Below are positions 1 through 64,000 of a stretch of DNA of 64,000 nt, piece by piece (position 1 is the stretch's first letter; each line of letters starts with the position of its first letter). The notes under the pieces were generated by a model, which was not told where the DNA came from, searched no databases, and saw nothing but the letters and a program-made list of their open reading frames with translations. The stretch is from Candidatus Nealsonbacteria bacterium (GTDB taxonomy: Bacteria > Patescibacteriota > Minisyncoccia > Minisyncoccales > MHMH01). The stretch is taken from the NCBI GenBank assembly GCA_016181965.1, contig JACOYH010000007.1, positions 7,110 through 71,109 on the forward strand. The letters are read 5' to 3'. The position numbers and the translations under genes were made by a program.

Positions 1-1513
1 GCAATAAATTTTCTTCTTTCCAAAAAAACACCAAGAAATACTGATAGTCATGAGGGATAACCCATTTTTCCTTGTCTATGTACGCCAGCTTCAGAAGATT
101 ATACGATGGTTGGGGATATTCACTGCTTTCTGTCTTCAGTAGGGCCTTATCGAGAGCCCTGACGGAGTCCTCATCAAGCTCTTCTTGCAGTAAAATCGAC
201 TCTTTGGTGGGGATGGGGTTGATATAATTCCAATTACTGACAATTCTGGAGCCCTGCGGAATGTTTTCTTCAACCCATTCTTTGGCCAAAATACGCGTGT
301 CTTTTTGGTTTAGCAAATTAACATATTGAAATGAGGCCGCGGCGGGATAAGCGAAAACCAAAATCAGTAAAATTATTCTTAAAACCGGGGGCAACTTGGC
401 CGCTAATTGATAAACAGCGTAACTAGCCGGAAGAATCAGCCAAGGAATAATAACCAAAATATAGTGCAGGTGAGGATTGCCGCCAATGTATCCTCCGTGC
501 AATATGAAATAAGTAATGAGCAACCAGAAAACAGGCCAAGTCAAGAAAACAAGAGCCAACCCCTTTGACTTAAAATAAAAAAACGCTGATCCAAATAAAG
601 AAAAAATAAGAACGAGCGGCTCATAGAATAATAAGGCCTTCATATAGGCGAAAGAAACGAACAAAAATTGCGAAAAGCTTCGATTAGCCGCTAACGCTCC
701 CTCTAACCGCCCAAGACCAGTCCAACCCACGAAAAGTTGGGGAAAAATCATAGTGAAAATACCGGCCAAAAGGACAAAAACGACAATTGTTAACCACAAT
801 TTCCTGTCTTTCAATTTATTCAAAATGGAATTTTTACCGGTTGCAAAATGGGCCATCAAAAAAATAAACAGAGTAACCGGCAAGATATAGTTGGTTCCAA
901 AACCCAAACCCCCAACTATCCCCATCCATAAATAGTATTTTATTTTGGGCGATTTCCAAATACATAAAGACAAGAACATCACCAATAAGACGATAAATAA
1001 GCTGGGACCCCATAAGCGGGTGAAATGAGAAAATTGAATATGCAGGAAACTAGTGGTTAAAAACGCAGCCGATATCAACCCTACCCAATTATTAAAGGCC
1101 TTTTTACCGATTAAAAAAAGCAGAAAAACGGAAGCCGCGCCAATCAAGGCATTAATAGCCCGAGCAATCAGCCAAATCGGGCCGGGGTCAATGACAAAAT
1201 AATTGGCGATTTCGGCAAGGTTGGCAAAATGCCCTGTAAAATATTGAATTAGAACAAAAGGAGTTATAAAAAAAAGGTAAATATATGACATCAGGGGAGC
1301 GTAATATAAAATCTTAAATTCCTCGGCATGAAGAGCTGGAATCAGGGTTTTCAGTTCACCCATCTTCAGGGCCCCGTATACTAAAGTCCGCTCATCGTCG
1401 ATTAAAAAATAGGGCAAGCCGTAGTTGAGTCCCCAAAATCTCAAAAATAATGCCAATCCAATAATGCAAATAAGCGGCCAGTTTTTCTTGATTAGCTTAA
1501 TTCGCGCCATCAT
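1..1513 (-). CDS. GT-C fold membrane glycosyltransferase (ArnT/PMT-like, GT39/GT83 type); 3' end lies beyond the window
   Basis: Absent from the ORF track because it runs off the left edge. Manual translation from the ATG at 1513 gives MMARIKLIKKNWPLICIIGLALFLRFWGLNYGLPYFLIDDERTLVYGALKMGELKTLIPALHAEEFKILYYAPLMSYIYLFFIT..., then continuous multi-TM sequence. The lack of any listed minus-strand ORF here fits an open frame reaching position 1. Confidence 0.6.
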   Translation of the reverse strand, partial: MMARIKLIKKNWPLICIIGLALFLRFWGLNYGLPYFLIDDERTLVYGALKMGELKTLIPALHAEEFKILYYAPLMSYIYLFFITPFVLIQYFTGHFANLAEIANYFVIDPGPIWLIARAINALIGAASVFLLFLIGKKAFNNWVGLISAAFLTTSFLHIQFSHFTRLWGPSLFIVLLVMFLSLCIWKSPKIKYYLWMGIVGGLGFGTNYILPVTLFIFLMAHFATGKNSILNKLKDRKLWLTIVVFVLLAGIFTMIFPQLFVGWTGLGRLEGALAANRSFSQFLFVSFAYMKALLFYEPLVLIFSLFGSAFFYFKSKGLALVFLTWPVFWLLITYFILHGGYIGGNPHLHYILVIIPWLILPASYAVYQLAAKLPPVLRIILLILVFAYPAAASFQYVNLLNQKDTRILAKEWVEENIPQGSRIVSNWNYINPIPTKESILLQEELDEDSVRALDKALLKTESSEYPQPSYNLLKLAYIDKEKWVIPHDYQYFLVFFWKEENLL

Positions 1514-1589
1514 AATATTGCAACATTATGTCACTTTTAAGTGGTTTTGTCTAATCAAAAGGCGACTTTATTGAGCCGCCTTTATTTTT

Positions 1590-1919
1590 CTAAAATCCTC
1601 TTAACCTGACCAATTTGGCCTTTAATTGTTCGTGAGCTTCGCTAGACACGGGGATGCCCTCCCCAAGCGCCTCGTCGAATTCTTTCAGCATGCCATGGGT
1701 AAGCTCTATTTCCCGCGCCGTTAGTTTCGCGAAGTCAGAGAAATTGCGCGGCTTTTGGAAGATATGTCTTTTGATATCCCAATCAGAAGCGATGCCGCCC
1801 GCGTCACTTCTTTGACTCGCTGTTCGGCAAAAGCCATCGCGCGCGACGGAAATCAGCCGTCCTTCTCTTGCCAGCGAGCCATGCGTAACAATATCGCGCA
1901 TCCCCTTAACGCGTCTCAT
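1590..1919 (-). CDS. hypothetical protein, no family recognised; visibly more G+C-rich than its neighbours
   Basis: The ORF-track entry 1590..1934 starts at TTG; the first ATG is at 1919 (MRRVKGMRDIVTHGS...). The overlapping + ORF 1755..1937 looks like frame noise. Confidence 0.35.
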   Translation of the reverse strand: MRRVKGMRDIVTHGSLAREGRLISVARDGFCRTASQRSDAGGIASDWDIKRHIFQKPRNFSDFAKLTAREIELTHGMLKEFDEALGEGIPVSSEAHEQLKAKLVRLRGF

Positions 1920-2005
1920 AATGTGCCCCCGCAATAGGAAGAATCTCTAATATTCCAATATCATAAACTACGCACATCAACAAATATCAATGCGCAAGAA
2001 GTAAA

Positions 2006-2842
2006 TTACCCCAACAGCATTTCTGCTTGATTTATTAAATGCTGGATATCGCTTACTGGCACTCTGTGCTTTTTGGCAAATTTTGCGGCGTTAATGCCCA
2101 GCAAGTCCCTAACGAGCATCGTCTTCTCTTTGGCAAAAATATCTTTTAGGTATGGTTTCAAGGATGGCAAAATTGTTATGGGATAAAGCTTTTCTTCGTC
2201 TATAATATGCTCCAAACCGTTGTTTTCCGGATAGTTCCAACCCAAAAGCTCAACTCCTGCGCAGCGGCAATAATCCAGAGCCCGGCCGCTGAATTTGGTG
2301 TTGGTTACCAGCATTGGCTTCAAAATGAAGCCCTTACCTCTGTCCGACTTAAAATAACTGCCGTTTGAAATATCTAAAAAACGGGCATAGTTGGCCAAAG
2401 CTTCTTGCGAATGGACCCTGTCGCCAAAATATCGCCTATATTTGCACTCCCCCACATAAATTTCTTTTTCTTTTTTGGCGACAAAGTCAATCTCGTAACT
2501 GCGCACGCAACGACCCGGCAAAAATTGGTTTATTTTTACTTCGTAGCCCAGATTGCTTAAAATTTCTCCGGTATATTTTTCAAAAGGAAAACCGGTGGGG
2601 CCGAGTTTCCTCATACCATCTTTAATATTGAATTTCAGAGCGATGACTGGCGCTTCTTTTCGGAGCAGGCCTTTTATTTTTCTGAAGATTTCAGCTGTTT
2701 TTATGCCGGGATAGATCTCTTTAGCGATAGTGCCGGCAATCGTTCGGGCGGCCGTGTCGGAAGCGCCGGCTCTTTTAGCCGAGCGATAGAGCTTTTTTTG
2801 GGAAAACGGCTCTTTCTCTCCCCTAGAATTGACAATATACAT
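2006..2842 (-). CDS. ATP-cone domain fused to a PD-(D/E)xK (Mrr-cat-like) restriction-endonuclease-fold domain
   Basis: The N-terminus MYIVNSRGEKEPFSQKKLYRSAKRAGAS..IAKEIYPGIKTAEIFRKI resembles an ATP-cone. The central YEIDFVAKKEKEIYVGECKY fits a D..(D/E)xK nuclease core. Confidence 0.6.
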   Translation of the reverse strand: MYIVNSRGEKEPFSQKKLYRSAKRAGASDTAARTIAGTIAKEIYPGIKTAEIFRKIKGLLRKEAPVIALKFNIKDGMRKLGPTGFPFEKYTGEILSNLGYEVKINQFLPGRCVRSYEIDFVAKKEKEIYVGECKYRRYFGDRVHSQEALANYARFLDISNGSYFKSDRGKGFILKPMLVTNTKFSGRALDYCRCAGVELLGWNYPENNGLEHIIDEEKLYPITILPSLKPYLKDIFAKEKTMLVRDLLGINAAKFAKKHRVPVSDIQHLINQAEMLLG

Positions 2843-2848
2843 TCGCCC

Positions 2849-3646
2849 CTAATTAATTTCGTAAGTAATGGTTACGGTAACTTCAATTTTATTCTCGCCG
2901 GTTTCTACTCGGGGAACATCTGGCATGCCGCTACCCATACTTATTTGCTCTAGCCCATACAAGAATACAGGGGCGGGAAATTCAGATTCTGAAAAGTTTA
3001 TGATCTTATTGAGATTGACTCCGAGCTGCGAAGACAACTCTTTTGCTTTATTTTTAGCCTCATCAATCGCCATTTTCCTTGCCTGATTTTTCAATTCATC
3101 TTCATTATCAACGCTGAACTGCAAACCAGAAACATCGGTTGCTCCCATATCAGTAGCAGATTGTATAATATTGCCGGTCTTTTCTAAATTTCTGATTTTT
3201 ACCCGTAGGGACTGATAGACCTCGTAGCCCACTAAAATCCTTTCGCCGGATGGACATGGATAATTAATGCATGTCTCTAAATCCAGCCACTCATAACGTG
3301 GAGAAATATTGAAGCTTGTTGTTTCTAAGTCCTTGCCATCAACGCCCAAATTCTTCGTGGCATCAATAATAGCGTTCATCTTTTTAGTATTTTCAGACAT
3401 GGCTTCCGCGACAGTTGTGGCCTCGTTTTGCACAGCAAAAGTTATCAACGCCAAATCGGGTTTGATAAAGACCTCTCCGGTTCCGGTAAACGATATGTTA
3501 TTTGACACTTCGGGCGCTTTACTCACAAAAATGTCTTTAGCAAATGAGATCGACATGATGAGCAGTAGCAAACTCGCCGATAGCAATAACGGAATAACAA
3601 AAAAGCATTTTTTTTCTGTAATATTCTCAAAAATTTTTAGACACAT
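2849..3646 (-). CDS. SIMPL-domain (DUF541) secreted protein
   Basis: N-terminal membrane anchor, then ISFTGTGEVFIKPDLALITFAVQNEATTVAEAMSENTKKMNAIIDATKNLGV and a C-terminal VETGENKIEVTVTITYEI, typical of the SIMPL family. Confidence 0.65.
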   Translation of the reverse strand: MCLKIFENITEKKCFFVIPLLLSASLLLLIMSISFAKDIFVSKAPEVSNNISFTGTGEVFIKPDLALITFAVQNEATTVAEAMSENTKKMNAIIDATKNLGVDGKDLETTSFNISPRYEWLDLETCINYPCPSGERILVGYEVYQSLRVKIRNLEKTGNIIQSATDMGATDVSGLQFSVDNEDELKNQARKMAIDEAKNKAKELSSQLGVNLNKIINFSESEFPAPVFLYGLEQISMGSGMPDVPRVETGENKIEVTVTITYEIN

Positions 3647-3647
3647 A

Positions 3648-3887
3648 TTATTTCTTGTTAATTGCTCTTCCGAGCCAGATGATCAAAAGCACTCCGACTA
3701 TGAGCCAAACGAGGCCGGTAAGCCCAGCTATGAAAAACCAAAACGATCCGCCGCCCATCATGCCGCCCCAGGACATCATATTTCCCCACGACATCATGCC
3801 GTAAGATTGTTCGCCGCCTGCCATATCGGCCAAAGCGGCCAAGGGGGACAAGAGCGCTAAAGATACTATGGCGATTATTTTTCTCAT
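3648..3887 (-). CDS. small secreted/membrane protein with a Met/Gly/Trp-rich segment
   Basis: 79 aa: signal peptide, YGMMSWGNMMSWGGMMGGGS, then one TM helix. Its stop lies 1 nt from the next gene's start. Confidence 0.5.
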   Translation of the reverse strand: MRKIIAIVSLALLSPLAALADMAGGEQSYGMMSWGNMMSWGGMMGGGSFWFFIAGLTGLVWLIVGVLLIIWLGRAINKK

Positions 3888-3956
3888 AAATTTATTTTAG
3901 AAAAATTATTAATAATTAACCTTTGATTAATCATACCACATTTTTTTCCCTTTTCT

Positions 3957-4037
3957 ATCCACCCCGCCTCCATCCACCCCGCCTCAAACAATACCCTTTC
4001 CTTGCCATGGCTTTTATATTGGTATGGTTTTAGGGTT
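3957..4037. repeat. Intergenic element, copy 1: 15-nt tandem duplication followed by a ~63-nt unit also present at 4577..4639
   Basis: atccaccccgcctcc/atccaccccgcctca at 3957-3986. The unit caccccgcctcaaacaataccctttccttgccatggcttttatattggtatggttttagggtt is ~85% identical to copy 2. Stem AAACAATACC (3986-3995) pairs with GGTATGGTTT (4021-4030). Confidence 0.7.
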
Positions 4038-4524
4038 GGAAAATATCTTCGGGCAGGAAACGAACCTCTACGACTTCCGGAAATTGTTTTGCGGTGGCCT
4101 CAATTTGAAACCAAAGAATGCCCACGCGGCACGATCCCCCGACGGTCTTATTGTTAGGGTCGTCAAATTCAAGCGTCAAAAGACCATTGTTCAGTGAAGC
4201 TCCTTTTAATGAAAACCCTTCCAGCGGATATTCTGTTGCAATGCCTTGACTGCGCTCGTCTTGGCTTATTTGGCCCGCAAGCAAAAGTTTGATGGCGTCT
4301 TGAATCGGTGTTTGGCTTACGGGAATCTGTCTGACAACTTGCGCCAACCCCTTTCTACTGCAGGCAATATTGCCCGACTCGTCTCTGTCCAATTCTTCGT
4401 TGTAATAATACAGCCTTACTGTTCTTTGAGAGATTTCTCGTTCCTCGGTTGGTATCATTGCTAATCCAAACCAAAGTCCAGCCAGGACTATCAATGCCAC
4501 AATAAGAATGAATATTTTTTTCAT
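4030..4524 (-). CDS. GerMN-domain lipoprotein-like/secreted protein
   Basis: N-terminal anchor, then VRLYYYN...IPVSQTPIQDAIKLLLAG...GLLTLEFDD...FQIEATAKQFPEV, which resembles GerMN. Confidence 0.6.
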   Translation of the reverse strand: MKKIFILIVALIVLAGLWFGLAMIPTEEREISQRTVRLYYYNEELDRDESGNIACSRKGLAQVVRQIPVSQTPIQDAIKLLLAGQISQDERSQGIATEYPLEGFSLKGASLNNGLLTLEFDDPNNKTVGGSCRVGILWFQIEATAKQFPEVVEVRFLPEDIFQP

Positions 4525-4536
4525 ATGTATTGAAGG

Positions 4537-4561
4537 GTGTTAGACATTGAATGTCTAACAC
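4537..4561. repeat. Palindrome family P3, copy 1 (GTGTTAGACAT tga ATGTCTAACAC)
   Basis: Perfect 11-bp arms with a 3-nt centre, 13 nt upstream of the GerMN ATG. The same arms recur at 58705..58729. Confidence 0.85.
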
Positions 4562-4576
4562 GCCGCTCTTTTCCCT

Positions 4577-4639
4577 TCACCCCATCTCAAACCATACCAT
4601 TCCTTGCTATGACCTTTATATTGGTATTGTTTTAAGGTT
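4577..4639. repeat. Intergenic element, copy 2 (see 3957..4037)
   Basis: tcaccccatctcaaaccataccattccttgctatgacctttatattggtattgttttaaggtt, collinear with copy 1. Confidence 0.7.
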
Positions 4640-4645
4640 TGTGGG

Positions 4646-4698
4646 CTTTACCGAGGACTGTCCTTGCCAGATTCTGGCAAGGACAGTCCTCGGTAAAG
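4646..4698. repeat. 53-nt perfect hairpin/palindrome (25-bp arms, 3-nt loop) just after the AlkD-like gene stop
   Basis: ctttaccgaggactgtccttgccag att ctggcaaggacagtcctcggtaaag. No U-tract follows on the minus strand. Confidence 0.85.
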
Positions 4699-4706
4699 TC
4701 GGATAG

Positions 4707-5420
4707 CTATTTCTTGCCTGTGAGGAGTTTCCTTCTTGTTTCCCGAACTGCTATTTTGGGCAAAAACTCTTTGTTTACATCTATATAAAATGCAACTCTT
4801 TGGCGATGATTTTGAATCAAAGCCCTGATTAACCAAGATACGGCCTTAGTAATTAAAATATCTTTTTCGCTCTTGAGCTTGTCTATATTTTCAAACGCCA
4901 TATCGGCCAATAAATGACTATTAGACTCTCTGACGGGCTTGGTGAGTAAAACTAAGGCAGCTCGTCTCTTGTGAACATCTTTATGTTTGACAAACATTTT
5001 GAGTAATTTTTTCCATGCATCCCATTTATTCAGCAATTCTTCGGCCGTAAATATGCTTTGACATAAGGAATCAACTTCTGACCAACCCTTGGCTCCGGTC
5101 AGCCATCTATCTAAATAGCGTGGCTCAATTTTCTTTCGTAATGTCGGTAAATATTCCAAAAGCTTTCCGCCGAAAGTTCTTTCAGTGTGCGATTTGCCTT
5201 CAAAAAATGAGTTTAACACCAAAAGAAGTTCTGCTAATGAAATATCTTTATGTTCCTTTACCCATTTTTTGGCAATCTGCCGCACTTGCGGATTGGTAAT
5301 GTTATATATAGGGCGAGGTGTACCCATGTATTTACCAGCATAATACCATCCCGTATTTTGAGGATTTGAATTTGCCACCCTTTTGATTTTCCTTAAAATT
5401 TCTTGATGAGATTGATCCAT
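4707..5420 (-). CDS. DNA alkylation repair protein (AlkD/AlkC-like HEAT-repeat family)
   Basis: 237 aa with ...IAKKWVKEHKDISL...GKSHTERTFGGKLL...WSEVDSLC...HKRRAALVLL...ILITKAVSWLIRAL, resembling the DNA_alkylation family. Confidence 0.65.
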   Translation of the reverse strand: MDQSHQEILRKIKRVANSNPQNTGWYYAGKYMGTPRPIYNITNPQVRQIAKKWVKEHKDISLAELLLVLNSFFEGKSHTERTFGGKLLEYLPTLRKKIEPRYLDRWLTGAKGWSEVDSLCQSIFTAEELLNKWDAWKKLLKMFVKHKDVHKRRAALVLLTKPVRESNSHLLADMAFENIDKLKSEKDILITKAVSWLIRALIQNHRQRVAFYIDVNKEFLPKIAVRETRRKLLTGKK

Positions 5421-5423
5421 AGA

Positions 5424-5534
5424 TTATTTAATAACAAGGATTTCCAATAAAATCATTAAACTACTGAAAAGAAGGAAAAGCATAAATGCCAGCCACCATT
5501 TTATTTTAACTGTAAGGATATTTTGGATTTTCAT
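5424..5534 (-). CDS. possible 36-aa hydrophobic micro-protein (below the ORF-track cut-off)
   Basis: Manual translation gives MKIQNILTVKIKWWLAFMLFLLFSSLMILLEILVIK*. The ATG lies 3 nt after the upstream GT4 stop, and the stop lies 3 nt before the AlkD-like start. Confidence 0.35.
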   Translation of the reverse strand: MKIQNILTVKIKWWLAFMLFLLFSSLMILLEILVIK

Positions 5535-5537
5535 ATT

Positions 5538-6584
5538 TTAACTGAATTGCCCGATGATTTTATCGATTAAATTATTTAAGTTATGGTGCTTAACTACGAT
5601 TTCTCTTCTTAATTGAGGATCTGCGGGGGCTGTCATTAGATTAGTAATTTTATCGGCTAAATCATTGGCATTGCCTTTTTCAAAAATGTATTTATCGGCC
5701 AGAATTTTTTTATAGGCCTCGTTGCAGGTTAAAACAAGACAGCCCGCAGCCATGGCTTCCAGCACTACTTTATCCAAACTGCCGGTTGAGCTGGGGTTAA
5801 CAAATAAATCGGCCTCTTGATAATATTCTGGCATTTTGGCGTGAGGCGCGCCGGCCAAAAACTCTATATGTTCGTTTAGTTTATAATTTTTAGCTTGCTC
5901 TTTCAGGTCAGCCAGATATTTTTTTTCTGACTCTACGAGAGGTGTGCCCATAATTTTTAAGTTGATGTTGCAGACCTTTCTTTGGTTAACTAAAATATTC
6001 ATTGCTTCAATAAGAGTGGCGTGGCCCTTAACTGGCACGAGACGCGCCGCATATAACAAGCGGAAGGATAGAAGCCCGGCTTCCCGCGGAAGCCGGGCCT
6101 CTTGAACCGGCCGGAAAAGTTCGGTGTCTATTCCCTGTCCCAGCGCTTCTATTTTTTTGCTCGAAAGCCGACAGCCATCGGGCGAGGAAGTTACAATGTT
6201 GTCCACCAGTTTTTCTGCTATTTTCAGCTTAAGAGGCGTGGCTCCGTGCGCATACCATAAAATCAATTTTTTCCCGAAAATCTTAGCCAAAGGAAAGCTG
6301 GCGATAGCGAAAACAGGCCCCATATGAACATAAACGCCTCTGGCTTCCGATAAATGCGCGAGCAAAAATTTCTGCAACCTCCAGAGCTGCCTTATTTTAG
6401 AATAGCCCCTTTCTTTTCCCAAAGATAAAACCTTAATATTTTTGGGCAAATGATGTTCGCCCTCCGAAAGACAAATAGCGTAAACCTCATCTAACCGTTC
6501 TGAAAACTTTTCCAGCGTGCGATAAAAAAAGCTAAGGTTGTCGTCGTTGATATCTATTTTCTGGACAATGATAATCAGCTTCAT
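5538..6584 (-). CDS. glycosyltransferase family 1 (GT4-type, GT-B fold)
   Basis: C-terminal VNPSSTGSLDKVVLEAMAAGCLVL (E-x7-E region). The stop overlaps the next gene's start. Carries palindrome P1 copy A. Confidence 0.8.
   Translation of the reverse strand: MKLIIIVQKIDINDDNLSFFYRTLEKFSERLDEVYAICLSEGEHHLPKNIKVLSLGKERGYSKIRQLWRLQKFLLAHLSEARGVYVHMGPVFAIASFPLAKIFGKKLILWYAHGATPLKLKIAEKLVDNIVTSSPDGCRLSSKKIEALGQGIDTELFRPVQEARLPREAGLLSFRLLYAARLVPVKGHATLIEAMNILVNQRKVCNINLKIMGTPLVESEKKYLADLKEQAKNYKLNEHIEFLAGAPHAKMPEYYQEADLFVNPSSTGSLDKVVLEAMAAGCLVLTCNEAYKKILADKYIFEKGNANDLADKITNLMTAPADPQLRREIVVKHHNLNNLIDKIIGQFS
6071..6101. repeat. Palindrome family P1, copy A, in-frame inside the GT4 gene
   Basis: gaaGCCCGGCTTCCcgcGGAAGCCGGGCctc, translated on the minus strand as EARLPREAGL. 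Confidence 0.85.
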
Positions 6585-7588
6585 TGATTGATCATTCTTA
6601 GATAATTATCTATATATTTCTCGTTAGAAAAATTTTCTTTGATAATTTCGCGCCCCTTCTGTCCCATTTCAATCGCCAGTTTTTCGTCGTTCAGCAGGAT
6701 TCGCAGCTTTTCAGCCAGCTCTTTTGAATTAGCAACTTCAAATAAAAAGCCGGTCTGCCCGTCTTTCACTAAGTCAGGAATGCCTCCAACATTGCTTGCC
6801 ACTACCGGCTTTCCAAGCGCCATCGCCTCCAGAATTACCCTCGGCAACCCCTCGGTTATGGAGGGCACAACCAAACAATAGCAGTCCTTCATTTTTTTCC
6901 TTGTTTCTTCTAACGGCAATTTCCCAGCAGGCAGCCCTTCGCCCACCATCACAAGCTCAAAGCCAGGGAAATCGGACCTGATAAGTTCATAGGCCTCCTC
7001 AAGATATTTTATACCCTTAACCACGTCTTTCCTGCCGACAAAAAGAATATATTTTTGAAAACTGGTGTTTTCTTCTTTTAAAAAATCATCTAAATCGGTA
7101 AAAGTTGGGAAAAGATAATATGCTTTATCCGGAGATATTTTTTTCGCTTTCGCTATAAGATAATTGGCCACTCCCCTAACCTTATCGGCGTTCTTTAAAG
7201 AAATTGGCGCTATTTTTGATAGATTCTTCTTAAAACCCCAGTCGCCGTGCAATTCGACGATTAATTCCTTGCCAAGTATCTTCTTTAAGATTGTCCCAAC
7301 TAAGCCCTCGACAAGCGGCCCTTGGCAAACGACCGTATCCATTTTTTTTGTCAGGCAAATCCAAAAAGCGGCAACAAAAGCCAATGGCCAGTAAAAAATT
7401 CCCGCTGGCAATAGCAAAAAATCCGCGCCCCATTTTCTCTGGCTGCAAAATCCTCCCTTGGCAAGCACGTAAGGCGCAATTCCCTTTGACAGGCCTGCCT
7501 GCGCAGACAGGCCTTCGAACTTTTTTTGCAAATGCAAATCGCTCGCCAAATTGTATTTAGTTACTCCAAGAAATAAAACTTTTTTCAT
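6581..7588 (-). CDS. glycosyltransferase family 1 (GT4-type)
   Basis: VVPSITEGLPRVILEAMALGKPVVASNVGGIPDLV. The ORF-track start at 7603 is TTG; the ATG at 7588 gives MKKVLFLGV. Confidence 0.8.
   Translation of the reverse strand: MKKVLFLGVTKYNLASDLHLQKKFEGLSAQAGLSKGIAPYVLAKGGFCSQRKWGADFLLLPAGIFYWPLAFVAAFWICLTKKMDTVVCQGPLVEGLVGTILKKILGKELIVELHGDWGFKKNLSKIAPISLKNADKVRGVANYLIAKAKKISPDKAYYLFPTFTDLDDFLKEENTSFQKYILFVGRKDVVKGIKYLEEAYELIRSDFPGFELVMVGEGLPAGKLPLEETRKKMKDCYCLVVPSITEGLPRVILEAMALGKPVVASNVGGIPDLVKDGQTGFLFEVANSKELAEKLRILLNDEKLAIEMGQKGREIIKENFSNEKYIDNYLRMINQ
7491..7514. repeat. 24-nt near-perfect palindrome inside a GT4 gene
   Basis: aggcctgcctgc gcagacaggcct with one mismatched pair, encoding GLSAQAGLS. 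Confidence 0.7.
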
Positions 7589-8627
7589 GTTCTTTAACAA
7601 CATCGTTCCAAGTATAATTCATGGGGATTTTCTTTATTTTCTCAACATAATCCGCGTAATTTTTCTCATCCAAAAGATATAAAATCTTTCTCTCTAAATC
7701 AGCCCCGTCTCTCGGATCTATTAAAATCAAACTATTTCCAACGGTATCCAGGCCGGTTTCTTTAGTCAGCAAAACTGGCTTTCCCATGGCCAGACATTCC
7801 AAAGCAAAATTGGGGGTAATTTCGGTGAGCGAGGGCAGTACGCAAATATAACTTCTGCCCATCTCTGCCATTAATTCTTGATGTGGCAGAGGAGACGCAA
7901 AAGTTACCTTGTCATATTTTATTAGATTTGTTTTTTCCGGCCCTTCGCCGATTATTTTGAGCGTTAACGGTTTGTCTGTTTTTGACAAGACATTATAGAA
8001 TACTTTGATTAAAAATTCCAGGTTCTTCAGTTTCAAAAGCCGCCCCGCGTATAGAATCTTGTAGTTTTCTGGCGTCGTTTGCAAAGGCGCTTCTTTGGCC
8101 TCGGGAAAGGGATTTTTTATGATGACTGTTTTCTCTGGCCTAAAGCCGTAATGTTTAAAATATATTTGCCGCTGAAAATCGCTTGTAAAAATTATTTTGT
8201 CGGTACTCTTGAGGATTTTTCCGATAATAAACATCGTTAACCTTTCTCGCAACGTTTTTACGGAACTCTCGTAGTATTCCCGTAAAGTTTGTTCGATTCT
8301 GCCTTGCTCCACCGCTCTTTCCCACAAAAAGTCGCCGCCGAGCCGTATGAAAAATCGTTTTCTCAAGATTTTACCGCAAAAGCAGGCGGGTATGCCGCAG
8401 CTTATGGCATTAAAAGCATAAATGGCATCCGCCCCCAAAGACGCTTTCAGGAGATTAGCGACATAGCAGGCAATTCTTAATGGCTGAGGAATTTTTCTAA
8501 GGTTGCCGTAAGAAACAACGGTTGTAGAAATTCCCCTGCCCTCAAATCCTTGCTTGAGTTTTTGGGCATATGTTGCCGGGCCCCCAATATCTGGCGGGTA
8601 AATTGGCGTGGCTAAAACAATTTTCAT
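7557..8627 (-). CDS. glycosyltransferase family 1 (GT4-type)
   Basis: MKIVLATPIYPPDIGGPATY... and VLPSLTEITPNFALECLAMGKPVLL. Confidence 0.8.
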   Translation of the reverse strand: MKIVLATPIYPPDIGGPATYAQKLKQGFEGRGISTTVVSYGNLRKIPQPLRIACYVANLLKASLGADAIYAFNAISCGIPACFCGKILRKRFFIRLGGDFLWERAVEQGRIEQTLREYYESSVKTLRERLTMFIIGKILKSTDKIIFTSDFQRQIYFKHYGFRPEKTVIIKNPFPEAKEAPLQTTPENYKILYAGRLLKLKNLEFLIKVFYNVLSKTDKPLTLKIIGEGPEKTNLIKYDKVTFASPLPHQELMAEMGRSYICVLPSLTEITPNFALECLAMGKPVLLTKETGLDTVGNSLILIDPRDGADLERKILYLLDEKNYADYVEKIKKIPMNYTWNDVVKEHEKSFISWSN

Positions 8628-9709
8628 CTTTTTACTTTTTGATAAATATCATATACCCTATTGGCGATATTTTGCCAGTTATATTTTGGCAAGACATTTT
8701 TTGCATTTTCAACCAGCATTTTGGCAAAATCAGGGTTGGATTGAATCTTGAATAAGGCCTCGCTAATTTGGCCAACATTGCCCGGCTCAACCAAAAGGCC
8801 GGTTTTCTGGTCTTCAATCAAGTCCAAAATACCTCCTACCCCGCTGGCAACAACCGGCAAGCCAGCGGCCTGCGCTTCCAAAACAACAATGCCAAAACCC
8901 TCTTGAATAGAGGGCAGAACAAAACAGTCGGCCATTGCCAAGTAAAAAGGAATTTTTTCATTGGGAATTTCTCCGAGAAATTCCACGCTATCTTCTGATT
9001 TTAATTGTTTAACTAAATTCTCAAGGTCCTTTCGCCTACTACCATCGCCGATAACCATTAACTCACTTGGTTGACACCTGGTGTCAACCAACGCTCTTAT
9101 TAAATATTCCACTCCCTTGACTTTTTCTAATCGGGCCACCGTAATGACAATAAACTTCTCGCGGGGCTGTCTCTTGATGTTTTCAAATCTCGATAGGTCC
9201 ACTCCGTTGGGAATAACTGCAACCTTTTTTACACCTATGTCTTCAAAATTTTTCTTGACGGCCGAAGAAGCGGCAATACAAAAAGCGGCTTTTCTGTAAA
9301 TAAAATTTTTCAAAGGATTTCTTTTCTTTTCGAGCCGTTGAACGGTAGTAATATAGGGAACTCTTGTTACGACAGAGAGGCAAAAACCCAGAAAGCTGCT
9401 TAGAAAACCTTGGCAGTGTAAAATATCAATTTTCTCTTGCCGCATTAAAATTAATGATTTCAGGAAAATACAGGGCAATAGGGAAACGGTATAGATTTTA
9501 GGGGAACGCGACAAATCAGATAAGGTAAAAAACGAAGTCCGGAAAATGCGCAATCCGCCTGCGGCCTCCTTGTTGGGCCGATTCTTTACCCTGCCTGTCA
9601 CCACGAAAACCTCGGCTTTTTTGGAAACATTCTCGGCAATATTGCGGGTCCATGTCTCAATGCCTCCAACAACCGGATAATAATGAAGCGCCGGCATCAA
9701 TATTTTCAT
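8624..9709 (-). CDS. glycosyltransferase family 1 (GT4-type)
   Basis: MKILMPALHYYPVVGGIETW... and VLPSIQEGFGIVVLEAQAAGLPVVASGVGG. Carries palindrome P2 copy 1. Confidence 0.85.
   Translation of the reverse strand: MKILMPALHYYPVVGGIETWTRNIAENVSKKAEVFVVTGRVKNRPNKEAAGGLRIFRTSFFTLSDLSRSPKIYTVSLLPCIFLKSLILMRQEKIDILHCQGFLSSFLGFCLSVVTRVPYITTVQRLEKKRNPLKNFIYRKAAFCIAASSAVKKNFEDIGVKKVAVIPNGVDLSRFENIKRQPREKFIVITVARLEKVKGVEYLIRALVDTRCQPSELMVIGDGSRRKDLENLVKQLKSEDSVEFLGEIPNEKIPFYLAMADCFVLPSIQEGFGIVVLEAQAAGLPVVASGVGGILDLIEDQKTGLLVEPGNVGQISEALFKIQSNPDFAKMLVENAKNVLPKYNWQNIANRVYDIYQKVKR
9067..9091. repeat. Palindrome family P2, copy 1, in-frame inside a GT4 gene
   Basis: TTGGTTGACACC t GGTGTCAACCAA, 12-bp perfect arms, encoding VDTRCQPS on the minus strand. 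Confidence 0.85.
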
Positions 9710-10824
9710 AAGATGGTTATTGCCTTTTTTACGGCATTGATAATTCTTTTGGCATCTTTTTCGGAATAATGGTTCTGCAAAGGAATATTAATTATCCTTT
9801 TTGCCGCCTCGAATGTGTTGGGTAAATCCTCTTGATTTAAGGCAATGGGCGTATGCCATATTCTGGTGCAGAAAACCCCGTATTTTCTTAACCGTTTAAC
9901 AATTTCATCGCGTTTTTGGGTCATTTCCTTGGGCGCCAAAACCGAGAGATAGCAAAAGACATTCCCCTCTCCCTCCTGCACGCCAAACCCCAGCGCCTTT
10001 AATTCGGCCTGTAAAATGAGAGCCAGCTTTCTCCTGTTTTCCAAAGATTTTTCGGCATCTTCAAAAAAATTGGCAAACAGATTAAGCGAGGCGTTGTTTA
10101 TGCCCCCGATTTCATCGAGCTTTTCTTTTCTTAGTATTTTGGGGGCAATATCAGAACCAAATTTTTTAAACAAAAAAGATAAAGGAGCAAAATAGTTTAA
10201 AAAAGAAATAAAATCGCGGAAATTAAATTTGGTGGCAGGCAAATTAACTTGCCAGTCGCTTGGGCAGACAGCCATGCCGCCCCGTAGGGCCGGAAACTGC
10301 TTATATAAACTAAAAAAGGAAACATCGCCCAAATTGCCGGCAAAGACCCCATTCTTTTTTGCAAAAAAGGCATGAGCGCAATCCTCGATGATTATAAGGC
10401 GATGGTTCAATCCCCGTAATTGTTTTCTCAATGCTTCAATATCAAAAAGCAAACCATAGGTGTGGCAAACTAAAATTGACTTCGTGTTGGGCGTAATCTT
10501 GTTTTGAATATCTTCTGTTTTGATGTGAAAGGTCTTTAGGTCAATATCTAAAAATATCGGCTTAATTTTGTAATGAGTTAAAATGGGCTGGAAAATATCG
10601 CAAATATAAGCGGGGATAAGCATTTCGGAATTCTGCAAGCCCTTCTTTTCGATGACCAACTTGAAAGCCGACCTCCCCATATCGGTAAAAACAAATTGCT
10701 TGTTCGGCATATAAACAGAAAGCTTCTCGGTGATTTTGGCTCGGTTGGGGCGGCCAAACAAAGACAGCTTTGCCTTAACAATGCTGGTTAACTTTATTTG
10801 CGGATGAACGAAATAAAAATGCAT
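9706..10824 (-). CDS. DegT/DnrJ/EryC1/StrS-family PLP sugar aminotransferase
   Basis: ...LIPAYICDIFQPI...ILVCHTYGL...IIEDCAHAFFAK...GDVSFFSLYKQFP (candidate PLP-lysine). Confidence 0.75.
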   Translation of the reverse strand: MHFYFVHPQIKLTSIVKAKLSLFGRPNRAKITEKLSVYMPNKQFVFTDMGRSAFKLVIEKKGLQNSEMLIPAYICDIFQPILTHYKIKPIFLDIDLKTFHIKTEDIQNKITPNTKSILVCHTYGLLFDIEALRKQLRGLNHRLIIIEDCAHAFFAKKNGVFAGNLGDVSFFSLYKQFPALRGGMAVCPSDWQVNLPATKFNFRDFISFLNYFAPLSFLFKKFGSDIAPKILRKEKLDEIGGINNASLNLFANFFEDAEKSLENRRKLALILQAELKALGFGVQEGEGNVFCYLSVLAPKEMTQKRDEIVKRLRKYGVFCTRIWHTPIALNQEDLPNTFEAAKRIINIPLQNHYSEKDAKRIINAVKKAITIL

Positions 10825-10942
10825 ATTTATAGCTTATATTTAAGCAAACGCGGCGACAAAATCTTTATCAGATCTATTGGCATAAAAACCCACAAATCCC
10901 TCAAAAAACTTTTTTTCAGCCGCGACTCGCTAGAATAGTTTC

Positions 10943-11752
10943 TCAATTCAAAAATAGGATATGTTTTTGCTCCCCAGCGTCTCTTGAAGTCGCCCAGAGT
11001 ACCAAGGAATGAGCGCCCTGTTTTTTATCTGATTTCTTAAAACCGCACAAAAAAGAATGCGCTATTTTATCGTAAAAAAGAAAGACATTACCCCCAATGA
11101 CGCCGCTTCTATTTTTTACCACCATGACCTCGGCTTGCTGATTTTGCAGAAAGAAACTGAAAAAAGAGAAAGGATAGGGCAGGGCCTTATGCTGTCTCAG
11201 GTTTTGAACATAGAGATCGTACAACGTCTTCAATTCGCTGATGCTTTGACACTTTGACACTGCAAAATCCTGTTCTTGAGCCGACTTTATTGAGCGATGG
11301 CGGTTCCTGTCTAATGTATCCCAAATTTCGGAGTCGGACAATGTATCTAAATTCTCAAAAAAGAAGGTCTCCCTTTCTGCTTCAGCCAGGGGCAGATTAT
11401 CAAAGTAATTAAAAATCATCGGATGAAAACTGATTTTAAAAGGCGTGTCTCTAAAATACTGCAGCACATCATCTGCAAACTTCTTGCCGTCGACCTTGTC
11501 TGCCAAAGGCAACGGCCCCCCATATTCGCAGAAGGGATGAGAAACGAGTTTTTCTCTCGCCCCTATTTTAACTCTCGCTAAGCTTAATAGGGCCTGATTA
11601 TTCCAAATGTAACGCTCGAATTTCAGCCATTTGAATTCTCGCTCTAAAAACTCCTCCCATTCCAATAAATGAAAAAAAGTCCTGAAAAAGACCTTATCTA
11701 ATAATTTTTGCCATTCTTCCCTATTTTTGATTTGCAAGAATTTGTTTTCCAT
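10943..11752 (-). CDS. FemAB/BioF2-like GNAT-fold transferase, apparently frameshifted; the C-terminus continues in another frame to 10827
   Basis: The ORF ends ...GAHSLVLWATSRDAGEQKHILFLN*. The -1 frame from ~10995 reads ...GDFKRRWGAKTYPIFELRNYSSESRLKKSFLRDLWVFMPIDLIKILSPRLLKYKL* and stops at 10827-10829, 2 nt before the DegT ATG. Confidence 0.6.
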   Translation of the reverse strand: MENKFLQIKNREEWQKLLDKVFFRTFFHLLEWEEFLEREFKWLKFERYIWNNQALLSLARVKIGAREKLVSHPFCEYGGPLPLADKVDGKKFADDVLQYFRDTPFKISFHPMIFNYFDNLPLAEAERETFFFENLDTLSDSEIWDTLDRNRHRSIKSAQEQDFAVSKCQSISELKTLYDLYVQNLRQHKALPYPFSFFSFFLQNQQAEVMVVKNRSGVIGGNVFLFYDKIAHSFLCGFKKSDKKQGAHSLVLWATSRDAGEQKHILFLN

Positions 11753-12455
11753 TTTGGAATTGATAGCCCGCCTTTTTTAATATCTTGAGAATCTCGTCCA
11801 GTTTTTTGAGATATCGTGGGCTTGAAGCGTCCCACGAATGCATACTCAAGGTTATAAACATGGGCTTATGGATAATGAACAGTGTTTTATAAACCAAAAT
11901 GGGTAATTTGGCAACCCACGCGGCGGCCAAGGGAATGCCTAAAATCTGCCCCGCATTTGGAATCTCCAAAATTTTTTTGCCTTTCGGATAATAAGGCAAG
12001 AGCGGCGCCTTTCCCCTGTATCCGCGATATTTTTTAAACGGCGGATAATGCGGCACGATGCTGGAGTCATATAAGAAGCCCTTTTCCTCCAGCAGTTTGA
12101 TGCCGTCGTCGTCAATCACGTGCGAAGGCGCGCGGAATCCGATCGGCTCTTTTTGAAAAACATCTTTATAGAGTGCAATGAAATCAGCCAGCTCTTTTGT
12201 TCTTTGTTCATGATTCAAAGTATTCCAGAAACGATGCGTGTAGCTGTGGCAGGCAATTTCGTGGTTCCTGCCCCAGCTGGCAACCTGCTCCCGATATTTT
12301 TCCAGCGCCTCGCCGGTAACAAAAAGCGTGGCCGGAGATTCGTATTTGTTAAAAATATCAAGGATTTTATTTGTCAGTCCGACCTCGCCGCGAATATCAT
12401 ATTCAACATCAATAGAAACAAAACATGCTTTATTTTTGAGCATGGATATCATCAA
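11721..12455 (-). CDS. polysaccharide deacetylase (CE4 family)
   Basis: CFVSIDVEYD...ATLFVTGEALEKY...HEIACHSYTHRFW...GFRAPSH. Confidence 0.8.
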   Translation of the reverse strand: MMISMLKNKACFVSIDVEYDIRGEVGLTNKILDIFNKYESPATLFVTGEALEKYREQVASWGRNHEIACHSYTHRFWNTLNHEQRTKELADFIALYKDVFQKEPIGFRAPSHVIDDDGIKLLEEKGFLYDSSIVPHYPPFKKYRGYRGKAPLLPYYPKGKKILEIPNAGQILGIPLAAAWVAKLPILVYKTLFIIHKPMFITLSMHSWDASSPRYLKKLDEILKILKKAGYQFQNGKQILANQK

Positions 12456-13404
12456 TGATTTCCCCCAAACTTTGTTCTAGGGTTTTCTTTGGCTTGTAGC
12501 CAATGGCTTTTTTAATTTTGGTGAGGTCGGGCTTTCTTTTCATCATGTCTTCGAAGCCCGGGCCATAGATCTTGTTATAAGAAGCGAACAAAATTTTTGA
12601 CTTGCTGTGGGTTAATGTTTTCACCTTATCCGCTAAATTTTTAATGCTTATTTCTTCATCCGAGCCCAAGTTAAAAATTTGGCCGTAGGTTTTCGGGGTA
12701 TCAATTAATTTAACCAGCGCTCCGACAACGTCCTCAATATTGCCAAAACATCTTGTTTGCGAACCATCGCCAAAAACCGTAATGGGCTGGCCGGAAATTG
12801 CTTGTTCGACAAATCTTGGGACTACCATGCCATATACGCCGGTCTGCCGGGGGCCTATGACATTAAAAAGACGAACGGTTACCACGGGCAGTTTTTTCTC
12901 GCGAAAATAAGCCAAAGCCAAAAATTCATCAACTCCCTTGGACATGCCATATCCCCAGCGGGCGTTGTAGGCAGAACCATAAATTCTGTCGGAATCCTCG
13001 CTAAAAGGAATGTTGGTATTTTTGCCGTACACCTCGGAAGTCGATGTAAATAAGACCGGAGTCCTGCGATTAGCCGCGGCCTCAAAAACCACTTCCGCCC
13101 CTAAGAGGTTATTTAAAAGCGACTCCAGCGGTTTTTCCATAATGTTTTTTACGCCAACGGCAGCAGCCAAATGGTAAACTCGGTCGGCTTTGGCAACCAA
13201 TTTCTCAAGTTTCTTTTTTTCGGTGACAGAGCCCTTGATAAAATGAAAATTACTGTTCTTCTTTAGATGACTGATGTTCTTGAGTGAACCGGTGGACAAA
13301 TCATCGAGCACAAAAACATCCTCCCCTAAAGAAAGAAGTTTTTCTGCCAGATGAGAACCGATAAATCCGGCGCCGCCGGTGATTAATATATTTTTTTTAG
13401 CCAT
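12430..13404 (-). CDS. NAD-dependent sugar epimerase/dehydratase (extended SDR; UDP-glucuronate decarboxylase-like)
   Basis: ILITGGAGFIGSHL; the YGMSKGVDE Y-x3-K motif. Confidence 0.8.
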   Translation of the reverse strand: MAKKNILITGGAGFIGSHLAEKLLSLGEDVFVLDDLSTGSLKNISHLKKNSNFHFIKGSVTEKKKLEKLVAKADRVYHLAAAVGVKNIMEKPLESLLNNLLGAEVVFEAAANRRTPVLFTSTSEVYGKNTNIPFSEDSDRIYGSAYNARWGYGMSKGVDEFLALAYFREKKLPVVTVRLFNVIGPRQTGVYGMVVPRFVEQAISGQPITVFGDGSQTRCFGNIEDVVGALVKLIDTPKTYGQIFNLGSDEEISIKNLADKVKTLTHSKSKILFASYNKIYGPGFEDMMKRKPDLTKIKKAIGYKPKKTLEQSLGEIIDDIHAQK

Positions 13405-14302
13405 TTTCTGCTTCTAAAAGCTGTTTTATACCGTCTTGCAGTTCGATTTGCGCCTGCCATCCTAGAAGCTCTCTCGCCTTAGTGGCATCGGCCAAAGTAT
13501 CTCGCATTTCGCCGGGCCTATCTGCAATATGAATCGACTCGCCGCCGATCATCTCGGCAATTTCATTAACACTGTGATTTTCGCCAGCTCCTATATTAAT
13601 AACATCTCCTTTGCCAACTTTATCTGATTCCATAGCTAAAACATTTGCGCGGGCCACATCGAAAACATGAGTAAAATCGCGCGTCTGTCCGCCGTCGCCG
13701 GTAATAGTCATTGGTTGGCCTGCTTTTTTCTGCGTTAGAAATACGCCGATGACCGGCGTGTAAGCGCCCTCTCTCGGCTGCCGAGGGCCATAAACATTAA
13801 AATATCTTAAAGAAACGGTGGGTACGCCGTAAATACTTGTGGCAATTTTGCAGTAAAGTTCGCCGACATATTTTTGCAAAGCGTACGGGTTTAACGGATT
13901 GCAAAGGCCGTCTTCTCGCATGGGCAAGGTCGCATTGCCCCCCAAAGCCGACGATGACGAGGCATAGATTACTTTCTTTACTTTGGCATCTCTGGCGGCC
14001 AGCAAAACATGCACCGTGGCTTTAATATTAATATCGTTGGTCTCGATCGGCTTTTCGATGGAAAGCGGAATTCTTGGCAAAGCCGCCTCATGGAAAACAA
14101 AGTCAACGCCCTCAAAAATCGGCTTTATTTTTTCGAAATTAAGCAAATCCTCCTCAAAGAAAATTGCTTTACTGTTGAGGTTTTCCCGCCTGCCCGTGCT
14201 CAAATTGTCAATCACGAGCACTTCGTGCCCTTTTGCAATCAGGGCGTCAACCAAATTTGAACCGATAAAACCGGCGCCGCCGGTTACTAGACATCTTGCC
14301 AT
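13397..14302 (-). CDS. NAD-dependent sugar epimerase (extended SDR; UDP-glucose 4-epimerase-like)
   Basis: CLVTGGAGFIGSNL; the YALQKYVGE Y-x3-K motif. Confidence 0.8.
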   Translation of the reverse strand: MARCLVTGGAGFIGSNLVDALIAKGHEVLVIDNLSTGRRENLNSKAIFFEEDLLNFEKIKPIFEGVDFVFHEAALPRIPLSIEKPIETNDINIKATVHVLLAARDAKVKKVIYASSSSALGGNATLPMREDGLCNPLNPYALQKYVGELYCKIATSIYGVPTVSLRYFNVYGPRQPREGAYTPVIGVFLTQKKAGQPMTITGDGGQTRDFTHVFDVARANVLAMESDKVGKGDVINIGAGENHSVNEIAEMIGGESIHIADRPGEMRDTLADATKARELLGWQAQIELQDGIKQLLEAENG

Positions 14303-14303
14303 A

Positions 14304-15140
14304 TTAAAATTGGCTCCGAATACCTTTCTTCTCGGGGTCTTCTATGCCTTGCTGTCTCATCAAATCTTCGTTGATGGCTTCAGCCATCTTGTGAAGCCGC
14401 AAATCAACTCCCCTTGAATCAGCCAACTGAATCAAGGCCCTAATGTCTTTTGGCAGACACTTGCCGCCATATCCTCTATAGCCCTTGTGGAAAATATTAA
14501 GGTGAGTCCGGCCAATTCTTTTATCGGCAGCCGCTCCCTCGACCATTCTGTCATAGTTCACGCCGAGCTTCTGGCACAAATCATACATTTGGTTGGCAAA
14601 ACTGACCTTAACGGCAAACCATGAATTGCCAAAATATTTTATCACTTCGGCTTCAGTAGCCGGCAGAGTCCTTTCGAAGGGAGCCAATGGTAAAAGTTGC
14701 ATGACATCCCCGGCGACCGTCTGGCTTTGCGCGGTATAGCCCACAATTTGCCTGTCGGGATAAAGCATATCCTGGTCGGCAGTTTCTTCCGTCAAAAACT
14801 CCGGATTCATCATAAGCTTGTGCTGGGGATATTTTTGCTGAATCATTTCGGTGGTGCCGGGCATGATAGTGGACTTGACAACCACCACCTTTTCTCCCTG
14901 CAGCATACCCATTGTTTCTTCCACATAGGATAAATCAAAACCCTTGCCATCCTTCAAATATGGAGTCGGCACGCAGACGAAAACAATCTCTGCCTTATTA
15001 ACCTCTTCGGGCGAGCCAAGGTTTTTGCCTTTATCGTATAAGAAAAGCTCAACACCTTCTTTTTTATCAAAATAGCGCTGGAGAGCACCTCCCACCATTC
15101 CAGTGCCAACGATGCCTATTTTAGTGAATCGTTTGAACAT
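14304..15140 (-). CDS. UDP-glucose/GDP-mannose dehydrogenase-family protein (short form)
   Basis: N-terminal KIGIVGTGMVGGA Rossmann motif; GGKCLPKD resembles the catalytic-Cys motif of UGDH. Confidence 0.65.
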   Translation of the reverse strand: MFKRFTKIGIVGTGMVGGALQRYFDKKEGVELFLYDKGKNLGSPEEVNKAEIVFVCVPTPYLKDGKGFDLSYVEETMGMLQGEKVVVVKSTIMPGTTEMIQQKYPQHKLMMNPEFLTEETADQDMLYPDRQIVGYTAQSQTVAGDVMQLLPLAPFERTLPATEAEVIKYFGNSWFAVKVSFANQMYDLCQKLGVNYDRMVEGAAADKRIGRTHLNIFHKGYRGYGGKCLPKDIRALIQLADSRGVDLRLHKMAEAINEDLMRQQGIEDPEKKGIRSQF

Positions 15141-15278
15141 AGAAGTGATTTATTAATAAATTATTAAGCTTGTTTAATTGAAACCTATAATCTATTATAT
15201 ACAGAAAGGAGAAAATCTGTCAATTTACCTGCCCCGTTAGAAATTACCAAATTAATGGGGCAATAAGCGGAAATTACT

Positions 15279-16439
15279 ATGAAGGAAAAAACAAACCAAA
15301 TTTCTAATGGGGTGAAAAGGGTCTTATTTTTGGTTACTCAATCGGAAATGGGGGGCGCCCAGAGGTATATTTTTGAGTTGGCGCGCGGTCTGGATAAGCA
15401 AAAATACGAAATTTCAGTTGCCGCCGGCGAAGGAGACGGAGAATTATTTGAAAGGATTGCGCCCCTGCAAGTCAAAACGCACCAACTAATAAATCTTAAA
15501 CGCGCGCCAAATCCCTATCTCCTTATTGCTGCGGTCGTGGAGATAAGGAGATTGCTTAAAAAAGAAAAGCCGGATGTCTTGTTTCTGTGCTCCACCACGG
15601 CCGGATTGCTCGGCTCTATCGCAGCTATTTTCTTGCCCGCAAAAGTAGTATACAGAATTGGCGGCTGGGCATTCAGGGATCCGCGGACTTTTTGGAAGAA
15701 TTGGCTGATTTTGCTCGCAGAGAAGATGACTGCTCCCCTTAAAGATAGAATCATTGTCAATTCGGAAATTGATCGTAATTTAGCTATAAAATACAAAATT
15801 GCTCCGCCGGGGAAAATAATCAAAATCTATAACGGCATTGACCCGGATTCTTTAAACTTTTTAAGCCAACAAGAAGCCCGGAACCGGTTGACACCAGGTG
15901 TCAACCAAGGTGTCAACCAAGTCGTGGTTGGAACGGTGGCAAATTTTTATAAAACCAAGGGATTAGAATATTTAATCGAGGGCTTCGCGAGGTCCGACCT
16001 CGCCAAAGGCGGGTCAAATCTCATTATCATCGGCGAGGGGCGAGAACGGCCGAAACTGGAAACCTTAATTAAAAAACATAAGATAGAGGATAAAGTCATT
16101 TTAGCTGGACGTCTGCCTGACGCTTACAAATACTTGAAGGCCTTTGATGTTTTCGCGCTTCCCTCCCTAAAAGAGGGCTTTCCTTGGATAATTCTAGAGG
16201 CAATGGCCGCTGAAGCGCCGATTGTCGCTACTAAAGTCGGCGCTCTGCCAGAGATCATTGATGACGCTAAAGAAGGATTTTTAGTAGAGCCGAAAAATAG
16301 CAAGGCCTTGGCTGAAAAAATAAAATGGGCGTTAGAACATCAGCAAGAAGCCAAAGAGATGACCGCTCGAGCCAAAATAAAAGTTCTCGCTCGATTTTCT
16401 CTCTCTAAAATGATTGAGGCCACTCAAAATGAACTCTAA
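15279..16439 (+). CDS. glycosyltransferase family 1 (GT4-type)
   Basis: ALPSLKEGFPWIILEAMAAEAPIVATKVGALPEI. Transcribed divergently from the 5538-15140 operon. Carries palindrome P2 copy 2. Confidence 0.85.
   Translation: MKEKTNQISNGVKRVLFLVTQSEMGGAQRYIFELARGLDKQKYEISVAAGEGDGELFERIAPLQVKTHQLINLKRAPNPYLLIAAVVEIRRLLKKEKPDVLFLCSTTAGLLGSIAAIFLPAKVVYRIGGWAFRDPRTFWKNWLILLAEKMTAPLKDRIIVNSEIDRNLAIKYKIAPPGKIIKIYNGIDPDSLNFLSQQEARNRLTPGVNQGVNQVVVGTVANFYKTKGLEYLIEGFARSDLAKGGSNLIIIGEGRERPKLETLIKKHKIEDKVILAGRLPDAYKYLKAFDVFALPSLKEGFPWIILEAMAAEAPIVATKVGALPEIIDDAKEGFLVEPKNSKALAEKIKWALEHQQEAKEMTARAKIKVLARFSLSKMIEATQNEL
15886..15920. repeat. Palindrome family P2, copy 2, with a tandem duplication of one arm, in-frame inside a GT4 gene
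   Basis: GGTTGACACC a GGTGTCAACC aa GGTGTCAACCAA, encoding PGVNQGVNQ. Confidence 0.85.
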
Positions 16440-18351
16440 ACTGCTCAAAACGATAATTTTTATATTGATTTTGGGCCTCTACGCCTCACTTCTTTTTTAT
16501 AAAATTGACTTCTTCTCGCTATCCATAAACGACTTGGGCCGGCATATTCAAAACGGCCGAACGCTTCTTGAAACAAGAGACATTCTCACAACCAACTTTT
16601 ATTCTTACACTAATCCTGATTTCTCTTTTATCAATCACCATTGGCTAAGCGGCGTTATTTTTAATTTTCTGCATTCATTCTTTGGATTCGGTGGTCTGGT
16701 CGTATTTAAGATAATTGTTTTAACGGCCGCTTTCGCGCTTGTTTTTCTTGCCGCAGTAAAGAAAGCCAATTTCTGGCTGGTGGCTCTTTTCTCTTTGCCA
16801 ACCATGCTCATCCTGAAAGAACGCGCCGAACTTCGGCCGGAAATTTTCAGCTATCTGTTCACGGCTATTTTTATTTATTTTTTGATTGGTTTTGAAAAAA
16901 ATCCTGCGGGCAAAAGAATTTTCTGGCTTATTCCCCTGCAAATTTTATGGGTAAATTTGCACAGCTTTTTCTTTGTTGGCATTCTGCTGACAGCCGGCTT
17001 TCTGCTGGAAAAAATTCTTCTCAACCTTAAAGATTTTAAAAAGCTGGCCCTGCTTTTAATAATGTTGATAGCGGCCTGTTTTATCAACCCCAACGGCATT
17101 AAAGGGGCTCTCTATTTTTTGGACATTTTTGGAAATTATGGTTTTAGAGTTGCCGAAAACCAATCGCTCTCTGCGGTTAAAGACATGTATTGGTGGGACA
17201 TATCAATTCAGATTTTTCTGCCATTGGCATATCTTTTGGCCTTCAGTTTTCTTTTGAATATCAAGCAAAGACCGATCTTTTATTTTGTCTCCGGGCTCGG
17301 CGCAGCCATCGCCTCTTTCTTGGTTATCAGGGGCTTGCCGCTTTTTGCTTTGATTTTCCTGCCGGCCATTGCATTTAATTTCAATAAAATTTTTCTTGGC
17401 ATTAAGAACCATTTCGGCAATTTTTTTGACAAAGCGATGGCCTTATTGCTGGCAATTATTTTAGTTTACGCTGGCTGGGCTTTACATAAAACAAGCGTCA
17501 TTTCAACCGCGGCTCCGCAAGAGCGGGGCGCGGGCTTGGTTGAACATACCAATGGCGCCATAACATTTTTTAAGGAAAATAATCTCAAGGGACCAATTTT
17601 TAATGACTATAACGTTGGCAGTTATCTTATTTACTATCTCTTCCCCGAGGAAAAGGTCTTTGTTGATAACCGGCCCGAGGCCTACCCCGCCGCTTTTTTC
17701 CAAAACATTTATTATCCCATACTGCAGCAAGAGGAAAAATGGCGCGAAGCAGAAGCAGAATATGATTTCAATGTCATATTTTTCAGTCCGCAAAATTTAG
17801 GCAATGAAGAAGGAATATTTTTAATAAACCGCTTGAGCGATCCCGCGTGGCCTTTAATTTATGCCGACGCTTATTCTGTTATTTTACTGAAAAATACTCC
17901 GGAAAATGAAGATATGATTAAAAAATTTCAAATTACCAGGGACAATATCAACGAAAAAATTAATCCTCTGCTGGCATCGGATAAAATAGCGGACAGGGTG
18001 GCGGCTATAAACTTGTTTCTCGCCATGGGCCGGGAGGATTTGCTGGTTCCGGCCCTGCAAAATATATTGGAAAAATGGCCTACATACAGCGGCGGCTGGC
18101 TGCTTCTGGGCCAATTGGCCAGCATGCAGGAAGACGAAGAAAGTTTGAAATCAGCCATTTCTTTTATGCAAAAAGCCATTGACTTAGGCGAAAAAACATC
18201 CGAGGCCTACACGTATTTGGGTCTGACATATTTTAGAACCGGCCAGTTTGAGAAATCCGAGCAAGCCCTTAAAACAGCTCTGCAAATCAACCCCAACCGC
18301 CAAGACGCCAAAAATTATCTATCGCAACTTCAGCAATACTTGAAAAAATAA
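16429..18351 (+). CDS. polytopic membrane protein with a C-terminal TPR domain (possible GT-C-like glycan polymerase/transferase)
   Basis: About 12 hydrophobic segments, then TPR-like repeats (...AYTYLGLTYFRTGQFEKSEQALKTALQINPNRQDAKNYL). The ORF-track start at 16414 is TTG; the ATG is at 16429. Confidence 0.55.
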   Translation: MNSKLLKTIIFILILGLYASLLFYKIDFFSLSINDLGRHIQNGRTLLETRDILTTNFYSYTNPDFSFINHHWLSGVIFNFLHSFFGFGGLVVFKIIVLTAAFALVFLAAVKKANFWLVALFSLPTMLILKERAELRPEIFSYLFTAIFIYFLIGFEKNPAGKRIFWLIPLQILWVNLHSFFFVGILLTAGFLLEKILLNLKDFKKLALLLIMLIAACFINPNGIKGALYFLDIFGNYGFRVAENQSLSAVKDMYWWDISIQIFLPLAYLLAFSFLLNIKQRPIFYFVSGLGAAIASFLVIRGLPLFALIFLPAIAFNFNKIFLGIKNHFGNFFDKAMALLLAIILVYAGWALHKTSVISTAAPQERGAGLVEHTNGAITFFKENNLKGPIFNDYNVGSYLIYYLFPEEKVFVDNRPEAYPAAFFQNIYYPILQQEEKWREAEAEYDFNVIFFSPQNLGNEEGIFLINRLSDPAWPLIYADAYSVILLKNTPENEDMIKKFQITRDNINEKINPLLASDKIADRVAAINLFLAMGREDLLVPALQNILEKWPTYSGGWLLLGQLASMQEDEESLKSAISFMQKAIDLGEKTSEAYTYLGLTYFRTGQFEKSEQALKTALQINPNRQDAKNYLSQLQQYLKK

Positions 18352-18364
18352 AATTACTTTTGAG

Positions 18365-19873
18365 CTATTTTCCTAAGAGCTCGTTTAGTTTATTTCTTGT
18401 AGTTTGAGCAACAACACCGGTCCCCTTGGTTATATCGTAAGGAACTAAGATATCTTGAGCGTATTTTTCTTGAAATTTAACGACGGCGGCCTTAGTTAAG
18501 TCGCCGAAATAAGCGGTTTCATTGCCCGAAGAACCAACACCAGAAACAGCAACTTGAGTGGCGGAGTCGGAATTCAGAATAATCTGCAGACATTTTACAT
18601 CTTCGCCGACATACCCCGCTCTAATATTTCTGTCAAAGCTACCGATATTACACCCCTCGATTTCCCCTTCCCCCACTTCTTTTAATTGAGCAAGCTGGCT
18701 CTGTAGATTTTGCGCTTGAATCAAAATCTCGGCAATCTTGGCTTTTAATTCTTCGGCTGTCATTTCGGAAATCGGCTTTTCTTCGGTTAGCTCCACTGGT
18801 GTCTCTGCTACAATTGGCTCCTCAACTGCCGGAGTCGGAGGAGTGGGGGTAATCGGAATTATTGGCGCTGTCGGAGTTGTTAAAGTAATGGTGGCAGAAA
18901 TAACCCCGGAATTTACTCCGTCAGAACTGACAAACTTAGCATAAATAGTTTTTTTGCCATCTCCTGCTGGCAGGGTCCAGGTTTTAGTTGTGGCATAAGT
19001 TTCCAGCGGGACAAGGAAAAGATTATCGTTAGAAATGCTCATTAGATTCGCATCGCCCGCCTTCAGCTTTAGAGTAACCTCACGGCTTTCGGTAATTGCC
19101 GCTCCTTCATTAATAATCAAAGAGTCAGTGTAGGTGGTGGGCACTGTATAACTTCTGCCACTGCGCGAGGCGGCTGTGGTTGCGGACATTACGCTACCGT
19201 AGCTGTCGCTCTGTTGGGTGAGTCCTCCATCAGACGTAGAAGACCAGGCCCTGAAGTAATAAGTATGATTTTGAGGTAAATTATAAAGGGTTACTTCCGT
19301 TCCGTTATCCCAATATGCCTGATTGCCGGCTGTAATTGAAGTGGGATATGTCGTGCCATCATTATATCTAATCATGGTCTTTTCGTTGCCGGTACCGGCA
19401 GTCCAGGTTATTTTTATTCTATCTGCAAAAGATGACACGCTAAAAGTTGAGGTAGCCGGCTCAACGGGTTTAGTTAAAAAAGTCAGCTCGTCGCCGTATT
19501 TGACGTAACCTCGAAAGTAATAAAGAGTTCCGGGAGCCAAAGGCGTAGTGCCGGAAAGCGTAGTAGTAGTATGCGAAAAAGCCGTACCTCCGGCAGAGAC
19601 GGGTCCGACGAAGGCCTGCGCATCTGTTGAAGAACCTAAATCATAATTTCCCCTAGTGGCGCTTGCGGTTCCCAAATTAAACCCTCTTCTGTCGTATGTC
19701 TCTGAATTTACCGTGGTGGTTAGTGTGCCATTTAGAACAGCTGTGGTCGTGGAAATTGCCGTGGCGGCATCGGTGGTAACAGAGATGGTGGCTGAAGAAA
19801 TTTTTGGATAGCCGAGAAAACCCAATAAAAATACTAAAAATAGCGCGGGGAATATAAAATTTTTGTTTCTCAT
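18365..19873 (-). CDS. secreted surface protein: FN3/Ig-like repeats, P/T linker, coiled coil, C-terminal peptidoglycan-binding (PG_binding_1-like) domain
   Basis: Signal peptide. The C-terminus YVGEDVKCLQIILNSDSATQVAVSGVGSSGNETAYFGDLTKAAVVKFQEKYAQDIL is ~65% identical to the N-terminal module of the 1395-aa protein. Confidence 0.75.
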   Translation of the reverse strand: MRNKNFIFPALFLVFLLGFLGYPKISSATISVTTDAATAISTTTAVLNGTLTTTVNSETYDRRGFNLGTASATRGNYDLGSSTDAQAFVGPVSAGGTAFSHTTTTLSGTTPLAPGTLYYFRGYVKYGDELTFLTKPVEPATSTFSVSSFADRIKITWTAGTGNEKTMIRYNDGTTYPTSITAGNQAYWDNGTEVTLYNLPQNHTYYFRAWSSTSDGGLTQQSDSYGSVMSATTAASRSGRSYTVPTTYTDSLIINEGAAITESREVTLKLKAGDANLMSISNDNLFLVPLETYATTKTWTLPAGDGKKTIYAKFVSSDGVNSGVISATITLTTPTAPIIPITPTPPTPAVEEPIVAETPVELTEEKPISEMTAEELKAKIAEILIQAQNLQSQLAQLKEVGEGEIEGCNIGSFDRNIRAGYVGEDVKCLQIILNSDSATQVAVSGVGSSGNETAYFGDLTKAAVVKFQEKYAQDILVPYDITKGTGVVAQTTRNKLNELLGK

Positions 19874-19926
19874 GTCCTAATTAACGACTATTAATATTAA
19901 TCATTCAGTTATTTTAACACACATAT

Positions 19927-19934
19927 GGGGGGGG
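19927..19934. repeat. G8 homopolymer in the upstream region of a surface-protein gene
   Basis: atatGGGGGGGGcaaaa, 54 nt upstream of the ATG at 19873. Confidence 0.9.
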
Positions 19935-20042
19935 CAAAAAGAAGTTATCCACAGAATTAGAAATCGGAGAAACTCAACTTGTGCGACACTCGGTGTTGCA
20001 CAAATGCCCGACATCGGGAATCGGTAACTTCAATGATATCAT

Positions 20043-20885
20043 TTAAAAGAATGATTCGAGCCAAAAAGTGAAGATTGAAAAAGCGCTAAAAATGCTGGCT
20101 TGGCTAGCGGCAATTTGCTCTTGCAAAACCTGAATTAATTGATTTAGAAGATCCAATAGCTGAAGTTGGAGGGTTTCTATTTTGTCCCGCAGATCAACGA
20201 CCTCTTCGCCCTCGCCCTCGACCTCCGCAGGAGGCTGAACCTCTTCGGGCGCCGCCAAAGTTCTCACTGCTTCAAAATTTGATAAAACAGTAGTCAAACT
20301 GGTGCCTCTATCGTTGAAAGCCACCGCCAGCCGGCCGGAGTATTCAGTATCTGGCTGGAGACCGGTTTCATCAATATAAGAAACATTTGCTTGTTCGGTT
20401 CGCGCCACTACCCTTAAGTTGCCGTCCAGAATCTTAAAACCGAATTCATTATTGGACTGGTCTTGAAAATGCCAACGAAGAGTTGTTGAGGAAATCGCCT
20501 CCGGAGTTCTGGCCTGCAAACTGGCGATATTTTTAATATCTGCGGTAACAAAAATTCTTCCGCTAAAATTTCCGGAAATCGCTGTATCAAAAAATGGCGG
20601 ACTCAAAACCCGGGCGACTTCGGTCTCATCGCCATTCCAATCTGCGGAAGAGCCATCTTGCCAAAATGTCAATTCTGAAATAACAGTGTGGTCGGCTGTA
20701 CCGGCATTACTCAAAATGATTGACTGTTTGGGCGCAGATAGAGTCAGGTCTAAGACCAAAACCCGTGAGGTATTATAGGGAATATCGTAAGTAGATTGAG
20801 GATTTACCTTAAAGTCCTCGGCCACAGAAGCCGTGGCTATGGTCGGCAGAAAGATAAAAAATAAAAGCAAAAAAATTCTTCTCAT
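20043..20885 (-). CDS. secreted protein with an FN3-like domain, acidic linker, C-terminal coiled coil and hydrophobic tail
   Basis: Signal peptide MRRIFLLLFFIFLPTIATA; ...LRWHFQDQSNNEFGFKI...LQPDTEYSGRLAVAF...; LRDKIETLQLQLLDLLNQLIQVLQEQIAASQ. Confidence 0.6.
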   Translation of the reverse strand: MRRIFLLLFFIFLPTIATASVAEDFKVNPQSTYDIPYNTSRVLVLDLTLSAPKQSIILSNAGTADHTVISELTFWQDGSSADWNGDETEVARVLSPPFFDTAISGNFSGRIFVTADIKNIASLQARTPEAISSTTLRWHFQDQSNNEFGFKILDGNLRVVARTEQANVSYIDETGLQPDTEYSGRLAVAFNDRGTSLTTVLSNFEAVRTLAAPEEVQPPAEVEGEGEEVVDLRDKIETLQLQLLDLLNQLIQVLQEQIAASQASIFSAFSIFTFWLESFF

Positions 20886-20953
20886 TATTTTATTATACCA
20901 TTATGTCAGCATGATGTCAGGATGTCCGGCACCCCTCAATTCTGTACTTGTTA

Positions 20954-21007
20954 GGTCTGTTAGAGCCAGGCTCTAACAAGCTTGTTAGAGCCTGGCTCTA
21001 ACAGACC
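20954..21007. repeat. 54-bp perfect palindrome centred on ACAAGCTTGT
   Basis: ggtctgttagagccaggctctaacaag|cttgttagagcctggctctaacagacc. An extra taacagacc copy follows at 21011-21023. Confidence 0.9.
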
Positions 21008-21026
21008 TGCTAACAGACCTAACAGA

Positions 21027-21057
21027 AAACAAAAGCCCCCGAGATAATCTCGAGGGC
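21027..21057 (-). terminator. Rho-independent terminator of the 1395-aa surface-protein gene
   Basis: Minus-strand RNA gcccucgag auuau cucgggggc (9-bp stem with one G-U pair) followed by UUUUGUUUU. Confidence 0.65.
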
Positions 21058-21116
21058 TCTTGCTTTTCTCCCGCACAATCTCTCACAAGGAAAAAGATGC
21101 GGAAATTCCTACAGCG

Positions 21117-24100
21117 TTACTTAGACAGAGTCAGAGTTTGCGTCGGCAAGCCGGAGACCTTGTAGTCCACGCTCCAGTCGCTGGTACCCATTGTGTGGGT
21201 TCCGCCAGCTCCGGATCTATCAGACCAAACGAAGGTCGCGGCAGTTGAAGTGACTGGCATCACGCTGTTTCCATGAGCCCATCCGCCGCCAACAGCCGTT
21301 TCAAAGGAACCGGTTGTGGTTGCAGTGGATCTCTTTTCAATCTTGAAAGACAGCGAGTCGCCGGCCGCACCGCCGTAAGCAATGTCTCCTCTCAACTCGT
21401 AGGTCTTGGTTGCGCCTGCGGAAATCGTCTGCTCGTTCTTAGCAACGAACCCGACTCTGGCGCCGCCACCTGTAAAGTTGTGGACATAGTAACCAGTGTC
21501 AGTCGTGGTAGGCAGAACTTCTTCGTTTGTCGCAACATCGTAGACCTTCATCGTGCTGGTGGCAACCAATGACTTGGCCACGTTAGCAACGTCAGTCGTT
21601 GAGGTACCAATAAAGATGGCAGCAGTGGTTGTTGAACCGCCGGCGCCAACCGTGTAGGCCTCGGAACTGACTGTAACGTTACCTGACACGTCAAAGATTA
21701 CTTTCTTCCAGCCAATGTCTCCGCCCGAATCAGCCGTAACAGTCCATCTGTAGAGCACCTTTGTGCCAGCGCCAAATGAAGTGCTGGGCAAAGAGGCGGC
21801 TGCCACAGTGGGCTTTGTCTTATGGAGAATCTGAACATTACCGCAAATCCTCGCTGTGTCAGCACTAATCGTAGAACCGGAACTTACTCCGATCGCGTCG
21901 GTGCTGCTAGCCAGACATAGCTGTGGAGCGTTACCGGTCGTGGCTCCAGCTTGATCAGCTGATTTCACGCCGTAAATGTCGGCTTTAACAAGCAAGGTTT
22001 TAGTGGTATCTCGCGGAATTCTCCAGTAAGAGCCAACCGGGAAGTTGAATGTGGTTGACGAGTCAGTCAATCCGGAGCTTACCAAAACTTGGTCCACTCC
22101 TAATTTAGTGCTGCCGTCCCACAAACTGACATTGGCGAAATCAGCGTCAACTGCCTGTGTCCTGTCAATACTGATCGCCTTGACATCAATATCTTCCCTG
22201 GCAGCAGTGAGAGTCACAGCCAAGAAGGTTACATCCTGCTTAACAGCGCCGGTGTTGCCAACCGCGACTATCCCTATCTCGGGATTGGTCGGAGAAGGCG
22301 CGGCCTGTACTGTCAGGGTTCCTCTGGCCTGAACGGTCACATAGTTGATAGCTGCCGGGCTTGAACTGGTACTGAAGTTCACGCCGCCAAGAGCCGAACT
22401 GTAGCTCAAGGTGGTAGTTGGCGTTGAGTTGGAACTCAAACCGGTAAAGACGATGTGCTTTGTCTGCTGTGAAGCATCAGAAGAACTGGAAATACCGAAA
22501 GCGATACGGCTGCCAGCTACTGCGGTTGAGGAAATGTCGGCCTTAACGGTAATCGTTTTTTGACTACCCTTAGTGACATCAAACCCTTGCGAGTTTAAGA
22601 AGTCAGAGGCCGAGAAGGTCACGGTTGTTGCCGTAGACGAGTCCCAGTCCCTAAATGTAGTCAATCTGGTAGTTCCTTCGTAAAGGGCGATGTTTTCCAA
22701 GTTGTCTTGGTCCGCGTCGGCAGGAGCGCCAGCGATATCACTGCTGGAGGCGCCCGAGGCGCTCAACTTGATGTAAGTCACCCTGACATCTTCAGATGAA
22801 CCGGCGGTAAACACCAATCCAACAATTGAAATTCCGGTCGCTCCGACAATCGCGTTCTGGTCGCCAGGAATAGCGGCTGCGGAAACGGTCAGAACTCCCT
22901 CGCCAATAGTCATTGTTTTACCAGTAACCGATGAAACGGTTTCGGTCAGCGTGGCCGAAGAAGCAACACCGGTGGTCACAATGTCAGCATTATTGGTAAG
23001 TTGCATATTACCGGTAGCCAAGGCGGTTGAAGTCGGAACATCTGCTAAAACCTTCAAAACCACGGTCCCTGAAGCTGGCACTGTCAGATTAATACTGAAA
23101 GCGGCTTCAGTTGTCGGCGCGGTAACGGTTGAGCCGAGCTGGGTTCCGTCAGAAACTTTCAACAGTTTGACATTGGTGTAATCGCCCGACGCCGCGTTTG
23201 ATCCCGCTGACTTCAGGTCAATAGTAACTGACGAGACGGTCAGGTCTTCTCCGGAATCAGCCGTCAGATTGAATCTTAAGAACTCCTGGTCGGTTGCGCC
23301 CTTAATAATGTTTTGCGCGGCAGGAGTGTTGGCATTCAAGGTAACGGTCAATGCGCCGCTGGCGCCAATGGTGTGAAGATTGGCATTGCCGCTGGTCAAG
23401 GTAGTGTCGCTCTGCGTAATGTCATACTTTGACTCTAATCCGTCAACCCAGACGTCGGTGTTAGCGGCGATATCCAAGTCAAGCGTTTTAGTAGCTGTGG
23501 CTCCGCTGGGAATATCGGCTTTAACCTGAATTGTTTTGTTGCCCGACTTTGGCACATCAAACAATCCGGGGCTGTCGTATCCCACAGAGTTTGAACCGAA
23601 TGTTGCGTAATTACCGATTAGAGATACGGCGCTGCCGATTTGCGTTGAGCCGTCCCAAAGAGTGACATTGGAAATATCAGTGGCCGCGCCATTGCCATTG
23701 TTAAGCTTTAGCCGCAACTTGACAATTCTTACGCCCTCCCGCGAACCCGCGGAGAACTTGAAAGCCGAGAATAATCGGCTGGTAGTTCCCTTGGTGTAGG
23801 TTTGAGCGGCCGGGTTGTAAGCCGAATCAATGTTAACGGTTAAAGTGCCTTGTCCAATGGTCATGGTTTGGCTGGTCTGCTTACTGAAAGCGGCTGTGTC
23901 TGATGCGGCTACTTCTATTGAGCCGCCGGAGTTAGCTCCGTAAGACGCAACATCGCTCACTTCGGTGATCTCAAAAAGCACAGTTCTGGCTGTGGAAATT
24001 CCCGAAGCAATGTCAGCGTAACCGTAAATGGTCTTTGTGGCGCTGGCCAAGATTTGGAAGGGATTGCCCGACAAATCAATAGTGGCCTTGCCCTGGGAAT

Positions 24101-25304
24101 TAAGCGCAGCAACAGTACTGCCGATCTGCTCGCCAGCGTATTTCAACTTGATATTGGAAATATCGTTGGTGGATGCAGAGCCGGTTTGAGTCACTACGAT
24201 TTTAGTCACATATACGGCCTCACTTGAACTGGCTGTAAAGTCCCAGGAAGCGATTTCCTGCTCGGTTGCTCCGGACAAAATAGTTGCGTTAGCTGGAGTC
24301 ACGTTAGCAGAAACGAATAATTCGCCGACTGAAATTCCAGCGATAGTCAAGGCCTTGCCGTATGCTGGGAATGTTCCGCTGACTGTGGCAGAAGTTGTGA
24401 CATCAGCGGCAGAATCAATACCCAACGTAATGCTGTCGCCGACAGTGGCAGTGCCCTTGGCGGCAACGCTAACTTTCACGGTTAGGTATTTGGTTGTGTT
24501 GGCAGGAATTTGCCAGGACAAGCCTGTAAATGTTGCCTTGTGCGTGTTGGTGTTTAAAGCCTGTGACGAGCCCAACTGGGTCGTGCCGTCATAGAGCTTA
24601 ACAGCAGAAACATCAGCGTCGGCTGACACGCTGTCTCGCTTTATTTTAATCTGGGTAACAGTATAGCCGGTAGTGCCGCCTTCGAATTTGAATTTAGCGG
24701 CGTCAGCATCAACTGCGGCCAAAGCTATTTGTCTTGCTGCCGGTGTGTCGGAAGCCAAACTTATAGCGGCTGTGCCTGATGGCGCTGGGGCAGGAGGCGG
24801 TGTCGATGGCACGCCAGATGACAACAATGCGTTCAGCTTAGCTCTGGTAGTTGAGCCAACGTAGCCGGTGCCTTTGGTCAATCCCCAAGAAGCCAAAATA
24901 TCGCTGGCGTATTTCTCTTGGAATTTGACAACCGCCGCTTTGGTCAAAGGACCAAAGTAGGTTGTTTCCATTCCCTTAGAACCAACGCCGGATGCGGCCA
25001 ATTGGGTGGCAGAATCGGAGTTTAAGACAATCTGAAGATATTTCACTTCATTACCAGAAGCGCCCAATTCAATGGCTGTCATAAAGGTGAAATCAGCCGG
25101 AACGCCTGTGATGGCGCCGCCGGTTGTTCCGCCCTCAACTGTGGACAGCTGCGATTGTAATGCGGCTATTTGAGCCAAAAGGGTGTCAATCTGGGCTTGA
25201 AGTTCGGCAGCTGTAATGGCTCCGGCAACTCCGGGGCCCATCAGCCATACAGCGGTGGTAATGGTCGTAACGGTCGCTACAATCTTTTTAGTTAATTTAT
25301 TCAT
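21117..25304 (-). CDS. giant (1395 aa) T/S/A/G-rich cell-surface protein: signal/anchor, coiled coil, PG-binding domain, Pro linker, six or more ~130-aa Ig-like repeats (S-layer or fibril candidate)
   Basis: [97 protein letters not shown]. Recurrent ...DIS.V.L.DG.TQ.GS... modules. Visibly higher G+C than the flanks. Confidence 0.8.
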   Translation of the reverse strand: [1395 protein letters not shown]

Positions 25305-25454
25305 TTTTTGTTTGTTTTTTGCGTTAAATTATTATTTCTTCAGAGTCATTATCGACCTTCCCACTGCCTTTTGGATATGAAGAATTCTTCTTTTAACTAA
25401 TGTGCCATTAGGCGACATTCAAAAAGAGATGGGATATGACCTCCAAATTCAAAA

Positions 25455-26204
25455 TTATTGGTTATTATGCGCCTGCCAAAGCTTGTATAGGGCTTCTTGG
25501 TAGAGCCCTGCGTCGTAATCCTGCATGGCCTGCTTTAGCAGTTCTTGTTTTTCTTCAGTTAATGTTCTGCTTGATAAATCCTCTATCAAATATCCGGCTG
25601 TCTGTTTCTCTAAAACGCTCAAAGCATTTTTCAAATCCTGCGTATCGCCAACCTCGGCGCCCAAGACCCTTTCTACTCTTTCTTTGTTTTCTGCTAATTT
25701 CAGGGTTTCTTCAACTAATTCTCGCAGCACAATAGCGTCCGAGCTGGTTACGTTGGCATCCATATCATTGAGATTCTGGGTGGCCTGCACCAAACTTGCC
25801 TGAAATTCTTTGATGGCCGGCTCTAATTTTCCAACCTGATTGCTTTCGGCTATTTGGCTTAATTCTGCCAGGCGCTTATTGGCTAATTGTAGCTGGACTT
25901 TTGGCTTTTCCATTTCCGAAGAAAATCCCACCTGCACGGTTTCAGTCGCTTTCTTGATTGAAAAGAAAAAGTCGCCGGGCATGGTGCCTTGCGCAAAGCC
26001 GAAAAGCCCGATAACAAGCACGACGCTCAAAATCGGAGCAAAGGCCAGCTTGTATCTGAAAACAGAAAATACCGAGGCCATTTCTTCCGCTTCCCTTGTC
26101 TGCTCTTGGGCCAGAATTCTGCTCTTAGTCAAAACAACCCAGTCCTTTCTGGGTTTGATTTCCTTGAGACATTTTAGATTGTGGATAAGTTCATTATCGG
26201 TCAT
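25455..26204 (-). CDS. membrane-anchored anti-sigma-like protein with a DUF5667-type helical domain
   Basis: ATG at 26204 (MTDNELIHNLKCLKEIKP...), one TM (LAFAPILSVVLVIGLFGF), then PGDFFFSIKKATETVQVGFS..KVQLQLANKRLAEL. The ORF-track start at 26333 is TTG and reads through a palindrome. Confidence 0.65.
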   Translation of the reverse strand: MTDNELIHNLKCLKEIKPRKDWVVLTKSRILAQEQTREAEEMASVFSVFRYKLAFAPILSVVLVIGLFGFAQGTMPGDFFFSIKKATETVQVGFSSEMEKPKVQLQLANKRLAELSQIAESNQVGKLEPAIKEFQASLVQATQNLNDMDANVTSSDAIVLRELVEETLKLAENKERVERVLGAEVGDTQDLKNALSVLEKQTAGYLIEDLSSRTLTEEKQELLKQAMQDYDAGLYQEALYKLWQAHNNQ

Positions 26205-26276
26205 ATCGGATATCGATTGTCTATTATAGTTATGACGGAAAAGAAGATATTTTGTTACACCAATATCCAGCCATCG

Positions 26277-26330
26277 TTTGTGATAGGCCGGGCTTATCAC
26301 AAGCTTGTGATAAGCCCGGCCTATCACAAA
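26277..26330. repeat. 54-bp perfect palindrome centred on ACAAGCTTGT, between the sigma and anti-sigma genes
   Basis: tttgtgataggccgggcttatcacaag|cttgtgataagcccggcctatcacaaa. Confidence 0.9.
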
Positions 26331-26349
26331 CAAACCGCTTATTACAAAC

Positions 26350-26850
26350 TTACTGTAATTCCGCTCTTAAGGCCTTCAGAGCTCTGTGGATAACCACCCT
26401 AACCGCCTCTTCCGACTTATTCAAAATCTTGGCAATTTCGGGAACCGTAAACTCATCCAAATAATACCAAACAATGATCTCCCGATAGTTGTCATTAACC
26501 TTAGCCAAAGCCGCCTTAATCCTCCCCACGTCAGAGGTCAGCATGGCTATTTCCTCCAAACTTTTTTCCCTGCTCTGCGCCTGCGGCACACTCTCCATTG
26601 AGACAAATTGGGCCTGCGCCTTTTGGCGGTATTGGTCGGTGACCAGATTACGGGCTATTTGATATAAAAATGCCTGTGGATTATCTATCTTGGACGCTTG
26701 TTTTTGGAAGGCCTCCCAACCCCTCGTAAATGTCTCGGAAGTAAGGTCTTCGGCGATTTCTTGAGAGTTCACCTTAAGGTAAATAAAGCGATAGATTTTA
26801 TCTACGCTTTTGTCGTATATTTTACCAAATTCTTTTTCTAATTGTGACAT
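26350..26850 (-). CDS. RNA polymerase sigma-70 family factor, ECF subfamily
   Basis: 166 aa with region 2 (IYRFIYLKV.SQEIAEDLTSETFTRGWEAF) and region 4 HTH (EFTVPEIAKILNKSEEAVRVVIHRALKALR). Confidence 0.85.
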   Translation of the reverse strand: MSQLEKEFGKIYDKSVDKIYRFIYLKVNSQEIAEDLTSETFTRGWEAFQKQASKIDNPQAFLYQIARNLVTDQYRQKAQAQFVSMESVPQAQSREKSLEEIAMLTSDVGRIKAALAKVNDNYREIIVWYYLDEFTVPEIAKILNKSEEAVRVVIHRALKALRAELQ

Positions 26851-26936
26851 TGACTGATTTATTGACTAAAAAATGTGACATTATGCTTAACAATTGTGCC
26901 ATTTTACATGCTTATGGCACAATTAATGTCACAATT
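26840..26936. promoter_or_regulatory. Cluster of five AAT(T)GTG(A/C)CAT(T) motifs arranged as nested inverted repeats
   Basis: 26840 aattgtgacatt (overlaps the sigma ATG), 26872 aatgtgacatt, 26892 aattgtgccatt, 26914 atggcacaatt (rc), 26925 aatgtcacaatt (rc). Further copies at 25399 and 27437. Confidence 0.6.
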
Positions 26937-27423
26937 TAATGCTGTAGTTGGCGCCCCGGCCGTTCCCTGTCCTGACAATACTACCACCCTTATACAGATC
27001 TTCCAAGTCCCTAATAAGGGTTCTTCGGCTCAACTGCGGGAAAATCTGTATAAGTTCGCCCACCCTGACTTTGTCTTTATTCTTAATAATTTCTACTATC
27101 TGTTCTTTACGAGTTCCGTTGCCCTTCTCTGCGTCTACGGAATCCGTAATCCGATCGTATTCTCTGCGTAAAACGATGAAATTGCGGCTATCGGCCAAGT
27201 TCTTTTTCTGCGCTCGGCCCAAAAAACTGTCCAGTTCTTTAATGCTTTCGCCCAAGGCCTCGGCAGTGAGGTATGGATTGGGCCAAATTAAATCAGCTAA
27301 TACCTTATTAGCTGATGTCCTAATTTGCTGTCGCAATAATTCATCTTCGGGCAATAATTCAGTGACCTTGTAGACAGCAAGAGTCAATTTAAGATAATGT
27401 TCTTTGCTATCATTTGACCACAT
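26929..27423 (-). CDS. putative transcriptional regulator: N-terminal four-helix-bundle (IVS-protein-like) domain plus C-terminal DeoR-type winged HTH
   Basis: HYLKLTLAVYKVTELLPEDELLRQQIRTSANKVLADLI; RKEQIVEIIKNKDKVRVGELIQIFPQLSRRTLIRDLEDLYKGGSIVRTGNGRGANY. Confidence 0.55.
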   Translation of the reverse strand: MWSNDSKEHYLKLTLAVYKVTELLPEDELLRQQIRTSANKVLADLIWPNPYLTAEALGESIKELDSFLGRAQKKNLADSRNFIVLRREYDRITDSVDAEKGNGTRKEQIVEIIKNKDKVRVGELIQIFPQLSRRTLIRDLEDLYKGGSIVRTGNGRGANYSIKL

Positions 27424-27429
27424 TTCCCT

Positions 27430-27458
27430 ATTTTATAATTGTGACATTGGAAAGTCAA
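27430..27458 (-). promoter_or_regulatory. sigma-70-type promoter of the wHTH gene (TTGACT-N17-TAAAAT), 6 nt from the ATG
   Basis: Minus strand: ttgact (27458-27453), 17-nt spacer containing aatgtcacaatt, taaaat (27435-27430), agggaa, ATG (27423). Confidence 0.6.
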
Positions 27459-27478
27459 CCTTATTGCTCGTTGAATTC

Positions 27479-27508
27479 TTGACACAGCATCTTGAAGATA
27501 GGTATAAT
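27479..27508 (+). promoter_or_regulatory. consensus sigma-70 promoter (TTGACA-N18-TATAAT), 6 nt from the ATG at 27515
   Basis: ttgaca 27479-27484, tataat 27503-27508, aaaact, ATG. Confidence 0.65.
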
Positions 27509-27514
27509 AAAACT

Positions 27515-27796
27515 ATGCAGGGTGACTTTTCTGAACTATCGCGGCATTTTGACGACAAATTTGAAGAACTCAAGCGGCGTCTTTTTGATTTAGAAAACAA
27601 GTTTTTGGAGATGAGCCGGAAAATAGACGATTTGCAAAGAAATAAAACAGATAAAACAGATCTCAATAATATTACAAACACTCTTAATGACCACGTCAGA
27701 AAGGCGGAAGTTGCATTCCAGCAAATAAATGAAATGACCCGCAAGGTAGATAATTGCGAAAGGCAGTTGAATGAACTCTCCGGCAGAATTAAATAA
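27515..27796 (+). CDS. small coiled-coil protein
   Basis: 93 aa from the ATG at 27515 (MQGDFSELSRHFDDKFEELKRRLFDLENKFLEMSRKIDDLQ...). The ORF-track start at 27404 is TTG and overlaps the divergent gene. Confidence 0.55.
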   Translation: MQGDFSELSRHFDDKFEELKRRLFDLENKFLEMSRKIDDLQRNKTDKTDLNNITNTLNDHVRKAEVAFQQINEMTRKVDNCERQLNELSGRIK

Positions 27797-27810
27797 TATT
27801 AAGTGTTATA

Positions 27811-27863
27811 TTGAGGGGTTTACGACATCCCTCATTAAGTGAGTGATGTCGTAAACCCCTCAA
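27811..27863. repeat. 53-nt hairpin (19-bp perfect outer arms plus inner stem) after the coiled-coil gene
   Basis: ttgaggggtttacgacatc c ctcat taa gtgag t gatgtcgtaaacccctcaa. No U-tract follows. Confidence 0.8.
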
Positions 27864-27884
27864 CCTGCGAAATAAAAATAAAAT

Positions 27885-28445
27885 ATGAGAAAAATAATTA
27901 TTCTCTTGGTTGTTTTAGGCCTCGCCGGCGCGGGCTTTTTTTATTGGTGGAACAATCAAGCAGATGTCAGGGAACTGAATAAAACCCTGCCCACAGGCGT
28001 AAGAATAGAAAAAAGCTTATTCGGCAATGAATATAAAGTAGTGAATAAGATTGATGGCTACTCGTTTAAAGTACCGCCAGAGTGGGAGGGGTTGGAGGAA
28101 GTTGAGTATATACCGGAAAGAGAAGAGTTAGGGTATGTAGGAAGTAGTCTGAATTTTAATGGCAAGGAGAAAGGCATCATAGGCGTTGCTATCGATCGCT
28201 TCACTGCCGGCGGGGATATGAGTATGGATTTAGAATCTTGGACGAAATTAGAGTTTGATGCCTTTGAATTAGTAGGAGATTTTAGTAAAGATAAGATTGG
28301 GACATTAGATATAGTAAAGACACAAGAGAACGTCCACTTCGCGGGTGAATATATATATTATCTAAAAAAAGACCAAATTATATACTCTCTCACGAGTCCT
28401 GCAAAAGGGTATATTGAATACATTATCACTAATGGACAATGGTAA
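27885..28445 (+). CDS. membrane-anchored hypothetical protein
   Basis: MRKIIILLVVLGLAGAGFFYWW anchor. 7-nt overlap with the downstream giant gene. Confidence 0.55.
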   Translation: MRKIIILLVVLGLAGAGFFYWWNNQADVRELNKTLPTGVRIEKSLFGNEYKVVNKIDGYSFKVPPEWEGLEEVEYIPEREELGYVGSSLNFNGKEKGIIGVAIDRFTAGGDMSMDLESWTKLEFDAFELVGDFSKDKIGTLDIVKTQENVHFAGEYIYYLKKDQIIYSLTSPAKGYIEYIITNGQW

Positions 28446-31400
28446 AAGCCATAAAATCTATAGGGGGTAAACTATCTTTGCAAAAGACGATTTTAACGAT
28501 TGCCATAGCCGCAATCGTTTTTTCTTTCTTGTCCAATTATTCTTTGGCCGGCCAAACAAAAGTCAACCAGCAAGAAATGCAAAGAATCAAACAGGGCTTG
28601 GATATTGTTAAAACAGCTTCAAGTTTCGGAAGCGTTCTTCTTGACGATGGCGGCTTAATGAAAGCGCTCAACACGGTTATCAAGGGCGGCAGCGCGGCCA
28701 CGGATGTCACCTACGGCCTGCTTGTCTTGAGCGCCGTCAACGAAATGGAACTAATGGATTTGGTGCTTTCGCAGGAGTATAAAACAATAGAAAGAGAATA
28801 TTTTGAACAAATTTTAGACGAGAGGACCAATTTAATATCTTATTGGAGAGGAGTTGGTTTTGACTTGCCCAAAGTGCTCTCTGGACAGATTACCGGCCCC
28901 ATGGCTGGCTTAACTTTAAACAGCTTTGCTATGACCAACAAAATTATCCATATTGCCACCGCGTTTGAAGTGTTAAAAAAAGGCCAACTGTATGATGGCC
29001 TATGGTATTACTTTGATTTAAGAAAAAATAGCAATGAGCCGCATGAAATAGCTTGGCGCGAAGCAAAAATGATACTTGGTTTTGCGACTAATTCAGTGGG
29101 ATTTCACGGACCAACACAAAGACAGAATAAAAGAATCGAGCTCGAAGCTCAATTCACATCCCTTTGGGATAAATGGGGGCTATACGCCACGCCAGGAGGC
29201 ATCAGTAATCAGTATCAAGAACAAGCAAAAGAGGAAATGAGAAGCATGCTGGCCGTGGCAGCTGAAACGCAAAGGTTAGCTGAAATAGAAAAACAAAAAG
29301 AACCATCTTGGCTATCAAAACAAATAGATGAACTCAAAACACTCGCGTCAGGCCTTGGAGAAAAAATTCACACTATGGTCTCCAAGATCGCCGACGCCAA
29401 TCCCTTTAGCGCCGGCCCAATTGTCCAATCGCCAAAAGATACACCGGTGGCACCGGTGCGAAATTCGGCCGGGCTTCAGAGCCCCAAAAACCGAGAATCA
29501 GAAGACCAAACCCCGACAGAAAGAGGCGAAGAAGCCCGGCTTCCTCGGGAAGCCGGGCTTCAGGTTCCACGAGAGGTCCCACGAGAGGTCAAACCTCAAG
29601 CGCCTCAAGAGATTGAAAGTGAAAAGACAACAGAGGAGAAAGTGAAAGATAAAGAGGTCCGAGAAGAGGAAAAAATTAAAATAGTCGAGATCAAACCCAC
29701 GCCAGATGAGCCGGGACTTTGCGAGAAAATTGCCGGGGACTTGCCTAAAAGATATAGGGCTTTCATTAACGAGGTGGCCTGGATGGGCAGTCAAAATTCG
29801 CCAAATGACGAATGGATTGAGCTGAAAAATATTTGGGGCTTACCCGTCAATCTTAACGGCTGGCAATTACAAGACAAAGACCAGCAAATAAAAATAATTT
29901 TTGAAGAAAATGATACTATTCCGGCCAGCGGATATTATCTTTTAGAAAGGACAAATGATGACTCAACGCCCAAAGCCAAGGCCGACAAAATATACACGGG
30001 CGCTTTAGGCAATAACAATGAGGCCTTATATTTATTTGATAATGACTGCCGATTGGAAGACGAAGTTATAGCCGATCCCAGTTGGCCAGGCGGCGACAAT
30101 ACCGCTAAAAAAACAATAGAACGGCTGGATCCCTTATACTGGTACACAAGCGCTTCTATAGGGGGCAGCGCCGGAAAAAACAACGGCACGCCTCCGGCAA
30201 TTTTAAAGCACCCCAGCGCGCCAACTCCCCCTTTGCCTGCTTCAGCGCCGACTTATCTTACAATTTTGATTGACGAAGTCAGAATTGATGGCGATGGAAA
30301 TATCAAAAACGATTCCGTTAAACTCTACAATCCCAACGATACGGCGGTTGATTTAACAAATTGGTATTTGCAAAGGAAAACAGCGAACTCTTCCGTATTC
30401 TCAACTTACGCGCCAAAATCGCTTTTTGCCGGAAAATCCATTGAGGCAAACGGATACTTTTTAATTGCTCACGCTTCTTCAACGTTCGCTACTTCCGCAG
30501 ACGCCATCACAACTTACTCTCTGACTCGAAATAATACCCTCGTCTTAAAAAATCCAAATGGTGAAATAGCGGACACGGCGGAGCCAGCAGAAAATAACGA
30601 AGAAACGGCGTCGTTATCGGTTGTTATCAACGAAATCGCTTGGGCAGGCGCTAAGGCCAATTCTGCCGATGAGTGGATTGAACTTTACAACAACACTACT
30701 TCAGGTATTGATTTGACTAATTGGTCAATTTTGAAAGATGACGAGGAATGGATTATCTTTTCCACCTCAAGCATCGTCTCGCAGGGATATTATTTATTGG
30801 AAAGAAGCGACGATCAGACAATCAGCGATATTACGGCCGACCAATTTTTTACCGGCGCTCTAAGCAACAGCGGCCAAAAATTAGAATTAAAAAATGCAGC
30901 CGGTGACTTAATGGACTTAATTGATTTTTCTTCTAATTGGCCAGCCGGCGAAGCCGCCCCAAACTATCTTTCAATGGAAAGGATATCTTCTACTTTCAGC
31001 GATTGGGCTAGCAATAATCGAATCTCAACAAACGGCTTGGGTAGCGGCAATAATGCCATCAACGGCACGCCGAAAGAAAAAAATAGCGTTTCGAAGTCCT
31101 TCACAGAAGTTGTCGGCGATCGCGTATTTTCAGACGACTTTACGCTTACAAAACTTGGCAGTCCTTATATTTGGGAGGGCTCCCTTATCATGGAGCAGGG
31201 GACTAAATTAACCGTCGAACCCGGCGTTACCGTAAAATTCAAGCACACTGCCCCTAACCAGCCCCACGCTCAAGTAAAAATAAAAGGCGAGATGGAGGCC
31301 ATTGGAACAAACGAGCAAGAAATAACTTTTACGTCTTTTCAGGAAAATAATTATTGGGACGGGCTTTATTTTGAGAATTCAAATTCTACTCTTGAAAATG

Positions 31401-32446
31401 TCATCATCGATTATGCCGGCAAATGGCACCATAGCGGCGCAAACGAGTTTCCCCCCTATACTTACGGGGCGATATACATAGATGGCGGAACGGTCAGCAT
31501 AAAAAACTCTCTAATTCAAAACAGCGAAACCTTCGGGGTATGGCTGAAAAATTCTCCCTTAAGCTTGATAGACGGGACGACCTTTAAGGCAAATCCTGGC
31601 ACCGTAGAAAAGCCGGCGGCGATTTATGTTGAACAGGGCAATCCGACCATTCAAAATTCTAATTTTGAAGATAATAACATTGGGATTTTCGCTGCGAATT
31701 ACTCAACGCCCGCAATCACCGACAACAGTTTTAACGGCAACCAAGCGCCCGTGAAAATAAGCTCGCTTTTTACAGACATTTCCGACAACATCGCGCAGAA
31801 CAATGATATCAACGGAATTTTACTTGAAGCTTTTGGTTTTAATGGAGAAACCAGCGAAGTCGCGTGGCAAAAAAACGATTTGCCCTATGTTGTTGAGAGC
31901 GCCCTTGATGTTGCCGCTGGAAAAATACTAGAAATAGAATCGGGCGTCGTCGTGAAGTTCAAGGGAGAAGGGGCAATAAATATAGGCGGTACGCTAAATG
32001 CGAAAGGTAAAAATAATGATAAAATAATTTTTACTTCTATCAGCGATGACGAATACGGGGGCGACACAAATAACGACGGCAATGCGTTTCCGCCCGCAGC
32101 CGGGCAATGGAAATTTCTTAAGTTCTTGAACTCCAGCGCGGAGGCATCTTTAGACAATGTTCTCGTGAGATACGGAGGATTTCTCGGAATAAGAGGCGGC
32201 GTTAGTGCGCGCGATGGGGCAATTAAGATTGAGAACAATACGCTCACCATCAAGGATTCTATTATTGAAAACAATCGGGTGGGGATTGAAATGATTAATT
32301 CTGATTTTGACGGGAAAAGCAAAAATATTTCCGTTAGGAATAATGCCATAGGAGTATACGTTGAGGGCGCCTGCCCAAATCTAAACGATATTATTTTCGA
32401 ACAGAATACGGAATACGATATTTTTCCAATTGACTGCCAAAACTAA
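28439..32446 (+). CDS. 1335-aa secreted protein: N-terminal helical region, P/E-rich linker, three lamin-tail (LTD) domains, C-terminal right-handed beta-helix repeats
   Basis: LTD signatures INEVAWMGSQNSPNDEWIELKN, LIDEVRIDG...VKLYNPN and INEIAWAGAKANSADEWIELYNN. The C-terminus has repeated ..I.NS.I.NN..GI.. units. Confidence 0.75.
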   Translation: MVKAIKSIGGKLSLQKTILTIAIAAIVFSFLSNYSLAGQTKVNQQEMQRIKQGLDIVKTASSFGSVLLDDGGLMKALNTVIKGGSAATDVTYGLLVLSAVNEMELMDLVLSQEYKTIEREYFEQILDERTNLISYWRGVGFDLPKVLSGQITGPMAGLTLNSFAMTNKIIHIATAFEVLKKGQLYDGLWYYFDLRKNSNEPHEIAWREAKMILGFATNSVGFHGPTQRQNKRIELEAQFTSLWDKWGLYATPGGISNQYQEQAKEEMRSMLAVAAETQRLAEIEKQKEPSWLSKQIDELKTLASGLGEKIHTMVSKIADANPFSAGPIVQSPKDTPVAPVRNSAGLQSPKNRESEDQTPTERGEEARLPREAGLQVPREVPREVKPQAPQEIESEKTTEEKVKDKEVREEEKIKIVEIKPTPDEPGLCEKIAGDLPKRYRAFINEVAWMGSQNSPNDEWIELKNIWGLPVNLNGWQLQDKDQQIKIIFEENDTIPASGYYLLERTNDDSTPKAKADKIYTGALGNNNEALYLFDNDCRLEDEVIADPSWPGGDNTAKKTIERLDPLYWYTSASIGGSAGKNNGTPPAILKHPSAPTPPLPASAPTYLTILIDEVRIDGDGNIKNDSVKLYNPNDTAVDLTNWYLQRKTANSSVFSTYAPKSLFAGKSIEANGYFLIAHASSTFATSADAITTYSLTRNNTLVLKNPNGEIADTAEPAENNEETASLSVVINEIAWAGAKANSADEWIELYNNTTSGIDLTNWSILKDDEEWIIFSTSSIVSQGYYLLERSDDQTISDITADQFFTGALSNSGQKLELKNAAGDLMDLIDFSSNWPAGEAAPNYLSMERISSTFSDWASNNRISTNGLGSGNNAINGTPKEKNSVSKSFTEVVGDRVFSDDFTLTKLGSPYIWEGSLIMEQGTKLTVEPGVTVKFKHTAPNQPHAQVKIKGEMEAIGTNEQEITFTSFQENNYWDGLYFENSNSTLENVIIDYAGKWHHSGANEFPPYTYGAIYIDGGTVSIKNSLIQNSETFGVWLKNSPLSLIDGTTFKANPGTVEKPAAIYVEQGNPTIQNSNFEDNNIGIFAANYSTPAITDNSFNGNQAPVKISSLFTDISDNIAQNNDINGILLEAFGFNGETSEVAWQKNDLPYVVESALDVAAGKILEIESGVVVKFKGEGAINIGGTLNAKGKNNDKIIFTSISDDEYGGDTNNDGNAFPPAAGQWKFLKFLNSSAEASLDNVLVRYGGFLGIRGGVSARDGAIKIENNTLTIKDSIIENNRVGIEMINSDFDGKSKNISVRNNAIGVYVEGACPNLNDIIFEQNTEYDIFPIDCQN
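29531..29561. repeat. Palindrome family P1, copy B, in-frame in the linker of the LTD protein
   Basis: GAAGCCCGGCTTCC tcg GGAAGCCGGGCTTC, 14-bp perfect arms, encoding EARLPREAGL. Confidence 0.9.
29565..29588 (+). repeat. 12-nt tandem duplication (VPRE VPRE) immediately 3' of P1 copy B
   Basis: ttccacgagagg tcccacgagagg. Confidence 0.85.
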
Positions 32447-33138
32447 AATCCGATAAAATCGCGAATAACCGGAGCAGGAATAGCCGAAACTCTACCCTGC
32501 GCGCCAACCATGCTTATGCCAACAACTTCGCCGGAGATGTTAAACAAGGGGCTGCCAGCCGCCTTGGATTCACGAATGTTTGTCACCACTGCGTCTTGGC
32601 TGAAATAAGAAACAATGCCCTCGTCTGTAAACATCTTAGTGGTTGTGGCCAATCTCATCGTGCCAAGTAAAAAAACTCTTTCTCCAAGGTCTGTTTTTTC
32701 CAAATTCGCGAAGCCGGCAGTGCGCAAACCGCTCTGGTCCACTTTCAACAGCGCCAAGTTGCTTTTTGTATCTCTTTTAAGTATCTGCCAAGCAGGCAAC
32801 TGGCCATCAACGTAAAAATAAAAATCTGCTCCCTGCGGCACGAGCTCGGCCAATGTAACAATCAACCCATCAGAAGTTACCGCCAAGCCAGTCCCCTCTA
32901 ACGTTTCTCCGCTGGCTGTTTTTGTCCTGACGCCCACAATAGTTTTTTCCACCCTTTCAATGGCTTGAGTAAGGGCAACGTTTTCCTGAACGGTTATTGT
33001 TTGAGTCTGATTGATAACAATTTCGCCGTCAAAAAAAGAAGACCCCATCAAATACGGCAAAAGGTAGGCCTGCGCCCAAACGCCCCCCAACGCCCCAAAA
33101 AGAAAAATCAAGAGAATTTTTAGAATTTTTTTAGACAT
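32443..33138 (-). CDS. HtrA/trypsin-fold protein with all three catalytic-triad positions substituted (predicted pseudo-protease)
   Basis: Compared with the active HtrA at 37149-38387: TNKHVV becomes TLAELV, DLAILKI becomes NLALLKV, and GNSGGPLL becomes KAAGSPLF. Its start overlaps the clpB stop by 8 nt. Confidence 0.7.
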   Translation of the reverse strand: MSKKILKILLIFLFGALGGVWAQAYLLPYLMGSSFFDGEIVINQTQTITVQENVALTQAIERVEKTIVGVRTKTASGETLEGTGLAVTSDGLIVTLAELVPQGADFYFYVDGQLPAWQILKRDTKSNLALLKVDQSGLRTAGFANLEKTDLGERVFLLGTMRLATTTKMFTDEGIVSYFSQDAVVTNIRESKAAGSPLFNISGEVVGISMVGAQGRVSAIPAPVIRDFIGF

Positions 33139-35830
33139 AAACGCTCTCTGATTTTTTTTCTCTCTTGATTAAGTCCTGCGGCGTTCTAAAAACAACGCCG
33201 CCGTTTTCCGCATCAATGACAATTTTATCGTTGGCTCCAATTTCTCCAGAAACAATCTTTAAAGCCAATGGATCGAGCACCAATTTTTGGATAACCCTCT
33301 TGAGAGGCCGCGCTCCCAAGTTGGGGTCAAATCCCCGCTCGGCCAGCAAGTCCTTGGCCATCTGGCTGACCTTAATGCCGATATCTTTCTGCTCCAGCCG
33401 CTGGGTCACTTTTTCCATTTCAAGGTCAACAATTTGCTTGATTTCCGGTTTTCCCAAATAGTCAAAAATAACTATTTCGTCTATTCTGTTTAAAAATTCC
33501 GGCCGGAAACTTTCGCGCAAAGCGTCCATAACTTTGCTTTTCAAATCCTTTTTGGCGCCGCTGTCTCCCTCTCCGGAAAATCCCAGAGCGCTCATTTTGG
33601 CAATATGTTCGGAGCCGATATTGGAAGTCATAATCAAGATAGCATTTTTGAAAGAAGCGGTCCGTCCTTTGGCGTCGGTCAGCCGGCCGTCTTCGAGAAT
33701 TTGCAACAAAATATTGAAAACATCGGGATTGGCCTTTTCTATTTCGTCCAACAAAATTACCGCATACGGCCTTCGCCTAATTTTTTCAGTCAGTTGACCG
33801 CCTTCGTCATAGCCCACATATCCCGGGGGCGAGCCAAGAATTTTAGAAACGGTGTGTTTTTCCATGTATTCGGACATATCCAAGCGCACCAAAGCCGCCT
33901 CGTCGTTGAACAAGAATTCGGCTAAGGCCCTGGCGGTTTCGGTTTTACCAACGCCCGTGGGCCCCAAGAATAAGAAAGACCCCAGCGGCCGATTCTGCTC
34001 TGAAATACCGGCTCTCGAGCGGCGAATGGCGCTGGAGACGGCCACAATGGCCTCTTTCTGGCCGATAACTCTTTTTGCCAAAATGTCTTCCATTTTTTCA
34101 AGTTTCCTGGCCTCTTCTTCAATCAGCCGTGTTACAGGAATGCCAGTCCATCGCGAAACAACCCTAGCCACGTCTTCTTCGGATACATCCTCTTTCAAAA
34201 GGCGGTGCTTCTTTTGAAAGCGAAGCAGTTCTTTTTCTTTTTTTTGAATTTCTTTTAAATGCGCCGGTATTTCTCCGTATTTAATTTCGGCCACCTTTTG
34301 GAGATTGCCCTCTCTTTGGGCAACTTCAGTTTGAAAAGATAATTGATCAACCTCCTTTCGCAGCCCTCGAATGCTTTGAATAAAGTCCCTTTCTGTTCTC
34401 CACTGCAATTCCAACTGCTTAACTTTTTCCTGAAGATCGGCCAACTGGCGATTGATAACGCTAATTTTCTTTTTGCCGATAGCGGCCTTTTCCGCTTTCA
34501 TGGCGGCTTTTTCAATTTCCAATTTTTGGACTTCCTGCTTGAGACGTTCAAGTTCAACCGGCTCTGACTCTATTTCCAATCGCAAAGCAGAAGTTGCCTC
34601 GTCCATTAAATCAACCGCCTTGTCTGGCAAAAATCTGTCGGTAATATACCGAGCGGCCAATTCGGCTGCGGCCACGAGAGCCGCGTCTTTAATTTTTACG
34701 CCGTGATGAACTTCGTATTTTTCTTTTATTCCTCTTAAAATGGCAATAGTATCTTCCACAGACGGCTCGGCCACAAAAATGGGCTGAAATCTTCTTTCCA
34801 AAGCCGGGTCCTTTTCTATGTATTTTTGATATTCCTTAAGGGTAGTGGCGCCGATGGCCCGCAGTTCGCCGCGGGCTAAAGCCGGCTTTAAGAGATTGGA
34901 GGCGTCAATTGCGCCTTCAGCAGCACCCGCTCCCACCAAAGTATGGAGTTCGTCAATAAAAAGAATATATCTGCCGCCGGCCCTATTAACTTCTCGCAAC
35001 AGGGCCTTTACCCTGTCTTCAAATTCTCCCCGGTATCTGGTGCCGGCGACTAAAGCGCCCAAGTCCAGGGCAATAATATCTTTGTCTTTAAGCGATTCGG
35101 GAACATCCCCTCTTACTATTTTCTGCGCCAAACCCTCAATGATGGCTGTTTTGCCGACGCCCGCTTCGCCAATCAGCACAGGATTGTTTTTTGTTCGTCT
35201 GGACAAAACCTGCATGAGCCGCCGGATTTCGTTATCCCGGCCTATCACCGGATCCAACTTGCCGGTTCTGGCAAGGACATTAAGATTTCTCGAGTATTTT
35301 TCTAAAACCTGATATTTGGATTCGGGCTCGGGGTCGGTGATTCTTGCGCCGCCGCGAATTTGCGATAAAATTTTAAGGGCCTCTTCATAGTTCAATTTTC
35401 CAAAGCCCAGCGCCTCTCCGCTTGATTGCAAAAAGCTGGCTTTTTCCAAAACCTCCCGCGCTTTCACATCGGAATCCAGCAGAGCCAAAAACAAATGTTC
35501 GACCGAAATAAAATCGTCGCCCATTTTCATTGCTTCCTGTCTTGCCCGCTCAAGGGCCTTAGCCATATCTTGCGTCAGATAAAACTGGCCCATCATTTGA
35601 GGCGTGGTAACGGTAGGGATTTTATCTAAAGCCGCCTTGGCTTTTTTCTTCAGACCCTCAAGATCAACTCCCATTTTTTGGAGCAGAGTCAAAACCACGC
35701 TTCCTTCTTGGGAAACGAGAGACAACAGCAAATGAAGGGCGTCCACCTGCTGTTGACCATGCTGGCGGGCCTCGTCTTGAGCCGCCAAAATTGCCTCTTG
35801 CGCTTTATGGGTAAAATTATTTCCTATCAT
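33131..35830 (-). CDS. clpB: ClpB protein disaggregase (AAA+ chaperone)
   Basis: 899 aa with a Clp_N repeat, two Walker A motifs ([19 protein letters not shown]) and a long coiled-coil M-domain between the NBD1 subdomains. Confidence 0.95.
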
Positions 35831-35836
35831 ATAACT

Positions 35837-35845
35837 ATTATATCA
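35837..35845 (-). promoter_or_regulatory. extended -10 promoter element (TGaTATAAT), 6 nt upstream of the clpB ATG
   Basis: Minus strand: ggtgTGaTATAATagttatATG. Confidence 0.55.
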
Positions 35846-35932
35846 CACCGTAATTTAACAAAAAAACTTCAAAAAATCAACCCCGCATTATGCCCCTTAT
35901 CTTACATAGTCTTACAGAAGCCGCCACTCAAT

Positions 35933-35958
35933 ACTACTATACTACATAGTATAGTAGT
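35933..35958. promoter_or_regulatory. 26-bp AT-rich palindrome, site 1 of 3 (candidate operator)
   Basis: ACTACTATACTA ca TAGTATAGTAGT, 103 nt upstream of the clpB ATG and 60 nt after the NDT-like gene stop. Confidence 0.6.
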
Positions 35959-36017
35959 GTTTAGTGCCGCCCTTGGCGACTATTTCTACGTTTTATAGAA
36001 AGCATCGTGGGGATTTT

Positions 36018-36431
36018 TCATGCAATTTGCGATAAGTCGCCATAAATTATCGTCGGCTTCACTGCCTCAATTTCTGATTTGTAATACGATATGTCAGGAA
36101 TCGGATTGTATAGGAATATCTTTTGATTCAGAACATGCGCGAAACCGATTTCCATCAATGTATTTCCGCCAATGTAATTCTTAATTCCATGCTTATCGAG
36201 ATTAAGAACTAAGACGGCATCCGCTCCTTGCATCTCGTTCCAGAATACTCTAATCGCATCCATATTACTTTTCTGATGAATTTTGATTCTTTCTTTTTCT
36301 TCGTCACTTTTTCCAATAAATGACCCATGTAGTTCTGTGACGAACGCATCGTGCCCCAACTTAATCAGATTATCTCTGACCTCAAGCATTTTCTCTGTAT
36401 ATTGCATACTACCAATGATTCCTATTTTCAT
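36018..36431 (-). CDS. nucleoside 2-deoxyribosyltransferase-like (NDT/YtoQ-type Rossmann-like) protein
   Basis: MKIGIIGSMQY...ADAVLVLNLDKHGIKNYIGGNTLMEIGFAHVLNQKIFLYNPIP resembles the Nuc_deoxyri_tr2-like family. Confidence 0.45.
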   Translation of the reverse strand: MKIGIIGSMQYTEKMLEVRDNLIKLGHDAFVTELHGSFIGKSDEEKERIKIHQKSNMDAIRVFWNEMQGADAVLVLNLDKHGIKNYIGGNTLMEIGFAHVLNQKIFLYNPIPDISYYKSEIEAVKPTIIYGDLSQIA

Positions 36432-36504
36432 ATTCTTATGACCCGAGAGCCTTTATATTTTTCACCGATCCCGTAGGAATAATGTTATCCCGATTAATTA
36501 CAAT

Positions 36505-36530
36505 ACTACTATACTACATAGTATAGTAGC
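36505..36530. promoter_or_regulatory. 26-bp palindrome, site 2 of 3
   Basis: ACTACTATACTA ca TAGTATAGTAGc, 1 nt after the regulator's stop codon and 74 nt upstream of the NDT-like ATG. Confidence 0.6.
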
Positions 36531-36531
36531 A

Positions 36532-37002
36532 TTACTGTATTTGTTTTTTGCGTTTTGTGGTCGGTTTTTCTGAAGAATCTAAAAGATTAAAAAGCAGAAA
36601 ATGAAGCGGGTATCGCTTTTTAAGCCATCCAAAAGTCAGCGGCTGACTTTGTTGGAGCTCACGCTCGCCTGCTTTCCACTGCAACTCTAATTCTTTTTCT
36701 AAACGCGGAAGTATTTGAGCATATCCTCCATCTCTGCCTTGCAACCACTTATGCACCCCTGCGATGGTAATGTGGCTCGTATGCATAGCATTGCGAATAT
36801 CATCGTAGCTTTTGCCCTCAAGCAGAAAGCGAGCAATGCGAATTCTTCGCGCCAACATAATAGCTTCTGTTTCGCTCAAAAGATCGCGGAAAAAATTCTC
36901 TATCTGCTCTCTTGTTTCCAATAAAATCACTAAACTCCATAATTCATTCAGAAGATTGTGTTTTTCGTCTTTGGAGATTGTTTTTGGCTGAACCCTCGGC
37001 AT
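36532..37002 (-). CDS. TrpR-like/YerC-YecD-family helix-turn-helix protein
   Basis: ...REQIENFFRDLLSETEAIMLARRIRIARFLLEGKSYDDIRNAMHTSHITIAGVHKWL... Confidence 0.65.
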   Translation of the reverse strand: MPRVQPKTISKDEKHNLLNELWSLVILLETREQIENFFRDLLSETEAIMLARRIRIARFLLEGKSYDDIRNAMHTSHITIAGVHKWLQGRDGGYAQILPRLEKELELQWKAGERELQQSQPLTFGWLKKRYPLHFLLFNLLDSSEKPTTKRKKQIQ

Positions 37003-37022
37003 AGATTTATATTCTATATTAT

Positions 37023-37054
37023 AACACTACTATACTATATAGTATAGTAGTGTT
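37023..37054. promoter_or_regulatory. palindrome site 3 of 3, here a perfect 32-bp palindrome abutting the regulator's -10 box
   Basis: aacACTACTATACTA ta TAGTATAGTAGTgtt. On the minus strand a TATAAT (37023-37018) follows directly, 15 nt before the ATG at 37002. Confidence 0.65.
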
Positions 37055-37087
37055 TCGATAGTGCTTCCGGGTAGCGCTTACAAACAC

Positions 37088-37142
37088 TTACAGACTTACA
37101 GACGCCCGACGTCTGTAAATCTTACAGACGTCGGACGTCGGG
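37088..37142. repeat. cluster of TTACAGACG repeats (three direct, one inverted) giving mutually exclusive hairpins
   Basis: ttacagac ttacagacg cccga cgtctgtaa atc ttacagacg tcgg acgtcggg. The best hairpin is 37106-37118/37122-37134 (13-bp arms, 3-nt loop). Confidence 0.8.
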
Positions 37143-37148
37143 AAATTC

Positions 37149-38387
37149 TTATTCGCGTTTGCCGAGGGTGACTTGAAGAGAGATCTTTTCTTCGCCGCGT
37201 AAAATTATCATTACGACTTCGTCGTTGGGACCGTATTCCTGAAGAACCGAGGCAAGGGTCTTTTCTAATGTCAATTTTTGGTCTTGCAACTCTATAATAA
37301 TGTCCCCGTCTTTAAGCCCGGCTTTTTCGGCGGCAGAATTGGCAACAATAGCTGATTCTTCGTTATCGCTATTAATCCAAGCACCTTCGCTGACGAAAAG
37401 ATTGTTTTCCTCCTGAAGTTCAGGGGTAAGCATAATATAATGAACACCTAAAAAGGGGTAAATTATTTCGCCGATTTCCTGAATTTGCCTAATATCTCTC
37501 TTGGCTTTACTTACGGGGATCGCGAAGCCAATGCTTTGGGCATCCAAGACAGTGGCCGTATTTATCCCCACCACCTTGCCGTTCAAATCCAGAAGAGGCC
37601 CCCCGGAATTTCCCTTGTTAATAGCCGCGTCTGTCTGGATAACATCTTCAATCGTTTCAACGAAACTGCCGCCTGATGCCGTAATGGTTCTGCCTAATCC
37701 GGAAACCACTCCCACTGAAACCGTATTTTTAAACTCTCCAAGGGCATTGCCAATCGCCACAACGGTTTGCCCCATTTGAAGGCCATCGGAGTCGCCAAGT
37801 TCCATAACCGGAAAAAAGCTTTCTGTCATCTCGCCCCGATCGTTTACTTCTTTTACTGTTTCTATTTTTAGGATAGCTAAGTCCTGCACCGGATCGCGCG
37901 CCAAAACCTTGGCTTCGAATTTCTTGCCGTCATTAGTAAAAACCGTGTACTCGGCTTCCTCGTCCAAAACCACATGTTTGTTTGTTAAAACCATGCCGTC
38001 CGCTGAAACAATAAAGCCGGTGCCGCCGCCAATTTCCTGTTTTTTTGTGCCGATTTGCCTCTGCTGTGGAATTCTAAATTGAAAAAACGGATCTCCTCCA
38101 AAAGGGCTAATGTAATACTCTTCAAAAATAGGCAAGTCCTTGGAAACAATGATGCTGACCACAGACGGCGAGGCCTTTTCAACTGCCTCAATTATTTTCT
38201 GCTCGTGGGAAACGGGTGGCGGCACCGGCTTCAAATCCGGCAAGAATAGGCCGGTTGCTAAGCCGCCCGCCAGAAAACCGAAAACAGAAGAAAAAATTAC
38301 GGACAGGGCAATAGTCCCAAAACCCTTGTGAAGACGGAATTTGGGTATGTTAATTTTAGGCAGATTCCTTTGCTGGTAAAATGACAC
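37149..38387 (-). CDS. htrA: HtrA/DegP-family serine protease with a C-terminal PDZ domain
   Basis: Intact triad motifs VLTNKHVV, DLAILKI and GNSGGPLL. PDZ-like C-terminus (AEKAGLKDGDIIIEL). GTG start. Confidence 0.9.
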   Translation of the reverse strand: MSFYQQRNLPKINIPKFRLHKGFGTIALSVIFSSVFGFLAGGLATGLFLPDLKPVPPPVSHEQKIIEAVEKASPSVVSIIVSKDLPIFEEYYISPFGGDPFFQFRIPQQRQIGTKKQEIGGGTGFIVSADGMVLTNKHVVLDEEAEYTVFTNDGKKFEAKVLARDPVQDLAILKIETVKEVNDRGEMTESFFPVMELGDSDGLQMGQTVVAIGNALGEFKNTVSVGVVSGLGRTITASGGSFVETIEDVIQTDAAINKGNSGGPLLDLNGKVVGINTATVLDAQSIGFAIPVSKAKRDIRQIQEIGEIIYPFLGVHYIMLTPELQEENNLFVSEGAWINSDNEESAIVANSAAEKAGLKDGDIIIELQDQKLTLEKTLASVLQEYGPNDEVVMIILRGEEKISLQVTLGKRE

Positions 38388-38390
38388 GGC

Positions 38391-38786
38391 TTATTTTTGC
38401 TTTTTTTGATAATCCTCTATGGCGGCCCTTACTCCTGCCTGCGCCAAAGTCGCGCAATGAATCTTCACCGGAGGCACGGGGCCGATTGCTTTTTTGATAT
38501 CCTCAAAGCCAACCCTCAGGGCCTGCTCGAAGGTCTTGCCCTTAATCAGCTCGCAAATCATGTCGGAAATGGCCACGGCGTGACCACACCCAAAGGTCTC
38601 AAATTTGGCATCTTTAATTATTGTCTTGCCCTTTTTATCTTCCACGGTAATATACACTTTCATTATATCGCCGCATCGCATATTCTGCGTGTCGCCGATT
38701 CCGTCGGCATTCTTAATAGCGCCCAAGTTCTTGGGATGCATAAAATGTTCTAATATTTCTTTTGAGTAGTAAGGATTATTTGCCAT
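38391..38786 (-). CDS. iscU: Fe-S cluster assembly scaffold (IscU/NifU N-terminal type)
   Basis: HPKNLGAI...RCGDIMKVYI...FETFGCGHAVAISDM...KIHCATLA (three conserved Cys). Confidence 0.85.
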   Translation of the reverse strand: MANNPYYSKEILEHFMHPKNLGAIKNADGIGDTQNMRCGDIMKVYITVEDKKGKTIIKDAKFETFGCGHAVAISDMICELIKGKTFEQALRVGFEDIKKAIGPVPPVKIHCATLAQAGVRAAIEDYQKKQK

Positions 38787-39963
38787 TTGTTTTTGTTTTA
38801 TAGCCGGATATTTCTCTTAACCGTTCCACTACTTTGGCTAAAGCCAATACAAAAATATCTATTTCTTTTTCGTTCGTGTATTTTCCCAGAGTAATCCTTA
38901 GAGAGCTATGGGCTGTCTCTTCGGGCAGGCCCAGGGCAGTCAATACATGCGAGGCCTCCAAGCTATGCGAAGAACAAGCCGAACCCGTTGAAACAGCAAA
39001 ACCCTTTTGGTCTAAGGCCACCAACAGGGCCTCGCCCTCAGCTCCGGGAAAAGTAAAGTTTATATTGTTGGGTAAACGTTTTTCCAGCGAGCCGTTAATC
39101 GCAATATCGGAAATAATCTTTGGAATTTTTTTTATAAGTTTGTCGCGCAGCTGCCTGATTCTTATATTATGAATCTTGTTTTTGGGGCTGGCAACTTCTT
39201 TAATAGCGGCTCCCAAACCGACAATTCCAGCTACATTTTCGGTGCCCGGCCTCAGCCCCCGCTCATGCCCGCCGCCATAGACCATCGGCTCGATAGCCGT
39301 TCCCTTTCGGACATAAAGCGCGCCGACGCCTTTGGGGCCGTAAATTTTGTGCGCGCTGATTGTAAGCAAATCAACCCCCAAACTATCGACATTGCAGTCC
39401 AAATAATTTACCGCCTGCACCGCGTCGGTATGAAAATATATTTTTGTTTTGCTTTGCTTTAAAAATTTTCCGATTTCAGCGAGCGGCTGGATAGCGCCGA
39501 TTTCATTATTGGCGTAAATAACGGAAACCAAAACCGTATTCTCCTGCACTGCTTTTTTCAAATCGGCAAGCGAAACCAGCCCATCTTTACTGACGGGCAA
39601 AACGGTGACTTCGCACCCTTGTTTCTTTAAATATTGGCATGGCTCCAAAACAGCGTGATGCTCAATTGCGGAAGTTATAATGTGAGGCTTGGCAATCCTG
39701 CTTTTGGCTGCTTTCACGATTCCTTGAATTGCCAAATTATCGGCTTCGGTAGCAGAACCGGTGAAATAAACTTCTTCTGGCTGACAACGCAAAAAATTGG
39801 CAACAATATTGCGCGCATCTTCAATGGCCGATAGGGCCCTTTGTCCAAAAGCATGTATAGAGGAAGCGTTGCCGAATTCCTTTTTCAAATAAGGCATCAT
39901 TGTCTTGAGAACTTTTGGATCAATGGGCGTAGCGGCCGCGTAATCTAAATAGATTTTGGGCAT
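38776..39963 (-). CDS. iscS: cysteine desulfurase (NifS/IscS class)
   Basis: ATG at 39963 (MPKIYLDYAAATP...). SAHKIYGPKG (PLP Lys) and STGSACSS (catalytic Cys). The ORF-track TTG start at 40059 would overlap the PHP gene. Confidence 0.9.
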   Translation of the reverse strand: MPKIYLDYAAATPIDPKVLKTMMPYLKKEFGNASSIHAFGQRALSAIEDARNIVANFLRCQPEEVYFTGSATEADNLAIQGIVKAAKSRIAKPHIITSAIEHHAVLEPCQYLKKQGCEVTVLPVSKDGLVSLADLKKAVQENTVLVSVIYANNEIGAIQPLAEIGKFLKQSKTKIYFHTDAVQAVNYLDCNVDSLGVDLLTISAHKIYGPKGVGALYVRKGTAIEPMVYGGGHERGLRPGTENVAGIVGLGAAIKEVASPKNKIHNIRIRQLRDKLIKKIPKIISDIAINGSLEKRLPNNINFTFPGAEGEALLVALDQKGFAVSTGSACSSHSLEASHVLTALGLPEETAHSSLRITLGKYTNEKEIDIFVLALAKVVERLREISGYKTKTNGK

Positions 39964-39988
39964 AATGCAATAATTTTTTAAAATTGTA

Positions 39989-40744
39989 TCATATTTTCGT
40001 CTGATCGGAAAATCTCCGAAAGGCCTTTTTTGCTTTTCTGACTGTCCATAAAATATCAAAAATAATTAAAGGACCTCCTTTGCGAAAATTATTTTTGAGC
40101 CAATGCGCGCCATAGGAAAAAAAATCCCTTTTCGACCAAAAATTTCCTTCAACGGCGGTCGTTTTATTTTGAATTGACGAATATAATTCCGAGGCCGTCT
40201 TCCCCTTAAAAAGAGTATAGGCCTTGCCAACCAAATCGGCAAAATGCGCGTCGCTGCCGCCTATTGCCGCCAGCTTAAAAATTTCCTCGTTAAGACGCTG
40301 CATTTTAGCAAAGTTTTTCCTGCCTGTCCAGCCAGCGCTTAAAACCTCTGCGCCGTCAATTTGCTGCGCCAATTGGCCCAAAAGCTTCTCTCCCACCCCG
40401 TCCTGCCAAAAACTCAAGGGATGGGGAGCAAAGACCAGCCCGCCCTGCCGCTTAATCCTCTGAATTGCCTCTAAAATTGGAAGATCGGGGGGGATTGTTT
40501 CTTTAAGAAAAAGGCCGATGACCTCTCCTTCTTGGGTTAAAATTTCTTCACCGACAACAACTTCCAAGCCAAAATCAGCGGCCAATTTTTCAGCTTCTTT
40601 GGCCCCCTCAATGGTGTGATGGTCGGTGATAGCCACAACGTCAAGCTGCGCGTTCTTGGCCTTCTCTAAAACATCCCTGACGGAACTGAAGGCATCCGGG
40701 CTGTAATTTGAGTGGACATGTAAGTCGGCCTTGCCTAATTTCAT
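39989..40744 (-). CDS. PHP-domain metal-dependent phosphoesterase
   Basis: ADLHVHSNYSPDAFSS...VVAITDHHTIEGA...GGSDAHF. Confidence 0.8.
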   Translation of the reverse strand: MKLGKADLHVHSNYSPDAFSSVRDVLEKAKNAQLDVVAITDHHTIEGAKEAEKLAADFGLEVVVGEEILTQEGEVIGLFLKETIPPDLPILEAIQRIKRQGGLVFAPHPLSFWQDGVGEKLLGQLAQQIDGAEVLSAGWTGRKNFAKMQRLNEEIFKLAAIGGSDAHFADLVGKAYTLFKGKTASELYSSIQNKTTAVEGNFWSKRDFFSYGAHWLKNNFRKGGPLIIFDILWTVRKAKKAFRRFSDQTKI

Positions 40745-42294
40745 AATTTTTTTCTAAATTTTTCTGTTGGGAAAAAGCCCATGTATTTTCCAAGCATCAG
40801 CCGGGTCTGCGCATCAATAGCCGGCACCGAGCCGAAAATAATAAGTGAAAAGGGAAGGAAAATCCATTGCATCACCATAAATAGCTTTTTTTTGTTGGAA
40901 AGATTAATGGACGCCAAACGGAATAAGATAGTATTGACAACAATGCAAACTATCACGCCGGCTGAAGCGATCGTCATTAGAATTTGCGTGGTTTTGGGAA
41001 GATTATACGATAAAACGGTGCTATTGAATTGGTTTCCCCCCAGCAGCAGCGGCAGCCATCCCAAGAAAAGCAACAGCAGAGCATTGGTGCCCCAGGCCCA
41101 AAATGACTCTAAAAGCAAAAGCGTATAGCGAAACTTCTTATGAAAAGCTATTTTTTTATTTTTAAAAAATCCAAAAAGCAGATATGGAATACCCTCCGAA
41201 CCCCATGCCCACCTTCTTTGCTGTTTGTACTGGTTTAGAATAGATTGCCAGCAACTTTTGGCAGCGCAGGAATCCATTGATAAAGGATAGTGAAAGGGGA
41301 CAATCCGATAATTGCCGTCGTAAAAAAGAAAAGTCCTCCAGAATATACCGGCGTCTTCTGAAACAATGTTTGTCTGCCAAAAATCCGCCTCGACCAAGGC
41401 CTTAAAACTCATTGAATGTGACGAATAGGTGGTGAGTTTTTCCGGCCGCTGCTGCTGCATCATCTGCCAAAAAACATTGGAAGAACTGACCACGCGAGAA
41501 AAAAATGGCGCGTCTAAAACATTATTAAAGTAAAAGGGAATTGGCTGAAAGCTGACTCTGGATGACGCGGGCTCGGTGAAATAATGATAAGCCAGGCAGC
41601 TAAAATACTGGGGGTAAACCTGGGTATCGGAATCAAAACACGAAACAATAATATCTTCGTATGGAATCCCGAGCTGGTCAATGACTTGCTTTTTAACTTC
41701 TCTTCCGGCCCAGCTTTCGTTGGAACCCTTGCCGGCAATTTCACCTTCAATGCCGGCCGGATGACAAGTGACCAAAAACTTGAAAAATTTATCGCCAAAC
41801 TCTTCATTCATAATGCGAGCGGTTTCTTGCGCCTCGCTTCCCGCCCTCTCTTCGATTGCTAAAACAACAATCATTCTGCTTTTGTCGTATTGGGCCCGAA
41901 CCAATGATTGTATCGACCCCCGCAGCACCCTGATTTCTTCTTTATAAGTCGGCAGAATAACCAAATGATAAATTTCCCGGTTAGCCGCAACTGGCAGCTG
42001 CTCAAGCTTTTCCGGCCAGTTGATATTCATATTAATTTTCGTTTGTTTGTAAGCGGCAACCAAATGCAGGGCAAAGTGGCCGACTCTGACGAGCCAATAA
42101 ACGCAAAAAATAATAATAAATATGGCGGTAAAGGCCGGGAAGAGCCAGGAGAAAATAACCATGCCGATGAGAGTAATCCAAATTAAAGCGCCGGGTATTA
42201 TTTCAAATACCCGGTAAATAAGGCGTTCTTTGGCATCCTTTAAATCGCTCGCCTTGCCGACATTCAAATAATATTTTTCTGTTTTTCCGTGCAT
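40741..42294 (-). CDS. membrane-embedded processive family-2 glycosyltransferase (cellulose/chitin/PNAG-synthase-like)
   Basis: N- and C-terminal TM bundles; DxD-like FDSDTQ; QQRRWAWG (QxxRW). The ATG at 42294 overlaps the upstream stop (TAATG). The ORF-track start at 42321 is TTG. Confidence 0.75.
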   Translation of the reverse strand: MHGKTEKYYLNVGKASDLKDAKERLIYRVFEIIPGALIWITLIGMVIFSWLFPAFTAIFIIIFCVYWLVRVGHFALHLVAAYKQTKINMNINWPEKLEQLPVAANREIYHLVILPTYKEEIRVLRGSIQSLVRAQYDKSRMIVVLAIEERAGSEAQETARIMNEEFGDKFFKFLVTCHPAGIEGEIAGKGSNESWAGREVKKQVIDQLGIPYEDIIVSCFDSDTQVYPQYFSCLAYHYFTEPASSRVSFQPIPFYFNNVLDAPFFSRVVSSSNVFWQMMQQQRPEKLTTYSSHSMSFKALVEADFWQTNIVSEDAGIFWRTFLFYDGNYRIVPFHYPLSMDSCAAKSCWQSILNQYKQQRRWAWGSEGIPYLLFGFFKNKKIAFHKKFRYTLLLLESFWAWGTNALLLLFLGWLPLLLGGNQFNSTVLSYNLPKTTQILMTIASAGVIVCIVVNTILFRLASINLSNKKKLFMVMQWIFLPFSLIIFGSVPAIDAQTRLMLGKYMGFFPTEKFRKKL

Positions 42295-43283
42295 TAGAAT
42301 AATTTTTTTGCCTCGTTCCAAATTTGCGGCTCATTTTGCTTTTCTTTCATCCAGTACCACCATTCTGCGCCCCATAGGTAAAACTCTCTCAAGCCGGAAT
42401 TTCTGGCAAAATTGATGTTGGCCATAAACTGCTCCAAATCCATTGTTTTCTTCTGCTCTTCCGGCGAAACGTCATACAGGAGCTTGGGGCCCCAGGGTTC
42501 CGCCTGTAATTCTACAACAATCACCTCTTTACCAAACAATTTCTGAACGATAAGCGCCTTGCGTTGATAAAAAACCGGAGGAAAGGGGTAGGTTAGATAT
42601 TGAGCTAATTGATGGAACCAAACCTTCCTGTACATAGTCACCCCGACTACATCTCCATAATTAGCTGCTGTTGTCCACAAAGAAAATTCCCCGCTGTCTG
42701 AAATAATTACCGGCCGCTGGGCATCTAATGACTTTACCAGATTTATTTCTTTTTTCAAGAACTCCTCGTCTGTCCAAGGACAAATGCCGAAAGGGAAAGC
42801 CGGCTCGTTTTCCACCTGCCAAGCCCAAATAACCGGGGATTCTTTATACCGCAGGATTATTTCTTCAAGAAGGTTCAAAATATGTCCCTGTTGCGTTTCC
42901 ATATTGGAATTCTTGTCCCAATCTGGAACATGACATTCCGGCCAGCGCGGCGTCTTTAGGCCGATAACCAAAAGAATCTTTGCGTTTCTCTTTGCCGCCT
43001 CATGAATCTGCCAGTCCAAATCATTAAAATCGTATTCCCCCCCCTCTTTCTCTATTAAATCCCAATAACTTGCCACCTTTATTTTTTTAACGCCAAGTTC
43101 ATCCAATAAGGCCAGATAGGTTTCTTGCCAGTCCAGTCCAAGAAGCTGGGCGTGCTTTTGCGAAAAGACGATTCCCCAGCTGATATTTTCGGCCGGTTTC
43201 GCGCTACCCCAAAAAAAATATCCGGCGGCGCCAAGAATTAGTAGAATTATGGCTAATAAAATTATACCTAAGATCCTCCTCAT
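42294..43283 (-). CDS. membrane-anchored clan GH-A (TIM-barrel) glycoside hydrolase, GH42/GH5-like
   Basis: YWDLIEKEGGEYDFNDLDWQIHEAAKRNAKILLVIG...WQVENEP (NEP acid/base motif). Confidence 0.55.
   Translation of the reverse strand: MRRILGIILLAIILLILGAAGYFFWGSAKPAENISWGIVFSQKHAQLLGLDWQETYLALLDELGVKKIKVASYWDLIEKEGGEYDFNDLDWQIHEAAKRNAKILLVIGLKTPRWPECHVPDWDKNSNMETQQGHILNLLEEIILRYKESPVIWAWQVENEPAFPFGICPWTDEEFLKKEINLVKSLDAQRPVIISDSGEFSLWTTAANYGDVVGVTMYRKVWFHQLAQYLTYPFPPVFYQRKALIVQKLFGKEVIVVELQAEPWGPKLLYDVSPEEQKKTMDLEQFMANINFARNSGLREFYLWGAEWWYWMKEKQNEPQIWNEAKKLF
43037..43044. repeat. G8/C8 homopolymer inside the glycoside-hydrolase coding sequence
   Basis: cgtattCCCCCCCCtctttc, which is gag ggg ggg gaa (EGGE) on the coding strand. 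Confidence 0.9.
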
Positions 43284-44188
43284 ATTAGTGCCAGCATGGC
43301 CAGTCCTGCTCCCAAGAGCAATAGAGCCATACTTTTTTGAATTACAGCTTGCCTGTTTAATTCTTCTTTTAAAATTCGCGGAAACTTTAGAGAAAACAAA
43401 ATGGTCAAAAGAAATAAAAATCCGTACTGCGCTCCCTGCAAGGCGTTAATAAAAGCGACATAAATAAGCGGCGCTAAAGCTATGGACCAATTTTGCAGCA
43501 TATTGGCGGCGGCCCCGGCTGCCTGACCGGCAAAAAAAATAACTGCCGTTTTTCTCTTTACCGCCATTCTTTTTTGAAACAATGAACTCCTTAAATCGGC
43601 ATCAAAAAGAAAAATCAGTGAAAAAAGAGCTCCTCCCAATTTGATCCAGATCAAGCTTAATAAGAAGGGGTAGTTTAGATAAACAAATTTAGCCGAGACG
43701 AAGGAAACTGAAAGAAAAAAAGCGGCCACAATTGCGAACTTCATGCTTTTCCAAGAAAAAATCGAGGCCTTTTCCATGGTTATTAAAACACTGCCGCCTA
43801 TCAGCAGAAAGAATGCTAAAATTTGTTGCGGGGCTAATGTTTCGCGTCCCCATGAAATAAGATAAATGAGCAAAATAGTAAAAATCGGCAAGAGTCCCCC
43901 TACAGCTGGAATCATTCTTGAGGTCTCAAATTTTTTAAGGCCTTTAAAAAACCAAAAGATACCGAAGAGAAAAGTAGCGCCGGAAACAAAAGCTAAAAAC
44001 ATATCCGAAGGATTTAAAAAGTAAAGGTCAACAAAAGGCGCGAAAACCAAAACACCTATTCCTAATATACCGATATAAAAGGCATAGGCCCGGGCATTGG
44101 GAATGGAACTGGTTAAAAGATACTTATCAACCAAAAAAACGGCAGCCAATATAAAATAAGCAACAATAGTAACGATTAGCCAAAGCAT
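43280..44188 (-). CDS. 10-TM membrane protein (DMT/EamA-like transporter)
   Basis: 302 aa, almost entirely hydrophobic helices with two similar halves. Start and stop overlap both neighbours. Confidence 0.4.
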   Translation of the reverse strand: MLWLIVTIVAYFILAAVFLVDKYLLTSSIPNARAYAFYIGILGIGVLVFAPFVDLYFLNPSDMFLAFVSGATFLFGIFWFFKGLKKFETSRMIPAVGGLLPIFTILLIYLISWGRETLAPQQILAFFLLIGGSVLITMEKASIFSWKSMKFAIVAAFFLSVSFVSAKFVYLNYPFLLSLIWIKLGGALFSLIFLFDADLRSSLFQKRMAVKRKTAVIFFAGQAAGAAANMLQNWSIALAPLIYVAFINALQGAQYGFLFLLTILFSLKFPRILKEELNRQAVIQKSMALLLLGAGLAMLALI

Positions 44189-45372
44189 ATCTTAGTAATA
44201 TTTGATATTCCCGACTTTTCTCCCTTAGCAAACCCTTTTTCGGCGCAGTCGGCAAAATACCCCTTCGCCAGCCAGTCAAAAAGCCACTGGTCGGTCTTGG
44301 CGGGGTCTCCTTGCTCAATGCCAAAGCCGTTTTTTAACAGCCATGATTTGTTAAATTCCTCTTGCGAGCCGATGGGAGGCGCAATCAAAATGGGCAGGCC
44401 TAATGCCGAGTAAAAAGAAAGCTCCGATGGCTTGGTCCAAAGAATGTCGGTTGTTTTCAGCGCCTCATTAAATTTTTGGAAATAAGGGCTGATTTCTTTT
44501 TCAAAAAGAACTTTGACTTGTTTTTCCAAACCCAGTTGTTTGAGCTCTTTTACGAAATAATCTTTTACTCCCTGCCGAATACCGGCCGACAAAATAAGGC
44601 CAACCTTGCCGGCTTTAATTTTTTCTGACAAGGATTCGGCAATCTGAATAGCAATCTCTTTTTGAGCTCCGGCTCCCCCAACGGCAAACATTAAAGTTAG
44701 AAACCGTGGTTTTTTGCTTGCCGGGCCAAGATTGCGCATTCTTGCCCGAAAGGCATTTTTGGAGGCCCGCGGAAGAGGAAAGCCGGTATAAAAAATATTG
44801 CCCGGCCTTACGCCGTAGAGCTTGAGCCGTTCTGCGACTCTTTGGGTTGGCGCAAAATACTTAATTCTGCTGTTTCGCGGCTTGAGAGCAGCCCAAGCCC
44901 GAGAAACATCGGCGTCGGCAACAAGGCAATAAATATCGCCTTTATAGCCGTGAAATTCAGCCATAAAAGCCGGGATAAAAAAAGTCGCAATCAAAGGCAG
45001 CTGTCTTTTATTTAATCTTTCAACTTGGTCCCTGCCCCAGCCCTTTTGTATTAAAGAATATGTCTGTTTTAACTGAAAAGTCGGTTTGGATAGGTCTCTT
45101 TTGGGATAAAAACTTTGAATTGCCTGAAATCGGTCAAAAATACCGAAGACAATTTTGCCGATTATCGGCACGCGGTAAAATCTTGAGATAAGCTCATAAA
45201 AACTTCTGGCCCTCTCCCAGATTTTTCTGTCGTTTTCGGGAATACCCGGATAATCATTGGCATTTATAACCTGATTATTTGGAGCAAGACCAGCCAAGGG
45301 ATAGGCCGCCCTTTGATGCCCGTAGCCCATGCTCACTGCCACAATCCATGCTTTTTTATTTGAAATCGCCAT
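44176..45372 (-). CDS. GT-B-like glycosyltransferase (MurG/MGDG-synthase superfamily), uncertain
   Basis: N-terminal WIVAVSMGYGHQRAA resembles the G-rich loop of GT28/MGDG synthases. 398 aa. Confidence 0.35.
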   Translation of the reverse strand: MAISNKKAWIVAVSMGYGHQRAAYPLAGLAPNNQVINANDYPGIPENDRKIWERARSFYELISRFYRVPIIGKIVFGIFDRFQAIQSFYPKRDLSKPTFQLKQTYSLIQKGWGRDQVERLNKRQLPLIATFFIPAFMAEFHGYKGDIYCLVADADVSRAWAALKPRNSRIKYFAPTQRVAERLKLYGVRPGNIFYTGFPLPRASKNAFRARMRNLGPASKKPRFLTLMFAVGGAGAQKEIAIQIAESLSEKIKAGKVGLILSAGIRQGVKDYFVKELKQLGLEKQVKVLFEKEISPYFQKFNEALKTTDILWTKPSELSFYSALGLPILIAPPIGSQEEFNKSWLLKNGFGIEQGDPAKTDQWLFDWLAKGYFADCAEKGFAKGEKSGISNITKICFG

Positions 45373-45376
45373 ATTG

Positions 45377-46816
45377 CTAATGATATTTTAACATATTTTC
45401 CCTATTTAACCGCCAGGTAAGACAGCCCAATGCAAAGTAAGCCGCTACCAGCCAAACCCAATGAATCTTTTCTAATACTAAAAGGGCCATGGGCACGCCA
45501 GAAAACCAATGAATCAGTGTCGCAATATAAGTTAAAAAGAGCCAAGTCGGCCAAGAAAGCAAAATCCCGAGCGGGGCAATGATCATTCCGGATATTCCAA
45601 AGATAAAAATCAAAATAGTAATTGGCGCTAAAAAGGGAACAATCAAGAGGTTGGTAATCGGAGACAGCAAGGGAATGGAGCCAAAATTATACACTAAAAT
45701 TGGCAAGGCAAAAAACTGTGCTGATAAAGTAGCAGAAATAGTGGTTCTTGCGGGAAATATCTTGGGATCGGGAATTTTCCTGAACCAATAGAAAAAAATT
45801 GGCTGAAGGTAGATTAGTCCCAAAATGGCCAGAAAAGAAAGCTGAAAGCCGACGTCTATGGTTAAAAGCAGGGGGTTTTCAAGTAGCATAAGAGTTGCTG
45901 CAAATAGCACCCCCCTCGAGGCCGCTGATAAGCGACCGAGACACTGGGCCGCCATTAAAAAGAAAGCCATAAGACCGGCCCTAACCGCCGATGCAGGAGC
46001 CCCGATCATTAGAATGTAAAGAGCGAGCAGAATGATTGATAGATAAAATGCCTGTTTTCTTCGAAAGCCAACTAAAATAGCAAGAGACATTATCAAAAAA
46101 GCGATAATGGTGATATTCATCCCGGAAACAGCGGCAATGTGCCTAGTGCCCGTGATATTTAATTTATTTTTCCACTCTTTAGAAAAGCCCCTCTCGTCTC
46201 CCGAGAACAGGGCCTCTAAAAAACCTATCTGCGGCGGGGCGATAAATTTTTCGGCAGTTTCCTGAAATTTATTTTTAAAAGAAATTGTTGCGGCTATTAT
46301 CGGATTCCCCCGATCTTTTGCGATGAGCTCAATTTTCGGTAAATAAATCACCGAATAAATTCCGTCTTTGGCTAAATAATCTTTATAATTAAAATCCTCA
46401 AATGCTTGAGGAACTTGCAGCTTGCCCATAATTTTTATTTCATCGCCGTATTGATACTCCGGATATCTGCTCGCCGTCACCAAAATCTTTTCGCCTTGTT
46501 GAAGCACGGTTAGTTGAGTGCTATTTTCTCTTATATCTGATTCGCTTACTATTATTCCGGTGAAAGTAATTTGCCGCTCCGCGGGATAAACAATTTTCGA
46601 CAAAGCCGCCTGATGCCTCCATATGCCAGCCGTCAAAAACAACAGGCAAAATCCAACAACAATGCACTTCTTATGGCGCCAAAAAACGCTGATTAAAAAC
46701 ACTCCCAAAACTAAAACTCCCAGCATAATCGGCTGGAAGATAGAACTTACCGAGCTCAAAAAAATACCTCCAACAAAAGATAAGCAGAAATATAGAAAAA
46801 CTCTGGACTTTGTCAT
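45377..46816 (-). CDS. comEC: ComEC/Rec2-family DNA-uptake channel protein (no beta-lactamase domain)
   Basis: DUF4131-like N-terminus plus a competence domain (TGTRHIAAVSGMNITIIAFLI). The ATG at 46816 shares a base with the upstream TGA. Confidence 0.75.
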   Translation of the reverse strand: MTKSRVFLYFCLSFVGGIFLSSVSSIFQPIMLGVLVLGVFLISVFWRHKKCIVVGFCLLFLTAGIWRHQAALSKIVYPAERQITFTGIIVSESDIRENSTQLTVLQQGEKILVTASRYPEYQYGDEIKIMGKLQVPQAFEDFNYKDYLAKDGIYSVIYLPKIELIAKDRGNPIIAATISFKNKFQETAEKFIAPPQIGFLEALFSGDERGFSKEWKNKLNITGTRHIAAVSGMNITIIAFLIMSLAILVGFRRKQAFYLSIILLALYILMIGAPASAVRAGLMAFFLMAAQCLGRLSAASRGVLFAATLMLLENPLLLTIDVGFQLSFLAILGLIYLQPIFFYWFRKIPDPKIFPARTTISATLSAQFFALPILVYNFGSIPLLSPITNLLIVPFLAPITILIFIFGISGMIIAPLGILLSWPTWLFLTYIATLIHWFSGVPMALLVLEKIHWVWLVAAYFALGCLTWRLNRENMLKYH

Positions 46817-47094
46817 CAAGAAAAAGTCAATAAACTGGCGAGGCCTTTGATGCCCACAAAAGCAGCCAAGCCGAGCAGCAAAAAGTGCGGCAAAGAAGCA
46901 GCCAATCCAAAAACTAAAATAACGCCAACCGCTATATCAATCCAACTAAAAAAATTCGTAATAAAAAGCACGCCTTTCAAAATCATAACGGCGCCAATCG
47001 CCAAGGCCATGCCTCCGGGGGCGGCCATGCCGTAGGCGCCTGACACAAAAAGAAGCCCTGCCAATATGTCTATAAAACCAAGTATTTTTGTCAT
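46816..47094 (-). CDS. small (92 aa) three-TM membrane protein
   Basis: MTKILGFIDILAGLLFVSGAYGMAAPGGMALAIGAVMILKGVLF... Confidence 0.45.
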   Translation of the reverse strand: MTKILGFIDILAGLLFVSGAYGMAAPGGMALAIGAVMILKGVLFITNFFSWIDIAVGVILVFGLAASLPHFLLLGLAAFVGIKGLASLLTFS

Positions 47095-47105
47095 TTTCTC
47101 GTATA

Positions 47106-47597
47106 TTAATATTCTATGCCTTTAACGGCTTTAACGCCCCGCCTAAAATAATGCTTAACTTCTTTGAATTCAGTAATCAGATCGGCTTTGTCGCAAATAT
47201 CTTTACTGGCGCTTCTGCCTGTCAGAATAATATGCTTATTGTTGTCCTGCGCGTCTAAAAAAGATAAGACCTCTTTGCCGCTTATCAAATTAAATTTCAA
47301 GGCCACATTGATTTCGTCCATAATAATCATCTTGTATTTCTCGGCTTCTTTTTCAAGGAACCGCAGGCCTTTCCTTGCCAAAAGAGCGTCTTTCGCGCCA
47401 AAGGGAGCGAATCCTCTTCTGCCAAATGTCTTGATATCAAAATTTTCAATCCGTTTAATTATTTTATTTTCTGAAGAAGCGCTTGTTTTGAGAAACTGAA
47501 CCATTAAGACCTTTTGCCCCGCTCCCGCGGCTCTAATTCCCATGCCCAGAGCAGAGGTTGTTTTACCCTTGCCATTGCCCGTTAAAACAAAAATCAT
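47106..47597 (-). CDS. ATP:cob(I)alamin adenosyltransferase (CobA/CobO/BtuR family)
   Basis: P-loop LTGNGKGKTTSALG...VQFLK...DEINVALKF...ILTGR....L...ADLITE...KH. Confidence 0.75.
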   Translation of the reverse strand: MIFVLTGNGKGKTTSALGMGIRAAGAGQKVLMVQFLKTSASSENKIIKRIENFDIKTFGRRGFAPFGAKDALLARKGLRFLEKEAEKYKMIIMDEINVALKFNLISGKEVLSFLDAQDNNKHIILTGRSASKDICDKADLITEFKEVKHYFRRGVKAVKGIEY

Positions 47598-47600
47598 ATT

Positions 47601-49781
47601 TTAAATATTACAAGTGGGGCAGCTGCCGGGAGGCAGGTCGGGCAGTTCGGGAGAAGGGTCTCTCAACTCCGGCGGCACTTCTGTCTCGGGCACTTTTTTC
47701 TCAACGGGCAATTCTTTCTGCCCTTTCGTCTTGATGTTCAATACCTGCTGCTGTCGGCTGCCTGTTCTGAAAACAGTAATCCCCTTGCATCGCAGATCGA
47801 AAGCCAAAAAATAGGCCCCTCTAATGTCATCCTCCGAGGCCTCATAAGGAAAATTAATGGTTTTAGAAACAGCATTGTCGCTGTATTTTTGGAAAGCTGC
47901 TTGCGCTCTGACATGATCTTCCGGAGTTATGTCAAAAGCAGTTACAAAAATCTTCCGCACTTCTTTTGGAATTTCTTCTATTTCCTGAATACTCGCCTCG
48001 CCCGCCGCTTTTTCCAAAACACTGCTGCCGTCTAATTTTTTATTTTCGAGCATTTCTTCAAATAAAGGATTTGTCTCGGTCATTTCTTCGCCTCCCAGCA
48101 CGTGTTTTCTGGTGAAAGAAACCGCGAAAAGCGGTTCAATGCCCGAAGAACAACCGGCGATTATGCCAATTGTTCCCGTCGGAGCAATCGTTGTGGTAGT
48201 GGAATTTCTCAATGGCTCAGCCCCATCGGTGTCATAAATACTGCCCCGGAAATTTGGAAAAGGCCCTCTCTCTTTGGCCATTTCGCGGGAAGCCGCCTTG
48301 GATTCGTCTTGTATAAATTGCATTATTTTTTCGGCCGTTTGCAGCGCTTCTTTTGAATTGTAGGGTGTTTCCAGTCGAATCAGCATATCGGCAAAACCCA
48401 TCACCCCTAAGCCAATTTTGCGGTTGCCCTTAGTCATCTCTTCGATTTCTTTTAAGGGATAACGGTTGACTTCAATGACGTTGTCCAAAAATCTGGTAGC
48501 TGTGCGGATGGTGTGTTTCAATTTTTGCCAATCAATTTCCCACTTGTCTTCTCCTTTCTTTTTCAGCATCTTTTGCAAATTGATACTGCCAAGGTTGCAC
48601 GATTCGTATGGCAATAACGGTTGTTCGCCGCATGGATTTGTGCTTTCAATTTCGCCGAGCTTGGGAGTAGGATTTTGTTCGTTTATCCTATCAATAAAGA
48701 TAACGCCCGGATCTCCGGTTTCCCAAGCATAACGAGTAATCAGTTCAAAGACCGTTTTTGCGTTTAGAGCCCCCCAAACCTGGCTTGTTCTGGGATTTAT
48801 TAAATCATAATCCTGGTCTTTTCTTGCTTTCTCCATGAACTCATCGGTAACGGCAACCGAGATGTTGAAATTAGAGAGAATTCCCTCCTCGTGCTTAGCG
48901 GTAATAAACTCCATAATATCGGGGTGGTCTACTCGCAGTATGCCCATGTTGGCTCCTCTTCTTTTGCCGCCCTGCTTGATGGTGTTAGTGGCTGCGTCGA
49001 AAACAGTCATAAAACTAATGGGACCCGAAGCCACGCCTTTGGTGCTTTTCACTACGTCGCCTCGGGGACGCAAACGAGTAAAACTAAAACCGGTCCCTCC
49101 CCCCGACTGATGAATAAGGGCTGAATTTTTTACTGCATCAAAAATGCTGTCCAAAGAATCCTTGACCGGCAAAACAAAACAGGCCGAAAGCTGCTGCAAA
49201 ACGTTCCCGGCGTTCATTAATGTGGGAGAATTAGGCAAAAAGTCCAAAGAGGCCATCATGCGATAAAATTTTTCTTCAACTCTAAACAAATCGTCTTCGC
49301 TTAGTTCGGGATTGTATATTTTTTCTGCCGAGGCGATATTTTGAGCCACCCTTCTAAAAAGCTGCTGGGGTGTTTCAACGATCTTACCCAATTCATTTTT
49401 TTTCAAATATCTGGACTCCAGCACTCGCAAAGCGTTAGCCGATAATCTGGTTCTTACTTGGTGGTTTAAGAGCCACCATTTGGCCTCTCGAATTTCAGTT
49501 CTTTTCTGCCGATAATTGTGGTAGGCGAGGGCGACTTCCCCGAGGTTTTCCTTTTTAAAAACCTCTTCTACGGTGTCTTGGATTTGTTCGACTTCGGGAA
49601 TTTGGCCGGCGAATCTTTCGTTTAAAGCCAAAACGACCTTGTCGGAAAGACCTTCGGCCAGCTCTTCTTTCTGGCCGTTCACAATCAATGCTCTCACAAT
49701 GGCGGTAGTAATTTTTTCTTGGTTCCAGTCCACTACCCGGCCATCTCTTTTTTTGATTTTAGCAAACTTGCTCTCTATCAT
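47601..49781 (-). CDS. nrdJ: adenosylcobalamin-dependent (class II) ribonucleotide reductase with an N-terminal ATP-cone
   Basis: KIKKRDGRVVDWNQEKITTAIVRAL (ATP-cone); TNPCGEQPLLPYESCNLGSINL. No NrdB- or NrdD-type partner in the window. Confidence 0.85.
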   Translation of the reverse strand: MIESKFAKIKKRDGRVVDWNQEKITTAIVRALIVNGQKEELAEGLSDKVVLALNERFAGQIPEVEQIQDTVEEVFKKENLGEVALAYHNYRQKRTEIREAKWWLLNHQVRTRLSANALRVLESRYLKKNELGKIVETPQQLFRRVAQNIASAEKIYNPELSEDDLFRVEEKFYRMMASLDFLPNSPTLMNAGNVLQQLSACFVLPVKDSLDSIFDAVKNSALIHQSGGGTGFSFTRLRPRGDVVKSTKGVASGPISFMTVFDAATNTIKQGGKRRGANMGILRVDHPDIMEFITAKHEEGILSNFNISVAVTDEFMEKARKDQDYDLINPRTSQVWGALNAKTVFELITRYAWETGDPGVIFIDRINEQNPTPKLGEIESTNPCGEQPLLPYESCNLGSINLQKMLKKKGEDKWEIDWQKLKHTIRTATRFLDNVIEVNRYPLKEIEEMTKGNRKIGLGVMGFADMLIRLETPYNSKEALQTAEKIMQFIQDESKAASREMAKERGPFPNFRGSIYDTDGAEPLRNSTTTTIAPTGTIGIIAGCSSGIEPLFAVSFTRKHVLGGEEMTETNPLFEEMLENKKLDGSSVLEKAAGEASIQEIEEIPKEVRKIFVTAFDITPEDHVRAQAAFQKYSDNAVSKTINFPYEASEDDIRGAYFLAFDLRCKGITVFRTGSRQQQVLNIKTKGQKELPVEKKVPETEVPPELRDPSPELPDLPPGSCPTCNI

Positions 49782-49856
49782 ATTTTTGATAAAAAAATCC
49801 TTTCAAATGCAAAAGGAAGAATAAATATAAAAGAATATTATTGTATTCTACCTCAA

Positions 49857-49880
49857 CAAAAAAACAGGGTCAAACCCTGT
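49857..49880 (-). terminator. Rho-independent terminator downstream of ftsZ
   Basis: Minus-strand acagggu uug acccugu followed by U7. Confidence 0.75.
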
Positions 49881-49932
49881 CGGTTGCTCGGCCTTTCATA
49901 ACTTATCCACAGACCGCCACGACAATGCAAAT

Positions 49933-49953
49933 GAGGGATGTTCAACATCCCTC
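49933..49953. repeat. 21-nt perfect palindrome just after the ftsZ stop
   Basis: GAGGGATGTT c AACATCCCTC, flanked by the imperfect outer pair accgccacg/cgtgcggcggt. Confidence 0.8.
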
Positions 49954-49977
49954 GCCGTGCGGCGGTTGAAGATTATT

Positions 49978-50913
49978 TTATTTTTCGAAGCCGGTGGCGA
50001 TGACGGTGATTTTTAGTTCGCCTTTTGGCATTTTTTTGTCATTGACCGCGCCGAAAATGATTTTTGCCCGGGGGTCGGCTTGCTCGGTTATAATTTGGGC
50101 CGCTTCATTAATTTCATTCAAACTCAAATCGTCGCCGCCGCTAATATTAAACAAAACACCCTTGGCTCCTTTAATTGAAAAATTAAGCAGGGAAGAATTT
50201 ATGGCCAAGCTGACGGCTGTCTCCACCCGGCGTTCCCCCCGGGCTTTTCCCATGCCAAATAAGGCGGAACCGGAGTCCTTCATAATTGTTTTGACGCCGG
50301 CAAAATCCACATTAATAATGCCGGGCAGCAAAATTAAATCGGTAATGCCCTGCACGGCCTGCCGCAAAACCTCATCGCAGGCCCAAAAGGCCTCGACCAA
50401 GCTCTTGCCCTTACTGCCTTGAGACAAAACCTTGTCGTTGGGAATAGTCAGCAAAGTGTCAACCTTTGTTTTCAAAATCTCCAGGCCTTTTTTGGCAACC
50501 TGCGCCCGATAACTGCCTTCAAACGAAAAAGGCGTAGTCGCTACGCCTACAACTAAGGCCCCGAGGCCTTTGGCAACTTCCGCCACAATCGGAGCCGCTC
50601 CCGTGCCCGTGCCGCCGCCCAGTCCGCAGGTTACAAAAACCATATCGGTACCGCTTAAAAGTTGAGCAATTTCTTCTTTATTTTCCTCGGCGGCCATTCT
50701 GCCGACTTCCGGGTTCATGCCAGCGCCCAGACCCTTGGTCAGCTCTCTGCCGATTCTTAATTTCTGCGTGGCCTTGGCCTTTTGCAGATCCTGCGCGTCG
50801 CAATTGATAATCGCCAAGTCAACACCCTGAATCTTAGCTGCCACCATGCGGGAAACGGCGTTTGCTCCGGCTCCACCCACTCCAACGACTTTTATTTTTG
50901 CGGCATAACTCAT
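49978..50913 (-). CDS. ftsZ: cell-division GTPase FtsZ
   Basis: ATG at 50913 overlaps the ftsA stop (ATGA). [10 protein letters not shown] and [13 protein letters not shown] tubulin signature. The ORF-track GTG start at 51039 lies inside ftsA. Confidence 0.95.
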
Positions 50914-52136
50914 GGTATGAAATTTTGCAAAATTCCCTTCATCTTCCTGACAAAGCCCTGCGGCAACTGCGGCATACTGCGCGACCTCCCCTCGTCTAAA
51001 TCGAAAGCCGCCAACGCCAGTCCTGCGGCCGTGCTCCACAAATTATCATCATCTATGCCCAACATGCCATGCACCTTGCCGAGCCGCACGGGCAATTTTA
51101 GTTCTCTTTTAACTAGTTCTACCATTTTGGGGAGCTTCGTTCCCCCGCCAGTCAAGACAATTCCGGCAGGCAAAGAACCCTTGAGCGGGGCCTTTTTCAG
51201 TTCTTTTTGGACCTGGTCAAATATTTCGCAAACGCGCGCTTCAATAATTTTCACCAACATTTTATGGGAAAAGGAAAGCTGTTCGCCGTTGCCCTCATCT
51301 TTCGACAGCTCTATTTTCTCTTTTCTTCTGCCGCCTGAAAAAATACAGCTGCCAAACTCTTTTTTTATCTGCTCGGCCAGTTCAACGTCGGTTTTCAAGC
51401 AGATGGCAAGGTCATTGGTGATTCTTTCGGAACCCACAGGGAAAACGGCCGCATGAATCAAGTCGCCTTCTTCGTAAACCGCTACATCGGTTGTGCCCGA
51501 GCCAATGTCAACCAAGCACACGCCCAGCTCTTTTTGCTGAGGGGTTAAGACCGCTCGTGAACTGGCCAAAGCCGAGGGAGTAATATCTGCAACATGGGGC
51601 CAAGCGCTATAAATAGCGTTGCTAAGATTTTTCATAAAGGGAGAAAAAGCGCACAAGGCCAAGACGCTGACTTCCAGCCGCTGTCCCTGCATGTTTTGCG
51701 GCTCTTTGATGTGGCCCTGTCCGTCAACAATGAACTCGAGAGGAAATGTCTCTAATATCTCCCGATTAGAAGGAAGCGGAAAAACCTTAGCCGCCTCAAT
51801 AACTCTGTTCACATCCTCCTCGGAAATCTTTTGATCGGCTCGGGAAACAATAACTGTTCCGTGAGACGAGACGGAGAATATATGGCTGCCCCCGGCGCTG
51901 GCGTAAACATCGTCAATTTTACAATTGGCTTCGGAGCTAAGGCGCTCCAAGGCCTGAGTTATGCTTTTTGAAACATCTTCGGTCCTAAAAACCACTCCGC
52001 GCCTGATGCCAAAAACCGGCAAAGAAACTTTCCCAATCACTTCAAGGACCTGATTCTCCTGGTCTCGGGAGGCAATTATTGCCTTAATCGAACTTGTCCC
52101 AATGTCCAAGCCGCAAATTGTATGATTCTTGGCCAT
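50910..52136 (-). CDS. ftsA: cell-division protein FtsA
   Basis: Actin-fold motifs GLDIGTSSIKAII and VDIGSGTTDVAVY; lies upstream of ftsZ. Confidence 0.9.
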   Translation of the reverse strand: MAKNHTICGLDIGTSSIKAIIASRDQENQVLEVIGKVSLPVFGIRRGVVFRTEDVSKSITQALERLSSEANCKIDDVYASAGGSHIFSVSSHGTVIVSRADQKISEEDVNRVIEAAKVFPLPSNREILETFPLEFIVDGQGHIKEPQNMQGQRLEVSVLALCAFSPFMKNLSNAIYSAWPHVADITPSALASSRAVLTPQQKELGVCLVDIGSGTTDVAVYEEGDLIHAAVFPVGSERITNDLAICLKTDVELAEQIKKEFGSCIFSGGRRKEKIELSKDEGNGEQLSFSHKMLVKIIEARVCEIFDQVQKELKKAPLKGSLPAGIVLTGGGTKLPKMVELVKRELKLPVRLGKVHGMLGIDDDNLWSTAAGLALAAFDLDEGRSRSMPQLPQGFVRKMKGILQNFIP

Positions 52137-52147
52137 TAAATAACTTT

Positions 52148-52618
52148 TTAAGAAGTTAATAAATCCTTAACGAGCTGCGAAACCAAAGCGCCGTCAGCCC
52201 TGCCCTTAACCTTGGGCATAAGCGCGGCCATGACTTTTCCCATGTCTTTTTGCCCGGCCGCTCCGGTTTTTTCGATTGCTTCTTTGACCAGTCCTCGAAC
52301 TTCTTCTTCGGAAAGCTGTTCGGGCAAATATTTTTTTAAGATTTCCGTTTCTTGTTTCTCTTTCTCTGCCATTTCAGAGCGCCCGGCCTTCTCGTATTCT
52401 ATCGCCGCCTCTCTTCTTTTTTTGGCCTCAGAGGAAATGACATCCGCAATCTCCTCGTCGGCGAGTCGAACATCCTTTTCTTCGCCCAATTTATATCTTT
52501 TTTCTTTTTCTTTATTTAAAATCGCGGCCGAAAGCATTCTTAAAACAGAGGATTTTAATTCTTCTTTGCTTTTAACGGCTTCCGTTAAATCCTTTAAGAT
52601 TTCTTCTTTTAAAGCCAT
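52148..52618 (-). CDS. yqeY: GatB/YqeY-domain protein
   Basis: ALKEEILKDLTEAVKSK...VLRMLSAAILNKEKE...MGKVMAALMPKVKGRADG. Confidence 0.8.
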   Translation of the reverse strand: MALKEEILKDLTEAVKSKEELKSSVLRMLSAAILNKEKEKRYKLGEEKDVRLADEEIADVISSEAKKRREAAIEYEKAGRSEMAEKEKQETEILKKYLPEQLSEEEVRGLVKEAIEKTGAAGQKDMGKVMAALMPKVKGRADGALVSQLVKDLLTS

Positions 52619-52834
52619 TTACGCCTTGCCCATTTTTTTTAATTCGGCGTACTCCTGTCTCAATTCTTCCCTCCTCATAGCAGCTTTCTTCTTTGCGGCT
52701 TCGCTTTTCTTTCTGGCATGAAAACGCCCCTTTCTCGCCCTAACCAAAATACCGCTTTGCTGCATGCTCTTTTGAAAGCGGCGAATTAAGACCTGCGTTG
52801 GTTCTCTTTCTTGTTTTTTTACTTGCAATACCAT
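52619..52834 (-). CDS. rpsU: 30S ribosomal protein bS21
   Basis: 71 aa basic protein: ...LIRRFQKSMQQSGILVRARKGRFHARKKSE... Confidence 0.85.
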   Translation of the reverse strand: MVLQVKKQEREPTQVLIRRFQKSMQQSGILVRARKGRFHARKKSEAAKKKAAMRREELRQEYAELKKMGKA

Positions 52835-52872
52835 GTTTAATTAATTTAAAATTTAAGGTGATTGTGCTTATG

Positions 52873-52901
52873 ATTCTATCTCCTTTCTGGCAATTTTACA
52901 A
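52873..52901 (-). promoter_or_regulatory. sigma-70-type promoter upstream of rpsU (TTGTAA-N17-TAGAAT)
   Basis: Minus strand: ttgtaa (52901-52896), 17 nt, tagaat (52878-52873), about 38 nt before the ATG. Confidence 0.5.
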
Positions 52902-52926
52902 AAAATGCATTCATCCACAGTGTTTG

Positions 52927-54216
52927 TTACTTCTTGAGCTGTTTTTTTAATTCGTCAACCGCTTTGTCTAACTTCACAACATCTTGCTTGCCCGTCTTCA
53001 TGTCTCGGATAATTACCGTATTCTCAAGGGCTTCCTTTTGGCCGATAATCAACGCGTAGGGAACCTGAAATCTGTCGGCCGAACGCAATTGCGCTTTCAA
53101 CGAATCACGGCCGAATGATTCAGCGACGGGAATTTTTGCCTTGCGCAATTCCTCAAACAATTTCAAACTTTTCCTTTTGGCCAGGCCGCCGAGTTGGGCC
53201 AAAAATATGCCCTTGCTCTGCAATTGCGGCCCGGGTTCGATCTTCATTGCTCCTCGCAAATGTTCGACTATTCTCTCCACTCCGGCCGCGCCCCCGCAAG
53301 CTGGCGTATCCCTTCCGCCGAGCAGTTTAACTAAGGCGTCATACCTGCCGCCTCCCACCAAAGCCGCTGATTTTTCTCCGCTCTCGGATTCCTGAAAAAT
53401 CTCAAATACGGTTTTTGTATAGTAATCCAGCCCTCTTACCAAGTATGGATTCAAACGATACGGTAAGTCAAGCTCGTCTAAAAATTCCAGCACTTCCTTA
53501 AAATGCGCCTTGCACGCCTCGCAAAGATGGTCGACTATTTGAGGCGCCTGCGCCTTAACCGGCTGGCACTTCTCTTCTTTGCAGTCAAGCACTCGCAAAG
53601 GATTTTGCTTGGCCCGGCGGCGGCAATCGGCGCAAAGCGAACTTTCGCGCGCCTTTAGGTAATTAGCCAGCAGTTTTTTGTAGTAAGGCCGGCACTGGCT
53701 GTCGCCGATGCTGTTAACTTCCACGACTAAATTTTTAAACTTCAGTTCTTTTAGGATATTATAAAAAATCTGTATCAGCTGGGCGTCGGCAACCGGAGTT
53801 TGCTCTCCAAACATCTCAAGATTGAACTGGTGAAATTGCCGGTACCTGCCCGCCTGCGGCTTTTCCGACCTGAATAAGGGGCCGATAGAATAAAATTTCA
53901 ATGGCTGGGGCAAATTAAACATGCCGTGTTCAATATAGGCCCGGGCAATGCCTGCGGTAAATTCGGGGCGCAGGGCCAAAAAATCACCGCCCCTTGTCCG
54001 CAGGGCGTACATTTGTTTTTCAACTACATCGGTTGACAAACCGATGCCTTTCGAAAAAAGCTCGGCGTCTTCCAGTATGGGAGTGTCTATTTTTTTGAAA
54101 CCGTAAAAATCAACAATGCCTTCGGCAGCGCTGTAAAGCTTCTGATAGTACGGCTGATCTGGCGGCAGGATATCATGCATGCCAGTTGGCGCCTGAAATT
54201 TGTTTTTTGGTATCAT
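52927..54216 (-). CDS. hisS: histidine--tRNA ligase
   Basis: GMHDILP...RPEFTAGIARAY...FRSEKPQAGRYRQFHQ...GGGRYD. Confidence 0.95.
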   Translation of the reverse strand: MIPKNKFQAPTGMHDILPPDQPYYQKLYSAAEGIVDFYGFKKIDTPILEDAELFSKGIGLSTDVVEKQMYALRTRGGDFLALRPEFTAGIARAYIEHGMFNLPQPLKFYSIGPLFRSEKPQAGRYRQFHQFNLEMFGEQTPVADAQLIQIFYNILKELKFKNLVVEVNSIGDSQCRPYYKKLLANYLKARESSLCADCRRRAKQNPLRVLDCKEEKCQPVKAQAPQIVDHLCEACKAHFKEVLEFLDELDLPYRLNPYLVRGLDYYTKTVFEIFQESESGEKSAALVGGGRYDALVKLLGGRDTPACGGAAGVERIVEHLRGAMKIEPGPQLQSKGIFLAQLGGLAKRKSLKLFEELRKAKIPVAESFGRDSLKAQLRSADRFQVPYALIIGQKEALENTVIIRDMKTGKQDVVKLDKAVDELKKQLKK

Positions 54217-54743
54217 ATCTTAGCTAAAGCCGTGAAGGGCCATGCCCTCAAAAAAACCCGGCCTATAATATTATCCTCCGGAACCGCTCCCCATCTTCGC
54301 GAATCAGACGAAACGGCGCGGTTGTCGCCCAGCACGAAATACTCGTCTTGGCTCAAAGAGACCCTTACCGCTCCGGCCGTCTCTATAAAATCAGCAAGGT
54401 AAGACGACTCATTCAGCGTTTCGGCAATGCCGTCCTTGTAAATAATTATCTGCCCGCCCTCTATCTGGATTGTCTCTCCGGGCAAGCCGATAATTCTTTT
54501 GATATATTTTTGCGAAGGATTATTGGGATATTTGAAGACAATGGTTTCCCCTCTTTCCGGACTGCGTAAATGATATGAAAGCTCGTCAATAATCAAATAA
54601 TCCCCTGTGAAAAAAGAGGGCTCCATGCTTTGTCCCCTGACGAAAAACGGCTGAAAGATAAAATAGCGGATAGGCACCACTATCAGCAGGGCAACGACAA
54701 CTATTTTAGAAACTTCCCAAATAAAAATAAGAAAGTTTTTCAT
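54213..54743 (-). CDS. lepB: signal peptidase I
   Basis: GQSMEPSF (Ser), IKRIIGLPGE (Lys), VLGDNRAVSSDSRRWG. ATG at 54743; the ORF-track start at 54782 is TTG. Confidence 0.85.
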   Translation of the reverse strand: MKNFLIFIWEVSKIVVVALLIVVPIRYFIFQPFFVRGQSMEPSFFTGDYLIIDELSYHLRSPERGETIVFKYPNNPSQKYIKRIIGLPGETIQIEGGQIIIYKDGIAETLNESSYLADFIETAGAVRVSLSQDEYFVLGDNRAVSSDSRRWGAVPEDNIIGRVFLRAWPFTALAKI

Positions 54744-54769
54744 ATCTTTAGTTATTATATATAAACTTT

Positions 54770-54798
54770 TTATCAAAAGCAAGAGGGCGTGGTATAAT
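54770..54798 (+). promoter_or_regulatory. promoter of pth (TTATCA-N17-TGgTATAAT), 7 nt from the ATG
   Basis: ttatca 54770-54775; tg at 54790-54791; tataat 54793-54798; aaaaaat; ATG at 54806. Confidence 0.55.
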
Positions 54799-54805
54799 AA
54801 AAAAT

Positions 54806-55273
54806 ATGAAACTAATCATCGGCTTGGGCAATCCCGGCAAAAAATACGAAAAAACGCGGCACAACTTCGGCTTTTTGGCTATAGACGAACTGCAAAAGCA
54901 AACGCCGAAAGACGCTATTTTACTGAAGCCCGACACTTTTATGAACAAATCGGGCAAAGCCGTTAAAGAAAAAGCGGCCTACTATAAAATAAAGCCGCAA
55001 GATATTTGGGTTATTCACGACGATATTGATTTGCCGTTAGGAGAGTATAAAATTTCCCGCGGACAGGGCTCGGCCGGGCACAAGGGCGTCCAATCAATTA
55101 TAGACGAACTCGGCACTAAGGATTTCAATAGAATTCGTCTTGGCATTTGCCCGGCCTCGGGCAAGCCCTCCAATGTAGAGGACTTTGTTTTGCAAAAGTT
55201 CACCGCCGAAGAAGAAAAAATCATTACTGGGGCTCTTGACTTATTAAGGTCTGACTTCAACAAACTAAACTAA
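54806..55273 (+). CDS. pth: peptidyl-tRNA hydrolase (short, 155 aa)
   Basis: MKLIIGLGNPGKKYEKTRHNFGF...KPDTFMNKSG...HDDIDLPLG...GHKG. Confidence 0.9.
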   Translation: MKLIIGLGNPGKKYEKTRHNFGFLAIDELQKQTPKDAILLKPDTFMNKSGKAVKEKAAYYKIKPQDIWVIHDDIDLPLGEYKISRGQGSAGHKGVQSIIDELGTKDFNRIRLGICPASGKPSNVEDFVLQKFTAEEEKIITGALDLLRSDFNKLN

Positions 55274-55275
55274 AA

Positions 55276-55309
55276 AAGGTTGGGGATAATCTCCCCAACC
55301 TTGGTTTTT
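55276..55309. terminator. bidirectional Rho-independent terminator (pth on +, paralogue 1 on -)
   Basis: aaggttgggga taatc tccccaacctt with GGTTTTT downstream on + and A6 (U6 on -) upstream. Confidence 0.75.
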
Positions 55310-55320
55310 CGACGAGCCCC

Positions 55321-55920
55321 TTAAAGGAAAAATAGCGCGGACCAGAATAAGAGGGCGAGGATAAATGACATGATAACAGGAGCTGCATAGCTCTGAAATT
55401 GCCTCGTGGCTAGCCTTGTAAAGGAAAAAAGCGTCGCCACTATGGCCATAACGAACAGGAAAATCTGCAACACGCCATTTACTGGGCCATAATCCCGCAC
55501 GGTCACATCGCGACCGGTCAGCCGGACGAGATAGGTCCTGACCTTTGCTTTTCGGTCGCGAGCGAACCAGCCGGTGGCGTCCCAGTACCCGTTCACTGCC
55601 AGCACAAGTTCATCGGGCAGAACGACCGTGGTCGCCAGCTCATAGAACTTGAGGTAGTCGTCGGCATTTGACTTGGCTTGGCCAAAATCCTCAATGCCCT
55701 TCTGCAGTTCGCGCATTTCTTTGCCGTCGACAATTTGGTCAGCGGCTACTTGCCCTGCCGTTGCCAAAACCGCGTCTCTCTTTTCGGCCAACAGCCGTTC
55801 TTTTTCGGCCAAAACCTGCTGACCAGCTTTTTTGAAGTTGGCCTCCTCGTCGGCTATGGCCGAACCCGCTGCTCCCAACAGCAACAACCCCGCGACAACC
55901 GCCACCAGTGCCTTTTTCAT
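55321..55920 (-). CDS. secreted/membrane protein of unknown family, paralogue 1 (G+C-rich)
   Basis: Signal peptide, soluble domain (EKRDAVLATAGQVAADQIV..KEMREL...FARDRKAKVRTYLV) and two C-terminal TM helices ending LFFL. GGGAGG SD. About 45-50% identical to 58050-58646. Confidence 0.7.
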   Translation of the reverse strand: MKKALVAVVAGLLLLGAAGSAIADEEANFKKAGQQVLAEKERLLAEKRDAVLATAGQVAADQIVDGKEMRELQKGIEDFGQAKSNADDYLKFYELATTVVLPDELVLAVNGYWDATGWFARDRKAKVRTYLVRLTGRDVTVRDYGPVNGVLQIFLFVMAIVATLFSFTRLATRQFQSYAAPVIMSFILALLFWSALFFL

Positions 55921-55986
55921 GTCTTCCTCCCTTTCTTATTTGGCTTCTTTTGACAAAGAGCCGATTTTCTTATATAGCATAAACGA

Positions 55987-57987
55987 ATGGAAAAGTCAAC
56001 CCTAGACCGGGTTTTAATCGTTGGCATCACCCCCTACTTCTTGGAAAGGGAGAATTTTTGGTTTGAAGAAAACCTGCAAAAGATATTAACGGCGAGAAAA
56101 ACCCAGTCGTTCTTTGAAGATAATATTGTTTTTTTAGAAAAGGGCAGTGATTTCAATTTTTCGCGGCTGCTCCGGCAACTTGACGAAATGGGCTATGAAA
56201 TAGTGCAAGAAGTCGCGGAACCCGGCGAAATAGCAAGGCATGGCGGCACGATTGACATTTTTCCGGTCAACTTAAATCGGGCCGTTAGAATTAATTACTT
56301 CGGCAACAAGATTGAAGAAATAGAACAATCAAATACTTGTGTTAGCGATGAAAAAAAAGACAAAGAACGGCTGAAGAAAAAACTAAAGAATCAAAAAATA
56401 TATTCCCAATTGCAAGGCCTAAAGCCGGGCGATTTTTTGGTGCACCTAGACCACGGCATCGGGCTCTTGACGGGGATAACTGGAAGTCCGGCTTCCGCGG
56501 GAAGCCGGACTTCCTCGTTTCCGTTTCCGCAGAAATATTACGTTTTAGAATATGCCTCGGGCGATAAATTATATGTGCCGCTGGGCCTTGAGAGAAAACT
56601 TTCGCGCTATGTCGGCTTTATTAATCCTAAAATTTCCCGGTTGAGCGCGCCGACTTGGTTGAATACGAAAAGGAAAGTCAAAGAGGAAACCGAAAAGTTA
56701 GCCGCAGAGCTTCTGGAAATATACGCTCAACGAGAAGTGGCTCGGCGCCAGCCCTACAGCCGCGATTTTGAAATGGAAGCGAAAATTCAAGAGACGTTTG
56801 CCTATCTTGAAACACCCGATCAGGCGCAGGCAACAAATGACATTGCCAAGGACCTTGAAGAGTCGGAAATGCCTATGGACAGGATTGTCTGCGGGGACGT
56901 TGGTTTTGGCAAAACAGAAATCGCCCTAAGGGCTGTCATTAAGGCGGTAAGCAACGGCAAGCAGGCGGCCATGATTTGCCCCACCACTATTTTGGCTTCA
57001 CAGCACTATCAAAACTTCACCCACCGGCTGAACAATCTGCCAGTCAAAATCGCGCTGATAAGCCGCCTGCAATCTAAAAGCGAACAAAAAACAATTGCCG
57101 GACAATTAAAGGCGGGGGAAATAGACATTGCCATTGGCACTCACCGGCTGCTTTCTGCCGATATTGCATTTAAGAATTTGGGCATGCTCGTTATCGACGA
57201 CGAGCAGAAATTCGGCGTGGAGCAAAAAGAGCGTCTCAAAAGAATCCGGCCGCAGTTAGATATTCTCTCGCTGTCGGCTACGCCCATTCCCCGCACTCTT
57301 TATTTTGCTCTCTCATCGCTAAAGAATATCAGTATTGTTAAAACGCCTCCGCCGGAACGGTTGCCTGTTGAGACCTTTATCAAACCACGCTCGGAAAAAA
57401 TTATCCGGCGGGCAATTGAGGCGGAAATCACCAGAGGAGGCCAGGTTTATTATTTGCACAACCGAGTTGCCACCATTGAAATGGTTAAAAAATCTTTGGC
57501 GGAAAAATTCCCCCATCTGAATGTTGGCGTTGTTCACGGCAGAATGAATGAACCGGAAATGGTGTCGGTCATGCGCGATTTCAAAGAAAAAAATATTGAT
57601 GTGCTCGTAGCCACCACTATTATTGAAAACGGCATAGACCTCTCCAACGCCAATACTTTGGTTGTGGCCGATGCCGCCAAACTCGGCTTGGCGCAGGCGC
57701 ACCAAATCAGGGGCAGAGTGGGTCGCTCAAATGTTCGGGCCTTTGCCTATTTTCTGCATTCGGGCAAATTAAACGATTTAGCAAAAAGGCGCCTGCAAGC
57801 GCTCAAAGAGGCGCAAAATCTTGGGTCGGGCTATAAAGTCGCCCTGCAAGATATGGAAATACGAGGGGCAGGCAATATTCTCGGCAAAGAACAATCGGGC
57901 AGTGTCAATCAAGTGGGTCTGAATTTGTACTGTCAGATGTTAAGCGAAGTGATTGAAAAACTGAAAACTGCCAAACCTGCCCCGTAA
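55987..57987 (+). CDS. mfd: transcription-repair coupling factor Mfd, shortened (666 aa)
   Basis: UvrB_inter-like N-terminus (GEIARHGGTIDIFP), CarD_TRCF/RID (LKPGDFLVHLDHGIG...YVLEYASGDKLYVPL), and SF2 motifs GDVGFGKTE, DDEQKFG, SATPIPRTL. No visible D2 or D7 regions. Confidence 0.85.
   Translation: MEKSTLDRVLIVGITPYFLERENFWFEENLQKILTARKTQSFFEDNIVFLEKGSDFNFSRLLRQLDEMGYEIVQEVAEPGEIARHGGTIDIFPVNLNRAVRINYFGNKIEEIEQSNTCVSDEKKDKERLKKKLKNQKIYSQLQGLKPGDFLVHLDHGIGLLTGITGSPASAGSRTSSFPFPQKYYVLEYASGDKLYVPLGLERKLSRYVGFINPKISRLSAPTWLNTKRKVKEETEKLAAELLEIYAQREVARRQPYSRDFEMEAKIQETFAYLETPDQAQATNDIAKDLEESEMPMDRIVCGDVGFGKTEIALRAVIKAVSNGKQAAMICPTTILASQHYQNFTHRLNNLPVKIALISRLQSKSEQKTIAGQLKAGEIDIAIGTHRLLSADIAFKNLGMLVIDDEQKFGVEQKERLKRIRPQLDILSLSATPIPRTLYFALSSLKNISIVKTPPPERLPVETFIKPRSEKIIRRAIEAEITRGGQVYYLHNRVATIEMVKKSLAEKFPHLNVGVVHGRMNEPEMVSVMRDFKEKNIDVLVATTIIENGIDLSNANTLVVADAAKLGLAQAHQIRGRVGRSNVRAFAYFLHSGKLNDLAKRRLQALKEAQNLGSGYKVALQDMEIRGAGNILGKEQSGSVNQVGLNLYCQMLSEVIEKLKTAKPAP
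56482..56514. repeat. Palindrome family P1, copy C, exactly 11 codons inside the Mfd RID domain
   Basis: GGAAGTCCGGCTTCC gcg GGAAGCCGGACTTCC, 15-bp perfect arms. Starts at a codon boundary and encodes GSPASAGSRTS. Confidence 0.9.
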
Positions 57988-58019
57988 AAAACCGAAGGTT
58001 TTTGTACGGGGTGCTCTAG

Positions 58020-58045
58020 AAAAAGTTGAGGACAATGTCCTCAAC
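58020..58045 (-). terminator. Rho-independent terminator of paralogue 2
   Basis: Minus-strand guugaggac auu guccucaac followed by U5. Confidence 0.65.
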
Positions 58046-58049
58046 TATA

Positions 58050-58646
58050 TTAAAGGAAAAATAGCCAGCGCCAAAGAAAGACAGCGGATAAACCAGACGC
58101 AATGAAAGACGCAAACACCGCTATATTTCTCTTGCCCATAAGGAAGAGAGCGTCAAAGAACGCAACGAAACAGGAACTAGCGAGTAGAGCCATAAGCGCG
58201 GCAAGGAATTGCCACAGGCCCAATATAATAGAATCCTGCACAATGATGTCATGTCCTGCGAGTCCGACGAGATAAGTCCTGACTTTTGCGCTTCTGTCGC
58301 GGGCAAAAAAACTATTAGAAACCCAGTACTCATCTACCGCTTGCGTAAGCTCTGCCGGCAAAACAACTGTGGTCGTTAGGCCGTAGGATGTTAAATAGTA
58401 ATCGGCCTCGGACTTGGCCCGGCTAAAACTTTCAATGCCCCTTATAAGTTCCCGCATTTCCTTGCTGGTGACAATCTGGTCGGCGGCAACTTGCCCCGTG
58501 GTTGCCAAGACCGCATCTCTCTTTTCGATCAGTATGCGCTCTTCTTCAATTAGCTTCTTCTGGCCTGCTTTATCATCAGCCGTGGCCATATCAGTTGTGC
58601 CCAGCAGCAATAGTGCCGCGAAAATCGCCAATATCGCTCTTTTCAT
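58050..58646 (-). CDS. secreted/membrane protein of unknown family, paralogue 2
   Basis: ATG at 58646 (MKRAILAIFAALLLLG...) preceded by GGGAGG. EKRDAVLATTGQVAADQIV..KEMREL...FARDRSAKVRTYLV; ends LFFL. The longer ORF-track start at 58793 reads through repeats. Confidence 0.7.
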   Translation of the reverse strand: MKRAILAIFAALLLLGTTDMATADDKAGQKKLIEEERILIEKRDAVLATTGQVAADQIVTSKEMRELIRGIESFSRAKSEADYYLTSYGLTTTVVLPAELTQAVDEYWVSNSFFARDRSAKVRTYLVGLAGHDIIVQDSIILGLWQFLAALMALLASSCFVAFFDALFLMGKRNIAVFASFIASGLSAVFLWRWLFFL

Positions 58647-58704
58647 TTCTGCCTCCCTCGCTGTTTTGCTTATAGCACAAAACACGAAACAATAAAAAAG
58701 CCAT

Positions 58705-58729
58705 GTGTTAGACATCGGATGTCTAACAC
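58705..58729. repeat. Palindrome family P3, copy 2
   Basis: GTGTTAGACAT cgg ATGTCTAACAC, 59 nt upstream of the paralogue-2 ATG. Confidence 0.85.
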
Positions 58730-58752
58730 CTTGACCGATGAACGGCGATATG

Positions 58753-58792
58753 TTGTCTGTGCAGGTTTGTCTGTGCAGGTTTAACCTGCACA
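58753..58792. repeat. 14-nt tandem duplication whose second copy forms a 21-nt palindrome
   Basis: ttgtctgtgcaggt ttgtctgtgcaggt tta acctgcaca. The palindrome TGTGCAGGT tta ACCTGCACA lies at 58772-58792. Confidence 0.85.
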
Positions 58793-58826
58793 AGCCGAAA
58801 ACGGAGTAGAATGCATCATCCCTGCG

Positions 58827-58855
58827 TTGACTGCTGGGATTTTCTTTTGTAATAT
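58827..58855 (+). promoter_or_regulatory. sigma-70-type promoter upstream of topA (TTGACT-N17-TAATAT)
   Basis: ttgact 58827-58832; taatat 58850-58855; about 29 nt to the ATG. Confidence 0.5.
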
Positions 58856-58884
58856 TACCGCCGTCGTGTTAAATTAAAAAAATA

Positions 58885-60903
58885 ATGAAACTCATTATCG
58901 TTGAGTCGCCGACAAAAAGCAAAACCCTGCAATCGTTTTTGGGAAAAGACTACAAAGTGCTTTCTTCTTTTGGCCACGTAAGAGACCTTCCCAAGGGCTC
59001 TCTTGGCGTTGATTTGGAAAATAATTTTAAGCCAAAATACGTCATTCCCACAAAATCAAGAAAAACTGTGACCGCCCTGAAGAAAGAACTGCCAAAAAGC
59101 GATTCGGTTGTTTTAGCGACTGATGAGGACAGAGAGGGCGAGGCCATTGCTTGGCATTTGGCGCAGGCGCTTGATTTAAGCGGGCAAAAAAAATACGAGA
59201 GAATCGCTTTTCATGAAATTACAAAGCCGGCGATATTGGAAGCGCTGAAAAACCCCCGCGAAATAGACATGAATTTAGTCAACGCCCAGCAGGCGAGACG
59301 GGTGCTCGACAGAATTGTCGGCTATAAACTTTCGCCTTTTTTATGGAAAAAAATCGCCCGCGGCCTGTCGGCCGGCAGAGTTCAGTCGATAGCCGTTCGG
59401 CTGGTGGTAGAGAGAGAAAGGGAAATCAAAAAGTTTCAATCTCAAGAATATTGGAGCATTATTGCCCTTCTTATTGCCGAGGACAGTCCTCGGCAATTTG
59501 AAACAATATTATACAAAAAAAATGGCGAGGCCATAGATAAGCTGGCGATAAAAAATACCGAAGAAGCAGAAGCAATAATCAGCGAGTTAAGGGGGGCGGA
59601 ATACAAAGTCGAAAATATTGAAAAAAAGGAAAGTCGCAGAAATCCCCTGCCCCCTTTCACTACCTCAACTCTCCAGCAAGATGCTTGGCGCAAATTTAAA
59701 TTTCCGGCCAAGTTCACTATGCGCATCGCTCAAAATCTTTACGAAAGAGGATTTATCACTTACCACCGCACCGACTCTTTGAATCTTTCCGGTTTAGCCC
59801 TGGGAGCGGCGAAGGAATTGATTACTGAAAGATATGGCCAAAATTACCATCAGTTCAGAAAATACAAAAGCAAAGGCAGGGCGCAAGAAGCGCATGAAGC
59901 CATCAGGCCGACCAACGCCGACAGACCTCCCAAAAACCTTGACGAAAACCAACGCCGCCTTTATGAGCTAATCTGGCAAAGATTTATCGCCTGCCAAATG
60001 GCCCCGGCTGTTTTTGACGCTGTGGCCATTGATATCGCGGCTCAAAATTATACCTTCAGGGCCAACGGCCAAACATTAAAATTCGACGGCTTCTTAAAAG
60101 CATACCCCATTAAATACGAAGAAACAGATTTGCCTCTTTTAGAAAAAGAAGAGATTTTGGAATTAAAAAAACTCGTAACCTCTCAGCACTTTACCCAGCC
60201 GCCTGCCCGATACACCGAAGCCACGCTGATCAAGGCCCTGGAAGCAGAGGGCATTGGCAGGCCCTCAACTTACGCCCCAACGCTCTCTACTATTCAAGAC
60301 AGGAATTATATTGAAAAAAATGAAAAACGCTATTTCCAGCCGACCGAAATCGGCACGGTGGTCAACGACCTTTTGGTTGAACATTTCCCTCAAATTGTCG
60401 ACATAAAATTTACGGCCAATATGGAGGATGCCTTGGACAAAATTGCCGAAGGCGAAGCCGAGTGGACGAAAATCATCGGAGAATTTTACGGGCCCTTCGC
60501 GGAAAATCTTGAAAAAAAATACGAGGAGGTTTCCAAAAAGGACTTCACCGAAAAACCCACCGGCAAAACGTGCCCCAAGTGCGGCTCTCCCCTAATAATG
60601 CGGCTGGGAAAATTCGGCCAATTCTATGCCTGCTCTAAATTCCCCGACTGCAAATACACCGAGTCACTGCCGCAAAAAAATCTGAATGTTAAATGTCCGA
60701 AATGCCTTGAGGGCGATTTGGTGGAAAAAAGAACCAAGCGCAAAAAAATATTTTACGGCTGTAATCGCTTCCCCAAGTGCGATTTTGCTTTGTGGGACAA
60801 ACCAACTGGCGAAAAATGCCAAAAGTGCGGCTCTCTATTGGTAGAGAAACAAAAAAAGATAAAATGCTCAAATAAGGAGTGCGACTACCAGAAAGACAAA
60901 TAA
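58885..60903 (+). CDS. topA: DNA topoisomerase I (type IA) with C-terminal zinc ribbons
   Basis: Toprim MKLIIVESPTKSKTL..ATDEDREGEAIAWH; active-site region ITYHRTDS; three C4 ribbons (CPKCGSPL...CSKFPDC and others). Confidence 0.95.
   Translation: MKLIIVESPTKSKTLQSFLGKDYKVLSSFGHVRDLPKGSLGVDLENNFKPKYVIPTKSRKTVTALKKELPKSDSVVLATDEDREGEAIAWHLAQALDLSGQKKYERIAFHEITKPAILEALKNPREIDMNLVNAQQARRVLDRIVGYKLSPFLWKKIARGLSAGRVQSIAVRLVVEREREIKKFQSQEYWSIIALLIAEDSPRQFETILYKKNGEAIDKLAIKNTEEAEAIISELRGAEYKVENIEKKESRRNPLPPFTTSTLQQDAWRKFKFPAKFTMRIAQNLYERGFITYHRTDSLNLSGLALGAAKELITERYGQNYHQFRKYKSKGRAQEAHEAIRPTNADRPPKNLDENQRRLYELIWQRFIACQMAPAVFDAVAIDIAAQNYTFRANGQTLKFDGFLKAYPIKYEETDLPLLEKEEILELKKLVTSQHFTQPPARYTEATLIKALEAEGIGRPSTYAPTLSTIQDRNYIEKNEKRYFQPTEIGTVVNDLLVEHFPQIVDIKFTANMEDALDKIAEGEAEWTKIIGEFYGPFAENLEKKYEEVSKKDFTEKPTGKTCPKCGSPLIMRLGKFGQFYACSKFPDCKYTESLPQKNLNVKCPKCLEGDLVEKRTKRKKIFYGCNRFPKCDFALWDKPTGEKCQKCGSLLVEKQKKIKCSNKECDYQKDK
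59473..59497. repeat. 25-nt perfect palindrome in-frame inside topA
   Basis: ATTGCCGAGGAC a GTCCTCGGCAAT, encoding IAEDSPRQ. Shares aggacagtcctcgg with the 53-nt hairpin at 4646-4698. Confidence 0.85.
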
Positions 60904-60904
60904 A

Positions 60905-60928
60905 AAAGTGCCGCTTCTACGGCACTTT
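60905..60928. terminator. bidirectional terminator hairpin between topA and the Qng1-like gene
   Basis: aaagtgccg cttcta cggcacttt. A6 lies upstream, giving U-rich sequence after the stem on the minus strand. Confidence 0.6.
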
Positions 60929-60939
60929 CGTGTTGATTG

Positions 60940-61956
60940 TCAATAGTCCGTTGTCGGAACAAGGATGTGCGGCTCCTGTGACTGCCTGCCCAAGTTCCAA
61001 ATATGGAAATCGGCTTGCGCCATATTAATGCCGGCCCCTTCGCAAAGTTTTACCATCGCATAGCTCATAGCCAAACGATTCTCCACCTCACAGGTGTGTC
61101 CGGGCATAAAAACATAATGCTGTCGTATCATTTCTTCCAATAACGGCGAGTATTCTAATACCCCCAAAAATTTGAGGGTTTTAGGCACTTCGTAGTCGGC
61201 AATCGGGCCGATCTCGTCAGCATCTTTAAGTAGGGGAAATTTGCCTCCGGAATTCATTGCCCGTCCTTGATACATCATGACCAAAAGCTGGGCGCGTTTC
61301 TGAAACAGCAGGTTGCGCCTTCTGTAGCTTCTGAAGTCCCGAAATGAGAAGAAAGCGTTGGTTAGTTGATCGACAATACCCAAGCCGCCAAAGGCCCGCC
61401 AACCGGCGAAGTGAAACAAATTAAGCCAACTCCCATCGTACCTTCGGAGAAGGATTTCGGCCACTTGCTGAAGAATCATCTGCCTTTCTGCAAGCATGGG
61501 AATTTGGTGATCGTCGTCAGCGGCTCGAAAAATATGCGCGGCATCCGTTAAGGAAATGTTGCGCATATAATCGGGGTCAAAAACCGGCGTCCCTTCTTTC
61601 AGAGCTCTCATAAAGCAGGCCTGCATGGCGAAAGCGCCGCGCCAGTGCATTCCCAAAGGATATTCAACGGTAAACTTGGTGGAAGGCGGTTCGAAGTTGG
61701 TGAAAGCGAAGTTAATCGTATTTATCCAGCAAACAAAATTTATCCATTCCTCCAAGCCGCAATTTAACTTTGGCTGGGCCGGATAGGTGTCCCAGGCAGG
61801 TGTTGACAAATCCTTGCCTTTCATTTCTTCAATAAGCTGCTGGAGCTTATCCTCATTCACCCAAACATGCTTGGTGTTGCGCCAAACGCGCGCCAAGGTC
61901 TTAGTATAACTGTTCACCCTGACCACTCCTTCTTGCTTTGTAATGATCTCTGGCAT
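60940..61956 (-). CDS. queuosine-salvage protein family (DUF2419/Qng1-like)
   Basis: ...INFAFTNF...HWRGAFAMQACFMRALKEGTPV...IPMLAERQMILQQVAEIL...FQKRAQLLVMM...IADYEVPKTLKFLGVLEYS...EVENRLAMSYA.. resembles DUF2419. ATG at 61956; the ORF-track start at 61965 is TTG. Confidence 0.6.
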   Translation of the reverse strand: MPEIITKQEGVVRVNSYTKTLARVWRNTKHVWVNEDKLQQLIEEMKGKDLSTPAWDTYPAQPKLNCGLEEWINFVCWINTINFAFTNFEPPSTKFTVEYPLGMHWRGAFAMQACFMRALKEGTPVFDPDYMRNISLTDAAHIFRAADDDHQIPMLAERQMILQQVAEILLRRYDGSWLNLFHFAGWRAFGGLGIVDQLTNAFFSFRDFRSYRRRNLLFQKRAQLLVMMYQGRAMNSGGKFPLLKDADEIGPIADYEVPKTLKFLGVLEYSPLLEEMIRQHYVFMPGHTCEVENRLAMSYAMVKLCEGAGINMAQADFHIWNLGRQSQEPHILVPTTDY

Positions 61957-61965
61957 ACAATACAA

Positions 61966-61971
61966 TATAAT
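61966..61971 (+). promoter_or_regulatory. -10 box (TATAAT), 8 nt upstream of the relA/spoT ATG
   Basis: acaaTATAATctaacacaATG. No good -35 recognised. Confidence 0.4.
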
Positions 61972-61979
61972 CTAACACA

Positions 61980-63704
61980 ATGTCAACCCCCAATATAATT
62001 CAAAAAATTCTTAGAGCCGCGCCCGAACAAAAGCTCGCCCAGAAGGCGTTAGAGTTTGCCAGGGCCGCTCATCTGGGCCAAAAAAGACGCTCGGGCGAGG
62101 ATTATATCAATCACCCCATTAAAGTGGCTGAAACATTGCGGCAAATGGGCTTGGATCAGCAGACAATTGCTGCCGGTTTTTTGCATGATGTGGTGGATGA
62201 CACGAATAAAACCCCGGACGATATTGAAAATGAATTTGGCAAAGAAGTTGCTTTTTTAGTAGCTGGCGTGAGTAAACTGGGTAAATTGAGATATCCCAAG
62301 ACGGGCTTGGAAATAAAAACCATGGAGGAAAGAGTCGAAGAGCCGATTGACCCGCGGGCAGAAAATTTGAGAAAAATGTTTTTTGCTATGGGCGAGGACT
62401 TAAGAGTTGTTTTAATTAAGCTGGCCGACCGGCTTCACAACATGGAAACGCTGGAGTCGCTGCCTCCTGAAAAACAAAAAAGAATTTCTCTGGAAACGCT
62501 CGAGGTCTTCGTGCCATTGGCCGACCGACTGGGAATCGGTGAGATGAGAGGCAAACTGCAAGACCTGGCTTTTCCCTATCTCTATCCCAAAGAATACGAC
62601 TGGCTGACAATTAATGTTCGGGAAAGGTATGAAAAAAGAAAAAGTTATTCGCAAGCCGTTCAGCCGGTTTTAAAGCATCTGCTGGCCCAAGAGGGAATAA
62701 AAATACTCGATATGCATTCCCGGGCAAAGTCCTACTGGAGCTTGTATCAAAAACTGCTGAAAAACGAAATGAATATTGATAAAATTTACGACCTGGTGGC
62801 CCTGCGAATCATCGTTAAAGATGTGGCTTCCTGTTACAAGGCCTTGGGTATTATTCATAAACACTGGCGGCCTCTGCCTCAAAAAATTCAGGATTTTATC
62901 GCCTTGCCCAGACCCAACGGCTATCAGGGCCTTCACACAACCGTGTTCTGTCTTGAAGGAAAACTGACCGAATTTCAAATTAAAACAAAAGAAATGCACG
63001 ATGAAGCGGAAAACGGCATTTGCGCCCATTGGGCTTACAAACAGGGCATTGACTTGGCAAGCCAGAAAGATAAATTCGCTTGGGTTGCGCAATTGAGGGA
63101 CTGGCCCGAGGTTGTGGAAACGCTCAAAATTGATTTTTTCAAAAACAGGATTTTTGTCTTTACTCCAAAGGGCGATGTGATTGACCTGCCCGAAGGAGCC
63201 ACGCCCGTTGATTTTGCTTATTCCGTGCATACCGACATTGGCAACAAATGCGCCGGGGCCAAAGTGAACGGCAAAATGCTCGCCCTGTCGCAAGCCCTCA
63301 AAAATGGCGACGTGGTTGAGATTGTTGTAGATAAAAATAAAAAACCGTCTCGCGATTGGCTGGAATTTGCCAAAACCAGCATGGCGCGCTCGCGCATTAA
63401 GACCTTCTTGAAACTGAAATTTGAAAAGCAAGCGCCGGATAAAGAAGTTGCCCCCCTGCCGCCAAAAACACGCCCCGAGCTTTCCATCAAACCGTCAGTT
63501 AAGGGAACGCGCATCGCCTTAGCGGGGCAAAAAGGCATGCAGGTATTTTTGGCTAAATGCTGTTTGCCCGAGGCGGGCCGGCCAATCAAGGCCTACATCA
63601 CCCGCAGCCGCGGCGCCTCGGTGCACCAAGAAAGCTGCGTTAACCTTGTCAGGGCAAAACAAAAATGGCCCTATAAAGTTATAGAGGCCACTTGGGATGA
63701 ATAA
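61980..63704 (+). CDS. relA: bifunctional (p)ppGpp synthetase/hydrolase (RelA/SpoT homologue) with HD, synthetase and TGS domains; short C-terminus
   Basis: HLGQKRRSGEDYINHP..LHDVVDDT (HD); RAKSYWSLYQKL..DLVALRIIV..YQGLHTTV (synthetase); VFTPKGDVIDLPEGATPVDFAYSVHTDIG (TGS). Confidence 0.9.
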   Translation: MSTPNIIQKILRAAPEQKLAQKALEFARAAHLGQKRRSGEDYINHPIKVAETLRQMGLDQQTIAAGFLHDVVDDTNKTPDDIENEFGKEVAFLVAGVSKLGKLRYPKTGLEIKTMEERVEEPIDPRAENLRKMFFAMGEDLRVVLIKLADRLHNMETLESLPPEKQKRISLETLEVFVPLADRLGIGEMRGKLQDLAFPYLYPKEYDWLTINVRERYEKRKSYSQAVQPVLKHLLAQEGIKILDMHSRAKSYWSLYQKLLKNEMNIDKIYDLVALRIIVKDVASCYKALGIIHKHWRPLPQKIQDFIALPRPNGYQGLHTTVFCLEGKLTEFQIKTKEMHDEAENGICAHWAYKQGIDLASQKDKFAWVAQLRDWPEVVETLKIDFFKNRIFVFTPKGDVIDLPEGATPVDFAYSVHTDIGNKCAGAKVNGKMLALSQALKNGDVVEIVVDKNKKPSRDWLEFAKTSMARSRIKTFLKLKFEKQAPDKEVAPLPPKTRPELSIKPSVKGTRIALAGQKGMQVFLAKCCLPEAGRPIKAYITRSRGASVHQESCVNLVRAKQKWPYKVIEATWDE

Positions 63705-63758
63705 TTGGGATGAATAAAAAAAGTTGGGCGGAGCAATGTGACTTGCCCCGCCCTTGGA

Positions 63759-63998
63759 CTACTCCGTCTTCGCCCCGGGCCAGATGGCCCGGATTTGCAA
63801 GACCTCTTTCCGCGCGAGAAGCTCGAGACGCTCCGCGCAGAGCTGGTCCTGTTCCTTACACATCTCCGAGAACACCTCGTCAAGTGCCACACGTCCGGCC
63901 TCAGTGCGCGGCTTCAGGTCACGCAATACTAGACCCTGCTTTTCCATCTCCCGAAACCGCTCTTGGATCTCATCGAGCCTTTCCAGAATAGCATCCAT
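63759..63998 (-). CDS. hypothetical helical protein in a G+C-rich segment; the N-terminus may lie beyond the window
   Basis: MDAILERLDEIQERFREMEKQGLVLRDLKP... has sensible composition. The competing + ORF 63710..63991 is Pro/Arg-rich frame noise. Confidence 0.35.
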   Translation of the reverse strand: MDAILERLDEIQERFREMEKQGLVLRDLKPRTEAGRVALDEVFSEMCKEQDQLCAERLELLARKEVLQIRAIWPGAKTE

Positions 63999-64000
63999 TT

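Follow-up and report, generated by a model that had tools for sequence, protein, structure and literature searches.

A TrpR/YerC-like gene of Candidatus Nealsonbacteria enclosed by 26-bp palindromes that are most likely binding sites of its product

Introduction

In a genome of Candidatus Nealsonbacteria (GenBank assembly GCA_016181965.1), a 26-bp A+T-rich palindrome is repeated three times around a TrpR-like gene, an NDT-like gene and clpB. The first-pass annotation of this DNA read the palindrome as the operator of the small helix-turn-helix (HTH) protein encoded there and proposed that this protein controls a stress regulon containing clpB. Two questions are raised by the locus: whether protein and palindrome belong together, and whether clpB is a target of the pair.

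To our knowledge, Patescibacteria have very few transcription factors, and their regulation is almost undescribed. A search of the literature found no paper on YerC-like proteins of Patescibacteria. The characterised members of the TrpR family, TrpR and HisR (the product of B. subtilis yerC), recognise palindromes of 20 bp, with autoregulation common for hisR (PMC9413887).

Results and discussion

Three palindromes around a small block of genes

The window, i.e. the whole 64,000-nt stretch of contig JACOYH010000007.1 that was analysed, was searched for ACTACTATACTA-NN-TAGTATAGTAGT with up to 3 mismatches. The threefold repeat described in the first-pass annotation was recovered, with exactly three matches in 64 kb. 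Dinucleotide-preserving shuffles of the window gave a match to the 26-bp palindrome in 0 of 100 cases (chance expectation 0). The sites and the surrounding features are listed by position in the window.

32443-33138, minus strand: dead protease; alignment with the HtrA of the window gives catalytic His to Glu, Asp to Asn and Ser to Ala
33131-35830, minus strand: clpB
35837-35880, minus strand: clpB promoter region (context, outside the element); TTGATT-16 nt-TTAAAT, then TGaTATAAT 6 nt ahead of the ATG, a consensus reading only; conserved in L143, L145 and L146, which have no palindrome there
35886-37095, minus strand: inserted block, approximate extent; palindrome-regulator-palindrome-NDT-palindrome plus short outer flanks with TGTAAG repeats
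35933-35958, no strand: site 1, palindrome, 0 mismatches; 60 nt past the NDT-like stop codon and 102 nt ahead of the clpB ATG
36018-36431, minus strand: NDT-like ORF, 137 aa, cargo gene between sites 2 and 1; Pfam Nuc_deoxyrib_tr E=0.07, below cut-off
36505-36530, no strand: site 2, palindrome, 1 mismatch (last base C); 1 nt past the regulator stop codon and 74 nt ahead of the NDT-like ATG
36532-37002, minus strand: TrpR-like regulator gene, 156 aa; PF01371 E=8e-13, TIGR02531
37018-37023, minus strand: TATAAT, the regulator's -10 box, separated from site 3 by 2 nt and from the ATG at 37002 by 15 nt; consensus match only
37026-37051, no strand: site 3, palindrome upstream of the regulator gene, 0 mismatches; covers the -35 region and spacer of the regulator promoter
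37096-37144, minus strand: G+C-rich hairpin after htrA (context), -33.5 kcal/mol

The genes of the block, clpB and the dead-protease gene all lie on the minus strand and form three consecutive units, as had been described. The position of the TATAAT box implies a very short leader for the regulator mRNA. The name "NDT-like" is tentative, since the sole Pfam match of the 137-aa protein lies below the cut-off; searches of the PDB and NCBIfam gave no match.

Site 3 is part of a perfect 32-bp palindrome (37023-37054), in agreement with the earlier reading, and site 1 grows to an imperfect palindrome with arms of 23 nt (35922-35969). Within the palindrome, half-sites with ACT/AGT recur at 8-bp spacing (ACT at positions 1 and 9, AGT at 16 and 24). 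Neither the 12-mer half-site nor the inner core ATACT-N4-AGTAT was found above chance level elsewhere in the window. The remaining long palindromes of the window, some of which sit after genes, are G+C-rich and unrelated in sequence to the three sites, and the suggestion that these are just further members of a palindrome population of this genome was rejected on that ground. The GCACT..AGTG flanks of site 1 were considered as a CIRCE element and dropped, with a match of only 5-6 nt and the wrong spacing.

A YerC-type member of the TrpR family

The regulator scored above the cut-offs of PF01371 (48.8 vs 27 bits) and TIGR02531 (yecD_yerC; 43.8 vs 42.2 bits) and below that of the TrpR equivalog TIGR01321 (17.8 vs 67.25 bits). 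Its nearest PDB relatives were 3KOR, 3FRW and 3G1C (E about 1e-17). These three, followed by E. coli TrpR, also headed the Foldseek ranking of an AF2 model (pLDDT 80, all-helical TrpR fold with HTH motif), with target-normalised TM-scores of 0.73-0.80. By sequence and predicted fold, the protein is a YerC/YecD-type member of the TrpR family. Residues 1-95 are assigned to the TrpR/YerC fold, and residues 97-143 to an additional helical C-terminal extension, for which an alignment gave the conserved motif W-KKKYPLHFLLFNLLD.

The regulator was also inspected for a nuclease or recombinase domain, and none was found; of 1390 clusters with E<=1e-10, the best 150 contained no domain fusion to a catalytic partner. 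The viral contigs of IMG/VR contained no relatives, and a phage or mobile-element origin was rejected on this basis.

The palindrome-gene-palindrome unit in other Patescibacteria

Genes in the comparison loci (numbered L) were called with a crude ORF script. Two copies of a lineage-specific long palindrome, one 5-50 bp ahead of the ATG and one 0-30 bp past the stop codon, bracketed 38 of the 62 homologous Patescibacteria genes, the other 24 being without a double palindrome by the criterion used, against 8 of 776 control genes. Seven of the eight positive controls were two more TrpR-like paralogues, four genes directly after a regulator and one dubious 109-aa ORF adjoining a regulator. In the 55 GTDB loci and additional metagenome loci, nearly every homologue had a long A+T-rich palindrome 5-50 bp ahead of its ATG, in many cases right against a TAnAAT box. 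The sequence of the palindrome varies between lineages, and also between paralogues of one genome, and its class tracks the recognition-helix class of the adjacent protein:

helix TS..TIAsVH: palindrome ACT-xxx-ATACT
helix VGkDTIgRVQ: palindrome ..TGATAAT..
helix AGYDNIAKVH: palindrome ACTCCCGTAAT
helix VGlDTVgKV: palindrome TGATATATCA

Between the window and L060 (86% DNA identity), the three cores and the TATAAT box, which stands at the same offset, are identical, and the adjacent spacer has diverged. The second palindrome is often 38-54 bp long. It is kept even where the next gene is convergent, as in about a third of the loci; where the next gene is co-directional, it precedes the ATG by 5-120 nt, an operator-like distance.

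As judged from these comparisons, the palindrome-gene-palindrome unit is conserved across Patescibacteria. Since the pairing of palindrome and regulator is kept across lineages, site 3 is a credible autoregulatory operator, and site 2 appears as the family-wide copy after the stop codon. The autorepression geometry noticed earlier at site 3 (-35 region, spacer and TATAAT) recurs in dozens of lineages with differing palindromes, and the bracketing counts together with the class co-variation support the proposal that small HTH protein and palindrome belong together. That the copy past the stop is common to the family, and is retained even ahead of convergent genes, speaks against a clpB-containing stress regulon.

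We assign a probability of roughly 0.6 to the reading in which the YerC/HisR-like TrpR-family protein recognises the adjoining palindrome as its cognate double-stranded DNA site, with site-gene-site as the conserved functional unit. In the window, the three palindromes are most likely binding sites of the TrpR/YerC-like protein encoded between them; the 156-aa regulator is the probable binder, and site 3 the probable autoregulatory operator of its gene. A palindromic operator upstream of the own gene, a trait of the TrpR family, is what comparative geometry and co-variation point to.

The same copies could be viewed as RNA hairpins (terminators or 3' stabilisers), or as part of a general palindrome population unrelated to the protein. 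Predicted hairpins at the palindromes are stable (-17 to -26 kcal/mol, z-scores -3.7 to -5.1), many copies lie just past stop codons or between convergent genes, the second palindrome has the length given above, and other long palindromes in the window follow genes. However, the core is identical among sites and co-varies with the recognition helix, as would not be expected of elements that matter by structure only. Intrinsic terminators have a G+C-rich stem followed by a U-tract; here, the stems are rich in A+T, no T-run follows the second palindrome (36% T in the next 12 nt), and the terminator scan flagged none of the sites. Rfam gave no match to the palindromes. Arm mismatches are without strand bias (32 G-T vs 35 A-C), so the symmetry is not selected at the level of the sense-strand RNA. 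The unrelated, G+C-rich nature of the other palindromes in the window also speaks against this explanation, which we regard as highly improbable.

Insertion of the block beside clpB

In relatives with 83-89% identical ClpB, the order htrA-clpB-dead-protease (L143-L145), or clpB-dead-protease in another upstream context (L146), was found, and the gene order of close relatives is nifS-nifU-htrA-clpB-dead-protease, without the block. The htrA-clpB or clpB-upstream regions of L143-L146 contain no regulator, no NDT-like gene and no family-type palindrome, and the clpB promoter is retained in them although the palindrome is absent. On the clpB side, homology to the relatives starts again at GGGGTTGATT. 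These comparisons identify the 1.2-kb block palindrome-regulator-palindrome-NDT-palindrome as an insertion between htrA and clpB in this lineage only, with site 1 as its distal end. It lies between the conserved clpB promoter and the hairpin that follows htrA and probably terminates nifS-nifU-htrA. The htrA-clpB arrangement with the block is shared by the window and L060. A regulator of 79% identity, with the identical palindrome, has ruvB and comEA as its neighbours and no clpB anywhere near.

The proposal of a heat-shock or proteostasis regulon that includes clpB and the dead protease and has the TrpR-like protein as master repressor, in place of CtsR, HrcA or sigma-32, has to be weighed against these findings. 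Site 1 does lie upstream of clpB on the same strand, a promoter scan gave a weak promoter-like match within it (TAAACA-16 nt-TATAGT), and the arrangement is kept in L060. The relatives' clpB genes, with the same promoter and neither palindrome nor regulator nearby, largely refute this proposal, and regulators with identical palindromes occur in other contexts. The centre of site 1 lies about 100 bp upstream of the clpB promoter kept in the relatives, so the two do not overlap. In the window, htrA belongs to the nifSU transcription unit and lacks a site of its own.

Enrichment of the half-site near chaperone and protease genes, which the first-pass annotation had suggested looking for, was not seen: clpB alone lies near a site in the window, and the 1.08 Mb around about 150 sites and regulators contained no dnaK and a single groEL, which stood about 2.5 kb away from the closest site and did not adjoin it. 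In the same 1.08 Mb of loci, clpB was found in this lineage only, apart from a more distant ClpB-family (Clp ATPase) tblastn match in L048, about 0.7 kb from the regulator. Neither clpB nor htrA stood beside a copy in 80 metagenome loci, and promoter-proximal copies adjoin genes for RF2, RuvX, an Fe-S assembly protein, MreB, LD-carboxypeptidase, DUF2207 and NUDIX. Co-occurrence in relatives holds for palindrome and regulator and fails for palindrome and orthologous clpB. The likeness to CtsR, HrcA/CIRCE and sigma-32 systems is confined to one copy of a repeated inverted repeat upstream of a clpB; here, the protein family is another, the site lies outside the clpB core promoter, it is not conserved upstream of the relatives' clpB, and there are no other chaperone targets. 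A stress regulon under this protein is very unlikely. As the unit is conserved in Patescibacteria and was inserted by clpB in this lineage only, the block looks like a self-regulating module and not like a heat-shock regulon.

Dispersed copies and the possibility of a mobile element

Long contigs carry about one exact core per 50-100 kb; in the 64-kb window there is none outside the block. About 60 further copies in metagenomes adjoin unrelated housekeeping genes, often between convergent genes, and no chaperone gene was found beside them. Solo copies in metagenomes (n=33) comprised 13 in convergent, 14 in tandem and 6 in divergent position, compared with a background of 21%, 62% and 17%, respectively, and were enriched just past stop codons and between convergent genes. 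A functional theme among the neighbours was sought and dropped, the genes directly after the regulator showing only a weak, non-significant excess of nucleotide house-cleaning enzymes (NDT-like, if correctly named, NT5C, dCMP deaminase, NUDIX and Ham1). An origin-proximal or ParB-like role was likewise set aside, with dnaA and dnaN near the regulator only in L042 and L056.

A plain promoter-operator model leaves the copies between convergent genes unexplained, because there is no promoter to regulate. Symmetry extends past the conserved core in site-specific sequence (on average 2.5 vs 0.7 further complementary bases), and at orthologous positions variant sites have both arms changed together, which a dimeric HTH protein does not require.

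These features would fit low-copy dispersed palindromes of a REP/RAYT-like or cassette-like kind, whose spread or recombination depends on the bracketed TrpR-fold protein, the block being a mobile or rearranging unit and solo copies its landing pads or footprints. As in REP-RAYT units (REPtrons, REPINs), the gene is flanked by its own palindromes (here in 38/62), each protein clade has its own palindrome class, transmission is mainly vertical and dispersed extragenic copies are biased to 3' ends. Moreover, the whole block was inserted in the window lineage with palindromes at both ends; at the exact place where its relatives L017, L090 and L117 have their palindrome, L028 carries an additional gene and palindrome; the regulator module between ruvB and comEA is inverted in place between L003 and L056, with breakpoints at palindromes; and in L054 and L055 an assembly fork lies 11 nt past a palindrome. 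The layout palindrome-regulator-palindrome-X-palindrome recurs with different X in L028, L035 (NT5C) and L015.

RAYTs, however, are HUH Y1 transposases, whereas the protein here is a TrpR-fold HTH protein with no catalytic domain or fusion and no viral relatives, and REPs number tens to hundreds per genome, whereas the exact cores seen here, on long contigs and in the window, are few. Regulator synteny is stable within clades: about 30 syntenic pairs showed a single inversion. Long perfect palindromes are intrinsically fragile, and breakpoints can arise there without any specialised machinery. On balance, we hold a REP/RAYT-like or cassette-like element to be unlikely. More doubtful still is the wider conception of a phylum-wide REP/RAYT-type or genome-organising system of TrpR-fold protein and own long palindromes, in which the gene would always be bracketed, extra gene-end copies would be protein-bound boundaries and single-gene cassettes (NDT-like, NT5C, a gene with a nuclease-like motif) would be inserted, inverted or moved at palindromes.

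Single genes bracketed by short repeated recombination sites are known from pdif modules and integron attC cassettes. The sites described here resemble these in size (about 26-46 bp, with 11-12-bp arms and a 4-nt centre) and in that relatives carry different cargo genes in the same slot. They differ in that no recombinase gene is associated and the site sequence tracks the HTH protein instead of Xer or IntI. No orientation rule was obtained for the asymmetric 4-nt centres of flanking copies, as about 15 pairs were inverted and about 11 direct.

Comparison with HisR and TrpR

In both sequence and structure, the regulator is closest to HisR, the histidine repressor found in Firmicutes (PMC9413887; 3KOR, 3FRW, 3G1C; TIGR02531). 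The likeness comprises a small HTH dimer, a palindromic operator, lineage-specific motifs and a site upstream of the own gene, the last in about half of the HisR genomes (PMC9413887). HisR is shorter than 100 aa, recognises the 20-bp motif cacTTTA-N6-TAAAgtg and acts on his biosynthesis and transport with histidine as corepressor (PMC9413887), whereas the protein studied here has about 150 aa with the conserved C-terminal extension, palindromes of 26-46 bp and a second copy directly past the stop codon, and neither his nor trp genes turned up near the examined sites. Both the motif and the site neighbours (the regulator itself, nucleotide house-cleaning enzymes, RF2, RuvX, MreB and others) thus set it apart from a HisR orthologue.

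E. coli TrpR has the same fold (TM-score about 0.75-0.8 normalised to TrpR) and is autoregulated, and the 8-bp-spaced ACT/AGT half-sites recall tandem TrpR binding (1TRR), which for the present protein may be suggested from sequence alone. Motif, length and site arrangement are unlike those of trp operators, and the protein scores below the equivalog cut-off.

Proposed mechanism

Returning to the reading of the palindromes as cognate sites of the regulator, we propose that regulator dimers, possibly higher oligomers formed via the extra C-terminal helices, would occupy site 3 and thereby repress the regulator gene, because site 3 overlaps the -35 region and spacer of its own promoter. Site 2, past the stop codon, and site 1, past the next gene, would be further sites for the same protein and would close off each gene of the block. 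They would probably serve as a second operator, either by cooperative binding or looping that involves site 3, or by gating the passage of transcription into a co-directional gene that follows, and may additionally be boundary elements. With its own ancestral promoter, clpB would be at most a secondary, lineage-specific neighbour of the block, on which site 1 could have an influence by roadblock or looping.

Conclusions

The 26-bp site and the 156-aa protein constitute a concrete candidate protein-DNA pair for Patescibacteria, and the site-gene-site architecture with co-varying specificity spans many candidate phyla. The lineage-specific insertion by clpB corrects the tempting inference of a new heat-shock regulator. 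If the REP/RAYT-type or genome-organising reading were true, the palindrome-associated element would work without any known kind of transposase. If the solo copies at gene ends are protein-bound boundaries or recombination points, they would represent a new way for streamlined genomes to insulate or shuffle genes.

Palindromic sites and gene layout

Every gene of the region lies on the minus strand, and the features considered here were located as follows:

ends at 37149, minus strand, nifS-nifU-htrA, with a strong G+C-rich hairpin behind it
37026-37051, site 3, the 26-bp palindrome ACTACTATACTA-NN-TAGTATAGTAGT, here a perfect 32-bp palindrome
36532-37002, minus strand, regulator gene (TrpR-like protein, 156 aa)
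36505-36530, site 2, the same 26-bp palindrome with C as last base
36018-36431, minus strand, NDT-like ORF (137 aa), beginning 74 nt past site 2
35933-35958, site 1, the same 26-bp palindrome with an imperfect extension to 23-nt arms

A TATAAT box stands 2 nt past site 3, with the ATG of the regulator 15 nt beyond it. The regulator stop codon is 1 nt from site 2, the stop codon of the NDT-like ORF (so named solely for a Pfam match below threshold, E=0.07) is 60 nt from site 1, and the clpB start follows site 1 after 102 nt. The end of clpB is overlapped by the gene of a trypsin-fold protein, in which 3/3 catalytic residues are replaced (the dead protease).

Searching the window at ≤3 mismatches returned the three occurrences reported in the first-pass annotation, with site 3 as a perfect 32-bp palindrome, and no fourth copy; the palindrome was present in 0/100 dinucleotide-preserving shuffles of the window. 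For the 12-mer half-site and the inner core ATACT-N4-AGTAT, no further convincing copies were found in the 64 kb. The remaining long palindromes in the window are G+C-rich and show no sequence relationship to sites 1-3, which are therefore not simply part of the general palindrome population of the genome, which had been considered as an alternative.

A second, G+C-rich palindrome family with GGAAGCCGGGCTTCC-type arms and a 3-nt centre was observed at 6070-6102, 29531-29561 and 56482-56514, with every copy falling within a long ORF (the copy at 29531 encodes ...EARLPREAGLQ... of a 1335-aa protein). Very long perfect G+C-rich palindromes (20953-21008, 26276-26331 and 4646-4698; arms of 26-29 nt, 0-1 nt between arms), each of unique sequence, look like ordinary terminator-type hairpins of the genome; those at 20953 and 4646 lie past genes, and the one at 26276 overlaps the start of ORF 25455-26333.

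Pairing of regulator and palindrome

Co-occurrence of motif and regulator in relatives, a check proposed with the original prediction, was assessed by inspecting the region upstream of the gene in 55 homologue loci from GTDB genomes (loci are given as L-numbers). In nearly all of them a long A+T-rich palindrome was found 5-50 bp upstream of the ATG, often running into a TAnAAT box, itself 6-9 nt ahead of the ATG, and its sequence varied between lineages. Most loci carried the same palindrome again directly past the stop codon, a family-wide second copy that is represented by site 2. By an automatic criterion, 38/62 distinct homologous genes had the same palindrome on both sides vs 8/776 other genes of the same loci; the latter 8 include two more distant TrpR-like paralogues, four genes directly after a regulator and one dubious 109-aa ORF adjoining a regulator.

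Palindrome class varies in step with recognition-helix sequence class. Paralogues of one genome have their own palindrome each (L013 and L020; L015 and L032), and the palindrome of the window is common to proteins down to about 45-50% identity (L004, L008, L141, L142, L134). Between the window and L060 (86% identical), the adjoining spacers have diverged around three unchanged cores and an unchanged TATAAT box. Flanking counts and class co-variation back the predicted pairing of the small HTH protein with the palindrome and provide strong comparative evidence that the regulator would recognise it as double-stranded DNA via its HTH motif. The upstream copy (site 3 in the window) is the predicted autoregulatory operator, and autorepression seems well supported.

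Palindromes of two classes, e.g. ACTACTATACT... beside TTCTTTCTTACTTTAAAGTAAGAAAGAA or ACTTCAATACTCTAGAGTATTGAAGT, were seen side by side at one intergenic spot in L088 (about 1545-1580), L139, L126 (about 5165-5197), L093 (237-262), L069 (584-609) and L061/L074/L130, and presumably belong to two paralogous regulators. A more distant TrpR-like subfamily (92-133 aa, with a C-terminus of another kind, ...YRNIFDRYGQLQAIKDLF; L062 690-1091, L079 908-1309, L127 about 366-644) is bracketed by the palindrome ACTACTATACT-ACGT-AGTATAGTAGT, for which metagenome PDWI/PDWJ gave the extended consensus CACC-core-GGTG; three copies of this site have TAATGTGA or a close variant 12-16 nt behind. In L026, two copies of yet another palindrome (ACTGAATTTTTATGCTATAGCATAAAAATTCAGT) bracket a NUDIX gene (1911-2360) located 4 kb from the regulator. 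On the Patescibacteria contig L141 (15626-17595), a LexA-like Peptidase_S24 gene adjoins a split Y-family polymerase (IMS, IMS_C).

The regulator protein

The regulator matched Pfam Trp_repressor (E=8e-13) and scored slightly over the NCBIfam cut-off for the YerC/YecD branch and far under that for TrpR proper. With a profile from 35 homologues, the three solved YerC-like structures were matched at E about 1e-17. Homologues carry Patescibacteria annotation. In the AlphaFold model (pLDDT 80), residues 1-95 superpose on these structures and on E. coli TrpR, whereas residues 97-143 form extra helices ending in a conserved W-KKKYPLHFLLFNLLD, both absent from the solved relatives. HisR, the sole characterised YerC, is a histidine-dependent repressor in Firmicutes, whose 20-bp palindromic site often lies ahead of its own gene (PMC9413887). 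As a predicted autoregulated TrpR-family repressor, the regulator would be of a known kind. No paper on YerC-like proteins of Patescibacteria was found, and the site-gene-site architecture and the C-terminal extension appear new to the literature.

Relation to clpB

The first-pass annotation had also placed clpB under the regulator as part of a stress regulon. The ClpB of the window is 100% identical to that of a Candidatus Nealsonbacteria MAG. Synteny of clpB with the regulator is not conserved among the homologue loci, and a regulator of 79% identity, with the identical palindrome on either side, was located between ruvB and comEA-yebC-ruvC. In L143, L144 and L145 (ClpB 83-89% identical), clpB and the dead protease come straight after nifS-nifU-htrA; in L146, from the same identity range, clpB has a different context again. 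Regulator, NDT-like gene and family-type palindrome were absent from all four of these clpB loci. Upstream of clpB, the window and L143-L146 share GTTGATT-(15-16 nt)-TTAAAT/TAAATT ... TGTGATA(T/C)AAT-(6-7 nt)-ATG, which marks an ancestral promoter belonging to clpB itself, about 100 bp downstream of the centre of site 1. Judging from this comparison, about 1.2 kb (palindrome-regulator-palindrome-NDT-palindrome) has been inserted ahead of clpB in the clade of the window and L060. This lineage-specific two-gene insertion has site 1 as its distal end, and the clpB link is an accident of its landing place.

When the 20 specified core bases were searched for in metagenome contigs, at least 80 loci were obtained. 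Among the 80 listed, about 60 copies had no adjoining regulator, and none of these adjoined clpB or htrA. Gene starts facing a copy were those of RF2, RuvX, an Fe-S assembly protein, MreB, LD-carboxypeptidase, DUF2207, NUDIX and further TrpR-like genes. The anticipated enrichment at chaperone genes was not borne out, as the 1.08 Mb of fetched loci contained no dnaK and a single groEL, whose distance to the closest site was about 2.5 kb. Palindrome-free L143-L146, regulators away from clpB and the lack of chaperone-adjacent copies in these loci speak strongly against the clpB stress regulon; what stands of the proposal is the predicted pairing and putative autorepression at site 3.

At 35837-35880 (minus strand), TTGATT-16 nt-TTAAAT is followed by TGaTATAAT 6 nt ahead of the clpB ATG; this region is conserved among Nealsonbacteria (window, L143, L145, L146), an indication that the clpB mRNA has no leader or almost none. 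In L143/L144 (1909-3378), the gene for NifU ahead of htrA encodes 489 aa, in which two NifU_N matches are separated by a LAGLIDADG_3 domain; the product appears to be an intein-containing NifU.

Rearrangements at palindromes

Both ends of the inserted block are marked by palindromes (site 3, site 1), outside which lie short flanks specific to the lineage. In L028, an extra gene and an extra palindrome occur exactly at the single palindrome of L017, L090 and L117, at an equal palindrome-to-next-gene distance (65-66 nt), and NT5C occupies the equivalent slot in L035. The regulator module between ruvB and comEA is inverted in place in L003 vs L056, the inverted alignment stopping at the palindromes, and, within one MAG, two contigs diverge 11 nt past the palindrome. 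Such palindrome-bounded rearrangements would fit a REP/RAYT-like or cassette-like system, the main rival, but synteny within clades is otherwise stable, palindrome copy number is low, no catalytic domain was found, nor any fusion among the 150 best representatives of the regulator family, and no relatives were found on viral contigs; this rival was therefore retained as unlikely.

The extra palindrome-bracketed gene beside the regulator in L028 (6513-7013) encodes 166 aa with a PD..(D/E)xK-like motif (PDFIVID...EVKF), read by eye, and no Pfam match. Direct repeats (T)CTGTAAG / TGTAAGA lie just beyond both ends of the inserted block (37077-37103 and 35899-35921), and a TGTAAG-type motif also occurs within part of the htrA terminator hairpin; the repeats could be a target duplication, the site of a second protein, or chance.

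Copies at gene ends and extended symmetry

The second palindrome copy is kept even where the next gene is convergent. Non-redundant solo copies (n=33; gene calls from our own crude ORF script) lay between convergent (13), tandem (14) and divergent genes (6), the intergenic background being 21%, 62% and 17%, respectively, and those between tandem genes were mostly closer to the upstream stop codon. Symmetry continues past the conserved core in site-specific sequence (mean of 2.5 further complementary bases vs 0.7 in the flank-swap control), with total palindrome lengths of up to 46-54 bp, and in variant copies both arms are altered together. Copies beside convergent genes and extended symmetry are unexplained by a plain operator model. 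Selection of the symmetry at the RNA level was ruled out, since the palindrome lacks a trailing T-run and G-T mismatches are as common as A-C mismatches (32 vs 35). Cruciform or hairpin DNA is one possible source of the extended symmetry, as is templated correction that simply lengthens long palindromes.

Proposed function

Most likely, a TrpR/HisR-type repressor would bind sites bracketing its own gene and an adjoining cargo gene; it would repress its own promoter, and the bound bracketing sites would gate or insulate the block. Directly past the regulator, a nucleotide house-cleaning or salvage enzyme is repeatedly encoded (L019, L021, L035, L142 and window 36018-36431), namely dCMP/cytidine deaminase, NUDIX, NT5C, Ham1 and possibly the NDT-like protein, and these neighbours may be a hint to the ligand of the regulator.

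Follow-up and report, generated by a model that had tools for sequence, protein, structure and literature searches.

An in-frame palindromic repeat in the mfd gene of a Nealsonbacteria genome and its family of related elements

The mfd gene of a metagenome-assembled genome of Candidatus Nealsonbacteria, a group of tiny uncultured bacteria, carries, wholly inside its reading frame, a short inverted repeat, which raises the question of whether this DNA is maintained for the peptide it encodes, for the hairpin it can form, or as one copy of a dispersed repeat that the host protein tolerates. The element was analyzed within the 64,000 nucleotides (64 kb) of DNA that surround it, which are referred to here as the window. 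The features of the mfd locus are the following:

55987..57987, + strand: the host gene, a short-form Mfd (TRCF) of 666 aa, with UvrB_inter, CarD_TRCF_RID, DEAD, and Helicase_C domains
56419..56613, + strand: the RNAP-interacting domain, or RID (Pfam CarD_TRCF_RID, PF02559; residues 145-209), with the palindrome between model strands 157-166 and 183-188
56482..56514, + strand: P1 copy C, a 15/3/15 inverted repeat encoding Mfd residues 166-176 (peptide GSPASAGSRTS)
56515..56529, + strand: five further codons (S-FP-FP), TCG followed by a tandem duplication of TTTCCG (two copies), directly 3' of the palindrome

The palindrome and the Mfd loop that carries it

The element in mfd, GGAAGTCCGGCTTCC-GCG-GGAAGCCGGACTTCC (P1 copy C), has two arms of 15 nt with a complementarity of 100%, and is made up of an inverted pair of copies, GAAGTCCGGCTTC and GAAGCCGGACTTC, of a 13-nt unit. 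An earlier, sequence-only reading had described it as a 33-nt perfect palindrome, which is true of the arms; strictly, it is a 15/3/15 inverted repeat, because the central GCG is not self-complementary. The same reading had placed the start of the element on a codon boundary and its length at exactly 11 codons, and the ORF at 55987-57987 does put position 56482 at base 1 of codon 166. The resulting peptide is flanked in Mfd by HLDHGIGLLTGIT and SFPFPQKYYVLEYASGDKLYVPL.

The predicted folds are very stable, both as RNA (-35.4 kcal/mol, z = -6.5) and as DNA (-21.1 kcal/mol, z = -7.2). Amplified metagenomic DNA can yield inverted chimeras, but the likelihood of an artefact of assembly or amplification, or of a chance hairpin, is practically negligible. 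The same locus in an independent Logan assembly (L091), although its sample may be that of the window, is base-for-base identical to the window through the palindrome, the reading frame is intact, and related elements recur in many independent ENA, JGI, NCBI, and Logan assemblies. No match to the element arose in 100 shuffles, and perfect hairpins with stems of 10 nt or more number 23 in the window, in comparison with about 0.55 expected.

The host protein fits the RID class, in which a CarD_TRCF_RID Tudor-like domain is followed by an SF2 translocase, and it aligns with solved Mfd structures at E-values of 1e-26 to 6e-33; the domain search returned no match to a C-terminal domain past Helicase_C. 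The nearest homologue, P0002 (75% identity), reads HLDHGIAYFAGL-ENKYY and has no insert. Relative to this protein, the insert comprises 16 codons rather than 11, the other five being the TCG and the TTTCCG duplication. The segment ranges from 8 to 34 residues in length among 120 Mfd homologues, and residues 167-182 form a low-confidence coil in the AlphaFold model, flanked by RID strands 157-166 and 183-188, with a confidence of less than 50 for the insert residues. These observations support the proposed insertion into a surface loop, and in the characterized Mfds (E. coli, mycobacteria) this segment is shorter by 8 residues, close to the difference of roughly 10 residues given in the earlier reading. 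The suggestion that the element splits the RID is overstated, given that the element lengthens the tip of a beta-hairpin. The relatives either have no extra residues or encode them in palindromes, rather than sharing ancestral extra residues with non-palindromic coding.

The insert adjoins the position aligned with E. coli L499, a residue of Mfd that contacts RNA polymerase (PMC3001067). This proximity, together with the variability of the loop across the clade, would be consistent with the selection of the extra residues as protein, that is, as an extension of the RID hairpin, specific to the lineage, by which the binding of RNA polymerase is tuned, with the palindromic coding being incidental. 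This is very improbable, however, considering that the inserts have no conserved sequence over the whole range of loop lengths, that the model confidence is low, and that copies of the same DNA element in other frames yield unrelated peptides.

A 13-nt unit and its doublets in Nealsonbacteria

The window contains further copies of the element and of its unit, which are distributed as follows:

6070..6102, - strand: P1 copy A, AGAGGCCCGGCTTCC GCG GGAAGCCGGGCTTCT on the coding strand, peptide EARLPREAGL
15989..16001, + strand: a single perfect unit, GAGGTCCGACCTC, within the GT4 gene 15279-16439
20231..20243, - strand: a single unit-like sequence, GAGGTTCAGCCTC on the coding strand, within ORF 20043-20885
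29530..29562, + strand: P1 copy B, AGAAGCCCGGCTTCC TCG GGAAGCCGGGCTTCA, peptide EARLPREAGL
29585..29597, + strand: a lone unit, GAGGTCAAACCTC, decayed in part, which lies 24 nt 3' of copy B and is preceded by a 12-nt tandem duplication (VPRE VPRE)

Copy A occupies the interdomain linker of a GT4 glycosyltransferase (gene 5538-6584), and copy B a low-complexity linker of a 1335-aa LTD/beta-helix protein (gene 28439-32446). These two genes are unrelated, and the two copies have a 29-nt core in common, from which copy C departs by a single compensated pair, a C->T change at arm position 6 and a G->A change at its partner, as the earlier reading had noted. No target-site duplication, flanking direct repeats, or common target are visible at copies A, B, and C. 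The tally of three doublets and three single units in the 64 kb of the window is accompanied by at least four doublets in 43 kb of the assembly GCA_016188865.1, where doublets of the GAGGTC type are found in mfd, tsaD, and degT, and a doublet of the GAAGCC type is found in topA. A REP/REPIN system comprises tens to hundreds of copies in a genome; the present tallies refer to 64 kb and 43 kb. The corresponding insertions in relation to the orthologues are of 12 aa in TsaD and 9 aa in DegT.

The unit, GARGYYNRRCYTC, is 13 nt long and is itself palindromic, and the arms of P1 are inverted copies of it. Its count in 171 kb of Nealsonbacteria DNA is 32, against an expectation of 0.8 (an enrichment of about 40-fold), and only one occurrence is found in 1.37 Mb from the Mfd loci of unrelated genomes, a control which consists of contigs recovered by a scan of Mfd alignments on universal helicase motifs, and therefore contains almost only distant Mfd genes. 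Each of the 32 Nealsonbacteria occurrences falls within a long ORF or a called gene, and the copies use all three reading frames, with differing peptides. The element can be defined as a doublet of inverted units, with a spacing of 1-16 nt, or more where other sequence is nested inside, and a length of 31-56 nt. It has zero stop codons across all six frames, and the observed copies are in-frame multiples of three, so they are translated, giving short peptides rich in either Gly/Ser/Pro/Arg/Thr or Glu/Ala/Arg/Leu.

Other lineages carry other perfect palindromes in the same Mfd loop, and also in a loop of TopA and a glycosyltransferase linker. The palindromes at the Mfd loop are of several sequence types, some related and one unrelated, and one Mfd clade has a clean insert of 12 aa, TIN-PEGKPSASYGAG-NQQ. 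Orthologous sites (the Mfd loop, the TopA loop, and the GT linker) are occupied in lineages that are only 60-80% identical, a pattern no less consistent with long vertical persistence than with repeated insertion. Palindromes may also be nested within one another, as in the Mfd and TopA of L084 and the Mfd of L088, and tandem duplications lie directly beside P1 copies B and C and the TopA palindrome of L084.

No unit doublets were found in IMG/VR, and the search of JGI metagenomes for the exact P1 core recovered no other Nealsonbacteria contig. Three JGI matches to the core proved to be unrelated, intergenic terminator-like hairpins, rather than members of the family, so P1 in its exact form is not widespread; given the very many terminator hairpins, an occasional chance match to any one 12-nt arm is to be expected. 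The open-access literature searched contained no relevant report of in-frame palindromes in the CPR/Patescibacteria, and the small family of palindromic repeats to which the 33-nt element belongs had apparently not been described before.

The 33 nt are probably a copy of a miniature palindromic repeat specific to the Nealsonbacteria, similar to the REPINs and the Rickettsia palindromic elements (RPEs), and selfish or near-neutral at the DNA level. Such an element would be a repeat of the DNA itself, rather than a selected peptide or a regulator of a given gene, and would persist only where the protein tolerates extra residues, that is, in loops and linkers. The copy in mfd extends the beta-hairpin tip of the Tudor-like RNAP-interacting domain.

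Covariation of the arms and the origin of the hairpins

In a comparison of 11 related elements, both sides have changed at 7 of the 14 inner pairs of the stem (in 23 cells), against at most 3 in slid controls, and 95% of the cells are still paired. The long hairpin stays perfect where the hairpins internal to the unit are broken. The mismatches in the stem amount to two G-U and one C-A in the covariation set, with two more C-A in a decayed GT copy. The reading frame of copies A and B differs from that of copy C (EARLPREAGL versus GSPASAGSRTS), which, together with the covariation, bears out the proposal that it is the hairpin that is conserved, and not the peptide.

This covariation, the persistence of palindromes at one loop through several lineages, and the stability of the folds might all indicate that the hairpin is selected as a functional element of the mRNA or DNA, such as a translational pause separating folding units, a determinant of RNase action or stability, a partial internal terminator, or a binding site for a protein through which mfd and the other host genes are regulated. 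A marginal terminator-like pattern at 56499-56515, followed by CGTTTCCGTT, points in the same direction. An intrinsic terminator can be rejected, nevertheless, given that the hairpin is internal to the ORF and has no real U-tract, and that the count of terminator-like patterns equals the shuffled expectation. A functional role of this type is improbable overall: neither the closest Mfd homologue nor many of the others have the element, the Mfd site bears palindromes of different sequence types, including the unrelated one, and the same element is found in unrelated genes. In addition, the mismatches have no sense-strand G-U bias, and the search of the Rfam 15 families produced no match at or above the gathering score.

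A more serious rival is the formation of the palindromes in place. Quasipalindrome-templated mutation, or template switching, is known from E. coli and phage T4, and intrastrand switching or switching at the replication fork can perfect quasi-palindromes and generate local inverted duplications with no transposition. The apparently compensatory changes would then be single mutational events, rather than the product of selection. At least one palindrome in the window owes its origin entirely to substitutions, so template switching must be considered a serious rival or a contributor. The case in point is the perfect 10/1/10 palindrome at 8964-8984, which lies in a conserved coding segment (V-E-F-L-G-E-I-P) and involves no change of length; the relatives keep its right arm, and only the left arm differs, by several clustered bases, as is typical of substitutions that turn arms into exact complements through this mechanism. 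In the DegT doublet, similarly, the left arm matches the host codons LKSNFPS in L092, and just the loop and the right arm are extra, which shows that a palindrome may form in situ. The outer arms of the TopA palindrome (ATTGCC.../...GGCAAT) take in flanking codons, such as the IA of the W[ST]IIA motif common to the window and L084. The nesting of palindromes within palindromes and the strictly Watson-Crick stems are also in agreement with template switching, and the tandem duplications adjacent to the palindromes suggest replication errors induced by hairpins.

As the sole explanation, however, template switching is somewhat unlikely, given that it is a mutational mechanism, and not an element, and does not on its own carry a single sequence to numerous loci. 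It leaves unexplained the core common to the unrelated genes of copies A and B, the presence in each genome of several copies of its own variant, and the enrichment of a single 13-nt unit across the clade. It could well act alongside copying, keeping the arms matched.

For the preferred reading, a dispersed repeat, we infer that copying between loci proceeds through a single-stranded hairpin intermediate. Either of two processes would keep the arms complementary: the copying itself, with the hairpin as its substrate, or mutual correction of the arms through intrastrand template switching. The element may be mobile, possibly through a RAYT-like Y1/HUH transposase, and its presence may be neutral for Mfd function.

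No Y1_Tnp homologue was found in the window by tblastn. The ORF at 58050-58793, between mfd and topA, was considered as a candidate transposase and rejected, given that it has no Pfam match and is paralogous to the membrane protein encoded on the opposite flank of mfd. In two relatives (L086 and L090), RAYT-like Y1 transposase genes adjoin mfd, each between its own palindrome doublets, with scores of 35.8 and 17.4 bits, respectively, which are under the NCBIfam cut-off of 80. The palindromes around these genes differ in sequence from the P1 family, and one of them holds a unit-like sequence, GAAGTCAGACTT.

Known palindromic repeats and the significance of the family

The REPINs consist of two inverted copies of a short palindromic unit, which form one long hairpin, and are characterized by genome-specific variants, persistence at orthologous sites, and compensated changes in the stem. 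The Nealsonbacteria family resembles them in all these respects, with its inverted doublets of GARGYYNRRCYTC forming a single long hairpin, its genome-specific variants, and its compensated copies kept at orthologous sites, and the likeness to the REPIN/RAYT system is extended by the presence, in relatives, of RAYT-like Y1 genes with palindrome doublets on their flanks. The REPs of the gamma-proteobacteria are extragenic by definition, with a unit of 20-40 nt, a conserved 5' GTAG, and a cognate RAYT flanked by the same REPs. The Nealsonbacteria copies, by contrast, are intragenic throughout, and have no GTAG-type tetranucleotide, the flanks of copies A, B, and C (ttca/gcga/aact) having no motif in common. 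Nor does the window contain a cognate RAYT flanked by the same repeats, while the RAYT-like genes of L086 and L090 are flanked by other palindromes.

The small dispersed repeats (SDRs) of the cyanobacteria are reportedly hairpins of 21-27 nt with compensatory mutations and nested insertions, and are said to have been proposed by Elhai et al. in 2008 as the smallest mobile elements. The Nealsonbacteria elements are likewise very small dispersed hairpins with compensatory mutations and nested insertions, but belong to different sequence families and a different phylum. The doublet architecture and the systematic in-frame occupation of the loops of essential proteins are not known to be features of the SDRs. 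The MITEs are derived from insertion sequences, and have terminal inverted repeats and a target-site duplication, whereas copies A, B, and C have no flanking direct repeats, and the whole element is a hairpin.

In-frame palindromic repeats inside genes are known from Rickettsia, in the form of the RPEs (PMC10969869). Like the Nealsonbacteria elements, these are palindromic, translated, and inserted in frame in unrelated housekeeping genes at sites that the fold of the protein can accommodate, and both host lineages are genome-reduced and host-dependent (PMC10969869). Compared by description, the RPEs are longer (about 100-150 bp) and have a conserved, family-specific peptide, in contrast with the 31-56 nt, the three frames, and the differing peptides of the Nealsonbacteria elements, which are also (near-)perfect hairpins built from a 13-nt unit, in the phylum Patescibacteria/CPR.

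A broader possibility, which we hold only tentatively, is that the Nealsonbacteria, and perhaps other CPR lineages, harbor an intragenic analogue of the REPINs, in which replicators of 31-56 nt occupy and reoccupy the permissive loops of essential genes, with arms kept perfect over long divergence. A hairpin-dependent process, either a dedicated HUH transposase or rampant template switching, would in this case make or maintain the palindromes, and so continuously diversify the lengths of the loops in core proteins such as Mfd, TopA, and TsaD.

The RID beta-hairpin tolerates 0-26 extra residues beside the position of the RNAP contact. If confirmed genome-wide, the elements would be among the smallest dispersed repeats known, and would provide the second clear case, after the RPEs, in which palindromic repeats have colonized housekeeping reading frames, this time in the Candidate Phyla Radiation, a group whose mobile-element biology is almost unexplored. 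Dozens of orthologous sites with co-evolving arms would offer a natural system in which to separate selection on the hairpin from mutation by template switching. Many of the lineage-specific insertions in CPR proteins could, if this is true, have such an origin, and peptides such as EARLPREAGL, GSPTS...GSRTS, and GRTSPGGSTS would represent a sequence signature by which these insertions may be flagged in annotation and structure modelling.

The inverted repeat in mfd

The P1 copy in mfd (copy C, window positions 56482-56514) is GGAAGTCCGGCTTCC GCG GGAAGCCGGACTTCC, with two fully complementary arms of 15 nt each around a 3-nt centre. The sequence-only reading described a perfect palindrome of 33 nt, and the arms are perfect, but the GCG centre is not self-complementary, so the element is a 15/3/15 inverted repeat. 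It lies within an ORF of 666 aa (55987-57987), where, as had been claimed, it begins at base 1 of codon 166, fills exactly 11 codons (GSPASAGSRTS), and is flanked by the peptides originally quoted. Direct reading of P1 finds stop codons in none of the six frames. Copy C is not due to chance. Shuffles of the window never reproduce it, and perfect hairpins with a stem of 10 nt or more number 23 in the window against some 0.55 expected. The folding energy of the copy C hairpin is -35.4 kcal/mol (z = -6.5) for RNA and -21.1 kcal/mol (z = -7.2) for DNA. The region is identical in L091, another assembly of this locus, from Logan, which may derive from the same sample.

L091 is otherwise identical to the window across 8.5 kb, apart from a 17-nt insertion (CCGCCGCCATTGAAAAA) at ~58017, just past the 3' end of mfd and ahead of the palindrome at 58024. 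The mfd gene is flanked on both sides by paralogous small membrane proteins (55321-55920 and 58050-58646, both on the minus strand), which have no Pfam match and share the motif ...KRDAVLAT.GQVAADQIV..KEMREL...

The window Mfd matches a "DEAD/DEAH box helicase" of a Candidatus Nealsonbacteria MAG at 100% identity. Short Mfd proteins like it are numerous in this CPR group (~646-710 aa among the 120 matches listed). Pfam recognizes UvrB_inter, CarD_TRCF_RID (residues 145-209), DEAD, and Helicase_C, and the region from the RID to motif I matches solved Mfd structures with E-values of 1e-26 to 6e-33. The C-terminal domain beyond Helicase_C, which mediates autoinhibition in E. coli Mfd, has no match in the Nealsonbacteria homologues listed, where only UvrB_inter, the RID, and the two helicase domains are found.

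Between HLDHG[IV]G and YY.LEYA, the alignment of the 120 homologues is hypervariable, with 8-34 residues. P0002, which has 75% identity and groups as the sister sequence in a rough NJ tree, is the closest homologue among the matches listed. It reads HLDHGIAYFAGL-ENKYY at the loop, and the window Mfd therefore has 16 extra codons, 11 from the palindrome and five from TCG followed by TTTCCG twice, a tandem duplication. In the AlphaFold2 model (mean pLDDT 66.6), the strands at 157-166 and 183-188 are joined by a coil of residues 167-182, whose pLDDT falls under 50 at 168-180; this puts the insert at a beta-hairpin tip in the Tudor-like RID. E. coli L499 directly precedes the insert in the HMMER alignment, which is approximate in the loop; the L499R substitution abolishes the interaction of the RID with RNAP beta1 (PMC3001067).

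Two further P1 copies lie in the window.

6070-6102, minus strand: copy A, in a GT4 glycosyltransferase gene
29531-29561: copy B, in the gene of a 1335-aa LTD/beta-helix protein

The core GAAGCCCGGCTTCC-NNN-GGAAGCCGGGCTTC is common to copies A and B. Copy C has T for C in one arm and, at the position that pairs with it, A for G, the compensated change first noticed by eye. In many relatives, the glycosyltransferase linker housing copy A contains degenerate GAGGT-type palindromes (EVRPPxEVGPR). The P1 core AGCCCGGCTTCC-NNN-GGAAGCCGGGCT also forms an intergenic hairpin in three unrelated JGI metagenome contigs (L081-L083, 41-63% GC), with a clear terminator-like T-tail in L082 at least, a reminder that any particular 12-nt arm recurs by chance among a vast number of terminators.

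Palindromes in the relatives and the dispersed unit

DNA was recovered from eight relatives, and several carry palindromes of their own in the RID loop.

Mfd RID loop of relatives, by locus
L084: perfect 56-nt palindrome, AATTGAAGGAAGTCCGACTTCCCTCAA-ca-TTGAGGGAAGTCGGACTTCCTTCAATT
L085: GAGGTCGAACCTCCC-c-GGGAGGTTCGACCTC
L090: GAGGTCGGACCTCC-caa-GGAGGTCCGACCTC, with G-C in place of A-T relative to L085
L087: arms as in L085, with a longer loop of 14 nt
L088: the L085 arms flipped, with ~56 nt of nested hairpins in between
L089: imperfect 36-nt hairpin, a clean insertion of PEGKPSASYGAG between TIN and NQQ
L086: palindrome absent

At the peptide level, four recognizable insert types of this loop are present in 25 of the 120 homologues. 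All arms of the related Mfd-loop elements contain a 13-nt unit, GARGYYNRRCYTC, itself palindromic. The 171 kb of Nealsonbacteria DNA covered (the window and L084-L093) contain 32 copies of it against 0.8 predicted by a first-order Markov model, an enrichment of ~40-fold; unrelated bacterial Mfd loci totalling 1.37 Mb contain one. No doublets of the unit were found in IMG/VR. All the occurrences of the unit lie within long ORFs or called genes, and all three codon phases are used.

Unit doublets in other genes of the relatives
TopA of L085: EVRLQRKEVGL
TopA of L090: EARLRRNEAGL, the same type as window copies A and B
TsaD of L090: 12-aa insert relative to L089
DegT of L093: 9-aa insert relative to L092

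As L090 and L093 belong to one genome (GCA_016188865.1), at least four doublets are present in 43 kb there; the 64 kb of the window contain three doublets plus three solitary units. The TopA loop has four different palindromes in four lineages. In the window, it is a 12/1/12 palindrome, ATTGCCGAGGAC-a-GTCCTCGGCAAT, at 59473-59497 (topA, 58885-60903), in the loop after QEYWSI, and L084 has a nested palindrome at this site, with outer arms identical to those of the window; the TopA unit doublets of L085 and L090 occupy this loop too.

Selection on the inserted peptide is unlikely, considering that the three frames yield different peptides, that the Mfd loop is hypervariable, and that model confidence in the insert is low. 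Gene-specific regulation by the element is also unlikely: the closest relative is without it, unrelated genes carry the same element, the copy C hairpin has no U-tract, and no Rfam family was matched.

Other palindromes are found in the window. The palindrome (TT)GGTTGACACC-w-GGTGTCAACC(AA) occurs within two different GT4 genes (9067-9091 and 15886-15906), the 9067 copy being in a variable loop with indels relative to relatives. Two perfect 56-nt palindromes (28/0/28), one intergenic (20953-21008) and one at the extreme 5' end of a DUF5667 ORF (26276-26331), are each a doublet of a smaller palindromic unit (TGTTAGAGCC-w-GGCTCTAACA and TGTGATAGGCC-GGGCTTATCACA), a REPIN-like architecture in sequences unrelated to P1. 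Further intergenic palindromes lie at 4646-4698, 4537-4561 and 58705-58729, 58024-58046, and 58772-58792, one of them 26/1/26; GTGTTAGACATY-g-RATGTCTAACAC has two copies ~54 kb apart, and two intergenic palindromes lie between mfd, the membrane-protein gene, and topA. An AT-rich palindrome family (ACTACTATACTA...TAGTATAGTAGT) has three copies (35933-35958, 36506-36529, and 37023-37054) in spacers between small genes.

Arm covariation and possible template switching

Eleven elements were aligned to evaluate covariation; they come from five genes, and their six sources are the window, L084, L085, L087, L090, and L093 (the last two being one genome). In this small sample with non-independent rows, 95% of the cells of the long hairpin are paired. 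Both sides changed in seven pairs (23 cells), and none of 500 shuffles reached either this number of cells or the covariation score, while slid-register controls gave at most three such pairs. In all 11 elements, the two units have complementary bases at their centres (8 C-G, 3 G-C). In L085, L087, and P1 copy C, the long hairpin is perfect even though the small hairpins internal to the units are broken or wobbled, and the maintained feature is thus the whole inverted repeat.

The principal rival is template switching at hairpins, by which palindromes would be made in place, and which alone could yield "compensatory" changes without selection. A GT4 gene on the minus strand (8624-9709) contains, at 8964-8984, a perfect 10/1/10 palindrome (GGAATTTCTC-c-GAGAAATTCC) across the conserved V-x-F-x-G-x-I-P segment (V-E-F-L-G-E-I-P), with no indel relative to the L092 and L093 orthologues, only the left arm differing, by several clustered bases. 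In the DegT doublet, the left arm coincides with host codons; palindromes are nested inside palindromes, and tandem duplications adjoin P1 copies B and C and the L084 TopA palindrome. These features together are the signature of template switching, which is likely to contribute to the maintenance of the arms and the growth of the palindromes. It leaves unexplained the identical cores in unrelated genes and the ~40-fold enrichment of the unit, and is therefore taken as a likely contributor and the main rival to a dispersed repeat family.

Transposases and known repeat families

In two relatives (L090, 12033-12815; L086, 992-1860), RAYT-like genes of Y1_Tnp proteins (234-237 aa) adjoin mfd, and the sole NCBIfam match of these proteins is the REP-associated tyrosine transposase model, far under its cut-off. 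Both genes are bracketed by their own palindrome doublets, and the transposase gene of L090 itself carries a third copy, AATCTTACGAGGC-ttc-GCCTCGTAAGATT, in-frame. These flanking palindromes are not of the unit family, although that of L086 contains GAAGTCAGACTT. No gene of this type was found in the 64-kb window.

Full-text searches of open-access literature found nothing on in-frame palindromes in CPR/Patescibacteria. REPINs are extragenic, carry GTAG, and have a cognate RAYT; they are the closest in architecture, but the Nealsonbacteria elements do not show these defining features. The RPEs, which are in-frame and translated (PMC10969869), are the closest functional analogue, but their length of 100-150 bp and conserved peptide are not shared. 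Copy C and its relatives most likely form a palindromic repeat family at the DNA level, akin to REPINs and RPEs, and the element would be tolerated wherever the added residues cause no harm.
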